Assembly: GCA_964187785.1 (NCBI GenBank)
Contig: OZ076409.1
Span: 36,954,001-37,018,000, forward strand
Length of the DNA: 64,000 bases
Direction of reading: 5' to 3'
DNA from: Amphiscolops sp. MND2022
Taxonomy: Eukaryota
The position numbers were made by a program, and so were the translations under genes. Positions 1 to 64,000 of this stretch are shown one piece after another. Under the pieces are notes generated by a model. That model worked only from the letters and a program-made list of their open reading frames with translations, was not told the DNA's origin and made no database searches. Numbering within the stretch: position 1 is the first letter of the stretch; each line of letters opens with the position of its first letter.

Positions 1-146
1 CATGTTCTCTGATATAGGGCATCTTCTTTTCATCTTATTTTGTGAATTTTCGGTGTTTTGCATGTTTCTGTTTTAAGTTTACGGCATCGTGTGTTTTCAT
101 GTGCGCGTTGTTTCCGTAATTTCATCTTTTAATGGGTTTTCCCCAT
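1..146 (+). repeat. Partial copy of the 712-1316 LTR (direct repeat of 1172-1317), cut by the window start
   Basis: 1-146 reads identically to 1172-1317 (catgttctctgatatagggc...gggttttccccat), then the copies diverge. Confidence 0.9.
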
Positions 147-572
147 CAAATTACAATTGATGTGACTTCGGACAGTGCGAGCTCTGCGGTCAAGATTCTG
201 CGAGCATGTGATAGTGTGTCTGCACAGCGGTTGTTCAGGTTTCTAATGTGCCTGAACGAGAGTCCGTTATTTCCACTGAGGACTGTTTGCAATCGCGTGG
301 GCCAATTGCAAAGTGACATCACGACCAGCGTGTGTTCGAGTGTGTTGAGCTTTCTCAAGGCTCATTGTATACGGACCTACGAGAGTGTAAGCGGGCCCCT
401 ATTGGAAGAATTATCGGAAGCATTTGGGCAATTTACGACCCTGTCTGATGTGTCTGAAGACTTGTTATGGGATGATGTCGGTGTTGTGGCTGCAGAAGAT
501 TATCGCCAATCTTTATATGAATTAATGGGATTCACCGGAGAGGGAGAACGTGCTCCGAGTCCGGAAATTTGA
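147..572 (+). CDS. Unknown ORF (probably a C-terminal part) upstream of the PPT of a plus-strand LTR element; possible retrotransposon accessory protein
   Basis: About 140 open codons with protein-like composition, GC-richer than flanks. The ATG at 132 lies inside the LTR copy and is probably not the real start. No domain recognised. Confidence 0.45.
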   Translation, partial: QITIDVTSDSASSAVKILRACDSVSAQRLFRFLMCLNESPLFPLRTVCNRVGQLQSDITTSVCSSVLSFLKAHCIRTYESVSGPLLEELSEAFGQFTTLSDVSEDLLWDDVGVVAAEDYRQSLYELMGFTGEGERAPSPEI

Positions 573-697
573 ACATTGTAGCGTGTTGGATTTTTGATTG
601 TTGTTTATTTTCATGTTGTATATTAGAATTAGTGATTGTATTATGCTGTAGTATAACCTGATGGGTGATCAATTCAATGTGTCACTGCTAGTGGTGT

Positions 698-1316
698 GGG
701 GGGGGGGAAACTGTTGCGGCGGAAAAGTCGGCGGCAGGTATATTTACAAAAAAACTATTTGGCATCCGTTATTGTTTTTCTCTTGAGATACTAGTGATTG
801 ATATAATAGGTAGGAGAGTTTTATGATTGAACAAATGCGACTAGTGGGTCACGTCCGTCAGTGTTTTTTAAATTGCATTTGTCATCGCTTTTGCATCGCC
901 TTTTCTTTGTCACACTTCTCAGATATGTTGTCTCACGTTGATCATCGTTATGACATCGCGTCTGGTCGTAGGTAGTTCATCGTTGTTTTCGTTTTTGATT
1001 TTTCATCTCATTTTCATCACAATTTCCTCAGTCGACCGAGTGACGTCGCGAAAACTGTTTTCTCATCTTTTTTACATCGTTCGTTGTGTGAAAATAATTG
1101 CATGTTGTTACATGTGTTTTTCTACAACGTTCATCGTTTTTTCATCGCGAGTTTAAATTCTGACATTTTCACATGTTCTCTGATATAGGGCATCTTCTTT
1201 TCATCTTATTTTGTGAATTTTCGGTGTTTTGCATGTTTCTGTTTTAAGTTTACGGCATCGTGTGTTTTCATGTGCGCGTTGTTTCCGTAATTTCATCTTT
1301 TAATGGGTTTTCCCCA
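698..1316 (+). mobile_element. Polypurine tract (698-710) plus 3' LTR of a plus-strand LTR retrotransposon
   Basis: G10-AAA-C followed by TGTTGCGG at 712. The duplicated part ends at ...TTCCCCA (1316); an alternative end is ...TTGGACA (1385). Confidence 0.65.
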
Positions 1317-2616
1317 TTATTTTACTTGTCGCGTTGTTTTCGTTGGAACTTCCAATAAGTTCATTTTCGTTCGTTGATTTGGACAGGGCTTTGTCGTCAC
1401 AAAGCCCCTACAAAACTAACTGAGAATCCACTAGCCGCTGGATAACCAACGCAGCTAGCTTCATCCGAAAATGGTTGTGAGCTCCCCGCCTCAACCAACC
1501 AGCACTCTTTTCAGAGAAATGCCAGCCAGCACGAAGAAATGATTTCGGTCTTTTGCGAGGCTATTTTAATTATTCTAATCGGATGTTGTTAGGAGTTGCT
1601 CTTTCCATTGTTTCAATTTGTGTTAATCTTGAAATTCCCACTACGTTGCATGAGTTTTAGTAAGATACATGTTTCTTCGATTGTATGGTTCGATGTGAGT
1701 TTGCATCGGTTATATGTGAATTGCATAAATTATCTCTTTCGTTATAGAAGGATACATGCGTTTTTCATTGATATTATGTTCGTTTAGGTACATGTAATTT
1801 GGAAGTGTCTGTTTACCAACGTTACGTCATTCAGTTGTAAGGCGTGTATGTGTTTACATGTAATGGTCATTTAGCTGATTTGAATGAGTTATGTTGTTAT
1901 CTTGCATGAAAATCATCGCCTGCTCATCCTTTTGTTCGTACCAAGGTGTTGTGGTAGAACGCTGACTTATTAATTATTGTTTGGATGGTGTTTCCCATCA
2001 CAACGACATCTTTTGTGAGTAGTTTTCTTTTGTATTTTAAATTGGACTGAGTTCATCGTTCTTTCATCCTCTAACCGATCTAGAGTTTTGTGTTAGTCGG
2101 ACTATGAATTCAGTCTTGAGTTGATGGTAAATCCCATCGCGAATACATCCTTTTAACTGTTTCCCGTGTTTGCAAGGTATTTTTGATTGAGTTCATCGCT
2201 ATTTCATCCTCTATTCGAGCTAGAGTATTATGATAGCATGAACGTGACTGCATTAGCGTTCTGATGGTATTTCCCATCTCAAACGCATCGCTATTAAGTA
2301 ATGCATGTTTGTAAGAAGTTATTTTGCTAAAATCATCACTTTTTCATCTCTCGTTTGGGTTATATGAATTTTCATGCAAGTTCATCCTATTTTCATCTTT
2401 GATTTTTTATCATTTGGTTTTTGAGGTTTTTCATCGTTATTCATCCGTTTTACATCGTATTTCGTTTTGATGCGTTTTTTCATGTGATTTTTAGTGACTG
2501 TTCATCCATTTTACATCTTCATGTTCATTTTAACTTGAAATTGCATGTAGTTTGTTCGTTTTTGTGACTTGTTCATCCTTGACACATCGTGTGTTGGGAA
2601 ATGTTGTTTTTCTTGT

Positions 2617-5235
2617 CTAAATCGTTACGTCTACGTTGTTGGTCTTTCTCAGTGCATTTCTAGCGAAAGTAATCTCATGAATGAGGAAATCAGGATATGT
2701 TTTCGGTGTAGGGTTCTCGCGTAACCTGTACCTACTCTGATTGTTTCTAGACGGTCTAGAACTAATCCTTTCCTCATTTTCAGTTTGCGTGTTTGTCTGT
2801 TGTGATCGATTTTCGTGTTGTTCGTCTCTCAGAGGTAATCTTATCCTGCTTTCATCGCGTGGGGGCGGTAGAATAATTTCCTCTTGCGTTCCAAATCTAA
2901 CTGTAGGTGGTCTAAAGACATTGTGGTCAGTTTCTACTTGCTGATAGTCTATTCTCGTGGTTATTTCTGGTGAAATTGCTTGTGGGCTGTGTCGTTCTTG
3001 TACTTGTGGAACTATTTCTACTGAAGGCTCTTCTTCGACTAAGTCTTGATCTAGATTGTCATTCTCATTCTGATCTACTTCGTCGTTTGTCGGAATATTC
3101 GAGTCAAATTTGTCTGTGTCTTCAAACCTTTCAGTGTCTGGGTAAAGATGTTTGGACACGTTGATGTCATCAATCGGAAATTCCGGTTTGAACAACCTCC
3201 GTCGCATTCTGTGTACGCACTGAGTCTGGTGTGTGCCTACTTTGCGGATGAAGTAGTTGCTATCGGATAGCACTTTCACCACCTTGTACGGTCCTTTCCA
3301 ATGGAAAGTTTTAAACCCTTCCTTGCTTCGCTGAGAGTCGTACTTAGGGTCTAGTAGGAACATGAATTCATTCACCTTCAGTGGCTGCGCTTGTGCTTTT
3401 CGATCATAGTACATTTTGTACTTGTGATAGGCGGAGATGATGTTGTCTAGATTGTCTCTGAAGATGAAGTTCATTTTGTCTAGAATCTCATTCACGTCCT
3501 TGCACTTTGTTTCAGCCGGCTTGTTTGCGTTTCGAAATTGCTGGTCTAGTGGGTTGTACGGTATTCTGCCATGAAAAATTTCAGTTGGTGAACATTTCAG
3601 TGAGTCGTGGTAAGTTGTGTTATGGGCCATGATTGCTATGTCGACATAGCGGTCCCATTGTGGTCTGTCTGCGTTTACACTAATTTTAATGATCTTTTTC
3701 AGATTCGCGTGCGTTCTCTCGACCATGCCTATTGTCTGTGCGTGTTTTATCGTGGCGTGGGAGATGTGAATATCAGCCGTTTTCGCGATTTCAGACAGAA
3801 GTTCAGCCGTAAACGCCGTGCCCTTGTCCGTCAGAATGTGTTTTGGCACATAAGCGTGTTTCGTGAAGATCGACAGTAATCCTCTGACTACGGAGTGCGT
3901 GTCAGGTCTCTTCAGCGGAACGGCGAACAGGTAGCGTGAAAAAACGTCAACAGCCGTCAGAATGTGCGTAAACCCGTTCGACGCCGGGAGTGGACCGACA
4001 AAATCTATTTCCAACAGGTCTTCTGGTCCGTCGCACGGGTCGTAGATTTTCTGTAACGGTGGACGTAGTTGCAGTTCTTTTACGCTTTTAGATTTCATGC
4101 AGTTTTCACATCCGTCTAGTACCTTTTGGACTTTACAAGCTAAGTTTGGGGAGTAATATCTTTTACGAAGTTCACACAACATTTTCTTCAAACCAGGGTG
4201 TCCTTGTACCGGGCTGTTATGCAGAGTCCTGATTATTTTCAAGATACAGTCTTCAGGAACGACTAACTGTTTGTGAGACTCCAGTCCCGTGTGATCAAAA
4301 AACTGTCTGTACAAGACACCGTTCACGACCTGTAAGCGTTTACGATTTTTGTGCAGCTTTTGAAAATCCTGCATACTAACTGGGTGTTGCAAAATTTCAG
4401 AACCTTCTAAAAATCTAATCATTTTTTGAATGACCCAGTTAGTTTTTTGAATCTGAATTAGATCGATCCCCTCAGCGGGGCTAACCTGACTCATTACCGG
4501 GTTTGATAATGATACTTTACTGATGAATTGCGTGAGCTGTATCGGCTCGTCCACATCTGTGAGGCGGTACGTCAGATGGTTGCCAATCGCGAATTCATCT
4601 GAGGCCGCTGTTCTCTCACAAATGGTGAACTTCATCCTTTTCCCATCGTCATGAGCCACATCAGTGCCAGGTGCCAAGTTCATCTCTTTGACATCCTTCT
4701 GGCGTTTGCATCTGAGTGGTTCACTTATGGGAAAGTAGTCAGGCTCGTCTTCTTCCTGTTTCGGTGTTCTGGAAGCGATGTCGATCTCGATTCTGTGAAT
4801 GGGAATAGTATCAGTCAGTTTTAAATGGACACGGTCTTCAGGTCTAATCTCAAGGCGAGATAAGTAATCCGCAGCGGGAGTTTCAACTCCTGGTACATGT
4901 GCTAATAGAAAATTGAACTGAAGCGTTTGATCACAAAAATTCCAAAATGAAGGCGGGATATGCTTCGCCTGAAAAAATCTGGTTAAGGCTTTATTGTCAG
5001 TCATAACAATGATGGGTTTTTTCGCACCCCACAAAATGTGGCCAAATTCATCAAATGCAAAATGCATTGCTAAAAACTCTTTGGCATACATTGTTAGAGA
5101 CATCTGGCGTCCCTGAAATTTCTTAGAGCCAAAGGCAACGGGGGCGTATGTTTGTTTGGCTGACGGGTCAGCATAATCCTCAATTAACAAAACATAGCCG
5201 GCAGCGTGTTCGCTGGCGTCACACATGGTTACCAA
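2617..5235 (-). pseudogene. pol: pol 3' part: RNase H plus DDE integrase with GPY/F motif and long low-complexity tail
   Basis: CDASEHAAGYVL, KEFLAM, TDNKAL, ADYLSR (RNase H); HNSPVQGH..CENC (HHCC); IDFVG, TDKGTAF, MVERTH (DDE); WKGPYKV. Frameshifted from RT near 5230. Confidence 0.92.
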
Positions 5236-6197
5236 TTGTATATCAGGTATGGCATTTTCAGAGACACTTTTGTTGCTTTTAACAGACTTTCGTTAATTTC
5301 AAAAATAGCGTCTTTATGTTGTTGGCTCAGTTTGAAAGGGACGTTTTTCTTGATCAGTTCCTGTAAACAGCAAGTTTTATCAGCTAAACGGGGAATATAT
5401 GATCTGTAAAAGTTTACAAAACCAAGGTAACGTTGCAACGATTTCACTGAGTTGGGGGGTTTCAACTTGCTCAAGTAGTCTGTTACGCGTTTTTCAATGG
5501 GAGCAATACCGGTGCTAGAAATGGTTTTGCCCAAGTACTCAATTTGCTTTTGTCCAAATTCACATTTACTCATGCTAAGTTTGAGACCAGCTTTGTTCAA
5601 CTGCTGAAAAACAAGTTCAAGGTTATTAATCAGTTCTTCAGGAGTGTGTGCTGCAATTCCAATGTCATCAACCTATTGTGCACACCGGTCCGCTTTGACC
5701 AAGGGGTCCAAATACTCACGGACTACACTTGTGAATGCTGACAAAGAACGATTAAGACCCTGTGCCAGACGTAAGAATGCAAAAGTTCTAGAACCAAAAT
5801 TAAACGATAACAGTTGGACTGACTGCTCATCGGCCATTGGGAAGCAATGGTAGGCCTGGGAACAATCAAGTTTGCAAAAGTACTTTTTCCCGGCCATGTG
5901 TTGGGCAGCGTCAGCAATTGCAGTTACGGGATGATTGTGCTCTCCGTGATCGTTTTTGATCAGATGGTTTATTCTTCTCAAGTCAATTAAAATCCTCAAT
6001 TTACCATTAGGTTTACGTTGAGCAAATATCGTTGACGAGTATTTACTATGAGGCAATGTAGTTATTATCCCGTACTCTTGCTTTAGAGCTAACTCCACGA
6101 GCAAATCGTCCTTCAAATTTGTCGGAGTCGGGAGACTTTGTGAATAAACTGGTTCTTGATGTTGTGGGGTTAACTTAACTTTAAAATCAGTATTCAT
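5229..6197 (-). pseudogene. pol: pol: reverse transcriptase with premature stop in the YVDD motif
   Basis: GKLRILIDLRRIN, YFCKLDCSQAY, RLAQGL, then CAA TAG GTT GAT GAC (Q*VDD, stop at 5673-5675), KCEFG..IEYLG, LQRYLGFVNFYR. Confidence 0.92.
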
Positions 6198-7709
6198 GCC
6201 AATATGCCAATATCAAAACGATGTCTAGCAAAAATGGAGTTGTACTTTACCAGCAAGTCCTCTACCTGTAACTGTTGAGACGGAGTAAGAAGTGAGTCGT
6301 CCCAGTTGAAGTTCTTCAGGAAGTTCATCCGTTGTTCATCGGATTGGGACGGGTCAAGCTTCTCGAGTTCTCGCAGTGCCAGAATCTCATCATAGATTCG
6401 TCGCTCAATTGCGTTGAGTTTGTTTGGGTCACTGCACGTCTCTGGAGTTGAGTACCACTTTGTTGACTTCATGCCAGGGTTCACGAACAATTGGTTGATC
6501 ACTGCTTCCGCCTCGTTTGGGTACTTGGTGATCAAGTTCAAGTGTTCCACTGGCATGGGCGTGATGTTGGCCGCCTGATGTGGTGTCGGTATGCGAAAGT
6601 GTGCCAGAGTGGTGTTGGCATCAAGTGTGAATGTGTGGTTGTTCGGATTGGTGACCTGGATTGTCGTCTTTCCCTCATCTAGGTCAACCAAAGCTGGGGA
6701 AACAAGCAAACACGTCTTTCGCATGAAGGCAGGCGAACCCTCAACTGTACCAGTTGTAAGTGAGATGTCCGCGTCGCTGTGGACCTGTATCATCACTTGA
6801 TGTAGAGGAGGGATCACTGTTCTATTACTGGAACACAAATTGATTAAACCAGTCTTAAATTTGTTGTTCTTTTGCTGTCTAACTTGCATGGACATCATGT
6901 GATTGGGGAAGTGGACGAGGTGGTTTTTGATGTCCAAATTGACTGAGTACTTTTCAAAAAAGGACATTCCAATTAAAATTGTTCCCATTGTTGGAAGGAT
7001 CAGGAACGTTTCTTCAAAAACTTTTCCAGCAACGTAAAATCTAAGTAAGACTTGTTTACGCATTGGGACTAAGTTTCCATTGGCTATTTGTATTTTGAAG
7101 TTTGGAGGGGGTAGTTTTTGAAGGATGGCTTCTGGATGAGCCGTGGTTATTTTTCGTAATTCTGCTTCAGACATTGCGCTTTGAATTGCGCCTGTGTCTA
7201 AAAGAGCGTGATTTTCGTATTTGTCAAACTGAAGAGGGACATAAAGCATTTTTTCTTTTTTATTTAAATGTAAAGTGGGACTGAGAATGAATTTCTGTTT
7301 TATTTGCATGTTTTTCAGCTTTCGAACTGTTAATACTACTCTGTGTTGCATGTTTTTCAATACTAAGCCGTGTGTCGTTAGTCGTGTGAAGAGTCGAGTC
7401 ATCTTGAAGATGGTTGGTGTCCATCTCTTTGGCATCATCCACCTGCCTCATGGTGTTGTGTTGCCAGTTCATCTCATGTTCATCGTTGATTTCGGCGAGT
7501 GGGGAAAAGCGGCTGCCGTTGTGTTGACGTGCATTTCCCATCGCTTTTTCATCGTTGGAAAATCTTCGCTGATAGACGTCGTCAGCTTTTGGTCGTTTGT
7601 CCAGTGAAGGCTGCCATTTCTTCATTGGACGGTTGTGTGTAGTCGGTTGAGTCGAAAGTCGTGTGTCGCGCGTGGTATTTCTAGCGGGCGGAAATCGTGG
7701 CTGAATCAA
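6194..7709 (-). pseudogene. pol: pol 5' part: gag-pol linker and aspartic protease (frameshifted)
   Basis: ALLDTGA and ILIGMSFF retropepsin motifs. Overlapping ORFs 7260-7709 and 6194-7438 imply a frameshift. Confidence 0.88.
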
Positions 7710-9204
7710 AAACCCTGATTAATGTCTTCATCAGAGTAGCTTATCTGTTCCTCTTCGTCAGCAACTGCTTGCATCGGGTTCATTGGTCTTTGTTGTCGTT
7801 TTAAGTCCTGTCTTATAGCCTTATTGTGAATTCGTGGCATAAGGGATCTTGCCATATGCAGAGCTATTTTCTTTGGGAATGCGTCGTCTGCAGTCTCTTG
7901 CTGAGTGGCCTGTGTAGCCACAAATCTGACAAACCAGCTTGGGATTGTACTTCGGTTTGTCTGGGTCGACTGCTTTCTTCATCGGAATTGCATCTTCCTT
8001 CTTGATGCCATTTGCTTCGTCACGTTGGCGGGCGCGACATTCCGTTTTGCGGTGACCTGTCTTTCCGCAGTAGAAGCATTGTCCCTCGAATCGTTTTCGT
8101 TCAGTTGGTTGGGTTGTCGTCGTCGTTGCTGTTTTGGTTGTTTCATTGTTCGTTGGAACAGAGGAGGTGACTGCGTTGAATGATTGAATTGTTGTAGGCG
8201 GTGCTGCATACTGCTGGTATTGATACTTTCGCATCAAGTATGTCTTGATTTCTTCTGGTGAACTTTCCTCCTTGTTGGCCATAGTAAGTTCTTGTTGTAT
8301 TTCGACCGGAAGCTTGCTGAACAAGATTATTTTTATGATTTTATCCGCTTCATCTCCAAAGGCTTGTTTCGCAATCTTTTTCAAGTTCTTGAGGAAGTCG
8401 CTGAATGTTTCTGTTGTGGGATCGTAACGGGCTTGATCCCACTTGTAACGAGCCACTTCTTTGAGATCCTCTTTCGCGAATTCTTTTCTGAACAGGTCTA
8501 GCACATCTTTCAGCGTTGTCAGTGGCGTTATTTGGATCGATGGACCAATACTCGATCGCTTCATCTCTCAAAAGGCTTTGAAAGAAATGAAGTTTGTTCT
8601 CCTCAGTTATTTTATTCGCTAACGGGCTGAGGTGGTTGAGGAGAAGGTGTTCAAATTCCACGAATTTGTCTTTTTGTCCTCTGAAATTCGGTACGTGTGT
8701 TTGCAGTAGTTTTGTATTTGTGGTAGTGCTTTTTATCCGTTGCGGGATCGTCTCCATGGCGTTCAACAGCCGTTCTTTGTTGCTTCTGGGAGTTGATTCG
8801 CCTTCTTCGTCTGTGTCGTCGTCTTGATATCGTCGGAAGTTTGTGAAGCTGGATGACGGGCGGGCGGGGCGGGTTTCTGTAACTCCTGTCACCATGTCGA
8901 ACCCACGCTGTTGGGGGGGCTTTGAAGGACCTTTCGAACTGGATGGCTGTACTTCGCCATTACTTTTGTTTACAATTGCCATCATTAAGTCCTTCAGTTG
9001 ACTAAATTCATGATGTAACTCACTAATCCTTCGTTCGTAATTTTCTTTTATTTCAGACAACTGGGAAGAGATGTCAGAATCATCGTTGGTATCAGAATCG
9101 TTAGAGTTTGCTTGAGTCATGTTCAAATCCACGGGAGAATCTATTTCTGACGAGGAATCAATAATTCTGCCGCTTCTGAGTACTGTTCCTTGGTTTTGAC
9201 TCAT
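7706..9204 (-). pseudogene. gag: gag with two CCHC zinc knuckles, broken by two frameshifts
   Basis: ORFs 8350-9204, 7821-8564 and 7706-7921 join into one gag. CFYCGKTGHRKTEC and CQICGYTGHSARDC; capsid-like VPNFRG...LLRDEAIEYW. Confidence 0.88.
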
Positions 9205-11855
9205 ATAAACAAATGAAAATGATTTATGAGTGAAGACTGAATTTCTGAGATGTTTTACGGATGTATTTTGTTATTTCATCGTTGGTTGCAATATCTCGAA
9301 TTCACTAATCTTGAATTGAGATGATTTAGAGATGAAGTCTACAAAGGAAATGAGTATCTAATAAAGAAGGTAAATCAAAGAAGCAATTAAAAGAAGTTCA
9401 TCCAAGTTTCATCGTAAAAATAGATTCGCTGGAAGTTTATTCAGAAGAGTCAAATTATCGTTGTTAGAGATGGATTGTAGATGTATTTTTGAAGGCTATG
9501 TAGGTTCTCAACTGTACGGTAACTAGTCGCAATCTCGGTCTGAGTAATCTCTAATGGCGGTTTAAACTACAGCAGTTCACGTGTCTTTTCAGGCTGGTAA
9601 GACGCTAAATCTCTTACCAGCCTTCCCTCATTGGTCAATGTCAGTTGGTGCTAATTGGTAAGTCACGTGACCGGTGTTGTGAACTGCCGCAGGGTGGCCA
9701 CACATCATGATGAATCTACATACTTGTAAATGGTGGTTAATCATCACTTTTACAGTGTCACAATTGCCTGCACATATCACAATGGTTTCTATAGCACAGG
9801 AGGTTAGTTCAAAGTATTCGATATCACACTAATTTCAAGTCAAATTAAAGTAGGATGCATTCCGAGATGGGAAAACGATGTTTTCCAGCTGATTCTAGCA
9901 CTAAAATTGGTGCTTTGCAATTAAGGATGGATATGTGATGAACACATGAGAATATTTGCTGATTTTCAAGTCTAGTTTTGTTTCTGGATGGAAAAGCGAT
10001 GAAATGTAGTTTTTCTCACTCGAAAATCAACACTATTCAAAGTAACGATGATCAAAGGATGAACTTCCTCCAAAAGTTGTCAATTTCCAGCACAAAAAAT
10101 GACGATGAATTTAGGATGAATTCACTCAATAATTCCAATGAAATAGCCAACTCTACTGTAAAATCAAATCAGCGATGAGTTTGGGATGAACTCCTCTAAT
10201 AATTCAGCAAAGCCTAGCACGAATCAAAATCAGGATGGTTTTTAGATGAACTTACTCAACAAAACAGATAATTCAGCACATTCACTCTTTTTAGGATGAA
10301 TTAGAGATGTACTTTCTCATTTCTTTCTGTTTACTGTCCATGCGATGAATTAGATATGCGTTATCGTCTCTAAGAAATGAGGAGCACATTTGGAGTTACT
10401 AAATGAAATACTGCGATGAATTTAAGATGAAATAATCAAGTCTAGTCCCATGAAATCCGCTGATGGATTTGTGATAAGAATAAAGTATAAAGTCCCATAC
10501 TTTGTTCGTTCGCAATTCTTGGGGATGAAACTGCGATGAACTTTCTCATAAAAGCACCGGATGAATCCGCTGATGGACTCAGGTAAATCTCTAACTGAAT
10601 TTGGTTCACTACTAAATCCGCCGATAGATTAGCGATGAACTTTGTGAAAACGTCGTCACGACTACAAGCCCTGAGGCGTGGAGCTAGTAGAAGTTACACA
10701 TTTTATCATTTTTTTAATGTCTCTCGGTCCAGTCTGACCGGAAAACTTCTCTCCCTTGTCGTGACAAACCAATATTTTTTGAAATATAGCACATTCAAGG
10801 ACATTGGCAAGATCATTTATGCGGACACCGGAACTACAGCGCTCAGTATTAAGTAAATATATATAACTCAAACTCATGGGGGAATGGGGATTAAGTACAA
10901 GTAAAGTAGGGTTGCTCACAACCATGGCTCTTATTATATGACATCATTTTGCCCATATCTAAGTACATAAGACATAATATTTACATTACAGATATTTAGT
11001 AGATTATATTTCCATCATGCTGGCATGACAGCACGTATTTATGCTTTTCAGTCCCAGCCTCGCACAGACATCTAGAAAACTAGACAACTTGGCAAATTGG
11101 AGGTGGCAATTCTTTCTAGCAATCTTGTAGTATGAGGGCGAATATTGTTCTCGGAAAAATTAGTCCTCCTTTCCTTCCTTGGGCTTTTGGCACTGTTCGA
11201 CTGCATTAGAAACAAGTGTTCATTACATCCGATTGGAAATTTTGATGGCATTTGCTTGGAAAATTGTTTTTCGATTGCACCCTGTCGGATATGTTTGAGC
11301 ACTGTGACCGTTATAAGAAGGTTTGCAATAATCTTCAATGATTATATCTGAAAGACGTAGCTCTTCTTGAGTTTTCAACGAGCGTCATTTGGAACCTCTC
11401 CCAGTTTGTTTGTTGGTTCATGTCAATTGATCAATAAGTGTACTCGTGCAAATTTTGAAAGACATGACTAAGTTAGATATTTTTTGAAAAAACTTCAGAC
11501 GGAACTACTTTACTTTTTCCTTTTAAAATGCAGAGTAAAAAATTGCCGGTGAATCAGTTATTATAAACATACGACATGATTGCAATTTTAAGCTTCTTCG
11601 GCCATAAATGCAACTAATGCGAAATTTTTAACTGTAATTCCAAAATTTCATTAGCTGTTCATCAGCCCATTTCTTGAAACCTAGGTTTTGCAGTTCCATG
11701 TCCCAAGTGAGCTCATGAAATCTTGCAAAAAATTCGATAATAAAATAGCTATGATTTTGGGAGAATGTTGTTAAAGGTAACCTTTTTCTAATTTTTTTTT
11801 CATTGCAATAAATGTTTCAAACAAAAACCGATAGTTGGTGTCTCGAAAAAGGATA

Positions 11856-12634
11856 CTTCCCAGGTTGACCAAACATACCCACCATGTTATCATCTTAGTA
11901 TAATCATACTATGATCATGGTCATTCCATGATCATGATCATGCCAAGACCGTACCATGGCGACCATGTTTCATAGTATGATCATGGTCATTCCATGATCT
12001 TGATCATGCCAAGACTGTACCATGGAGACCATGTTTCATAGTATGATCATACTATGGTCATCATGTTTCATGAGGAACGATGAATTGATTGATTGAAAAT
12101 CGAGATGTCAGACATGGCAACCTCCTGTAAACAAAGTTCACAAATTGGTTACCGAGTGCTTATGCTGTATTATCACGCTTAAAGCTTGAAAACTACTTTC
12201 TACCTCAATCAGTAAAAAACGTAACGGATTTTAAAAAACTGGAGATTTCTCTTCGAAGACGTTTCTTTTTCAGGGACATTCCAAGTAAAATATGATATCA
12301 TGAAAACAACGAGAGGAAAAAGGTTTGTTTGATCCATTCCAAATTTAATTCATCGTAATTAGATTAAATACCAATATAAATAAATAAATGACACTGAACG
12401 TATAGCGCTGATTCTATCAAAATAAATAATACTTATAAATCATAACAGCTTTTCGAGAGCAAGCCTCAGTAATTATTGCTTTCTTGTTGTTTATAAAATC
12501 AAAAGTTGCTGAAATGAGCAATATGTCGTATACATGTATAATGATGTATAACTTCAGAGCTCATTCCAACGACAAGTTCGAAAATTTATCGGGGACGTGA
12601 CATGCTATCAATAGATTTTCACCCGGGTGGGAAT
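11856..12634. mobile_element. Degenerate MITE of the CCCGGGTT-terminated family with CATG-rich subterminal repeats
   Basis: Left acttcccaggttgacc, right tttcacccgggtgggaat; two ~67-bp CATG-rich units at about 11910-12050. Confidence 0.5.
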
Positions 12635-13106
12635 AACCATGAGGTCGATGGGTTGGTGATTCACTGAGTTTGTAGGTATGTTCATCTAATACTGAGAGGG
12701 CCTTATGAACTATATTCTGGGGATGGATGAAATTTCATGTACGTATTGTCTATACACCAAAGTAACAAAAATACAAATTATGAATTATAGCAAATCGTTG
12801 AAAAGTTTTGTTGCCAGGAGGTAACATTTTGAAACCTTTCGTTGCTTATTGTCATCGATCAATTACGTAAAATATATAAATGAGATAGAATTGTTTGAGA
12901 ATTAATGAGGACAGTTTTTGAGTATGGAACGTTTGCTCTCTTTTTTCAAATAAAATCACTCAAAGGGAATTAGTGATTTTGCATTTCTGCCAAATTAAGT
13001 TCTGCTGGGCTAGTGAGAAAGAAGTGCTATCTTGTCCATTGATTATGCAACATATGCAGTGATATATGATGTCAGAATGCTGCTATTTCGATTGTTGGTT
13101 CTAGTT

Positions 13107-13302
13107 TTAGACTTGTTCATCGCCTACAGCCCGGTAGTTGTTGTGCAGATCCACCTGTTTGCCCCCCGCCGAATTTCCAGGGACATCTTCGTCAGCCGCA
13201 GCTCCTCCTATTGGCTTAGCCAACTCTTCTTTGGACAATTCGCACACGATAGCTGCTCCGAAAGAGTCACCCATCACGTTTATCATGGTACGGAAGCGAT
13301 CT
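13107..13302 (-). CDS. SLC1 last coding exon (TM8 and C-terminal tail)
   Basis: tttcag|A GAT CGC TTC CGT ACC = (L)[19 protein letters not shown]...DEQV, TAA at 13107-13109. Absent from the ORF track. Confidence 0.93.
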
Positions 13303-16300
13303 CTGAAACAGCATGTTTGTTAACGTCAGCAAAAAACCGCTTTTCGACGTTTTCTTCAGCGTTTCAAAATTTGAAAAGTGATTAGCCGCACTAAAAGTTA
13401 TAAAATGCTGCCAACAACCATGTGTTTTCTTCAACCCAGCTAAACGTCAAAAACGGTTAACAAATATTTTAGTGAATAGTCATCTAAATTATTTTGCTTT
13501 TTAAGTGTTAGTTAGTAGCAAGAAAACACTGAACTAGTCCCACGCCAATTTGTATTTCTTTTTTTGAAAACTATATCTTGGTTCAAAAAATGGCGGCGGC
13601 AAAATTTTTGAAAAATGCGTATAGCTTGAAGACGGCAAATTTTGGCTAAACGTGGCAAAAATAAAAAGGTTAGCAGGTTGAACAGACTTTGTTGCTGCGT
13701 GACTCAATTGACAGAAACCAAGGTATATATGTGCTTCCATCATTTTAATGAAAGCGTAAGATTGTTCAAAATCATCGGTAATTCGATTTTCCCTGCATCA
13801 TATTTAATTTTCATATGCAATATTTAACTACCTTGATTGCTTTCACATCTTGCTGTTTTTAAGAGCATCGGTTAAAAATTTACGATGACATTTCAAGAAA
13901 TTGTTCAAACATGGATGTAATCTTGCTTTTAGTTAAATAACATTGCCCGGAAATCTATATACTGAATGTTGCACTCAAAAGCCAATAAAGCAAGTCACTA
14001 CGTGATTTATACCATAAGGCATAGGCACCACAGGTTTGAAAGCATCTAAAATTTTTTAGTTAGTGAAATTCAGCCGTCTTTTATTAGAAGGGGTACATTT
14101 TTTGAAATCATAGCAATTATTTTGCCCACGTGAACAAAAGCTGAACATGATCTAGCCTGGGGTTGGAAAGTGGGCCTGTCATCAGACCGTGTTGTTAATT
14201 TACGCTCGCTGGAGTCAAGGCAAATATTTAATGAGGTTGTAAATTGGAGGGGAAGCAAAGGATAAGGGATAAGACGAGAGTGGAAGAGAACTAACAAGAA
14301 CCAGTCGATGGTGTAAATCAGAGAAATCTGCTCGGTTGGCAACCCCACTGCTGTGAAGACGAGGATCATGGTCACCAGTCCTGCAGAGGGAATGCTAGCA
14401 GCTCCCACGCTGGCCGCAATACTCGTGATGCTGAAAAACAAAGCATTCAAATGGGCTATGATATTTCCATGGCCTTAAACAATGATGGAGAGGAATCTAA
14501 GAAATCAAAAATAGAACAATTTTCTTGTTTGGTTAGAGTCAAGCTCGCGAGTTGGCTACTAGCTCAAGTTTCAAATTCATGTCAATTTGCATTTTTTCAG
14601 TTTTCAAGGCTTTTTGTTTGACTGGATCTTGAAGAGGATGATTCAGCCGATATTGTTAGATGCCGTCCAATTGCGTCGAAGTTTTTTTTAAAAGAGACAC
14701 AAAAAGACTCGAATATGACCCAATAGAGTTTAGGGAAAGAACTCATGGAAAAACTGGTGTTCTTAAAAATTCAGAAGCCAGTGATTTCTTTCAATCTGAA
14801 ACCTTGATCTAACAAAAACTTTATGGCAACATATAATACGCATGTAGCTGGGGCATACTTTTCGATTCAAACCGAATCCACATAAAAATGTGATGTGATA
14901 ATTTGAATTAGCTGAGTTCCTCCCATAAATATTGAGAAAGAAGTTAATCAAGGACAGCCAGTCACTGGTCAGCCGTTCGTGGTAAATATTTTCAACTGGA
15001 AATGGTGGCCCATGGGTGAGACTTGGGTGAGTTATTGGTATTACCACCGAAAGGTTACTCTGGGCTGTAAACCCCAATTAGTAATCCAAAGATATATTTT
15101 CATTTCATAAATTGAAATGTTCATCTTGGAACGAGCTTTTTCTTGCGAACTCAAGTAATCATAAATGTTTTCTGGACTTCATCTCGTTTTTAAACAGAGC
15201 TCAAAACTGTTCAATAACTTTGCCCCTAAGTTACCCTAAATGAAAAAAAACTATAACAAGACATGTAAATTCAAATTTCAAATTTTCTTGGTGTATAAAC
15301 ACTTAGTTTTTTTCCAAATCTTAATTAGTCCTGCAATGGAATGGATGGTATCTAAATCAAAACTCCCGCTCTGAGCAGTGAAGTATTTTCCGCCCCAAAC
15401 CGTTCTACAACGACATGGATTTGAAGCTCAAGACTAGCCAATGCTCAATGAAAACGCAAAGAAGTTCGAAGAAAAAAAGTTTTGATTCATAGTAGCCTAT
15501 TTTTAAAGCAAAGTCTTAATTTATTAAATACGCTAAGTTCCTAATTATTTTGTGGTTGAACTATGTGGATACCAGTACCTAACACCAAATTATCAGTCGG
15601 CGCTTTTCGTAAAGAAAGAGCATTTACAGTCATGGCTTTTCGTTAGTATTTTTCCGATAAGGTTTTTTCCAATAAGGTTTCCAAAGGTTTTTCAAATTTT
15701 CAAGTAACTTCTCACTGCCACTTGACCTAGTGGTTATCGCGGATTTCCTGAAGTGTTAGGAGCAAGGGTACGTGGGTCAAGTCTCGCGCTCAACCAAAAA
15801 AGTTTTTAGGTTGGAACAGTAGGAGAACACCAAAGGGTCTTCTTAGAATTTTTGGGTATTTTTTGGGTACGAAAGTACCTCGTTTTTCATGAGAAACAAC
15901 AGCGTTTTGCAAGCATAGTGCCACTTACAGACTTAATAAAAATTTTTTGTAAAATTTTCCGAAAACATTTTTGAAGACATGTTTTTTTTCGCAATTTTTG
16001 GTTTTTGATGTTTTCTGCGAAAGAAACAGGTTTCCCGAGTCTTGAGGTTGGTTGGCTTCTTTGTTGTTTTTTGGTACTGTGCAACTGATGAGTTTTCTGA
16101 ATGATTGTGGAAATTACCTCTTTTCAGCTTTTTTCGCCTCTGCGTGTTATCTGGTCGAAGGGTACCCTTCACTTTTAAAGTTGATTTTGAGAATTTCGGA
16201 CTGAGAAAAAGTAGTTTTGCGAGCTGAAACTTTTTCCGGCACCATGGGATTTTTCCGAAAATTCTTTAAAAAAGGATTTCTTGTTTTCCTTGTTGAGGAA

Positions 16301-19300
16301 AAAGTGGTTTCCGAATCCCAGGCGTATTTTTCAGGTTTTTTTGGCACTGAGAAAAAACGTCAGTGTTTGAAACTAGCGTCATTTGCAAGTTTAGGAAACT
16401 TGAGCGTGGTGCCAACTTGGGCCGGTCCCGCTTGTTATATTATTGCACATAACGTCACCAGAAGTGTCAAAAACCTGGGAAAAATTGATATTTTTGACAT
16501 CTTTGGGGTCAATTTGACTCACTTTTCTAACATGAAATTTCAGATATCTCTTCTAAAAAGCCTAATGGAAACCGAGTTGAGTTGTTGTTGAATGTTTACA
16601 CCATTCTAACCCACGAAATAGCTGGAAAACGTTACGAAAAAATTGCAACAAAACGTCCAAAGTTTCTTTACTTTCAAGTCATTCTCAGGTTGTCTACCTA
16701 CATGGGGAGCTGCAAGATACATTATTTCAGGAAGGCGTACTCCATACCTGAAGACTTTGCTTGGAGTTTTTTGAATAAATACTTGGCGAAAAAGTTTGAA
16801 AAAACAAACTTGTCCGATATCTTTTCGAAGCACTACCGGTAGCTAAACGTTTCAATCCTGTTCCAATGGGCTTTCGGATTGACGTAAATTTTCGAGAAAG
16901 GTCCAAAATTGGGATTATGTTGTTGAAATTTTGACAAATTTTGGATTTGAATATCTTTGTTGTCAAATTCGAGGAACTTTACCTCACTTTCTTTCACAAA
17001 GTTTGGTTTAAATACCCCATTGTTTCAACGTTCAGGTTAATGGATGTTCTATTCTCTGAACTGTTTGAGGTTTGAACAATAATTGGGAACAATTCGTCAA
17101 AAAGCATTCTTAATTAATGTTTTTTATTGTTGGATTTGAGGTGCTTTTGAGGCCAACTCCGTCAAAAAACTGCAGTTAGTATTTCAAAAACGCCTACTGG
17201 ATACCCAAATTAGTCGCTGCTGAGTTTTTTCATTACGATAGATGTCCCGCAAAAGTGGAAAGTGATCACTTGGTGTAAATTGTTTTTTGGGTAAAATAGT
17301 CAATTACTGTAAATTTGTCAAAGACTGTAGTAATCCACTCGTGTAGTGGTGCAGCAAAGTGTAATATGAATGCGGTGAATTCCAGTCCGAATGCGTAGTT
17401 AGTAAATGGTGTAAAACAGTCAAAATTTGAAAGCTAATTTAGTAAGATGTAAGTTAGTCAATGTTTGATTAAATTTCACTTTTATTGAGTCTCCTTTTAC
17501 AAAACTACCGAAAAGTGTAAATTAATCAAAATTGACTAGTTTACGGCAATTTAATAATTACTTCAAACACATCATTTTACATTGAATAGTTGTTTGGCGT
17601 TAAATTACTTTGACTAATTTACACAACAACTTTGACTGAATTACGCGATTAAACAATTACCGCATACGTACATTACCACATACATACATGCAGTAAAGTT
17701 TACATTGGATGACACATGCACGCAAAAGATTTCTAGTCATTCAGTGTAATTAACTAAATATGTCAATTTAGAGTTTAATGATTTGAACTAATTGCTTACT
17801 GATCATGCCAGTAAGCAAAATGTTTAAACATAAACTGGACCATGTGTTCATTTTGTGTGTTCATGGCATGGACTTGGAGGAAGCTAGTCTTTTGGCAGTA
17901 GAAAGTAGTCGCAAATCACGATAAACGAAATGCTAGAATTGTCCAAAAACGGTTGCCTACTCGGAAAAAATTATCGAGAAACTATTAACTTTTTCGAAAA
18001 ATGACTTTTTTCTGGTGAAAGATGAATTGTATCAGTTCATCGTCTTAAAGACAATTTTGACCTAGAAACATTTTGACCTGTGATCAACCGGTCAACAGTC
18101 GTGCAGCCAGATAAAATCATAGAATACTATAGCTTGTGAGGGTCTGGTATTTCAACATTACAAACAGAACACTGATCAAACCAATATCCTAGAGGGGACA
18201 TTCGCTGAACACACTGATTATAGTTTGATTAAGGTATGGACTTAATCATACAAACGAAAAAAAAATTAAAGTGTTGCTATTAACAACTATCATGTTGAAG
18301 CCTTGTGGATTGGAACGTTTAGTTGAAGCACAAAATTAGCCGCATAATAAACTACCGAACGTAAATAACATCAAGGTAAAAACAAAAAATGCCCAAAACT
18401 GAGTGCGGGCTGGTGTTAGGTGGGGATACGGTTCGTTCAATCAGTCAAAACAAGGATTAAAACAAGAGGATAAAACTAGGTAGAAATAAAGCAAGGCATT
18501 ATGGATAAAAATTGGACTCATCAAAAACAAGTCTGAAAGGGCCTATGTCAATCCCCTTTTGAGGCTTCCAAGCACGAAGGCTTCTCAATAAGCATAGGAA
18601 CTAAGCCTCAAATGCTCCAGAAACGCGCATTTTCAGAAAAGTTTAGAGGGCTATCTTATGGCTGTGAAAATAATCGAAGAACACTTTTAGAAAATTTCAC
18701 CAACATCACACTGTCGAAACTGGGACTGCACATTATTTTTAAAATAGGCTCCCTAGGCGCAAGAGACATCGGAAAAATGTCTAATGCACTGATGCTTGCA
18801 ACCTCTGCATGATATCACAGACAAGCGTGAAAACGCTAAAGTTTTTCAGTCAGTAATATCGTGTCTCAATTTCGAGGAAAGTGAAGAGAAAACGTACTGA
18901 TAGAAAAACGGAAAATGCTTTTAAATTCCGGAATAGGATGAGTTTAAACTCATAAATCTTTGGCTCGCCTACGAACTTCGAGGCACAAGTCATTTGAGAA
19001 ATTTATATTAATTTTTCAATAATTATTTGGCTACGAATTGTACGAAATCATCTGCAGGGCATCGTTTTTTACGAATTCGTTATGAAGATTCAATAGAAAT
19101 ACCGTGAAACTTGAATTTAACCGACAATAAATTAAGGCAATAAATTAATTGGTCACTTCAATGATAATGTCTCGGGAAAGGTCATCGGTATAAAATTCCG
19201 AATTTTATACCGATGACCTTCCCCGAGACGTTATCATTGAAGTGACTGATTAATATATTGCTCTAATTTATTCGCGATGTTCGTTTAACTTTGTTCACGA

Positions 19301-22300
19301 TGTTCGTTCACGAACCCTTTAACTTTCATCGCGTTGGTTTTCTCGAGATGCTTTTCCAGAACTACAAAACACGTCTCGAATCAAACTCGGATTACACCAA
19401 ACGGAAAATATAATTCTGCCATACGTTACGATCCGTAAGGTCATCCATTGACTCCCAATCTTCAATACAAATTGCTGAATTGTAGGATAATTGTCACGTT
19501 CCAAGGCCATTTTTCAACCAGCATAAAAACGTCACCATCGGCTTCTTATGAAATGACGACTTGTTTAAGGAAAATTTTGTCAAGGTAATTCAGATACTCT
19601 GTGAGAAGTCCGACGCATTCGATTATTCGCTAGAATTAGGGTAGAATGACTATATATAGTCGCAAACTAAAAATTTACCATTCTAATAGATGATACAAGT
19701 TTCAACCTGTCTCCAGAGCATGCAACTACATGGGGGGAACTAAAGGTCAATTATAGAAATACTATAATAGTTTTTTGATTTAAGTCATACGTTTTTATTG
19801 CTCTAAAATACCCCTCAAAACTGAGCCCTATCAACCGAACAAGGTTCATCTCCTTGAAAAAAATGGAAATGAAGAATGAGCAGAAATAAAGACTGGAGAA
19901 ATGAAGAAAATTGGAAATGTGGCTGCTCATTCAAGCTTTTTTTGGAGCCTTTTCACTGTGGCATACGAAGTGATGGAATTTGCTCTTAATAAAGAGTGGA
20001 ATTTGATTTGAAGTCCTACAAACTTGCATGCAATGGGCTGAGTATATTTTGAGCGAAATCCAATGAAACTCAAAGATGTGGTACATTTAAAAGAATTGAG
20101 TCAAGAGTTGAGAATTGGGAAATTATGCACCTGAATCGTTTCTAAAGAAACCATCACATTGATATGAAATCTACAACAATAACTGAAACTTCGAAAACAA
20201 ACTTTCAGCACGAGGCCAAAGCAGGCGTTGCAAAGGTAGTGTATCAATTACAAGGGATAAGTTGGTCATCTAAAACAAAATTTAACATCCAAATTCAATC
20301 AGAATTAAAAGCTACAAGCAAACAGTTGGTATTCAACGGGCACTATTGACATAACCATTACAAATAACGAAACACGAAAAAAACTATTACGTTTCGGAGA
20401 GGGCTTGAAAATAGTAGCCATTTTGCAGCTCGAAGATGTTGTGCCTCCGGCTACGGCCGTTGAAGTACTACGAGATGAAGAATTGTTGGTGTTTTTGGAG
20501 TTCTGCAGGTCCTTTAAAGTTTGAGACACAATAGTGGCTTTGGTCGTTTTACTACTACTGCAACTACCACCACCACCACTCATTGATGTAGTTACTGAAG
20601 TTCCTTTACTCGTGTTGCCAGTCGAGTTTTTGCCTTTTCGGTTCAGTCCTCGAGCGTATATTGACGTCGAAGGAGTTGATGTCGGTGCTACCCATCCAGG
20701 TACTTCGTTTCAGGAGTTGCCTTCTCCAAATGATGTAATTTTTCCATCAGCTTCAGAAATATAACTCAGTTGGTTGGAAGGATCTCCAGCATAGTTAGAG
20801 GTCACTGATTTGCTTTTGACTTGACCCCCCGATAAACCTTTGCTCTATCAAGGCTACCATTGGCTCCCAATGTGGTCGCAGGTTGATTGGAGGACGACTG
20901 TTTTCTAGTGGTTGCCAACGGAGCTGACTCAGTTGAGATATTTTTGTGGGATTTGGAATGTTCATTTGGTTACAACTATTAACGTTAGCGTGTGAGGAGC
21001 ATGTGAATAAGAAGGAATAGTCTGTCATTTTGCTGCTGCTGATTGGGGTTATTCAAGAGGAACAGATGTTGCTGTGGGAAGATACAACCGGGGACGAGAG
21101 GGTATTGTCACGTGCACCTGGTGGAAGTCCGTAAGCCTCCACCCCTGCGACACCCAATGCGGTGGCCATCAACCGTTCATCAGACGAGAGGTGAGGATTG
21201 GTGGGGCGAATGACACAACTACTAATACTTCTAATTTTATCAGTGAGAGCTGCTGTACACCCTACCCCTAACCCTCCTGTCAGCACCCCTGTAACAAGTG
21301 GAGGAGGAGGGTGAGGCCAGGAGGCCGGCAGCTGATGACGTGGCAGTGGTGATGCTGTCGCCACAGTCTAGCAAGCCCGCGTACTCACTGTCTTCGTCCA
21401 ACTCCTCGCCTCCAGACTGCTCTCTTTAAATTAATACATATTCGCGAGTTTAAAAAAACTTGTGAATGCTTGCTTTTGTCATCATTCAATCAATCCTTCA
21501 ACTCATAATTAGTCAAGTATTGCAAACAATTGGCGTCATAGCAGAAACCAGTTTAATAACATAATTTGAATTTAGAAAAAAATCAAAATACACCCAAAAG
21601 AAACTCACCAGCAGTAGATAACTAATAAACTTTATCATCAACAACTAAAATCTCCAAATAAAAAGGTCTAGCTTTGCGCTCAGATTTAATTTTCAGTTAG
21701 TATTCACAGTTTTCATAACAAAAATGCAGCATTAGCTCGCAATTCAAACTAAATTCAAGTATGTCCAGCTTTGCCATCAGCTCCGTTACTCATTTACTAC
21801 GTTTTTTCCTTCAACAGACAGAGGTACTAACATCAAGAAACGGTTTTCAGTTAATTAACCAGCAAGGTTGCACCAGAGCACTCTACTAATTTGTAACCGG
21901 TCCGTAAAAAAGCTTTGGAACTAAGAACGTCGCACCAGCAGCAATTTCAATTTTGATCAGAATATATCATAATTGAACGCGTTTGAAAATGGATGTTAAA
22001 GCCTAGTTGGTTGCAAGGCCGAAGGACCTCACATATCGTCATTTCACAATACAGGTCCCGGTCCACAAGTTTGCGGCCTGACTTTCAACTGAGTTAGCCG
22101 CATATACTCGGAGCAATTTCTACGAGGATTCTTTGCGCGTCAAAAAAACAGCGTCAAATGTCTAATACTTCAATCCAGCGACGCGCTCCGAGCATTAGCG
22201 TGAATAAGGATGCTAATTAGTTACGGCGTGAAAAACTAACTTTAAGATTAATTTCTTCATTTCTTTTTTTGACGTTTTTTTCGACCCTTTTTTTAAAAAA

Positions 22301-25300
22301 TTAAGATGTATATCAAATGGGATACGCCGGATTTGAAGAACATTCAATCAAATCAAGTCTACTCTAGCTTCTTGGCCAGGAAACCAATTCTTCGTATAGA
22401 CATTTCAGATAATTGTACAGTGGATTCCGCCTAATTCGTACCGCTACGGACCGAATAAAATACTACGAATAATGCGAAATTAACCGTATTTTATGAAATT
22501 GGTCGCCGCGAAACGGGGGCCTCAGATGCATACGATTTAAACGAAGATCCGAATTATCCGGATACGAATTAATCGGAGTTGACTGTATATGAATGTATAA
22601 CAATGTATAATTTCACAAGTATAACAATGAATTTTAGAGCGAAAAAAAAAATTCTCTAAATTTCGTATCATTCTATCTCGAAATGCCATAAGCAGTGATT
22701 CGCGAGTGGCTTTTTTAAAAAAAGAGAGTTTTAGAAATACGAGATTTTTTCAAAATAATTAAATTTCGAATGGTGGCTGGGCAGTCGGAAAATAAACGTT
22801 CACTGTCATTTTCCCGACAAATATTTTAAAAAAGTTGGATTGCCCACAATTCAATACCACTAATGCCCTTATTGCAGTAGCGAAGCCAAGCAAAATGCAT
22901 GTCACTTTTTGTTCAGCGTTTTGACGAAGTCCAACCAGTAGGGGCACAAAGCGAAGGAAGAACAAGTCATGCAGCTAATTTTTTTTCTAGAAATGTTTTT
23001 GAATAATTTTAGATGGAGTTGGTTTGACTGGTGCACCCAGGGATGTGAAATATTGTCTTTAGGTATTTTTAAATATATTTATTTTTATTGGCTAACAATT
23101 AAAAATTAAATATATTAAAAACATTGTCCAATTTTAGGTGAGGAAAAAATATTAATCGGACAAAGAGTTCGTTTGTTTGTACACTTCTTGGACTGTTTTG
23201 TAACCATCGATGACTTTATCAAACTTCCTGAATTGATTTTTTACATGACTGGTAACTATAGATTGTAAGTTTAACTTCCTTATAGGTTTAAAAGTGAAAA
23301 AATGGACGTTTTTCGTACATTCCAGAGAGTTTCTTGCAGAAGTTGTTTTATATTTCAGACATTGTCTTGCAAGATTCGTCCAAGAAGCTTGCAAGAAATG
23401 TCTTGACCTCTAAAAATCTTACAAGAAACGTCTCAATCTGCAAGAAATGTCTGATCTGCGAGAATTTGACAGGTTTGTCTGAAATTTAAGATACTTTCAA
23501 GTTTTTTGCAGATAGATTCTGATATATACTTCTGCAAGATTCTTGCAAGGAATGTATTGGAGTTTGACTCCAGCCGAAAAATGAATTGAGTTTCGTGCAT
23601 TTCGCTCATACGATCATAAGATTATGTTGACGAGAGAATGTCAAACTCGAGACATGTTGATTAACTAGCTGCCTGATAGACAGTCCCTTGTTTCTGTTCG
23701 ATCTAGTTTGATACCATATGTTCATATATGCATTGATACACACTGAAGCTTATTTAACATTAACGTTAGCATTGTTTGAATTCAACTTCTTAGTAACCCT
23801 CTCTGTTAACCTACTTTATGGCGCAGTCAGCAGCTTAAAGAACTATCAATAATGAACACCGACACAAACATGTCCGAACAACCCGGACAAACAACGACGA
23901 TGATGGAGAGAAACAAATACAGAATTCCAATTTTGTCAGGTAGAAACACAGACCTGACAAAAATCAATCCCAGAATGTGATGGGAGCAAATATCGGAAAC
24001 TTTTGACCTCACATATCATAAAAACCTGAAGACCTAATGGACCAGGGTACCGAAACCATGATGTCCATACAGCTTACCATATCAAGGGCGATGTCATTTG
24101 GGCATTGGGCCCCAAAGCAAAACATGAGATAATGAGGGGTCAAGTGGGCAGAGAGCTGAAAGATGTCAATCTTCCAGAACTACTGAAACTGTTCAAAAAA
24201 ACCTTTATACCCGCCCGAAATGAATTCCACAGCAGAGTGGTAAATTGCAACATGAATCAAAAATGAAGAAACGAAACGTCAGAGAAGAACAACTTCCAGG
24301 AGATAATGTCACCAGAAAAACGAAAAGTCGAGCAATTGAATATCACCCATGACATGAAATATACTGAGCCTTGGTTTGTGCGGATAATGACCGAATGACC
24401 GAAATGCGTTATTTAGAGCCTCAATGAAGTGCCATCAAATTTCAAAACTTTCGGCGTAACATGAAACTTGAAGGGTAACACTTTAGAGAACGACCAAAAT
24501 GAAAGGTGATTTGTCGTCAAGAGCGAAGTACGTCTTCAGAACTGAGACATTGTTATTCGCCAAATAATCATTCAAAAAAGTTTTCAATTTTTCAGTACAC
24601 GAAATTATGGGTTACAAGACATTTCGAAAAGTTTTTCTCTTGAATAAATTCTTTACCGCATTTACATTTTCATGAATTTGATAAATCCTTGTTTTGAGAA
24701 AAATAGTGTACGCAAATTTCTTTCATTTTAACGTTTAACAATAATTTTGTAAGTGCAAAGTGATTTATTTATTGGGTGGCTATGTTAAATATTGGGCGAT
24801 TTTCATTGGCTAAAATTGAAACCAGAGCCTTCCTAAAATCGCCGCGCGAATTCACGTTCGAATGATGAAATCAGCGTTTACAAGTGTCGGTTGATTCTTT
24901 ACTGTTTTACGCCAGTGGTCCAGTTTTATTCTGCAAGGTGTTCAATAAGGCAATCAAAATGGTGGATCAAAAATATCTGCGTCGATTGATAAATCATATG
25001 TGGAAATCAGGTATGACTGTTTCACTTTGCCAAAACAGTTTGTCTCGGAGTCAATTTTTACAACAAGGATCCAAAAACTCGTGCAATCGACACACTATGA
25101 ACGCTTAACTGATTTTCGTTCCAATTTTTGTTTTCAAACAAATTTCATTAGTTTTCTCTGATGCTTATTGAATTTCAAGCATCATCCCTTCAAATTATAC
25201 ATGTACAGAATGCTGCCTAGACTCAGCTGCCTGAAGCGCACTTATATATAGGAAATAATTGCAATTACTTCCAGAACTTGCAATCAATTAACTGTAATTG

Positions 25301-28300
25301 CAAATTCTGCGCAATCAATAAATTGGACCCAATTAATTGCAATGCAATGTTTTCCTCCTCCTGCCTTGCTCAATATGAGAAAAATAATTACACAGACTCT
25401 GCAACTGAATATCCAAAGTTCTTTATGTAAAAATAATCATTTACAAACTTGTCTCATTAGTTTGTCCGTTGACAAAAAAACGGCTATCCAGATTTTGTGC
25501 CTTTCCAGAAACATGGTCGTCTACATGAGTGTTTCCCTTATAAGTGCCAAAACTTTTTGTCATACCATATGTGTCAAAAATATTGTAATACTCACAATGT
25601 GATTTGTTGGCGCTTTCCAAAACTACAGTTTGTGGTCATTACCTTTTCAATTCTTTGCTCAAGCTATTGCTAAGCTCTTTTTGAAAAATTCTTTTACAAA
25701 TTTTGACGTAACCTAAAGAATCGGGGAGTTCTGCGACCTCCAGATATCTCATTCCAGGAATCTAACCCGTCTCTGCCTATCATACAATGGTGCTAGATGT
25801 CATGGGCAGTTTGTATTCGCTTTCCATGCGCATGAGGTGAGAGCAGACGTAGCAGACAGAAAAGCATTAGAAAAGAAACTCTACTTCCAAAATGGACCCA
25901 CAATAGCGGCTGCCATACACACCTTTGACGCAGTGTAATTTGTGGCATTTATTAACGAGGGGCTACTTCATGCATTGAATTCTTCCTTCTGAAATGAGTT
26001 CGATTGCCTAACTACTATTTTTCCGTACATGGAGCCCTAGCATTTGAGCTGAGTGGCTAGCATTGCTGTGCTTTTTTATTTTCCGCCCACATATAATGGG
26101 GGAGGAAAATCATAAACTGTGTTGCGTTTTTTCCAAATTCTGCCAAATCTCCACGATCTCCATCCACTTCACGTAGTTACTTGAGTATTTTAGTTACTAA
26201 CTATATTACTAGTAATTATAATTGTCAAGTAACTAAAATAGCTATAACTCAGTTGGAGTCATAACTATGGCTCAGATGGTAAAAGCGCAGAAGGCGGAAA
26301 TGACCCCGGGGCTTAGCGGGCGTCTTGTTATTAATTATCTCGTGTAGTTGTTGATTAAGCTCATTCAAAGTTAAGATAACCTTTATATTGCATTACATTG
26401 CAAGCCTGCAATAAACAATTTATTGCCTTTTTTTCAATTGCAAGACAATATTTTCCATCCCTGGTTCTGACCTAAATTTAGCGGCAGCGCCACGAAAACA
26501 AAATTAACGACCGCTTAACTAAGCCTCGGATTTTAAAATTTGAACCAGAAGGCAAGTCAAGCCAAGATTCGTTAAACTCTGAAAACAAATGCAAATTCGA
26601 AAGAGCACATGAAAGGACAGCACAAGATGGATCATGAAGCCAGAACTGAATAAGAAAGAGAAGCAGTCGAGGATAGATAGAAGGGAGTCAAAGAACCACG
26701 ACTCAGCCAGCCAATAAATGCAAAGAAAAAGTCACGAATTTCATTATTGTAGACGTAATTAATAGAAAAAAGAAGTCGGCCGTAGACAATTACAGCAAAA
26801 TGAACGTTGCAGAAGCTTCCTCAACGTCATTGGTATCAATAATCTCCTCGTTATCGCACCGTGATCAACTGAATGGTAAAAATCGTGAAAGCAAAAACGA
26901 AGCATCGAAATCATTTGCAAATTGAATATCACAGGTTTATTCGCGTTGCAATGGATGAACGGACTGGAAGAAAACATAAGTCATTGCTTGGATGTACAGT
27001 AGTGGTTCTAGAAGAAGCAACATAGCATGCGGAAAGAAAGCAAATAAACAAATATCATTGGCTAATCAAGGTCTCACGCGCTCATTTCATTGATCGAGAG
27101 CGATTTCCGAAACATCATTTTTTTTTAGTTTTTTGAATTTTTGACCCACTTACAATTTTTTGGTTTAAATATAATTTTGACAAAAAAGTTCTCCCAAACA
27201 TTTCGAATCTGACAAAAAATTCATTATTTAAAATTATAAAATCGTTCAAAATTAACACTTTAGTTTTTATCAGAGACATCAGAAAGTAGTTTTGAGTCCT
27301 CAAAACTTTCTGAGTAGAATCAATTTTGAATTTCCTTGTTAACTGGGGTCGTTTTCTTTCGATAATCTCACATTATGTGGGTCCTTGAAGATGAGACCTT
27401 GAAAATGAGATATGTGGGTATTTCTGGGAGTTTCAGTTTTTCTCGGGAATGAAACTTTTTTTCTTCTGCATTCAGGACGATCCATTTCACAGACTTTCTG
27501 GCTGTTTTCCTCAAACAAACAAAACACTACTTGTCAAAACTCTCAATACTTTGTTATTCTTCCTAAAAGTTATTCATAATTTTTGAACACTTCCAAAACT
27601 AGTTTCAACATCAAACCTCTAACAGTTTTGAAATTAAATGAAATGAAATGAAAGATATGAATTTCCTCGAAGAAAAAACTAAGCTAGTTTTCCTAAACTC
27701 ATTTGAGCTAAGTGCTAACTGATCATGTCAGTAAGCAAAAATTTCGACCGTTACTTTAATGATTTGATCTAATTGCTCACTGATCATGCCAGTAGGCAAA
27801 ATTTTTAAATTGAAAGTTTATGATTTGAATTCTTGTGATTGAATTCAATACTAATCATCATTGAATCAATACTGATGTTTTCCGACAATAACTTAAACAT
27901 CAAGTGAAATTTGTCCATTGCAATCTTCACAACAAAGTTTATAAAACCATCTTTAATATAGGTAAACCAATGACTCACAAAACGCCTAAAATAGTCAAGT
28001 TCATTACTGTGGTGCACTATTTGACAAATTTACACCTCGTAATTAGTAAGACGGCGTAATTCAGTCAAAATGCGTAGTGGAAAATCGCGTAATTTAGTCA
28101 AAGTGCGTTGTGCTGCATCAGTGCGTAATTCAGTCAGTTAGTGTAAATTTATGGACCGGAAAATAGTGTAAACCAGTCAATTAGTGAATTTTGGTCATTC
28201 AGTGTAACTAATTATCACTTGGTGTAATAGGAGAAAAGTGTAAAACTGTATTTATAATAATAACTCACTGTGACTGGTTACTAAGGGTAGTCGCAAGATC

Positions 28301-31300
28301 TGGGAACTTGCTTGTGGGGATATGTATCGTAATGTTGAACAGTTCTTTGCAATGAAGTTGCTCAAAAATTTTTCAAAAAAGTCCATAAAAACGTAAAAAT
28401 TTAAAAATTCGCATTTTTTGGGTCATTCTGAGGAAAGTTTTATCCACGAAAAGTGCAAAGTTGAAAAGCAAACTGCGGACCTAGTTAAACAATCTGGTGC
28501 TTTTCCAAGCTTTTACCTCGCCAAAATTTTCTAATCTCAAATAAAATATCTTTCAAAATGTCAGAAATTAGGAAATTTTTGACATTTTCGACTTTTTGTC
28601 GCCAATTTCGAATCTAACCGAAGTCTGCAAACTTGTCCTAAAAGACAATTGGGTTTTGAGTTCAGTCGGTGGAGAACGTTTTCCAACATTCTGACTCCAA
28701 ATCAATTCAGAAAGTACACAGAGGTTGCATAAAAATGTGAATACGATCGATAATTTAGGATTGATTTGGAGTCATTCTGAAGTGTTTTTGAAGCAAAACT
28801 GCACTGCTGTCGTGAAAAAGTATGCTGCCTTTCTTGCTCTTTCACTTTTGAACGCTTTGGAACTTCTAGCTCATAAAATCTTTCGTGAATTTTACTGACA
28901 TTGCTTCAAAAACGACAAAAATTTGAAAGTTTTGGATTTTTGGAAACTTTCAGGGTCGTTTTGATGCTTTTTGTTTTATTTCCATTTGTTTTTATCGTCT
29001 GACAAAAGCCTTGTGAAACAACATGTTCTTCCATTGGTAAGTATTTCTCACATTTTAATCCACGAAGTCTAGAGAAAATTGGACAAAAATTGAATAAAAA
29101 TGTTGAAAATCGGAAAGTTTTGGTAAAATTGACTTTTTCTGCATCAGACCGAGACCATATTCATCTGAATAACAAAGCATTTATACCATCACTAAACCTA
29201 CTGGACAACAATATCTTTCCTTCTTGATCTGGTTTCAACATTCCAGTCCACAAATTCGTTCAAAAGTTTGAAAGTAAAAAAACTTTGGATTTTTGGTCAT
29301 TTTCGGTTTAACTTTGAAACGTTTTCCGTTTTTCATCGGCAAATCCCACTGGACAACGATTGATTGACTTCTTGAACAACTTCTTTGCGTTTTCAACATT
29401 CTAATCCGCGACCTTTATCAAAAATTCGACAAAAATTGCATAAAAACGTTAAAAATCGGAAATTTCGAATTTTTGTTATCTTCGGGGTCATTTCGGATCT
29501 TTATGGGATCATTTTCGTAATTCCCAAAAAGGGCCAAAAATCTCTACAAATACATATCACACGAAGCTAAATTTATATTAGTTGAATTCTGTGGGTGACA
29601 CCCTTCAATTTGAATATAAATTTGGTGCTTGGCAAATTTTATAAAAAAAAACAATTGATTTAAATGTTTTACTTTACCATATGGAATATGGGCGGAAAAT
29701 AAAAAAAAAGAAAAGACTGTGAAAGAGACATCAAAAGACAGCAAAAAAATACACTGAATTGCCACGCAAATGTATTTTGATTTGCTGCTTGAATTCCGGT
29801 CGAAATGAAGAATTTTTTAGATCTTAAAAGTTGAAGGTTTTAATCAATACTACCAGGCTCCTGGGGGAGTGTTGAGAATTGGAAGCGGCGGTGGGTTCGA
29901 ATCCCGCTTGGTGACAAAATATGTTCTGTTTGCATTTTGAGCTTTACTGAGAACAAAGCTGAAAGAACGCTCGAAAAAAAACAATTTTTTAACGTTTTTG
30001 CCAAATTATATCAAGTGTTGCCTACAAAAAGGTGCGAATTCGAGCCTAATCAAAGTGAAATTTTTGTATGTTTTCAAATTGAACTATTTTGGTACCATTA
30101 ATTCGTATACCGTTTTTAACAATGCCATACTTCCCGAATATTGTATTTTTTTTTTCGAATTGAAATAGTGTTCAAAGCATTTCAAGTATAGCTTGGACAA
30201 CATGAAAGTTCAAAACCCCCGAGCAATTGACGATATTACAGAACGAATTTATGTTTGGTTCCATATATTTTCACCCGGTCCTTAAAAAGATTTTCTCCAG
30301 TCCGGTTCTTCACTTTAAGCCCTTTAAAGCTTACCCAAACATTTCAAAGTGTCTTGCCTTCGAGACTTTCACATTTTCACTGTCTCATCTTCGCGTTTTT
30401 TTTTCTTTTTGCATTTTTCAGAACACTTTTATTTCATGGTTTTATGGACATTAAAGAAAGTTTATTTCCCCGATTCCGAACGAGCAGTTCTGCTTTTCTA
30501 GGTAGGCGCTCTTTTTTGTTACTATCTCGCCACAGCAAGCTATGGTACCATATTTGCAGCCAAATGGTCGAGCAATGGTCGGTTTGCTGAAAGTCACAAA
30601 GACTTGACTGCTAACTGTTTTCAATAGTCAGTTATGAATTGTAAATTTTCCATCGTCAATTATGAAACAGGTTTTCGTGTCCAAAATCCCAAGAGCAATT
30701 TAAATATATTTGGCACTATGAGATTGTTGAAAATACAGTAATAACACAATTCAAATTCACTAAATGTTTTACATGTATAAATCTAAGGCCTCGTTAAGGC
30801 TGAGTAGTAAAAGGACAAGAGTTTTAAGACGATTTTCGTTACTTTTCGAAACTACATTATACTGCCTTAATTTTATTTCTTTATCAAATGTATCCAATTT
30901 TTCCTAAAGGTATCTTGCAACAGAATACGAACAAATCCGCAGTACCACTGCACTTCTTGAATTGCAATGATAATCAGTGGTAAATTAGGCGGTAGTAAGT
31001 AGACTTTTTCTAACCAGATGGTAATCATGTTTCCCAAGTTGAGGTCAATGTCGTTCAGTTGAGCAATGAAGATGGCGGTGAGCGACTCGTACAGAGCAGT
31101 TCCGTCCATGTTCACAGTGGCCCCGATCGGGATCACGAAACGAGTCACTCTGGCATCCAGTTTATTCTTCTCCTCCAGACAGAAGAAAGTCAACGGCAGA
31201 GTTGCAGTGCTGAGAAACAAATGGAACATCTCAACATAAATTAATCACAAATTGAATCTTCGAGAGTTTTGTGGTTTAAGAATAAAAATAATTGTGAAGG

Positions 31301-34300
31301 AAAAGTCCAATTAAAAACTTAGTATTGTTATCATTCAATCGTAATTTGCATTAATTTCTTTCATTTTCATATTAGCTGTGAAGAAAAACTCAATCAAAAG
31401 AACTCATATAAACTCACATAAAAAGTCAAAACCTATAACCCTAGCCCGTACCCGTACTGAGGTCCCATGCGATCCCATGCATGGTCCATGATAATCCCAT
31501 GCAATGGTCCATGCATGGACCATGCATGGCCATGTCACTTTTAAGCATGGAATTGCATGGACCATGCATGGCCATGCATGGTTTTGAGGGGAAAAGCAAT
31601 CGCAAAAACGCCCGAAAACGACTTCTAGAAAGGCAATGAAACACCTGGCTTAATTAAAAACTTATCTATGGCCTTTTCTGAGATGAAAAAAAATTCAGCA
31701 AAAATATTCAATTCAAAAACAATGTTAGAAATGTGCCTTCAGAGATTGGGTAAAAAGCATATTGGGGGAAAGCGACAGGACCTAAAATTAGGAACTTGAC
31801 GAAACTTCTTATAAACAATCCTCATAAAATGTAGAACAATTGTGGAAAGTTTACTAGCGTGAACATTCATTATTCAAGGATCTGAAAAAAACATCTCATA
31901 AGACCCAAAAAACTGTCAAAGGGATTAATGTCGAAGGAATAACGTCTAAATTCAATGTATTAGGATTGTGAATAGGCATGACTGGCGGTAGACGTTATTC
32001 CCGTTTAGCATTTAGACGTTATTCCTTAGACGTTATTCCCGCTCGCCGATATGATGACAACCAAAAATGATAAAATTCAAAATGGCCGCGTTCATCAAAT
32101 TCGAATTTTTCAAAGTTAGAAATTTTTTTCAAATGGAAGTTTTTCTTTGACGCAACTTCAAGTTTCCAAAAAATGAATTCAAAACTTTTTTTTTCGCGAT
32201 TTGATGTTTTTCAATTTCCATGAATAGTCCCATGCATGGCCATGCATGGTCCATGCATGGCCATGCATGGGATGTGACTTTTTACATGGAATCGTGAAAA
32301 GAAGATCGTGAAAAAAAAATCGTTTTTACATACAAGAATCGTGAAAAAAAACTTGGCTGATATTTCCGAGTTCTATGATTGTGACCGCTCGAGACTTGGT
32401 ACTGAGAAAGACTAGAATGGGGCCTGAAGGTTGCAGACCGGAGTGCATGCGTGTTTACCTGGAAGCAGTACCGAATGCAGTCATCATAGCCGGGAGCATG
32501 TTTCTCACAAAACGCAGGGGGTTCTTGCGGGTGAATGCCACGTAGAGGCCAACCAGGGTCAACACAAAGTGAACACTGAGACCTGTGATCACTGTGAAGA
32601 TGAACATGCCCATCACTCGGCCCGTCTTGGCCAGGTCCTTGATAGTGAGAATATTGCTCACGATGAGGAAGAAGATACCAATTGGCGAATACCTAAAACA
32701 CCACTCATCGTTAGTACAGTATAGTTTATGTAATGACGATATAAAGTTACAACTGGAATGCAAACTAAACGAACGTCAAAAAGACGAAAAAAAGCGTTTA
32801 AGCTCGACATTCAAGTTTTCGCCTTGAGAACTTTTTCCGAGTGAAACCTATTTTGATTCATTGGATAAGGAATGAGTGACATGGAAAATCAGAAAGACTA
32901 GAAGTAAACGTTGAAGACTTCAAAATTGTTTGAGATAAAATTGTTAGCAATGTTTGCTATGACACTTTATTCTACAACAAGATACCCGCTAAGCACAGTG
33001 ATAATTTCCGCTAAAAATTTACTGCATCAGTCGGGTTCCAACCCACGACCTCGTGTCTGCCAGGCAGACGCACTACCGACTCAGTAGCTGCGCCATGGTG
33101 ACTAGAATTTACTAAATGGAGTAATAAAGTGGAGATTTGGCAGAATTTGTAAAAAAAACGCAACACAGAGTATGATTTTCCTCCCCCATTACATGTGGGC
33201 GGAAAATAATGAGAACCAAAAATCAGTTGGATGAGAAACGGCATCTTTCCTGTTTAAACCACAAAACGTAATTGTGCAAGCAGCGGAATTGTTTCAACAG
33301 AGGAACATTTTACCGAATTGTTGGTTGAATGATCTTAGTCAAAAGTTCGCGTCAAGTTTATTCAGCCAGTTATTCCATCATATTTCAAAACGTTTATAAC
33401 TCAAACTGGTACCCGTTCCAACTGGGAAAGGAACTAAACATTGACTAAACATGCATCGCGCACTCTGGATACTTACAGAACTGGCGGCGGGGATTTTGTT
33501 GGAGACAGATCCAAGTTAAAGTTTTTGGCGTAGGTCGGCATAGATTAGAGAAGAATAGGGCGAAATGAAACAAAGCGGTGGCTTTGTTTTTAGGAACATT
33601 TTATAAGAACAACGCATCGATGATGATCATTAAATCATAAAACAGAAGCTTTGCATGATTGTGTCATTGTTTTGGAGACAATTGCAATTGTCTTTCGGAG
33701 ATTATCGTAGCATCAAAACTTGCAGAGAGACAACAATACAATGAGCTCCGGGAATAAAGCAAGAACTATAATCAGCGAATACAACATATTAAGTGAAGGA
33801 TGAAAGAAACTTTTTAAATTAATTTTTAGATGTCTGTCTGGCATCCGATTTTGACAATCTATTTATCAAAATCTTCTGTGGCACAGAAAAGTCTCTATAA
33901 TCAATGAAGATTCACAGTGAGCTTGCTTTTCAGAAGTTAATTTTACAAAGGGTAACATGTTTTCATGAAATAGGATACCTTTTGATAACCCACTTCTTGA
34001 AATACTTCCCGGGTTTCCCGACCAGGCCGATCATAATCTGACCATATTATGGCACCATAGAAATCATACAAATTTCCTTACAATGATCTTGCTATGATCG
34101 GCCTGGAATCATATATGGTCCAGAGTATGATCGGCCTGGAATCATATATGGTCCAGAGTATGATCGGCCTGGAATCATATATGGTCCAGAGTATGGTCAG
34201 CCTGGAATCATATTTTTTTAATATACATTTATTTTTTTAATTTTCAAACAAAAATTTTCAAATATTGAGAACAGCCAGCTTTATAGGCTGAGGGCAATGG

Positions 34301-37300
34301 AGCCACATTCGACCTTTTGTATCTGCGAACGATACATTGCAGGTCAGAACTCCGTTAAGCTCCAAGCGGAGTTAAAGACAAACTATAGTAACTCAATTTG
34401 TTCTCAGCCACTCATTAGTTAATAACTAACTCTTTTGTTATAGCAGTACCCACTTTGCAGTATGATTTTCGATTATTTCGAGAAAAATTACTGATAATTC
34501 AGAAAAAGATACCCAAAATTGATGATTGCTACCTTGTTTTCAATTTGGTGATTGAATTAGACCTTTGGTTGAGGAATATCTTGTAATTTCATCAGTGTAC
34601 GTGTTAATTGACTACGTTATCCTAATTTTCTTTTTATGGCTCCAGGCTGACCATACTCTGGGCCATAAAGGTTTATGGTTCCAGGCTGATCATAGACTGA
34701 ACCATATATGGCCCAGAATATGGTCAGGCTGGGACCATAAACTTTGCTTTTTTATGGTTCCAGGCTGATAATAGACTGGACCATATATGTCCAGAGTATG
34801 GTGAGCCTGGAACCATAAACCATTATGGTCCAGAGTATGATCAGCCTGGAATCATACTGTGAGTATGATGGCAGAGTATGATTGACCTGTTTTTGTATGG
34901 GAGGGAAACCCGGGTTTTGAAAATGACCTATTTTTTCATTTCGCGCTTTCACTTTGACAACTTTTCTTCAAAGCCCAGAAACGTTTACACATTATAAGTG
35001 TGAACGAAATAACTGGTCAAGACGTCTCGACTTTTTCGTAAAGTTCGGATCATTCTTTGATGAACATTTGGTTACGTAATGAGGTGATGGTTGACAGTGA
35101 AAATGATAGATTTTCTGTGTCTTGTTCACAGATATTGCGATTTTGAAGAAGGAGTATTTTATGTGTTCCGTTTTGGTTCAACGAGTAGTAAATGTGGCAG
35201 GATGGAGAAATAGAACTTACCACATGAATGTGAGGACGAGTTTCATGATGATGTCATTGAGAGTGGCGATCATGTCGATCAGGGGCTGGGACACGTGCTT
35301 CATCTTGGTCATACACAGCCCAATGCAGATGCAGAATGTTATCAGCCCTGCAAAAAGAATAAAAGTGAATCAATATTCATCTAAGATTCGTTCATCGTGC
35401 AGCGATTAGGCTAGCCACAGTTTGAAGTTTGAAATCGGAAGTTTGAAATGAATCAAACAAAGGTGTCAAAAAAGGCTGCAAATTTTCATCTATAATTAGT
35501 ATTAATCGAAGTTAATTGGCAAAACGTGTGTTAACTATCTTCAAGCTTAATGACGAATGATATGATCCCTTGACTAGTTGTCCGATTCAAGCTTTCCTAA
35601 GCATACCTTTCAGCACAGTTGCATACAAAGTTGCATGCCGCCTTCGGAGCTTACGTTTGACACCAACAAAATCACAGATTCTTTGTTCTTGCTGAGCAGA
35701 AGCAATAAAAAATGCCAATAAATTTGTTGATAGGATTTGATCGAGGTATGAAGTTCACCGCTCTCTCCCCTTGTCTGGAATAGCATTGAGGCGGTAATAA
35801 AGAATTGGTTTCCAGACATATTGCAATTCTAGAAACCAAATCTTTGCCATGGCTAAGCACTTAAGCTAATTCAAGGTGACATGAGTTGTGATACACAGAT
35901 ATTCGATAAACGTTTGAAAAATGTTGTACTCGCGAAAGTCTTTTATATTGCTCTATTTTTAGCTCATGCAATTTTCAATTGAGATCTGACATCTTCAGAA
36001 TTATCTGAGGCGTTATTTGATTGAGGTTCAAAAAGTATCCGATGCGGATAACAAAGAACTCCAAATCTTCTCATATCGTATAATTCAAGCCTTTCAAAAG
36101 ATTCAAAGCTTCTAAAAACGGCATCAATCAGTTGTCAACTCCATCAATATCACATATAAATTTAGCGAGTTATTCAGAAGCAAAATGAAAGTTATTTTTG
36201 AATTCCAGAACATGTCTTGACAGCAGTTTATGTGAAATTAATCTAGTCGTTGCCCATGCCGAATTAGACAAAGACCAATCAAGCATCGAAGCATGCTAAA
36301 CCATTTTTTTAGTAATCATCAAATATCTTTTATATGGCCTTCAAAATCTTCTTTAGATGTCTTGAGCAATAAATTTGTGATTAACCAGGCCTTTTTGCAG
36401 CTGATGAAAACAATGCTTTGGATGTGACAATTTCGAGAACTTTTGAACTCGTTTATCGGCAAATGAACAGACTAAATGGAACCGGTGTGATGAAAAGGCC
36501 GACTAGTCTGGTATTAGCAACAGATAAAACTGACAAGCCCAGATCGTTAGTTGAAGAATGGTATTTAGAGCCGCTTGTCTGTAGGATATTACAAAGATAT
36601 TAGCTACTCACGGCGATATTCAATACTTTTTATTGTTTAATTTTTAAGGTTGATAATTTTTTATGCAATTGGACTGACTAGAATTTAGTGACGTCACTAG
36701 TGTGCTCAGTGCAAGGCTTCTTTGACGCTTAGGAGTTTTCTTTAGGAGGATTACGTGAAGGAGATACAGCATCATTGAGTTTTTTTCAAATTTTTTCTCG
36801 AAAAGCAACGCAGCAAAACTTTTAACGAATAGCCTTTTATGCCAAAATGATGCCTTTGGAACGACTTTACCAGAAGTGAAACCATTTTTGACGTATCTAC
36901 GCTCAGTTTTGCGATGAAAATTTCAAATTAGCAGAAAAGCTATTTTTCGCTATTTTTCCAAGTCGTTTTTGTTAAAAGAAGCATGAAGCCGAAAGGTTGC
37001 CGAAACTTTGTGTTTCTTGTTGTATATCTCAAAAGTACCCCAAAAATCTGGCGCCTCGATTATGTGTACATGGTTGCTGCATCTTTCGTCAGTTTGAAAA
37101 TATCGGGCTTACAAAATGGGAACAAGTTGACGTTAAAACTTTTCAATTTTTAAAATCGAAAAAGTAAAGGAAAAATTTTGAAAATTGAAAAAGTGTCAAA
37201 CTGAAATCTAAACTTTGGCTCCACCAGAAGTGAAACCATTTCAGATGTATCTATACTATGCTCCGTGATGATACTTCAAAATTGAAAACAAGATGTTCGC

Positions 37301-40300
37301 TGATCAGCGGGATACTTTCCGTCCCAAACTGCTTCACTACGATATGATTTTGAGGCTCATAAGTAGCCGATGCAATGTGAAAATGCATATAAGTTTGAAA
37401 GAGGGAAAAATTTGATACATTTTGATTCATAGTAACCCACCTCTAAAGAGTAACATCTGATTCAAGAATACGCTAAGCACCGAATTGTTTTGTTCTTGAA
37501 CTAAATGAATATCAATACCTAACGGACCAAAAGTTTATGATATTATACGCAAATTTCACTAAAACTTTCAAAAATCAGGAACTTTGTTGTTTACGACTCC
37601 TACTGGATACCGGATTCAGACGATGGTGAATATCTACAACTTTCTAACCCACGAAACAGCTCGAAAAGTTCACAAAAATTGCATGACATTGTCGAACAAT
37701 TTGGATTTTAGGGGTAATTATGCGTTTTTTCTATCTGAAAAACTGCTAAATGTTTCTTGAAAGGCGTAGTGCATAGGTAGTTGCTTCATTTGGAGCTCAT
37801 TTAACAATCGATCTTAAAGAAAAAGGTCGATAAAAGAAATCTACGACTTCGAGGAGTTTTTTGAAAAAAAATATATTTCGTTTTGCTGTAGTGCAATTTC
37901 TGTTCGAACCTCGTACTGGTAGCTACCCGATCCGACCCTGAGCACATGTACTTTCCAATAGGAATGCAAACAGAAAACGTTCATAACAGAGAGTATATGA
38001 CGATAAAAATGAAATTTACAACTCCTCTGATCTCAAAAGCGAGCAACCATATCCCATTTTCCTTCACTGGTTAGGTTTTGAATAGCCCATTGACTCAACT
38101 TTCAAGTCAATGGAAGTTCGCTTTTCCAAACATTTCGTGAAGTCAACAAAAGTTGGCTTTAATTATCAAAAAAAGGTTTTCAAAACAGTTTTCGCAGTGT
38201 TTTCGAGACTTTCTCCATTTAAGAATTGTAGTTATACCTTCAGAAGCGACTACTGAGGCTTAGTATATAACTTGTTTTCTTAACAAATGACTTGATACCG
38301 CTTTTGTTGGTTTTTGAATGTCTTTATTATTGTCAGACACGAAACCACTCGACAAATATTTCAATGTTTGAGAAAACAAAATTTTTTTGATTCCCGACTG
38401 TTTAGGTCAATCTGTGGAAGTGCTCTTACCAGAAAGCTGCCATTTTTCCTGTGGAAGGCGCACTGCTTGGCAATATCTTCCGCTTGGAGCTCAAGCAACC
38501 TCTAATTCACAAACACGAGTCCAAAATTGCACTAAAGATTAGGATCCCTGTATACATTTTAGTATAACAGTGTCCAACTTGACATTTTCGACTTTTTTGA
38601 GGCCAATTTGAAGAATTGTCGGACATAAGCATGCAGGATGTCTGTTCAAACACACCCCCCCTGAAAACACTTTTGTGATCAATTTTGAACAGTTTCAACA
38701 TTCAAACTATAAAAAATTCAAAATGTTCAAAAAGTCCAGAAATAATACATGGAAATGATGAAAGAAAAACAAACCTTTTCTGTTTTTAGTCGGCGCGTTT
38801 TCCTTTTAAGGAAAAATGCCCGACTATAGCAGTGACCTTTTTTTTCTTCAGACTACAATCCTCACACTGATCGGTCCACTTTTTACAATCCTGATCCTGA
38901 GCAGAGCACCTGAGGCCAAGTCCCCCCAAGGCAAACTTTACTCCAAAGGGTCCCCCTTTCATTTTTTACTTTTTTAACGTAACTTACAAAACCGGACGTG
39001 CCTCAAGGGTCCCCCCTTTGGATTTTTTTCGGCACTGTGCGACTTTTTTCGAAATTTTTTTAATGTCCCGAAAGGGTCCCCCTTTTGAGTTTTTTGATAT
39101 TTTGCAACGGAATGTTTGTTAATAAATCCAGAAGGGTCCCCCCTTTTACATTTTTCGGCACTTTGCCACTTCTTTTGAAAGAAAAAAGTTTTTCGAAAAT
39201 TTCAAATTTTTTTCCAAAAAAAGTGTTTTACGCTTTTTGAGCCTTAGATATGGCGCCGACTTTAGACGTTCTCGTCTTGTTTGTTTCAATTGGAGTCATT
39301 CTAAAGGATTGCGAAGCAAATTACTGCAACTTTCTTTTCAGAAAACATACTGTAAAGCTAGTTTGTTCGTATTTGTACGTTGGGAACCTTCCCATCTATG
39401 AAAAAATTTAGTAAATGGACACAAATTGGGTAAAAAGTGACACAAGGTAGAAAAAGTGGAAAAGTTCGACTTTTTTTGGTCAATTTACGTCAGAGATTTA
39501 ATGAAAAAACGCTTTTGGCTCTTCAAAAAGTTTACTGGACAACAAGGTCATATGTTGTTGAACGGTTTGGAAATTCTAATGTACCAAGTCTTTGAAAATG
39601 TCATGAAAATTCTGTTAAGAGAGTCTTTTGAAAATTTTCGTGAATTTTCGTGATTTTTGGCATTTGCGGTCTTTCGGTGGCATATTTTAGTACAAAAGTT
39701 ATTTACTTCGCCACAAAGCCTATTGGACACTACATTGGGTCGTTGTTGATTGTTTGTATTGGTCTAATTCACAAAATCATTCAGAATTTGTTACAAAAAT
39801 TGTATCAAACCTTGAAAATTGGAAAGTTTTGGAATTTTCGAAAAATTCGTAGTGAATTTGAAACGTTTGTCTCTCAAAAAACTGCATTCAACTCTTCAAA
39901 TAAGCCTACTGAGCAACGAATGTTTTCGTGTTAGGTTGAATGTTTCAAACATTTTAATCAACGAAGTCTGTAGAAAATCTGACAAAAATTCTATAAAACT
40001 CTACTTTGATGATTGTTAAAAACCATTGGTGAAACCCTTTAACTTGGATATAATTTCGGAACAAGTCAAATTTTGTAAACAAACGCGGCTGATTTAAATA
40101 TAAATTGCGGCTTTCCCATATGAAATATGGACGGAAAACAATAAGCACGGCAATTACTACTGATATGTCTTTTCCTTCTCTCATGTCTTGCTCAATTTTT
40201 TGACAATCAGTTTTTTCTTGGCCTTTTGCGAGAGCGGATTGTGTTTTTGAATGTATAGCCGGGTTACTAAAAGCGACTAGTTGTTTTTCAGTAGTACACT

Positions 40301-43300
40301 ATTTTAAAGGGCAATCGGAATAGCCTGCTGTCATGTTCTTACTTTTTTCACCTGGGTTTCTAGGTCTTTTAATTAATTTCTTATAGCTTATTCCATCAAC
40401 ACCTGCTTTTGGGAAGAAGATTGCACTGGTGAAGAGCCTCTTATTGACAGAGAAGGTACTGTTATGTGAGAAACTGCTGTAATTGTCAGGTTACTGACCT
40501 AGGACATTCATTCCGTCGGCGTATTCTACCCCCTTCCTCTGGAACTCAGTTGTTGTAGTGCCATTCTCCAACTCGACCGTCACCTCTTTGAAGTGGGTCC
40601 TCGCCTGTTGGAAGCAAGCCTGCACCAGATTTTCCGGAAACGCGTTTCTTAACACAAAACAAAAAATCAAAAGTTGCCATCAAATCACACGTCAATGAGT
40701 CTCCTTTTTTTGGGGGGGGGGGGGAATTGGATGTTGGTGTTGCTTGTTATCAATTTCTATCTTTCTATCACTTCTTAAATTTGAAGAAGAGCTAAAGATA
40801 GGATGAAAGTTTTGCACATCCCCGGCAAACACCCCCCGGTTCACACACGGGGTAGAGTGCAGCCGTAAAAAAACTACTGAGTCTAGAGCATTTTTCTCCC
40901 AGTTTGTTTTTCTTTATTTTCTAAAAGTCTAAAGAAGTCCCTTCAAGTTTAATCTGCTCTGAATCGAAGAAAAACTAAGAAACAATAAAATCTTGTCAAA
41001 AACTTTCAAAGAATGGGACTGAAAAGGTTTGCTCTAGCAATATGTGTTTTTTCAACGTCCACTTAGAAAAATGATTTATGCTTCAAGTCCGAAAATAGAA
41101 CAAAGTGTTTGATTCCGAAAGGTGTTGACTGTTTCAAGTTAAAAAGAATGGCTAGTTAAAATTGATGACATCAAGGGTAATCAGTTACAAAGGAAAGAAA
41201 ATATCGCAGAATTGACGAAAGTACCGTTTGAAATAACATGTAACTACATCTACATATATACTATGTATTTAAATAAACTATACTTCAAAATATTTAAAAA
41301 TTTAATCTTTCTGGTTCCTTGGAGTTGGTCTAATTTTCATTTTTGGTAGGATGTGACCTCAAATCAGACGAATGAATCTGTGCATCCAGAATAACAATGA
41401 CGTGCAATCGCAACAGCGAAATGATGTAATCTTTAATCAATTAGTTATGGAGATAAGGTGGTATCTTCATGTGGAATTTCACTAATTCTTGCACAGTTGG
41501 AGTGGTCACAAGAGTCCTTCGGGAAATGAACGGGAAGAGGAGGTTCGCACTGATCAGTGCTACCAGTTTCCTGTCCAACGGATGAAAGAGTTTCTGGAGA
41601 GTGTAACTGATATTACATACACTATATCTATTTCCTTCTTGGCCAAAATCAAAGTAATTCGAATCAGAAAGGAAAGATAGATCAGCTGCTTAGTTTCTTT
41701 TCCTACCCCGCGAATTTCACACAACATGACTCATTTTACATATCTAGAGGCAGAAGTTTCAGAACACTAACTAAATTAACTGGACTAGGAACAGTTTTTT
41801 TAAAAATATTTTAAAAGTTGAAAAACTTTGTTTCACAACCAAAATCTTTGAATTGGCTGTTTTTCCAAAATATGACCATGGTCATATTTTGGAAAAACAG
41901 CCAATTCAAAGATTTTGGTTGTGAAACAAAGTTTTTCAACTTTTAAAATATTTTTCTGAGATTTGAGACAACCGCCATAATTTCTGTTTAAAATGCTTTT
42001 CTGTTAATGCCCGGTAATTATTAATATTTTTTAACAGGCTAAATTATCAAAACGTTATAGAATAAACAATGACCCGAAGTGAAAATCAGCCCGGAAGAGA
42101 AAAATTTTAAGATCCATCCTGCTGTCTCAGAAAATTGAAGATCCAAGATTAGCAATTGTTATAATTTCCCATGATCAGCATTTTCAGCAAATCCAAGATG
42201 TCAACCACAGGATTCAATCGTTGCTCACATATTAATTGGATGAAAGCTACAAAAAAGGAGGACTTTACGATAAGAAACTATAACACATAAGTTACACAAA
42301 AAAGCAGATATTACCACTTCTGATGATTTTGCAGAGGGTTGCAGATGCATTATTGGAAAGCATGTTTCTATGAATATCCATGTCTAGATGTAGCTACAGC
42401 TTTCTGGGCCTTATAAACCGGCCGCCTCACATGTGATTCTTTGATATCGCCTTTTAGTGAGAAACACCCTCATAAACTAGAACCGCCTAAGGCAAATTTT
42501 TGGCTCACCGGGAAAATTGCAGCTACTTTTCTTTCAAGAAATGTCAGAAGTGTGTAATTAGGCCAAAATAAAAGTGTGCTCAATATTGTTAAGGTCTCCT
42601 AAAACAAGCCAAAATTCTTGCAAGTCTGGCTTATGTTGCAGTTTATATCTTCAGTCTCAGGAAAATCTAATTAGTGGACTATATTGCACAAGTTTTGCAA
42701 AAATTTATATTTCTTGTTTGTTTGAACGTCTGCTGGTGTTGTGGTCTTTGTTCTGCGATACCCAAATTGATCAATACACTTTTTTTGAGAAGCGCGCACC
42801 TCGTTCTTGCAGTTTCAATGAAGCCAAAGGAAACAATTTTAATTACTCCTCAAAATATCGTTGAATTAAAATTAAAATTTCTTGCAGTATTTGGGCCTTT
42901 AAAGAAATGGAAGGATAAAACGAAATTAATAGAGTGAGTGCACGTTAACTGCTTCAAAACGAAAGTACTACTCATCTACTTACTAAAGTACGCATGCAGA
43001 CAAAAGCGCCCAAAATACAGTAAAAAGCGCCCCAATACAAAGTCAAACTCACCTTTTTGATCACGAGCAGTTTCAAAATTTGTTTAGCACTTTTAGATTG
43101 GCAGCTCAGTTCAGACTCACATTCAGTTTTGTTTGTTTTTTTTTCAAAATCTTTATCTGATTCTCAGAAAGACCAGTTTTTTTGCGGGTCACTTAGTATT
43201 CAATTTTCCAATTTTCAGTGTACGAAGCATGATGTCACCTCACCTGACAAGATCAAACATGGCGTCGATGGTGTCTCCCTTGAAGGCGTCTGGCTTGGTG

Positions 43301-43407
43301 GTGAACTCGTTCTTGGGGTTGGCTGCCGGGTCTCCGGGGTGGATAACCACCACTAGGATGATGCCCAGAATAGCCGCGAAGATGGTCGTGCTGAAATACA
43401 TTGATAC
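13107..43407 (-). CDS. SLC1A2: SLC1 family excitatory amino acid transporter, EAAT2-like; spliced gene, 7 exons found, N-terminal TM1-2 exons not found; orthology unproven
   Basis: Exons join in frame across GT-AG introns: [58 protein letters not shown]..|[38 protein letters not shown]. Confidence 0.93.
14296..14430 (-). CDS. SLC1 exon (HP2)
   Basis: tttcag|...[44 protein letters not shown]..|gttagt; 135 nt. Confidence 0.93.
15716..16436 (+). repeat. Dispersed repeat with tRNA-like head, ending ...gccggtcccgcttgtt
   Basis: A-box-like tgacctagtgg near 15723; 3' end shared with copies at about 39280, 46242, 46450, 46535 and 50727. Confidence 0.55.
19126..19272. repeat. Imperfect 147-bp palindrome with 1-nt centre at 19199
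   Basis: ...ggtcatcggtataaaattc c gaattttataccgatgacc...; several arm mismatches. Confidence 0.9.
20340..21425 (-). pseudogene. Decayed coding segment for a Ser/Thr/Gly-rich low-complexity protein inside an SLC1 intron
   Basis: GC-richer island. Protein-like text switches frames: [22 protein letters not shown] / [11 protein letters not shown] / [15 protein letters not shown] / [26 protein letters not shown]. Confidence 0.5.
22418..22585. mobile_element. Tc1/mariner (pogo/Tigger-like) MITE, 168 bp
   Basis: TA|CAGTGGATTCCGCCTAATTCGTA ... TACGAATTAATCGGAGTTGACTG|TA: imperfect TIRs with TA target duplication. Confidence 0.8.
23038..26463. mobile_element. Pair of hAT-like TIRs enclosing nested insertions
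   Basis: Left CAGGGATGTGAAATATTGTCTT; right (reverse complement) CAGGGATGGAAAATATTGTCTT. The 8-bp flanks do not match. Confidence 0.5.
23625..24262 (+). mobile_element. 5' remnant of an LTR retrotransposon: short LTR, tRNA-Ser-like PBS, degraded gag
   Basis: TGTTG start; TGGCGCAGTCAGCAG at 23819-23833; [47 protein letters not shown] with a stop and frameshifts. Confidence 0.7.
28480..29705 (+). repeat. Non-autonomous element with degenerate ~160-200-bp internal repeats ending TATGGGCGGAAAATAA
   Basis: Recurrent actggacaac / aatccacgaagtct blocks; the terminal ~170 bp matches 45390-45555. Confidence 0.65.
31015..31209 (-). CDS. SLC1 exon (HP1b-TM7, NMDGT motif)
   Basis: tctcag|[36 protein letters not shown]|gttaga; 195 nt. 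Confidence 0.95.
31445..32290. mobile_element. MITE with CCATGCATGG subterminal arrays, containing a small nested foldback (31921-32040)
   Basis: CCATGCATGG repeats at 31460-31580 and 32220-32270; nested ggaataacgtctaa...ttagacgttattcc. Confidence 0.6.
32459..32692 (-). CDS. SLC1 exon (TM5-TM6-HP1a)
   Basis: ttttag|G TAT TCG CCA (W)[10 protein letters not shown]...[11 protein letters not shown]|gtaaac; 234 nt. Confidence 0.95.
33010..33210 (-). repeat. Repeat starting TTATTTTCCGCCCA with a tRNA-derived segment; relatives at 26076-26300 and 62570-62650
   Basis: Shared ttattttccgcccaca..ggggaggaaaatcata..ccaaatctccac; A-box-like tactgagtcgg and B-box-like ggttggaaccc. Confidence 0.65.
34008..34914. 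mobile_element. MITE with CCCGGGTTTCCC TIRs and 33-bp subterminal tandem repeats
   Basis: cccgggtttccc...gggaaacccggg; (tatgatcggcctggaatcatatatggtccagag) x~3.5 at 34093-34212, variants at 34640-34880. Confidence 0.8.
35221..35347 (-). CDS. SLC1 exon (TM4c-TM5)
   Basis: ttgcag|GG CTG ATA..(G)[43 protein letters not shown]|gtaagt; 127 nt. Absent from the ORF track. Confidence 0.93.
38890..39281 (+). repeat. Dispersed repeat with AAGGGTCCCCC subrepeats, ending ggcgccgactt...cttgtt
   Basis: aagggtccccc occurs four times; shared 3' terminus. Confidence 0.65.
40499..40647 (-). CDS. SLC1 exon (TM4a-b and extracellular loop)
   Basis: gttaag|A AAC GCG TTT CCG = (R)[14 protein letters not shown]...ENGT...YADGMNVL G|gtcagt; 149 nt. 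Absent from the ORF track. Confidence 0.93.
41802..41955. repeat. Perfect 154-bp spacer-less palindrome
   Basis: Centre ...tatgacca|tggtcata... between 41878 and 41879. Confidence 0.95.
43244..43407 (-). CDS. SLC1 exon (TM3 and 3-4 loop); 5' boundary uncertain
   Basis: [24 protein letters not shown]...DAMFDLV AG|gtgagg. The acceptor near 43407-43410 is weak. Confidence 0.85.
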
Positions 43408-44170
43408 TCTACATATTCTCCAAGTGGCACAGCGAGTCCCGAAAATTATATTTAACATTAGGAAGTTGAAAATAATGAGTTTGCCCTTTTTCTGCGTCAT
43501 ACGAAGATCAAAACGATTGCCTTAGCTTTGTAGAATCTATTCGCAGATTCCATGTCATCCCTACAAAGCCATCTTTAGGCCGGCCGCAAGAAATCAGAGT
43601 CTGATGGAACTTTTCATTGACGGCACATTGATGAGCAAAGCATGTGACATCCGTTAAATTGAAAAACTGACATGTCTGGAAAATCCGAAGATAAGTGAAA
43701 CCTAGATTGATTTTTTAATGCACTGTCTCTTTATCGTAGTTCTCTTCTTTTTGATATTTGAATAACCTCAACGTCGCAGATAGCTTTCAAGTCGCAGTTT
43801 GGCACCGTGTTTCATAAAACCGTCGAATACGTACATTTGTACACCGTTGAATTTGTAGTGTTTCTGCTCTATCTAGTAATTTTGCGGTCCAAAAAATGGT
43901 TTTAATTCTAATTTGTGAAGTGTCACACGTTTTCGAGTGAAGTTTTCAAAACGTTTTTGCAAATACACGTTTCAATCCTGAGCCTATGGATTTCTTAGTT
44001 ATAGGAAACATTCTGAAAGTGTCCAAAATTGCGATTATGTTTTTGAAAATTGAGAAAATTCAAAAAATCTATTTGAAGCACTACCGGTAGCTACACGTTT
44101 CAATCCTGAACCTGTGGATTTTTTTAGTTTAGGAAAACATTCAGAAAGGGTCCAAAATTGGGACTTGCTT

Positions 44171-44543
44171 GTCTCCTGGATGGATAATCATCGCTAGGAT
44201 GATACCCAGAATAGTCGCGAAGATGGTCGTCGTGAAACACATTGATCCTTTACATTGTCTCCAAGAAGCAGTGGAGTGCGGAATGAGATTTTCAAAATTA
44301 AGAAGTTGGAAATACTGAGTTTACACTTTCCAAGTGTCATGCGAAGACCAAAACGACTGCTTCAGCTTTGTAGAATCTATTCCGCGCGCAGATTACATGA
44401 CCTCGCACAGAGTCATTTATGGGCCACAAGCAATTTTCAAAATCTGATAAAAATTTTTCATTGACGGCACATTCATGGGCCATGAATGTCGCGTCAGGTA
44501 AATTGAAAACATGACATGCCTGAAAAAATTGAAGGTAAGTGAA
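44171..44543 (-). pseudogene. Diverged duplicate of 43330-43700 (partial TM3 exon plus upstream intron)
   Basis: Translates MCFTTTIFATILGIILAMIIHPGD; the next ~290 bp is also homologous (agctttgtagaatctattc, ttttcattgacggcacatt). Confidence 0.8.
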
Positions 44544-44569
44544 TTCGAGGCAACTTGAGGCATTTTTTG

Positions 44570-45555
44570 TTCACAAATTGAACTCATTCTAGTCCACGAA
44601 GTCTATCGATATTTCGACCAAAGTTGAACAAAAATAGTGAAAATTGGAAATTTTTCAAAATTTTGTCTTTTCTGGTGTCAATGTTGGACAGTTTTTGTTT
44701 GAAAAACTGCATTTATCTCTTTTCTAAGCATACCGGTCAACACATTCTTTCCTTGTTGACCTTTTTCAACGTTCCAGTTGACGAGGTCTAAGTCTACCAA
44801 AAATTTGGAAAAAAATTATGTCTTCAGTAAATATTACTGGACAACCAACTTTTTCCTCGTTGACCCTTTAATGCATTCCAATCCACGAAGTCTGTCGTAA
44901 CTTTAACAAAAAATGAATAAAAACTTTACAAATTGAAAATTTTTGGGTTTTTTGTAATTTTTTGTTTCAATTTGAGCCATTTCCACTTAAAAACTGAACT
45001 AAACTATTAGGGAAAGACTACTGGACAACATATGTAATACCAACGAAGTAGTGCCATGTTGAGCAGTTTCAACATTCTAATCCACGAAGTCTGTCGAAAA
45101 ACTGACAAAAATTGCAATAAAACGTTAAAAGTCGGGACATTTTTGGTTTTTTGTCATTTTTGACTTTTTTTCCAAAAAACCTGCATTTATCTCTTCATAA
45201 ACGACTACTGGACAACGAATTCTTGCTTTGTTGACCTTTTTCAAAATTCTAATCCACCTCATCTATCGAAAAATTGACAAAATTTGCATTGAAACAAGAA
45301 AATTGGAAACTTTTGCAGTTTTTACTATTTTTGGAGTCATTTTCGGGTCATTTTGTGGTCATTGGGGTCAACTGAAAAAGGTCCAGAAGTCTCCACAAAC
45401 ACAGATTGCACGAAGCTGAATTAATGTGAGTTGAATTCTAAGGGTAACACCCTAAAAGTTATATATAAATTTGGTGCTTGGCAAATTTTGTAAATAAAAA
45501 AACAGTTTGATTTAAATATTTTCCTTTCCTATATGAAATATGGGCGGAAAATAAT
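44570..45555 (+). repeat. Another copy of the internally repetitive element ending TATGGGCGGAAAATAA (a third at about 39300-40145)
   Basis: tccacgaagtct-like blocks at about 44593, 44779, 44882, 45081 and 45253; shared terminus. Confidence 0.65.
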
Positions 45556-46662
45556 AAATTTGGAACATGGCATATTTTGAAAGAAAAAACGTTTGAGTTG
45601 AATATTTTTTCCCATGTCTTATTCAGACGGAAAAGAACATCACGATGATGATGAAGTCTTTGAAGTATACGATGGTGATGAATCAGTAAAAGCCAAACCT
45701 TTGGTTCGTCTTTTTTTCTCAACTTTTCAGCTGTTAGCTGAAACTCGGCTGTTAGACTTGATTCTTGTAATTTGTATATCACGATTGTTTAGTATGCGGT
45801 TTTTTAAGAGAAAAGAGACGACTATAGTCATGGCTTTTCGTCAGTGTTTTTTTTTCGATACACCTTATGTGACCAAAATATTTCCAACAAAGTTCTACGA
45901 AATTTTACGGCGCCAAATTGTACCTTTTGGCATAAGAAACTGGACTATAACAGTTGTTCTTTCTTCAGCATAACATGCAAAACTGGACGATACTAAAGTC
46001 CACCCCTTTCAGTTTTTTTTCGGAATTGAGATTTTTTCAATTTTATTTCACCAAAGGATCCCCCTTTCAATTTTTTTGATGATTTGCGACAGAAGGGATG
46101 AAAACTCTCAAAGGCTCGCCAATTCTGTCCAACTTTTGGGGTTTTTGGGGTACTGTAGAAGAGAATACTTTGACACTTTGAAGTCCTTTTGCTATATTTG
46201 AGCCTTTTATATGGCGTCGACTTGGACCGGTTCCGGCTTGTTTGATTCGGTAAAAGTTTCACAGAAGGATCGTCTTTGGGCTATTTTGCTGTATTCTGTA
46301 CGAGAAAGCTTGTTTGAGCTTAAAGAGGCTCTCTTTGAACTTTTTGGGCGCAGTGAACATTCACCGATTTTTTCTTGAAAACCCCCTGTGATCTTAATTG
46401 AAACAAGTTTTTTGAGCTTGAGACGGGCGCCGACTTGAGAGGTCCCCGTCTTTTTTTCTTCGAAAGATTTAGTTTTGAAACAATTACACAACAAAGACAG
46501 TTTCAATGTCTTCCACTCCACGTCCCCGGCTTGTTTTCGATAACACCTGATCTATCAAAAGTTCTTCAACTTTTCAAGTAACTTCTCACTGCCACTTGAT
46601 TTTTTTTCAGACTTTTTTCGCAAACATAAACTCCCTCCTTCGTTTTCCAGCAGAAACCACAG

Positions 46663-46778
46663 CGTTTTGCAATCATAGTTGGTCACTTTTCGTTTTTTTT
46701 TCGGTACTGTTAGATATTGATCAATATCTAACAGTACCGAAAAAAAAACGAAAAGTGACCAACTATGATTGCAAAACG
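46663..46778. repeat. Perfect 116-bp palindrome
   Basis: Centre gatattga|tcaatatc between 46720 and 46721. Confidence 0.95.
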
Positions 46779-46779
46779 T

Positions 46780-47081
46780 AGAAAATCAATTGTCTACAGC
46801 ATTTTGATCTCCGAATTACAAAAATTAGACCCAAAAACTGATTGGTATTCAAAACATTACAGAAAAAGAGCAGATAACGAGTAAACTAAAGAATTGAGAT
46901 TTGTAGCCGAGTAGACGACGTGAATGGATCGATCCATTCACGTCGTCTACTCGGCTCCAAATCTCAATTCTTTAGTTTACTCGTTATCTGCTCTTTTTCT
47001 GTAATGTTTTGAATACCAATCAGTTTTTGGGTCTAATTTTTGTAATTCGGAGATCAAAATGCTGTAGACAATTGATTTTCT
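46780..47081. repeat. 302-bp palindrome, one mismatch
   Basis: Centre aatggatc|gatccatt between 46930 and 46931. Confidence 0.95.
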
Positions 47082-50000
47082 TTAGTTCTTTTGTTCAGAT
47101 GATCGTTTCTGCTTCCAAATCTTTTCTCTGTCCTAATTCTATCTGGTACCTGCTTTTTCCCAGATGTTTGTTCCTAGAAACAGAATTTTGTGATACAGAA
47201 TTGAGAGTCGCTACTTTTCATTCGGAGAGTATTCAAGAAACTGATTTCTAATAAATTTCAAATATGTCCCGAAGCAACTCTTGAGCCTATACTGTCATGT
47301 TAATTGATTTTTTGTAACATAGTAATATATGTAACAACATTTCAACAGATTTCTTAAAAAGTTTTATTTGGTTTTTGACAGACATCACTGAGGCTCATAC
47401 ATGGGATTTTAACGTAGTCTAATCGATGATCCATCGAAAGCACAAATCAAAAACATTGGCTGCTTTGTCAATGGTCCATCGGTTGAGACGCAAAGGTTAT
47501 TCAATCTCCTTTGACTGTGCTGAATTAGAATTCCAACTCGGGATGAGTTGTGCCTCAAGATATATTCATTTGATGAGTTTCAAGGTTTGCTTACGGAGAT
47601 CCAACGGACCGCCAAATGAAGTTCGATGATCTTAGAGATGTTTTGGAATGTGTTTAATGATTGTTTTCAACAGCATTTTTGCTTGATATTTTCGAAAGCA
47701 GCATTAATAGGAAACAGCTGTTCGAAACGTTTGATTCAAAGTCTCAATGAAAATGTTTACAGCTGTGTAATCATTGTCATTTTTGAAACTTCAATGCACC
47801 TGATATCTTGGGATTAAGGTGAGATTCTGAATGCGGTTCATATGGTTAGAAAATTAACAGAAGACCTTTGCATTCATCTACTTTTGAACGCTCAGAATTT
47901 TTTCAGCGATAAGTAGAGCAATGAACTGTAGGAAAGCTTTTGAACTATCGCATATTTTGCTGTGGAAATTCCATCTTCACACAGATAAGCTTGGTTAATT
48001 TATGAGGTCAAACTTGGCAAGTTACCTAAGTGAATGTGACACAAATTGAGCCACGCTGTCTGCTTCTTTGTAGCCACTTTTGATATTACATAATTGCCTG
48101 CTGATAACCTCAACTAAGGCTTCTCTTTTCATTTTTGCCATCAACGTGGAAATTCCGAAGACTTTAATTGATGGAAAGCTACGTGGAATAAACGTGGCGT
48201 GAAATCTATAAAAACATTTTGTTGTTCTCGCTTGAATAACGCAATTTTTTCAGGCATGTAGCATTATTGGTTTTTGTCATAACTTTTTTCAGATAAAGCG
48301 ACGCCCGACGAAAAAAAAATCAAAACTCGTGTCTTCTTTTTGTAGTCTTTCCAGCGATTTGTTCTTTTGACTTAGCTTTGTTTGTTCAAGTCAACTCAAC
48401 CATGAGTTGTTTTGTTTCCCATTTCTCCTTTTTAAATATTAGGAGAAAGCATTAGCCTCCATGCTCTAATCTGAAAACATTTTCAGAAAATTAACTACAA
48501 ACCTGAAATAATAGAGGAGAGCCTTCGATCCCATTTTACCACTAGCTTCAGAGTCGAGCGATGTCACCCCTGAAACAAACCGGTGTGAAAAGAATATGAC
48601 AGTGCGTGAAAGTGAAAAGATGAAATGAACAGTTCTTGTTTATTTTTCGTCAATTTTCGTAGATAATTTCACACTAATGGCTTCTTTCATTCAACATACC
48701 GTGTTTCTGAGAGCTGCAGGAAATTCCAGATCTCGACATCACTATCGTTTTTTATCATTCTTCAGAAGAAACTAAATTTTTCAAGGCGCTCAGTTTTACC
48801 TTCCTTCCGAATTCAAAGATAAAATAGGAAGCTCATTGTTTACAAATCAACATTGGATGTCTTCTGATAAAATTTCTATGACAAACCAACACAATTCCTT
48901 GTATTTGATTTAAAACCGAGTGCGATAGGGTCAAGTTCCATGGCCCAAATGAAAAAAATATTTTTCGAAAAAGTGCGGCTGGGAACCAATGTACGGCAGA
49001 CTTTCTTTACTTGCGAAAATGAATTCTTAAATTTCAAATAGAAACCGCATATAAACTGACTACAATGTCGTCTAGGGTCAAAATGACCGTCAAAAATTTT
49101 GAAGTGCTCAATTTGAACCGAATTCACATTCATGATCTAACTAATATGCTCTTCTTCGGCTCTACTGGGATCTTACTGAGTTGGCGAGAGCCCGAGGGTT
49201 TTCCATTAACAGAGTAAGAAACCCACAGGCTGTTATTAGCTGTAGAGTACTTGAGACTGCCATTGAGTAACCATATACCATTTACAAAAAATTGATCACA
49301 GTGTAGCAGAAGTTTGAACTATAGAAAGTCGTACTGTAAGTTCGAGTCAAACCGTGAATGATAAGAGTGGATGATTCACTTGTGGGCGAGCTTACTAGCA
49401 AGAACTCAATAGTGAGACCAAACTCTCACGAGCTGTGATTATAATCGTATGATTATACGTAAGATCCAATCTTCTCTCAAAAATGCCTTCAGAGTGTGTT
49501 CTTACTATCATTCTCTACCATTGCGTAGAAAGTAAGAACAAACACGTTCCGAGCATCAACAGATTCCTCCCTAATAGAGCAAGCATCAGAAAATGAGCGA
49601 TGAAAAACGTGAACGACTCAGTTGATGGCTGAACAAACACGATCGATTTTTGCACATCAAGTCGGCGGAAAAAATCTCCCGCCTGTCTACAATATGCGAT
49701 CAATATTCTTCAATATTCATAAGCTGTTGATCATCATCAGCGTGATGCATTGATCTTTATCAATTATGTAATCACTGTCAGAGTCGTTTTTCTACTTTTC
49801 ATTCATTACTATCTCTGACTTTTGAAATGGACGAACCAATTCAAAGTTGAGTTTGCTTGCCATTTACAGAATACTGAAAAAGTCAATTTTCAAAACGTCC
49901 CAAAAAGATGGCGCTTTTGAAATGTCTTTCAATTTCCTCTATATTGTCTCATATATTATTGAACAATGTTTTCATCTGATTGTTTTTGAAGCACAAAGGC

Positions 50001-50830
50001 TTTATACTTTAGGATTTGAATGTTACAAATAACTAAAATATATCTTTTTGTCAAAAGTAACTTCTTTGAATTTGTTTGGTTCAAAGGTAAGGAAGCAAGC
50101 TCACAAATACGTTTTCTTATCGTTCAACTGGATGCAGATAAATCGAGAAGTTATCAAAAGCTTCAGTAGTCAATAGGTTCATTGAGGCCCCATCAAAAGG
50201 AGAGCAAAAAGATTGAGTTATCAATTATATCAAAAGAATTTTTCGTTCAATCTGCATTTAATCTGAGAACTGAGGTCATTTTTTCAACAGCGTGGATTAG
50301 CTTTTTCAGCTTTCAAACTTTTTTAGAGTTGTGCCGTATTCCAGAATAGCTCGTTGTTTATGTGTTCACGTAACAAAAATGAATTCTCTTGGCAAATGAT
50401 GTGAACCCTTATCAAGAGCAAGTTTCAGAAATTTCGTGCGAAGAGAACAGAACTTGCCAACGACGTTGGTTTTGCTAGTTTTATGGAACCTTCGATATAA
50501 TTGAACGGAGAAAAACACACGCCGAAACTAATCATAACTCAAAACAAGTCACAACTCAATTGCCTGTTTATCCGATGGAAAATAAATTTACACTATGCTA
50601 TGGTCAAAAACTACATTTCCCTGTTTACTGCTTGGGATGCCGTCAAAGAGTTACAAGTTGTTTCTCACAATCCGTCTACATTTTTGAGCCTGAAGCGGGG
50701 CGCCGGCTTATGACGTTCGCGGCTTGTTAACGACCCTTGTTGAGAAAAGTGGCTTTCATTGCAAGGATCTTGCCATAATTTTTAGAGATCTTGCAAGATA
50801 ATGCATTTTCCTTGGATTCTTTGTAAGCTT

Positions 50831-51416
50831 ACAAACACAATTGACTTATTACATATTTGACTACTGCTATGCATTGTGACGACGCGTTGCGATAACATGA
50901 GACGATGGAGTTTGCGTTTTTTTGTCGGGTACCCCTATGCAAGAGCTGTCAGTCAAAGTCTGATTATCTAGCATGATAAAACTATCAGAGTGCTAAACCT
51001 CTAAAACCTAACTAACAGCCAAACTTGCAGTCTGCTGGTATGGTAGCCATTGTGCCTCACTACATCATTCTATTACCCAGTTTTTACTTTTGGTTTAGAA
51101 AAATGCAATTCTTTAAAGGATCTAGATCCTTTAAAGAATTGCATTTTTCTAAACCAAAAGTAAAAACTGGGTAATAGAATGATGTAGTGAGGCACAATGG
51201 CTACCATACCAGCAGACTGCAAGTTTGGCTGTTAGTTAGGTTTTAGAGGTTTAGCACTCTGATAGTTTTATCATGCTAGATAATCAGACTTTGACTGACA
51301 GCTCTTGCATAGGGGTACCCGACAAAAAAACGCAAACTCCATCATCTCATGTTATCGCAACGCGTCGTCACAATGCATAGCAGTAGTCAAATATGTAATA
51401 AGTCAATTGTGTTTGT
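50831..51416. repeat. 586-bp palindrome, one mismatch seen
   Basis: Centre aaggatct|agatcctt between 51123 and 51124. Confidence 0.95.
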
Positions 51417-51867
51417 TTCAGATGCTATGGTTCAAACTGTTCTGTTTTATATTGAAGTTCTAGTTTTTCTATTCCTTCATTAATTCTTGGGTTACTTTTC
51501 CCCAGATATAATTTCCATTTCCACTTTCATCACTTCATTAATGCCATTCTGTTCCGGTGCTTTACACTTGAGTTATTCCTTTTTCCAATGCACTGTACCG
51601 TTACTCAGTGTCTTAGCGTTGTTTCGATAAGGGTTTCCTCAGGCCTAACTGCCGCAGTTGCCGTTCAGTGTGAAAATTCTTGAAATTTTTGACAAGATTT
51701 TCATATTTTTAAGAAAACCTTGACAAACTCTAAGCAAGATTCTCATCAAGAATACGATCTTGCAATATTTGGCCAAGACTTTCAACAGAAAAGTTAACAA
51801 ATGTGAATCAGCATAAACAAAACTCAATGCCCAACCATTGATCAGTGGGTGCAATTTGATCAGTGGG

Positions 51868-52021
51868 TGAAACATGCAATTTTTCAGCTAAATCAAACCT
51901 TTTTCATTTTCAGCTAAATGGATATTCGGCTAAGTGGCATCTCATGAGATGCCACTTAGCCGAATATCCATTTAGCTGAAAATGAAAAAGGTTTCATTTA
52001 GCTGAAAAATAGCATGTTTCA
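51868..52021. repeat. 154-bp palindrome, two mismatches
   Basis: Centre gcatctca|tgagatgc between 51944 and 51945. Confidence 0.93.
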
Positions 52022-52446
52022 GCGGGTAAAAATCATATCAACCATAATTTCTATATTTGTTGTATGACTCAGTCTTCCTCCTTCCGGGGCGCTGTGTCAG
52101 GTCAGCCCTCGTCAAAGCCAGCATTACTGTCAAAATACAGAATTATCCGTTGAACTAGTATTGGAACATTGCTTCGCTCATGCATTTAGGGCAGTAGAGG
52201 AATGCGATAATAACCTACTACGTTATAGTAATTTTCTAATAACTCTGTTTCGTTTGACATTTACAGTTATCTGCAGAATGTGTTTTGAGCAATCAAATTT
52301 GCGAATGAGTTTGATCACGCGCTGATTGCATTTATTAATTCTGCTAAGTGAAACATTTTTCATTATACTACGCCACAGCCGTTCACGCAATCAACTCAGC
52401 TATGACAGCCTGAATCCTGAATTTCAAAATTTTGGGCTGTCCCATA

Positions 52447-52964
52447 GAATGCAGGTCATTTCGCCTAATGCCATTTCGCCTAAAAATTTAGTTGAGTCAT
52501 TTCGCCTAAGAAAATTAGGCGAAATGACCAAACGGGAATAACGTCTAAATAATCATGTTTCGAAAAAGGCTTTCTGAAAGCGAAAATATCAAAATGTGGG
52601 GCATATGCGGTGTATGCACACTCGCCCTCACCGTCGCAAAGACCAGCTCCCACTACGATCGATTCGCGATCTCCGTTCCCGCTAGGTCTCTGCTCCTGTT
52701 CGACCTCGCTTAGCAAGATGGAACATAAGCGGCCCCAAGGGGCCGCGGGGCACTAGAAGGAATGGGACATATCCGAGGCACGTTTTCTATTTGTTTTCCA
52801 CTATTTGTTTTCCAATTTCATGTGTTTTTCACGTTTCTGAAAAAAAATTAGGCGAAGTGACCAAAGTAAAAGACGTTTCGCCTAAAAAAATTAGGCGAAG
52901 TGACCAAACACGTTAGGCGAAATGACTTTAGGCGAAATGGCATTAGGCGAAATGACCATTTCCC
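52447..52964. mobile_element. Foldback-type MITE with TTTCGCCTAA subrepeats and an 8-bp TSD
   Basis: Inverted GGTCATTTCGCCTAATGCCATTTCGCCTAAA at 52454 and 52957; GTCCCATA at 52439-52446 and 52965-52972. Confidence 0.8.
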
Positions 52965-53366
52965 GTCCCATAACCAAACACTTCAATGAATGATAGTATA
53001 GAGAAGGTGGTATGGTAGTATAGTACTATAGTATCGTAGTGCGAACAGCAGCAATGTGATTATAAACAAAATGTTTTTGTAATTTTACTCATTTTCTTGA
53101 GATTGTTGATAAGACTCCTACCAAGATTCCTTTCAGGAAGTTCGAGAGGTTCGTGTGAAGGAAGAATCAATAAGATCTTATCAAGTTTTTCAAGAGTGAC
53201 CGTGATTGTGTAAGAATATACAAGACTTCAGCAAAAATTATTCGGGATTTTTTGCACTAACCGAAATTCCAAATTCACCTTTTTCCGCAATCTGTTCAGA
53301 AATGGCTCCTTGGCCGTTTTCCTAATCGGTTAGGGAGCTGCTTCATCTCTGTTCGTCTGTTTCAAT

Positions 53367-53442
53367 TTTTTTTCAAATAACTGACTCGATTTTATTTGTT
53401 GTTGCAACAACAAATAAAATCGAGTCAGTTATTTGAAAAAAA
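53367..53442. repeat. Perfect 76-bp palindrome
   Basis: Centre ttgttgttg|caacaacaa between 53404 and 53405. Confidence 0.93.
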
Positions 53443-53961
53443 TTCTCTTCTTGCTCTCAATACTTGCTCTCAAAATTCTCTTCTTGCTCTTCTTGCTCTC
53501 AATACTGTTTTCTTCAAGATCCAATTTTTGATTTATCAGTTGCCGACTCCCATTCTTCATATTCATTCGACAAATCCTTCCAAATATGGCCTTTTTGTCA
53601 TCCCTGCTATTCATGCCGATATTCATTCACTCTTTCGGTAGAATTGTAATTATATTTGCTAATTTTTGTAGACCTGGCAAGTTTTCCTTCTGGAAGCTTC
53701 TAACTTGGATCCCCTTGACTTTTTCCTCACTAAATTGGCCGGGTCACATTTCTCTACGGGATCATCAATTCGATTTGGGAGAAATTCAAAATGAATGAAA
53801 ACCTTTGACTATATAACATTTCATTGTTTTTGGTTACGTTTTTAACTAAGTTGCGATCAAGCTATTTTAGAAAAAAAACATCCCATGTTGACCACTCCCT
53901 GCGAATCTGCACAGATCTGTACAGATCCTGACAGATATTCCAGGATTTGTCGAAAATTAGC

Positions 53962-55075
53962 TACCCGGGTTGACCTTCTTACTAGCATCTTGGCTGTCTT
54001 GGCAAGATCTTGCCAAATTCTTACTACATCTTGGCAACCATGGATCCCATGGCAAGATTCTTATTAAGATCTTACTAAGATAAAACTTATTCCAAGATCG
54101 TATCTTATCACGATGGACAAAAATTTAAGGTTATAAAAAACACTATACCTTCGGTACAAGCAGCCGAGACTCAATCTAAAGGCTCATTTCACCCAACAAC
54201 GACTATTTCTACTCGTTTTCATAATCAAAATGCTTAAACCTGCTGAAAAAATTTTGCAATTCTGGCATCCAAAATTTTGACGAGAATCCAAATAACTGCT
54301 CACCTGTTTAGGACTGAGAAATGAGAATGTACCAAAAAAGGTCATTTCAAGGGCTTTCCAAAACTTGTAATTTATCACTCCTGTCGATTCCAGAGGCAGA
54401 GAAATATGCTCTCAAACGTCCAGACCCACTATCGGAAAAATACAAAGGAAAGACCTTAAAATTCTGAAATTTTTGTAAAAATTATATTTCCAGCTTTCTT
54501 TGAGCTTGTTTCAGCAGCCTTATTACTGCTAGAAACGGCGGCCATTGCTCCGATTTGGGTAATGATTCAGCTCAAGGCTTTTCTGACGCCGTTGTTGGCG
54601 ACAGTTTTGCAATTGAAAGAACAATATCGATATCGAAATGGTTGTAAAAATTATTCAGTAATATTGTTTTGAGTGATGTGTAGATTATTTTTCCAAAACT
54701 CTTAATTTAATGGTTTTCTGATTCTACTTTTTCTCAATATCGAGCAGTTCGTAGCAATTTTTTTCTTGCCATATTCGGCTTCTTAGTTAGATTTTTCTTG
54801 CCATGTTGGGCTTCTTAGTAAGATTTTTCTTGCCATATTCGGCTTCTTAGTTCGATTTTTCTTGCCATATTGGGCTTCTTAGTAAGATTTTTCTTGCCAT
54901 ATTGGGCCTCTTAGTAAAATTTTTCTTGGAAAAATGGCTCTCTTGATAAGATCTTACCATGGATCTTGCAATTCTTGGCAATATCTTGTCACGATCTTTG
55001 CTAAGATTTTTCCAAGATCTTGGCAAGATCTTCCCAAGATCTTACTAAGATATCCATGGAGGGTCGACCCGGGTA
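53962..55075. mobile_element. MITE with TA-CCCGGGTYGACC TIRs, AAGATCTT-rich subtermini and an internal 32-bp minisatellite
   Basis: tacccgggttgacc...ggtcgacccgggta; cttgcc units at 54765, 54797, 54829, 54861 and 54893. Confidence 0.8.
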
Positions 55076-58000
55076 GCCAAAAAAACAGCTTTGAAATTGA
55101 AATTAGTTGATTAAAAAGTGCTCTACGAGATAAACACGCCTCTGCACTGAAATTTCGAAAAAAAGTTTCTGTGCGAATCTGTACAGATCTGTACAAATCC
55201 GGACAGATATTCCAGGATTTGTCAAACTTTAACCATACGAAAATGACCAATAAATTACTATAACGTATTCCAAGGTTCCAGCTATTTCTAAAACTACTCC
55301 AGCAAACCATGTGCCCGAAATATTAGAACCACAGCACTTTATCAACACCTCTATCAACCCACACGGTGGCCACATGTCTAATCTCATTCGCCAAAACTAA
55401 GTCAATATGGCAAAGGAGCCTCTCATAGTTGAACAACCACTTCTGAAAAGTTCAAGTGAATTCAGTAAACTACCCTGTATAACCTATACCGAGCATTCCC
55501 CAGACACCAAAATTACCGTGATGGCGACAAGCTTTCCAGTTAGAGAATTTTGAGTGATGAAGAGTTTCAACTGACTGGCCCTTGGTCAGGTAACATAATT
55601 CTTGAAGAAGCCCAAAATTGAAATACATAATTTCACTAGAACGTCCGGAAAAAATTTTCCTGAAAAATCTGTACAGAAAATCTTTGAAAATCTGTAAAGA
55701 TCCTTGCAGATCTGCAGTTGTCCTTACGTAGCAGCTGCACGATCGTTACAGATCTTCAAGGGAAATTGGCTCACAGATCTGTACAGATTCTCAAGGAAAG
55801 CTCAACATGGGATGTGCCAGTCAAAAATACAGAATTATCTGTGGAAAATTGTTGAGAAATCGTCGTGTTTCAATTATGCCATAAGAAACTTCAAACTATT
55901 CAAATCTAAAAAATGTGCCTTTGGTGCTTGCGGTCTTGCTTTGCGTATACCTTTCATCAATGTTAGCGGCACTTTTGTGTAACGGGGACGCTAATCTGAA
56001 CATTTTGACTAGATATAAATTGACAGGCAGAAATTATCTGGAGAGAAGAAAAAACTGCAATACTTCGAGGAAAAAATTATCAAAATGAGGGAAAATAGCG
56101 CTTTAATTGGAAAACATGGATACGGGGGACGGAGCAAGAAAAATACGCATCAGAAAAATGATACCAACCACGAAAAATAAATGATAATGAACTTGATCGA
56201 TGTCTGTAACGGTGCTGCTCATTAAAATTGAAGACAAGATCAAATTACAATCGACCTTGCCAAATTTTTGTTTGCAGAATTTGCGCAGAATGAGAAACAA
56301 ACCCGCAAATTATCATCTACCGATACAAGCCATGGCAAACTTCTATTCTTCGCTAAGAATTAGAGAACACCGGAAAATGGAGCAAAAATTCACAATTTTT
56401 CTATTCCACGCCAATCACCCATTTTCCTTCAGATAGAGCATGTATAGACAAATGTTAGATGAGATGCTACAGAAAAGGTCAACTTAGTTGCATTTCCAAT
56501 AAGTTTATAGATTCATATTGATCAACAATTGAGAGGCGGGAATCTGATAGGAAATCGAAGGCCGCTTCAAAATTGAGATTTATTGTCTTGGGGTAAGAAT
56601 TACCTAGGATAGAATTATCTGGGATTTGAATCATTGGAAATGTAGAAATTAATGTCTGCTGAGGAGAGGTTTGCCGGGAAGTCTGAAAAGATTTCAAAAG
56701 CAGGCAAACGACGTGCCATATGGTAGATAAATTGATTAGCTGGTCCATTGCTGAGAGAAAGTGGGAAAAGAAAAGAAAAGAGCGCCGCTACCTCCGTACC
56801 CATTCTCCTAAGCAGCCGTGTCCATGTTTAGTAATGTGTTCACGCCTGGGTGAACACAGGGAGAGCAGGCGACCTCTTACGCGAAAGGAGGCAAACTGTG
56901 GGCACAATTCTCAGGGGACGGTATTTTTGTCGATTTCCCTGTTGGTACACTGAGAAATGTCACGATGAATAAACATTCGGAGCTCAATGGTCGCGGCTGA
57001 TGCAGCCAAACAGCTCTGTTTGTGTTTGTGTTAAATTTCTGACACTCATTACAACTAGGTAATAACGGGAATAATAGTCGGATAGTGTTGCTTACACCTG
57101 GGACCCCTAGTACGACCAATTCCCTCTCCGTACAGCTTCGCTTCTCTTATTAGTATTTTTATTCTCCTCAGGTTGTAAATAAACAGCGATGAATTCACAG
57201 AGGCTGGGGGAAAAGTAGGGAAAAGAGATGGGGTAGGTGGTTGTCAGGAGTCTTGCAAGCTATCTACCCTTCAGGGGAGTTACTTAGCAAGAATGTAGAA
57301 CAGTACAACAGCGGCTAAGAAGGGACATCAATCTAAGCGGCCGTGAACTAATCGCATTATTTGCAAATTTTAAGACTTGCTGCGAGAAACGCTTGAGTTA
57401 TTTTAACGCGGTATTCACAGTACACAAACTCAGTACACACAATTCAGTACATTTGACTGCCAAATGCCGAAGAATAATTATAGGCACCTGGCGCGCATTG
57501 CACCACCATTCAGTCGCTTGTTCCTCGACCACACACTGTACACATGAGTGCATAACTTTAATGCCATCGCTTTATCACGATGCCACCGGGATCTCACCTC
57601 AGCCTATCCTCCATATCGAGATACCATGGAACTTGGTAATGTACCAGCAGCAGTCGATTGCATACCAACGACACTAAACCGCCACTGCATGGCTGTGGAG
57701 GTATCGCAAATTGTCAAATTACACAACCAGTTCACCGCGAATTCCGGAAATACACTTTCAGGAAATGATCTTATCAAACTTTGACAAAGCCATCCAAAAG
57801 TCAAAACTGCAAATATAAAAAAATGATAGGCACCGTTTTTTTTTCAGTCACAGGTCAAAACATGGCTAATGAAAAAACTCAAAATTGCAGGTTAGAATTC
57901 ATTCCAATACAGTGGAATTACTTCCTATTAGAATGATAGTGATTCTGAGATCCGGTCTTGTTTCGTTAGTAAGACCCACCAGTAGTCATGTAATTTAATG

Positions 58001-60131
58001 AGACTCGCTTTTGCTTCGATCATGCATTTAAGGCACCATGGGAGGTAGACAATGGTAGTGTTGGCACCGAATAGTGCTGAAAATGTAACTCATTTTAACG
58101 CCTGTTCATACTAACACTCAGCAATAATCCACCAATGATCGGTCACCCATAGCTAACGCAAAATGTGTCATGGCCACAGGTGGGGCTGTGATGGGAAACG
58201 GAGGCCACCGATGGATTACCCTGGGTTATCACTCCGGGTTGTCACCCCGGGTTGCATTTCAGCTGTCGCAATTTTAATTGATAGAATTTTTTATTTTGAC
58301 ACAATCTACGCAGCTTCGATTGGAGCTTTCCATTCTTTTCATAGGCTTCGTCACACATGTTCGGTGAGAGCTTCGCTAAATGTAACATGGTCTGTGGACA
58401 CGAAATTCGACACAACGCGAGCTATAGCGCAAACCTCAAAACAGAAAGGATAATCCGGTCATAAAACTTAATGAAGCATTTTGAAATTTGTCAAGATAAA
58501 AAACTAAGAAAATGGCCACTGAAAATATAGCAGAGGTTTTAGCTTGACTGTGAACTGAGCGGCCTCTTTTAGAGCTGAGACCATTTTTTAGAGCTGGGAA
58601 TTAATTAGATGCCACGAGGTTTTTCGTCAATTTCTATTCTTTCATTATTCTGGACTCGAACAGAAATTGCCCAATTTTTCTAAAAATTTTCAATGGACTT
58701 TTTCAATAATGCATACTTGTGACTGAAACTAAAAACTGGCAGCCACGGTGGCAACCATAAAAAGAAGGGTTTGCAGGCGGTTTCTTATCTGTTTTCATTT
58801 GAAAACAATAAAAGGAGCTCAAAGCTAGGTTAGCTTTAAGCTTGTGCCAAACATACAAAGGCAAGAGCAAAGATTGAAGGAATTGATTGTTAGTCTTTTT
58901 ATGAACTAAACAAAAAATGACCTCTTTTAGACGCGTCCATCTTCCTGAATGAATTCCCATCATCAAACAATCATAGAGATGCGAGGAAGACTAGAGACAT
59001 TTGACAATGACTTGAAAACATTTTATGCTGCTTTTTGATGCATTACCAAATCCATTTAATTGTGCAAAAGTCTGAAAAAGGAACATCTGGAGCTTCTTTC
59101 ACTCAAAAATCAACAAAAAGCGTTGTCAATCAGTCACTTACCATCCGTACATGCAACTCAAAGGTTGTTTTTTATTTTTTACTTCTTGATTCGATAACTT
59201 CGAGTATGAAGCTGTCTCCGACTATTGAAATATTACTGACTGATGAACTTTCAAGTGTGCGATAGATTTGACCGCAGGTTTTCGCAGTATTTCACGGCTG
59301 CACAGCACTGCGATCACTCATTTCTGCATAATTTCATTCACCCGCAACAGCTATCGATCAGGAAGAACGCAAGGGAGTCACAAGGCGAAGACGGAAATTA
59401 GAATGTGCCTCGAGTAGAAGTACTTCTAAATATGTCAGAAGTGAAGTCAGTAATGACTACTTGTCAATATTTAGAAGCACAAGATGCATTTTGAAACTCT
59501 TTCTCTGCTCTAATTTGGCATTTTATTCACTCCATTTTGAAGGGGGCTCAATGTCACATTCGCCTAAGTCGCCGCCTTCTCAGGGAGCAACCAGACTACA
59601 AGTCATCATCACAAGGTGTTGCGCATATTTGAGCAAAAAATATCGAAATGAACCAGATAAGCAAAAAATATGGGCCCAAAATGCACCAATACAATTAAAA
59701 TGAAACACTTTTGGGGTATTTTTGAAAGTGATATGGAAACACAGTTTTGTGTTAACAACGGACAGATTCTGAAAGTAATTCAGATCTTGGTGATGACAAT
59801 TCCAAATAGATGTCTAATCGAGCTTGCATTCAGAGCCTTTACTTGTCCTTTGCTATTGGTTCTGAATACAGTAAAGCATAAAGGCGTAGAAATTTTAAAA
59901 ACCAGATCATTTTGTGCCTGCTTGGATGAAATTGGGAAATTTTGATCTGCAATTTCATTTACAAAATATTCGTTGAAATACTTTAGAGTTTCATATGTAT
60001 ATTCTTTGCAAGTGCTTATTACGTTCAAAGGTGACAAGTGTTAAAATAATTGCATAATCGAAATCCTGGAGAACTTCAAAGAACTGAAACTTTTTCCCTT
60101 TTTAAGGACTTTTTAACGATAAATTAAACGG

Positions 60132-60191
60132 TTTCTTCCTTGCTCTGGGTACCCAAATCTATAGATTCGGGTACCCAAAGCAAGGAAGAAA
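60132..60191. repeat. 60-bp palindrome, two mismatches
   Basis: tttcttccttgctctgggtacccaaatcta|tagattcgggtacccaaagcaaggaagaaa. Confidence 0.85.
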
Positions 60192-60969
60192 GGCATCATG
60201 GAATTCCATGCGATTCCTTGCATAGAACCACATGATTCCATGCATAGAATCGCTTGGAAACATTTGAGTCAATATATGGAATCATATGTCGCTCTGTGTG
60301 AAACCTTTCGAAACTGTACACAAATCACGTAAGTTTGAAATGGAGCATCAAAAACAATGATAAAACTAAGGCAATACTTTCATTTAAATTGTTTGAATAC
60401 GGCCTCGATCTACAAACATTATTTGCAGATTTTTGGAACCGAAGTCTTCATGCTGGGAACTTGAAAGCGCTCTGCAAGTGAGACCCAAAAAGACCCAACC
60501 ATAAGTTTCATTCATGAAAATGTATGGAAAGCAAGAATGTCATAGTTCCATGCAAGAAGTTGCGTGGAATTCAGTGGATCATTTGGTTCCATGCAAAGAA
60601 TCCGGGTATGCTCATTGAAACGAATTTTTTTTGTTTGAGCTAGTAGTTTACTTTCATTTTCTGGTGAAATTGTCAGTCACAAACATTTATGAGACATGAT
60701 TGTCGACCAGCGCTGGGCCAGAAAAGTAACTAGCTTCAAAACTTGTGAACCTGAGAAGTTTTATGACCAGTCAGTGGATGTTCTTGAAAAACTACCCCCT
60801 CCAAAAAATATTCTTGATTGAATCAATGTCTTCCCTTGAAGTCTTTTTCTATGAATATATTGCTTCCTATTTGATTATGTTTCCTTATCGTTCCTAAAAG
60901 TTCCTAGAGTTCCATAGAAGTGCAATAGTGTTAAACATGAGTTTCATAGAAGGGCCATACTGAAAAAGC

Positions 60970-61446
60970 GGTGCACAGACAAAAGGGCCACAGACAAAAA
61001 GGCTTCCAGACAAAAGGGCCAAAAAACACAGACAAAAGGGCCACAGACAAAAAGGCCAAAAAAGCAGACAAAAGGGCCAAAAACCAAAGTTATATTTTAA
61101 TTGTTTTTTCAATGAAAAAATTGTTTTTTCAATGTAATAAAACGGATCTGGAACTTGATTTATTTGAAGACGTTAGCATATTTGTTGTATGGCTCGGTCG
61201 CTTCGCTCCCTTCGCCAAGTAGCAACGTTGAGGCATGGCCATATGGCACGTCGCTTCGCTCCTGCATTTAGGGAACTAGGGGTATGTGAACATAGCTGAC
61301 TACGTTATAATAATTGAGCTCTTAATTAAAATTATTTGGCCCTTTTGTCTGCTTTTTTGGCTTTTTTGTCTGTGGCCTTTTTGTCTGTGTTTTTGGCCCT
61401 TTTGTCTGTAAGCCCTTTTGTCTGGAAGCCTTTTTGTCTAGATACG
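60970..61446. mobile_element. Mutator-like foldback MITE with a 9-bp TSD
   Basis: Inverted arrays of cagacaaaagggcc; TGAAAAAGC at 60961-60969 and 61447-61455. Confidence 0.85.
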
Positions 61447-61914
61447 TGAAAAAGCATGTATTCCATGAAAGGGTCATACAGTTATGTGAAATCAGGCAAT
61501 CCATACTATGAAATTATATATAGGAAAGCATTAAAGTCATACCATGAGCATAAAATGTTTTTTTTTTCTATGGCAACTAGTTTCCATATATGGAAACATA
61601 GTTGGATTTACATAAAAAGCCAAACTGTTTTATTGAAAAGTCATGCTCGATTCATTCGAACCTATATACATAACTTATTTTGTAATAGTCATCAATTTCA
61701 TTCAGTTTACCGTTGCTTTTCATTCAAATGTGAAATTTTTCGATTTTTCCCGATTCGCATGGCGCTAAACCAAACCATAGTATTCTCCAGCGTTCATTTT
61801 CACTATTTCTCACACTTCAGTCTATAACGATTAGATAGTTTCTTGCCATACTATCTAATTTTCTTTACTGATTTTTTTTCGGTCGAACTGCAGTTCATAA
61901 CCGGATTGAAAACC

Positions 61915-62458
61915 AATCGCAGTCCACCAGTGATCACTGATGATCCACCGAAGTCCCACCGGTGGACCATTGAGGTGGCATCCGCAGCTTTTGTGGTGGC
62001 CGCCGGTGGTCAACCGGTGAGCACCGGTGGAAACATTTTATGTTGTTTACAAAATATTGCAAAAAATCGTGACGCGAGCCTGTAATTATTTTGTTGACGG
62101 TCCAGCATTTACCTCTGCACAATCAACTTTTATGTTTAGTTTGTTTTGCCTTAGATATAATTGTTCTGTAGCATTGCCTACGTCGCGGCTTGCGGACACG
62201 TAGTGCCAAACTTTCTTTATCGCTGCAGATTTAAGTTTTTGAAAATTTAAACTACTTCCCGAATCCATAATGAAATAATGACATATTTATAATGACGTAC
62301 ATAATCAAAAAAGTACGTTTTCAATAATTTTCCACAATCCACAATTCATTTTTTCAAAGTCCACCGGCGGCCACTGGTGGAAATAGTGACTGGTTATACA
62401 AAATTGCCTCCATCGGTAGTCACTGGTGTTAGTTTGCGGTGGAGTGCCAGTACGGGTA
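61915..62458. mobile_element. Degenerate MITE with CCACCGGTGG subterminal repeats
   Basis: ccaccggtgg-like clusters at 61920-62035 and 62360-62450; right end gtacgggt. Confidence 0.5.
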
Positions 62459-62687
62459 ATGTGGTACAGCCAGTATTGAACTTGGTCATTTTTCATTCGG
62501 TGGCCCCAAAGTTAAGTCTATCCACAGTTACGTGATAAGTCTAATTTTGTGCGTCTTTTTATTCCAAAATTCTTCCAAATTCCGCCAAATCTCCACAATC
62601 TCCATCCACTTGACTATTTTAGTTACTTGACTATTTCAGTTACTTGTATATCCGAATTTTGACGTTATATCCGAAGCAAATTGTGTT

Positions 62688-64000
62688 CAGGGCCCGGATT
62701 TTCATGCGTAAAAAATATGCCAAATATGCGTAAAAACATGCGTAAAAAATCCTAAAATATGCGTAAAAATATGCGTAAAAATTTATTGGTTTTCATACAC
62801 AGTATTATACCAATAGACACATAAATGGTGTTTCAAGTTTTCAATGGTAAGTGACATTCTTTGTGGAGTTTGAATTTGTCCCATTTCTGAGAAAACTCTC
62901 TCTATATCGGCAGAAACCAGGGGTGCATATCGGTAAATTGGAGCATCTAGTGGTGGCACATCAGAACTGACTCTCTCTCCTCTCAGAATTTTTGCAAAAT
63001 CTTGCAAAATTTTAAAATCAGGATTTCGGGTTAAAACAGCATCGAGTTTCTCTTTATAGTTGTCGCCTTGTACGTTGACAATAACTTTCTCCAAAATAAC
63101 AAACTGATCACACAACGACAGTCGTCCCTGTAACTTCGTAATGGCCTCTGGTAAAAAATCGAAAGATGCAACTAAAAATGCCATTTCTTGCATGAGCGCG
63201 TTGTCCATGAGGTCCAAAATTTTCGTGATTTCTGAATTATTGGGTTCTTCACTTCCCAAGTGAATCAGAAATTGTTGAAATTCGGCAAAATACTTGGCGT
63301 AATAAAACACTGCAATTAGCCACGAAGACCATCTGGTGATAACAGGCACAGGCGGTAAGGGCAACCCTGTCAATTCTCGGAATAATCGTTGTCTGCGACT
63401 ACAATTGCAGAATAATTTTGCCACCTTCGATATGAAAAAATCAGTAGCAGAATTTGTGGATCGAACATTTTCTGCAAGCCGATTTAAACCGTGGGCTAGA
63501 CAGGTAATGTGTAGCAGTTTCGGGAATAAGCCTTTTAACAGCTTGCCTGCTTTAAGCATGTAACTGGCACCATCTGATACAAATAAACGAAATTTTGAAT
63601 AGTCCATCTCGTCAAAAATCGAGCAAAGACTCGAATTAACTATTTGGTTTATGGCTACAGCATCCGTTTTCTCAGTCTCAGCAAGATTAAAAAGCATTGG
63701 TGGCTTTAATTCGTTGTCTAAAACTCCAATTAAAACACCAACCAAAAATCTACCTGCGGGGTCTGTCGCTTCGTCTACCATAATGTAGTAATTTTTCCCA
63801 GTAACCGCCTCTTTAATTGCTGATATAACTTTATTGAACTGTTTCGGCAAATAATTCTTTCGAAGTGTAGACTCGTCTGGAGCTGCCTGGCCCGACCATG
63901 TCTCCAACAGGGATTTTACTTTTCGACATTGAAGTTTGTGAAATGGAATAGCTGCTGAGGTAAATGCTTCAGTAATATGATCAAAGAATTTGTTAGAAGT
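62688..64000 (-). mobile_element. hAT DNA transposon, 3' end; continues beyond the window
   Basis: Terminus CAGGGCCCGGATT at 62688; five ATGCGTAAAA subterminal repeats at 62705-62781; transposase ORF. Confidence 0.88.
62783..64000 (-). CDS. hAT transposase (CGGBP1-like type), 5'-partial, uninterrupted in the window
   Basis: Frame open to the window edge (..AFTSAAIPFHKL..PDESTLRKNYL); VDEATD, FVSDGASYM, CLAH (CxxH), TRWSSW, ADIERVFS. Confidence 0.9.
   Translation of the reverse strand, partial: TSNKFFDHITEAFTSAAIPFHKLQCRKVKSLLETWSGQAAPDESTLRKNYLPKQFNKVISAIKEAVTGKNYYIMVDEATDPAGRFLVGVLIGVLDNELKPPMLFNLAETEKTDAVAINQIVNSSLCSIFDEMDYSKFRLFVSDGASYMLKAGKLLKGLFPKLLHITCLAHGLNRLAENVRSTNSATDFFISKVAKLFCNCSRRQRLFRELTGLPLPPVPVITRWSSWLIAVFYYAKYFAEFQQFLIHLGSEEPNNSEITKILDLMDNALMQEMAFLVASFDFLPEAITKLQGRLSLCDQFVILEKVIVNVQGDNYKEKLDAVLTRNPDFKILQDFAKILRGERVSSDVPPLDAPIYRYAPLVSADIERVFSEMGQIQTPQRMSLTIENLKHHLCVYWYNTVYENQ

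Follow-up and report, generated by a model that had tools for sequence, protein, structure and literature searches.

The window, by which we mean the whole 64-kb stretch of DNA that was analysed, contains at its left end a Ty3/Gypsy retrotransposon. Its gag and pol lie in that order on the minus strand and gave Pfam matches to zf-CCHC, gag-asp_proteas (below the cut-off), RVT_1, RT_RNaseH, Integrase_H2C2 and rve. The element carries many copies of the direct repeat CATC-N7-CATC (GATG-N7-GATG on the other strand), called a dyad here. The features are as follows.

1–154, no strand assigned: duplicate of 1172–1325, 98% identical, carrying a dyad at 20.
147–572, plus strand: 3′ half of an orphan ORF, 5′-truncated in the window copy; convergent with pol, multi-copy, and the candidate dyad binder.
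698–710, plus strand: G10-AAA run, then TGTTGC; resembles a polypurine tract and LTR start.
883–1205, plus strand: array A, six exact CATC dyads with gaps of 60, 61, 60, 68 and 59.
1386–1407, no strand assigned: hairpin with a perfect 9-bp stem, containing GTCGTCAC; GTCGT(C/G)AC-type words also occur at 10652 and 10758.
1914–2588, plus strand: array B, eleven exact CATC dyads, including the decayed repeat at 1904–2323.
2617–7718, minus strand: pol of Ty3/Gypsy type (protease, RT, RNase H, integrase), broken in the window copy into pieces in several frames.
4585–4695, plus strand: dyads of the RNase H-integrase linker, exact at 4633 and 4681 and with one mismatch at 4585, 48 bp apart.
6326–6340, plus strand: dyad of the protease-RT spacer, DEQRM, found only in the window element's subfamily.
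7422–7553, plus strand: three exact dyads of the Gag-protease linker, gaps 48 and 69, reading DAKEM, DEHEM and DEKAM.
7821–9204, minus strand: gag, with its ATG at 9204 and two CCHC knuckles; the window copy is split between two frames.
7980: gag dyad between the CCHC knuckles, reading DAIPM.
9249–9483, no single strand: leader cluster, GATG dyads at 9249, 9320 and 9469 and an opposite-orientation CATC dyad at 9399.
9591–9623, no strand assigned: 5′ leader hairpin with a perfect 12-bp stem.
9866–10637, minus strand: array C, putative 5′ LTR, ten exact GATG dyads and three with one mismatch, in the orientation opposite to arrays A and B.
10756–10766, minus strand: where the element probably has its 5′ end; minus-strand sequence TGTCACGACAA, with TGTCAC at 10766.

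The window pol is 78–93% identical, by segment, to that of the family member P0390. The sole element end seen in the window is the TGTCAC at 10766, a probable end that neither an LTR partner nor a target-site duplication confirms; no second LTR or paired copy was found within the 64 kb, and the element runs past the left edge. A first-pass annotation of this DNA had placed all of the GATG dyads from 9249 onward in a putative LTR. Those at 9249–9469 belong to the leader, a short way before the gag ATG (9204), and 9866–10637 remains a putative LTR with no partner copy in the window. The segment 1–154 marks a tandem duplication of 1171 bp, the junction of which falls within the orphan ORF at about 146/147, where ORF homology begins. 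The G-run at 698–710 probably marks a point where tandem duplications of the ORF join, rather than a polypurine tract and LTR start: P0318 starts with translated 661–702 joined to the next ORF copy. Identity with Troyka was set aside on that element's CG termini (PMC12440569), and no tRNA genes were found in the window.

Positions 1–10,700 contain 40 exact dyads (26 CATC and 14 GATG), of which 32 are in non-coding DNA and eight within gag-pol coding sequence. The excess over expectation claimed by the first-pass annotation was upheld, although its figure of about 37 was too low. All eleven of its CATC positions (1914, 1996, 2054, 2135, 2194, 2275, 2334, 2383, 2442, 2503 and 2574) and all thirteen of its GATG positions (9249, 9320, 9469, 9866, 9926, 9987, 10047, 10104, 10174, 10234, 10295, 10415 and 10524) are exact dyads, and its near-matches at 10344, 10462 and 10623 are dyads with one mismatch. 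The six-dyad array at 883–1191 and all of the coding-region dyads were missing from its list. The spacing is sharply defined: a spacer of 7 gave the 40 dyads, and every other spacer from 0 to 30 gave 0–3 same-strand pairs. When all tetramer-by-spacing pairs were ranked, CATC at 7 came first with 40, and the best unrelated pair reached 11. Shuffles of 1–10,770 that kept 2-, 4- or 6-mers (200 per class, 600 in all) gave means of 0.4, 1.4 and 1.4 dyads and maxima of 3, 5 and 5. Outside the element there were 2 dyads in 53 kb versus 1.0 expected.

One alternative is that the dyads are neutral leftovers of ancient tandem repeats and of slippage, template slipping between CATC copies having produced the 11-bp steps. 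Duplication has contributed in part to the arrays: part of array B (1904–2323) is a decayed repeat of three 140-bp copies, each unit consisting of two dyads and one inverted GATG half-site, and 1–154 copies 1172–1325. We nevertheless consider this origin very improbable. The 39 distinct dyad sites have 39 different spacers, and flank identity over 741 site pairs was 0.283 versus 0.264 for random pairs, which agrees with the earlier description of the flanks as mostly unrelated. TRF reported no tandem array over the dyad clusters. By these three results the arrays do not have the make-up of a simple tandem repeat or minisatellite, in which head-to-tail units resemble one another over their full length, and they do not resolve into one decayed tandem repeat, the repeat being limited to the triplication. 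Genuine tandem repeats look different. A search of viral contigs for a three-dyad pattern found 93 loci, the dyad-rich ones being homogeneous tandem repeats; 40 of the 93 had at least eight dyads, and none of these 40 had 80% distinct spacers. None of the 93 viral loci encodes a relative of Pol or of the orphan ORF.

Gaps between dyads fall into discrete classes, with means of 48.2, 59.8, 70.0 and 81.3 bp and a step of 10.9 ± 0.24 bp per class (slope); the gaps are thus quantised, and the clustering reported earlier is real. The accompanying claims, that the gaps are close to whole helical turns and that the dyads lie on one DNA face, found no support at 10.5 bp per turn. At that pitch the classes equal 4.6, 5.7, 6.7 and 7.75 turns, whole-turn phasing is rejected, and each next dyad lies about 3.5 bp short of in-phase; the classes approach whole turns only if the turn is about 10.0–10.2 bp. 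The step of 10.9 equals the half-site repeat of 11, and some adjacent gaps total about 120 (49 + 71), both of which fit the neutral origin. Speaking against slippage as the source of the 11-bp steps, no remnant half-sites were detected at −11 or +22 (0.77 and 0.69 of 4 bases matching a third CATC, with neighbouring offsets no lower).

Within the decayed triplication, invariant columns made up 16/16 of CATC, 4/14 of the spacer and 43/112 of the other positions, a test that is partly circular in that the repeat itself was noticed via its dyads. The coding dyads are informative in another way. On the coding strand, 7/8 read D-[VADEG]-x-x-M, all in one frame; the readings at the RNase H-integrase linker are DGKRM, DVKEM and DEFAI. 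The cores of RT-RNase H and integrase, together about 2.3 kb by limits that we set, contain no dyad. P0390 and P0268, which represent two Pol subfamilies and are 77% identical over 1190 residues, have seven such motifs each versus 0.48 and 0.34 expected, and 0/500 shuffles reached seven. Five motifs are common to both, in linkers rich in indels and substitutions; other sites are private to one subfamily or the other.

Full-length Pols of sister families, which are about 55% identical over RNase H-integrase, were without the dyad codon signature. The frequency of codon-compatible motifs per 1000 residues was 2.47 in 56 family proteins, 0.15 in 33 sister-family proteins and 0.11 in 88 distant proteins, these sets not being independent and consisting of copies that probably come from one genome or a few. 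Further, 24 of the 36 distinct D-x-x-x-M words of the family fit the GATG-N7-GATG codon rule, versus 18% expected. Family specificity of the dyad is thereby judged via protein sequence only. The earlier proposal of selection on the motif gains from both data sets, CATC columns being invariant in the triplication and the codon signature being kept and turned over between Pol subfamilies and absent in sister families. Against a neutral origin, isolated one-frame dyads occur in unrelated coding linkers and have been gained and lost between subfamilies, and in the triplication and the Pol subfamilies CATC is, in part, more conserved than its surroundings. To judge from these sequence comparisons, the dyads very probably form a selected binding lattice on double-stranded DNA. 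DNA rather than RNA is the likely target given the opposite orientations within one element and the dyad at 9399 amid opposite neighbours.

The orphan ORF is antisense to pol and lies, at a distance of 2 kb from the pol stop, in one continuous T-rich tract with it. It is a multi-copy family of about 310–370 residues, the form of about 310 having in addition a probable 5′ exon. The family has many subfamilies and distant members, the P0187, P0193 (367 residues), P0196 and P0198 types being distant subfamilies, and is conserved down to about 20–27% identity. Profiles of 37 and 20 members found no significant Pfam family; there was no match among PDB sequences, nothing at 0.9 or above in the Atlas, and no related locus in metagenome and viral contigs. 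Integrase searches likewise found no related locus in metagenome and viral contigs, and a single unrelated 25% match in genome contigs. The protein is acidic overall (pI 4.5–5.0), its basic part being residues 150–210 (12 K/R, 6 D/E). Compared with P0193 and P0217, P0288 and P0296 contain an insertion of 49 residues that points to an intron, as would suit an antisense gene.

ORF copies may be linked to the family's Pol. Linkage was judged from the one window and from contigs matched by length, and on that basis 5/53 family-Pol contigs, versus 1/121 other-Pol contigs, appeared to carry an ORF copy too (Fisher p 0.01). Two of the co-occurring ORFs are 66–70% identical to the window ORF while their Pols are 88–89% identical, and in these cases ORF and Pol may be separate insertions. 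More generally, the orphan ORF and array A could belong to a separate plus-strand LTR element (purine tract 698–710, LTR from about 712) nested beside the Gypsy element, the motif being used by both. The G-run and the TGTTGC after it have the look of a polypurine tract with the start of an LTR, the Gypsy 3′ LTR was not found in the window, and 712–1500 gave no alignment to 9600–10780 above block-shuffled controls. We think such nesting improbable, and a plus-strand LTR at 712–1500 was judged the less likely assignment: A/T skew is negative throughout 1–3000 and through most of gag-pol, arrays A and B have the same orientation, the probable intron speaks against a sense-strand gene, and ORF copies co-occur with family Pol. 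Whether there are one or two elements is a question of anatomy, compatible with either kind of binder discussed below.

An AF2 model of the ORF protein was used in fold searches. The N-terminal domain of XerD came first (Z 5.7, rmsd 2.8 over 70 residues), model residues 134–210 being superposed on XerD 3–88, and two further tyrosine recombinases followed at Z 4.5 and 4.2; for helical bundles, Z 5.7 is under the tool's meaningful level, and it was tied with unrelated folds. The XerD likeness did not recur in a second, poor model (pLDDT 51). Both models exclude the probable first exon, and residues 209–313 are of low confidence. Foldseek against PDB and BFVD gave nothing at E 0.001, and a further comparison with PDB structures gave nothing above Z 4.5. 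Profile-profile comparison with 46 recombinases (hhalign) gave probabilities of 0.2–2.6%, with local scores of 15–17.5 versus up to 23 for shuffles. In the predicted structure residues 134–210 weakly resemble a tyrosine-recombinase DNA-binding bundle.

A model for the element can be built on what was observed directly: the dyads, the quantised gaps, the orientation flip between 5′ end and interior, the persistence of dyads in decayed repeats, the codon signature across subfamilies, and the convergent ORF. The dyads would be selected docking sites on double-stranded DNA, in the non-coding arms and in the gag-pol linkers. Each would seat two DNA-reading units, head to tail and one turn apart, over an A/T-rich spacer, and cooperation between neighbouring complexes would produce the quantised gaps. 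The orphan-ORF protein would be the binder, coating the integrated element and keeping it transcribed, with family-specific activation or escape from silencing as the outcome, as with VANC. That the element's own antisense protein binds the dyads in a VANC-like manner is the leading proposal, if a tentative one. The first-pass annotation had drawn the VANC analogy, which now has a concrete candidate binder in the element-linked orphan ORF, its binding role being a prediction. Rather unlikely, taken as a whole, is the fuller version, in which a recombinase DNA-binding domain gave rise to an antisense gene with an intron; its product would polymerise on a whole-element lattice that takes in codons of the polyprotein linkers, shield the family from silencing and explain its very high copy number.

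The main rival is that the lattice recruits a host DNA-binding protein (a transcription factor, insulator or chromatin protein) and that the orphan ORF does something else. All of the motif-selection evidence fits a host protein equally well, retrotransposon UTRs of Drosophila are documented to contain arrays of sites for host factors (PMC7168160), and no recognised DNA-binding domain is present in the orphan protein, which is acidic. On the other hand, the dyad is at chance level in the 53 kb of flanking host DNA, and its signature is absent from the Pol of sister families that would face the same host factors. The literal motif was also not found in print, in a literature search that did not extend to subscription journals, Repbase entries or supplements; within the same limits, no paper was found, by title or start of abstract, that describes such a system. 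We regard a host binder as possible, and somewhat less so than the element's own protein.

The lattice might otherwise serve the replication cycle rather than transcription. The ORF product, integrase or Gag would then coat newly made cDNA, protecting it from autointegration or serving its nuclear import or choice of target; or else the motif would act on RNA in export or packaging, like CERV for Cer1. Sites do span the whole element and run in opposite directions at its two ends, like subterminal arrays, and there is a known case of an animal Gypsy accessory protein acting on genomic RNA (PMC10309623). The integrase core, however, is conventional and closely similar in sister families without dyads. 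The orientations are mixed, the repeat is fixed at 11 bases and the gap steps are the size of a turn, all of which speaks against single-stranded RNA as the target, and Rfam gave one chance match in the window and none above chance. A replication role is accordingly improbable, and a DNA lattice acting on the integrated element is preferred.

The coding-linker dyads with their codon signature across Pol subfamilies, and the convergent orphan ORF, are new in this analysis. Sequence-specific anti-silencing by a transposon's own protein is already established for the plant VANDAL elements, which are Mutator-like. The window element combines a candidate protein with a candidate site that is sharply defined. 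The dyad can also be read in Pol, as D-[VADEG]-x-x-M recurring in the linkers at steps of 16 codons, a case of a cis-element shaping polyprotein sequence that offers a way to find such systems from proteins alone. With 1482 members in the Pol cluster, the system may have a bearing on the size of the host genome. Even with a host factor as the binder, the array would be an unusually extensive recruited one.

Several known systems resemble parts of this one. Cer1 is likewise an animal Gypsy element with a novel accessory protein (a candidate one in the window element); its CERV is made from a spliced mRNA, supports Cer1 expression and acts on genomic RNA export (PMC10309623). The window ORF differs in being on the strand opposite to gag-pol, and the abstract describes no DNA motif lattice for CERV. 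The insulator of Drosophila gypsy is a reiterated, degenerate array inside a Gypsy element, with 12 Su(Hw) sites in one 350-bp array in the 5′ UTR, bound by a host protein (PMC7168160); binding in the window element is predicted, and its three arrays and coding sites extend over 10.6 kb in two orientations with a different motif. Mobile-element recombinase domains have been reused as DNA-binding regulators, as in the ALOG domain (PMC3537659). The modelled four-helix bundle of the ORF protein would resemble the ALOG and tyrosine-recombinase N-terminal domains. Unlike ALOG, no zinc-ribbon motifs are evident in the ORF alignment, and unlike tyrosine recombinases, the ORF has no detected catalytic domain and no significant sequence or profile match.

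Closer in layout is the plant Gypsy element Retand (Tat), whose antisense TRP28 ORFs have been proposed as DNA-binding regulators of the element; what antisense ORFs do in Gypsy elements is described as an open question (PMC11963269). Both elements have a long region from pol to the 3′ end with family-specific repeats and an antisense ORF of uncharacterised role, 147–572 in the window, provided that all is one element. Retand is reported only from flowering plants and has ordinary tandem arrays (PMC11963269), whereas the window ORF has no Pfam match and the window dyads are dispersed, have unrelated spacers and reach the 5′ end and coding sequence. For VANDAL/VANC of Arabidopsis, anti-silencing is described as acting through a family-specific short motif, a contiguous 9-mer found mainly outside coding regions (PMC5735166). 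VANDAL is a plant DNA transposon; the window element is an LTR retrotransposon with a bipartite 4+4 direct repeat and quantised gaps that also occurs in polyprotein linkers. The likeness is one of arrangement, a shared function being a proposal; the ORF profiles matched no Pfam family, and no homology to VANC came to light in these searches. In sum, the window element is like VANDAL/VANC in having dense, one-orientation arrays of a family motif in non-coding DNA, mostly non-coding here and with the signature absent from sister-family Pols, partly spread by tandem duplication and lying beside an accessory gene, which in the window is a candidate for being element-encoded (PMC5735166).

The dyads (CATC-N7-CATC, or GATG-N7-GATG on the other strand) lie in a Ty3/Gypsy retrotransposon with the following features.

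9204 to 2617, minus strand: Ty3/Gypsy gag-pol, split among several frames in this copy
10766, minus strand: probable 5' end of the element, reading TGTCAC
147-572, convergent with pol: 3' half of an uncharacterised ORF (the orphan ORF), interrupted by a 1171-bp duplication
883-1191: array A, CATC dyads
1914-2574: array B, CATC dyads
9866-10524: array C, GATG dyads
1904-2323: decayed three-copy 140-bp repeat that holds dyads
Further dyads: a leader cluster, eight coding sites and one duplicated site at 20

The second LTR is absent from the window, the element extending past the left edge, and the Pol type presumably recalls acoel flatworm elements. Exact matching over bases 1-10,700 gave 26 CATC-N7-CATC and 14 GATG-N7-GATG sites, not the total of about 37 in the first-pass annotation; its claim of an excess over chance held, as did 24/24 of its exact dyad coordinates, and its three near-matches were real. 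Spacer length 7 gave the only peak, with 0-3 same-strand pairs at each other length from 0 to 30, and shuffles preserving 2-, 4- or 6-mers averaged 0.4-1.4 dyads, with a maximum of 5 in 600. (CATC,7) ranked first among tetramer-spacing pairs in the element region, and the rest of the window (53 kb) held 2 dyads vs 1.0 expected. The site profile (n=39) was roughly (A/T)GTT-CATC-(not A)n(A/T)(A/T)(A/T)Tn-CATC-(not A), with an A/T-rich spacer, a soft upstream flank preference, and half-sites whose invariance is a consequence of how sites were selected. The array is real and far from random, and independent indications suggest that it is under selection; it is very probable that the dyads are a selected binding lattice.

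Other features were seen elsewhere in the window. Six loop-less near-perfect palindromes with arms of 38-293 bp (50831-51416, 46780-47081, 46663-46778, 41802-41955, 51868-52021 and 53367-53442) may have arisen as fold-back artefacts, through amplification or long-read sequencing, or be genuine palindromic insertions. A hAT-type transposase frame (DUF659, weak Dimer_Tnp_hAT) at 62783-64000 (minus strand) extends beyond the window end, and about 50 residues at 14070-14474 (minus strand) match the sodium:dicarboxylate symporter family and probably represent a single host-gene exon. Diverged copies of a dispersed repeat, built internally of 170-370-bp units, occupy 16530-17232, 28896-29706, 37596-40145 and 44563-45558, and satellites of the CCATGCATGG type and of 32-33 bp lie elsewhere.

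That the dyads are a neutral residue of repeats is very improbable. TRF reported no array over the dyad clusters, 39/39 spacers were distinct, and flank identity was 0.283 across 741 site pairs vs 0.264 in random pairs, in keeping with the variable spacers and mostly unrelated flanks first described. A plain tandem repeat is ruled out on these grounds, with the exception of 1904-2323. Invariant columns in that triplication were CATC 16/16, spacers 4/14 and remainder 43/112, so that CATC was better kept than its spacers, in a test that is partly circular. In every 140-bp unit an inverted half-site is conserved 12 bp upstream of the second dyad (1984-2010, 2123-2149, 2263-2289), and GATG-N8-CATC-N7-CATC is possibly a three-part site. 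Viral loci with the same pattern were homogeneous repeats; among 93 examined, 0/40 dyad-rich loci had 80% distinct spacers. In six loci of one giant-virus MAG (L042, L049, L062, L063, L068, L078), CATC-N7-CATC sites are clustered at irregular gaps and reuse the same spacers; searches there found no relative of Pol or the ORF.

The arrays had been described as helically phased. For exact dyads, the phase concentration of 28 within-cluster gaps of at most 125 bp was 0.76, above the value of 0.58 that bounds 99.9% of a uniform null. In the gap regression, clusters were picked by hand, four one-mismatch sites were included, and 99- and 149-bp gaps and every between-cluster gap were omitted; the 31 gaps left had class means of 48.2, 59.8, 70.0 and 81.3 bp and a slope of 10.9 +/- 0.24. 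The periodicity persisted without the four local-triplication gaps (0/20,000 draws from a smooth null) and without the modal 57-62 class (13 gaps, p 0.0001). At 10.5 bp per turn the classes equal 4.6, 5.7, 6.7 and 7.75 turns and, because these are non-integral, adjacent dyads do not share one face of relaxed DNA. The gaps come near whole turns only at 10.0-10.2 bp per turn, a pitch that would be consistent with wrapped or bent DNA. The gaps are quantised and periodic, as proposed, but the proposed single face finds no support at 10.5 bp.

Read in one frame, GATG-N7-GATG gives D-[VADEG]-x-x-M, and seven of the eight coding dyads encode it; the eighth, at 7124, is reversed and may be chance. These seven occupy the linkers that join Gag to protease and RNase H to integrase, the protease-RT spacer and the stretch separating the zinc knuckles, and none lies in the RT-RNase H and integrase core (about 2.3 kb, limits set by us). 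Given this codon signature, other copies could be tested through protein sequence without their DNA. The family Pols P0390 and P0268 represent two subfamilies that share 77% identity across 1190 residues; they have 7 motifs each (0.48 and 0.34 expected), five common to both and others private to each subfamily, and a 16-codon (48-bp) motif spacing is retained although the intervening residues diverge. No motif was found in the full-length sister-family Pols P0378, P0380 and P0028. Motifs per 1000 residues were 2.47 in the family (n=56 proteins), 0.15 in the sister set (n=33) and 0.11 in the distant set (n=88), and the codon rule fitted 24/36 distinct D-x-x-x-M words in the family (18% expected), 1/15 in the sister set and 7/23 in the distant set; these counts are not independent, since the copies are related and the 24 words reduce to about nine sites in variant form. 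P0055 (41% best hit only) was kept out of the family set for these counts and for contig co-occurrence. We infer from these protein sequences that the constraint acts on DNA and is specific to this Gypsy family. In sister-family Pols (the P0030 cluster and others), Q or H occupies position 2 of 5/15 distinct D-x-x-x-M words, a weak hint that the motif there may be a different one.

Word search found 43 relatives of the orphan ORF and profile search 83, reaching down to about 20-27% identity, with up to 72 members in single clusters. Relatives P0288 and P0296 carry a 49-residue insertion compared with P0193 and P0217, which suggests a first exon and an intron; in a set of 396 proteins the N-terminal match had E 0.003 and 0.03, and a retained intron would fit an antisense gene. 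A/T skew is negative throughout, starting at base 1 and continuing into pol. Contigs matching one of 132 sampled ORF contigs were 5/53 for family Pol vs 1/121 for other Pols (p 0.01; contigs identified by their length). Two points count against an ORF-Pol link: some of the co-occurring ORFs belong to other ORF subfamilies, and a separate element could have supplied the G-run at 698-710 as its purine tract. Multiple ORF copies share a contig of length 655992 (P0141, P0314, P0318, P0320) and another of length 35910 (P0347, P0354), and the P0318 N-terminus is the sequence after the ORF stop in the window, which suggests that the ORF tends to amplify in tandem.

Pfam and PDB sequence searches with the orphan protein gave nothing significant. 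Its predicted model is all-helical, confident over about residues 21-208 and poor thereafter. The top structural match was the XerD N-terminal DNA-binding domain, which covered residues 134-210 with 70 positions aligned at Z 5.7 and rmsd 2.8; a phage integrase and an archaeal Xer ranked lower, and these scores all fall inside the chance range for helical bundles. Profile comparisons with 46 recombinases were not significant; short profile matches share register with the XerD match, and the protein, acidic overall, is basic in residues 150-210 only. The modelled XerD likeness is a lead and not an assignment.

On the coding strand, dyads read CATC in 13/14 of the 5' region and GATG in 25/26 of the interior. 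This mixed orientation points to double-stranded DNA, and sites in both arms and coding linkers suggest that the integrated element is affected along its full length; that the lattice acts in the replication cycle is distinctly unlikely. The motif, lattice, orientation, conservation and neighbouring ORF were directly observed. We tentatively propose the element's own ORF as a putative binder that would act in transcription or against silencing, a reading that falls short of even odds. Two half-sites one turn apart would each take one DNA-reading unit, the pair facing the same way, contact between neighbouring complexes would quantise the gaps, and the dyads would act as double-stranded sites in a lattice affecting the integrated element as a whole. 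Binding by a host protein instead is somewhat doubtful; its known counterpart is the gypsy insulator (PMC7168160).

No paper with the literal motif was found among openly accessible articles; a family entry may exist in Repbase. CERV (PMC10309623) and ALOG (PMC3537659) offer precedents for an accessory protein and for a reused recombinase domain, respectively. The overall layout resembles that of plant Retand elements (PMC11963269). The analogy first drawn with VANDAL/VANC (PMC5735166) extends to the proposed working mode and to the uncharacterised candidate partner ORF adjoining the arrays; Pfam searches with the ORF showed no homology, and the element is a candidate member only.
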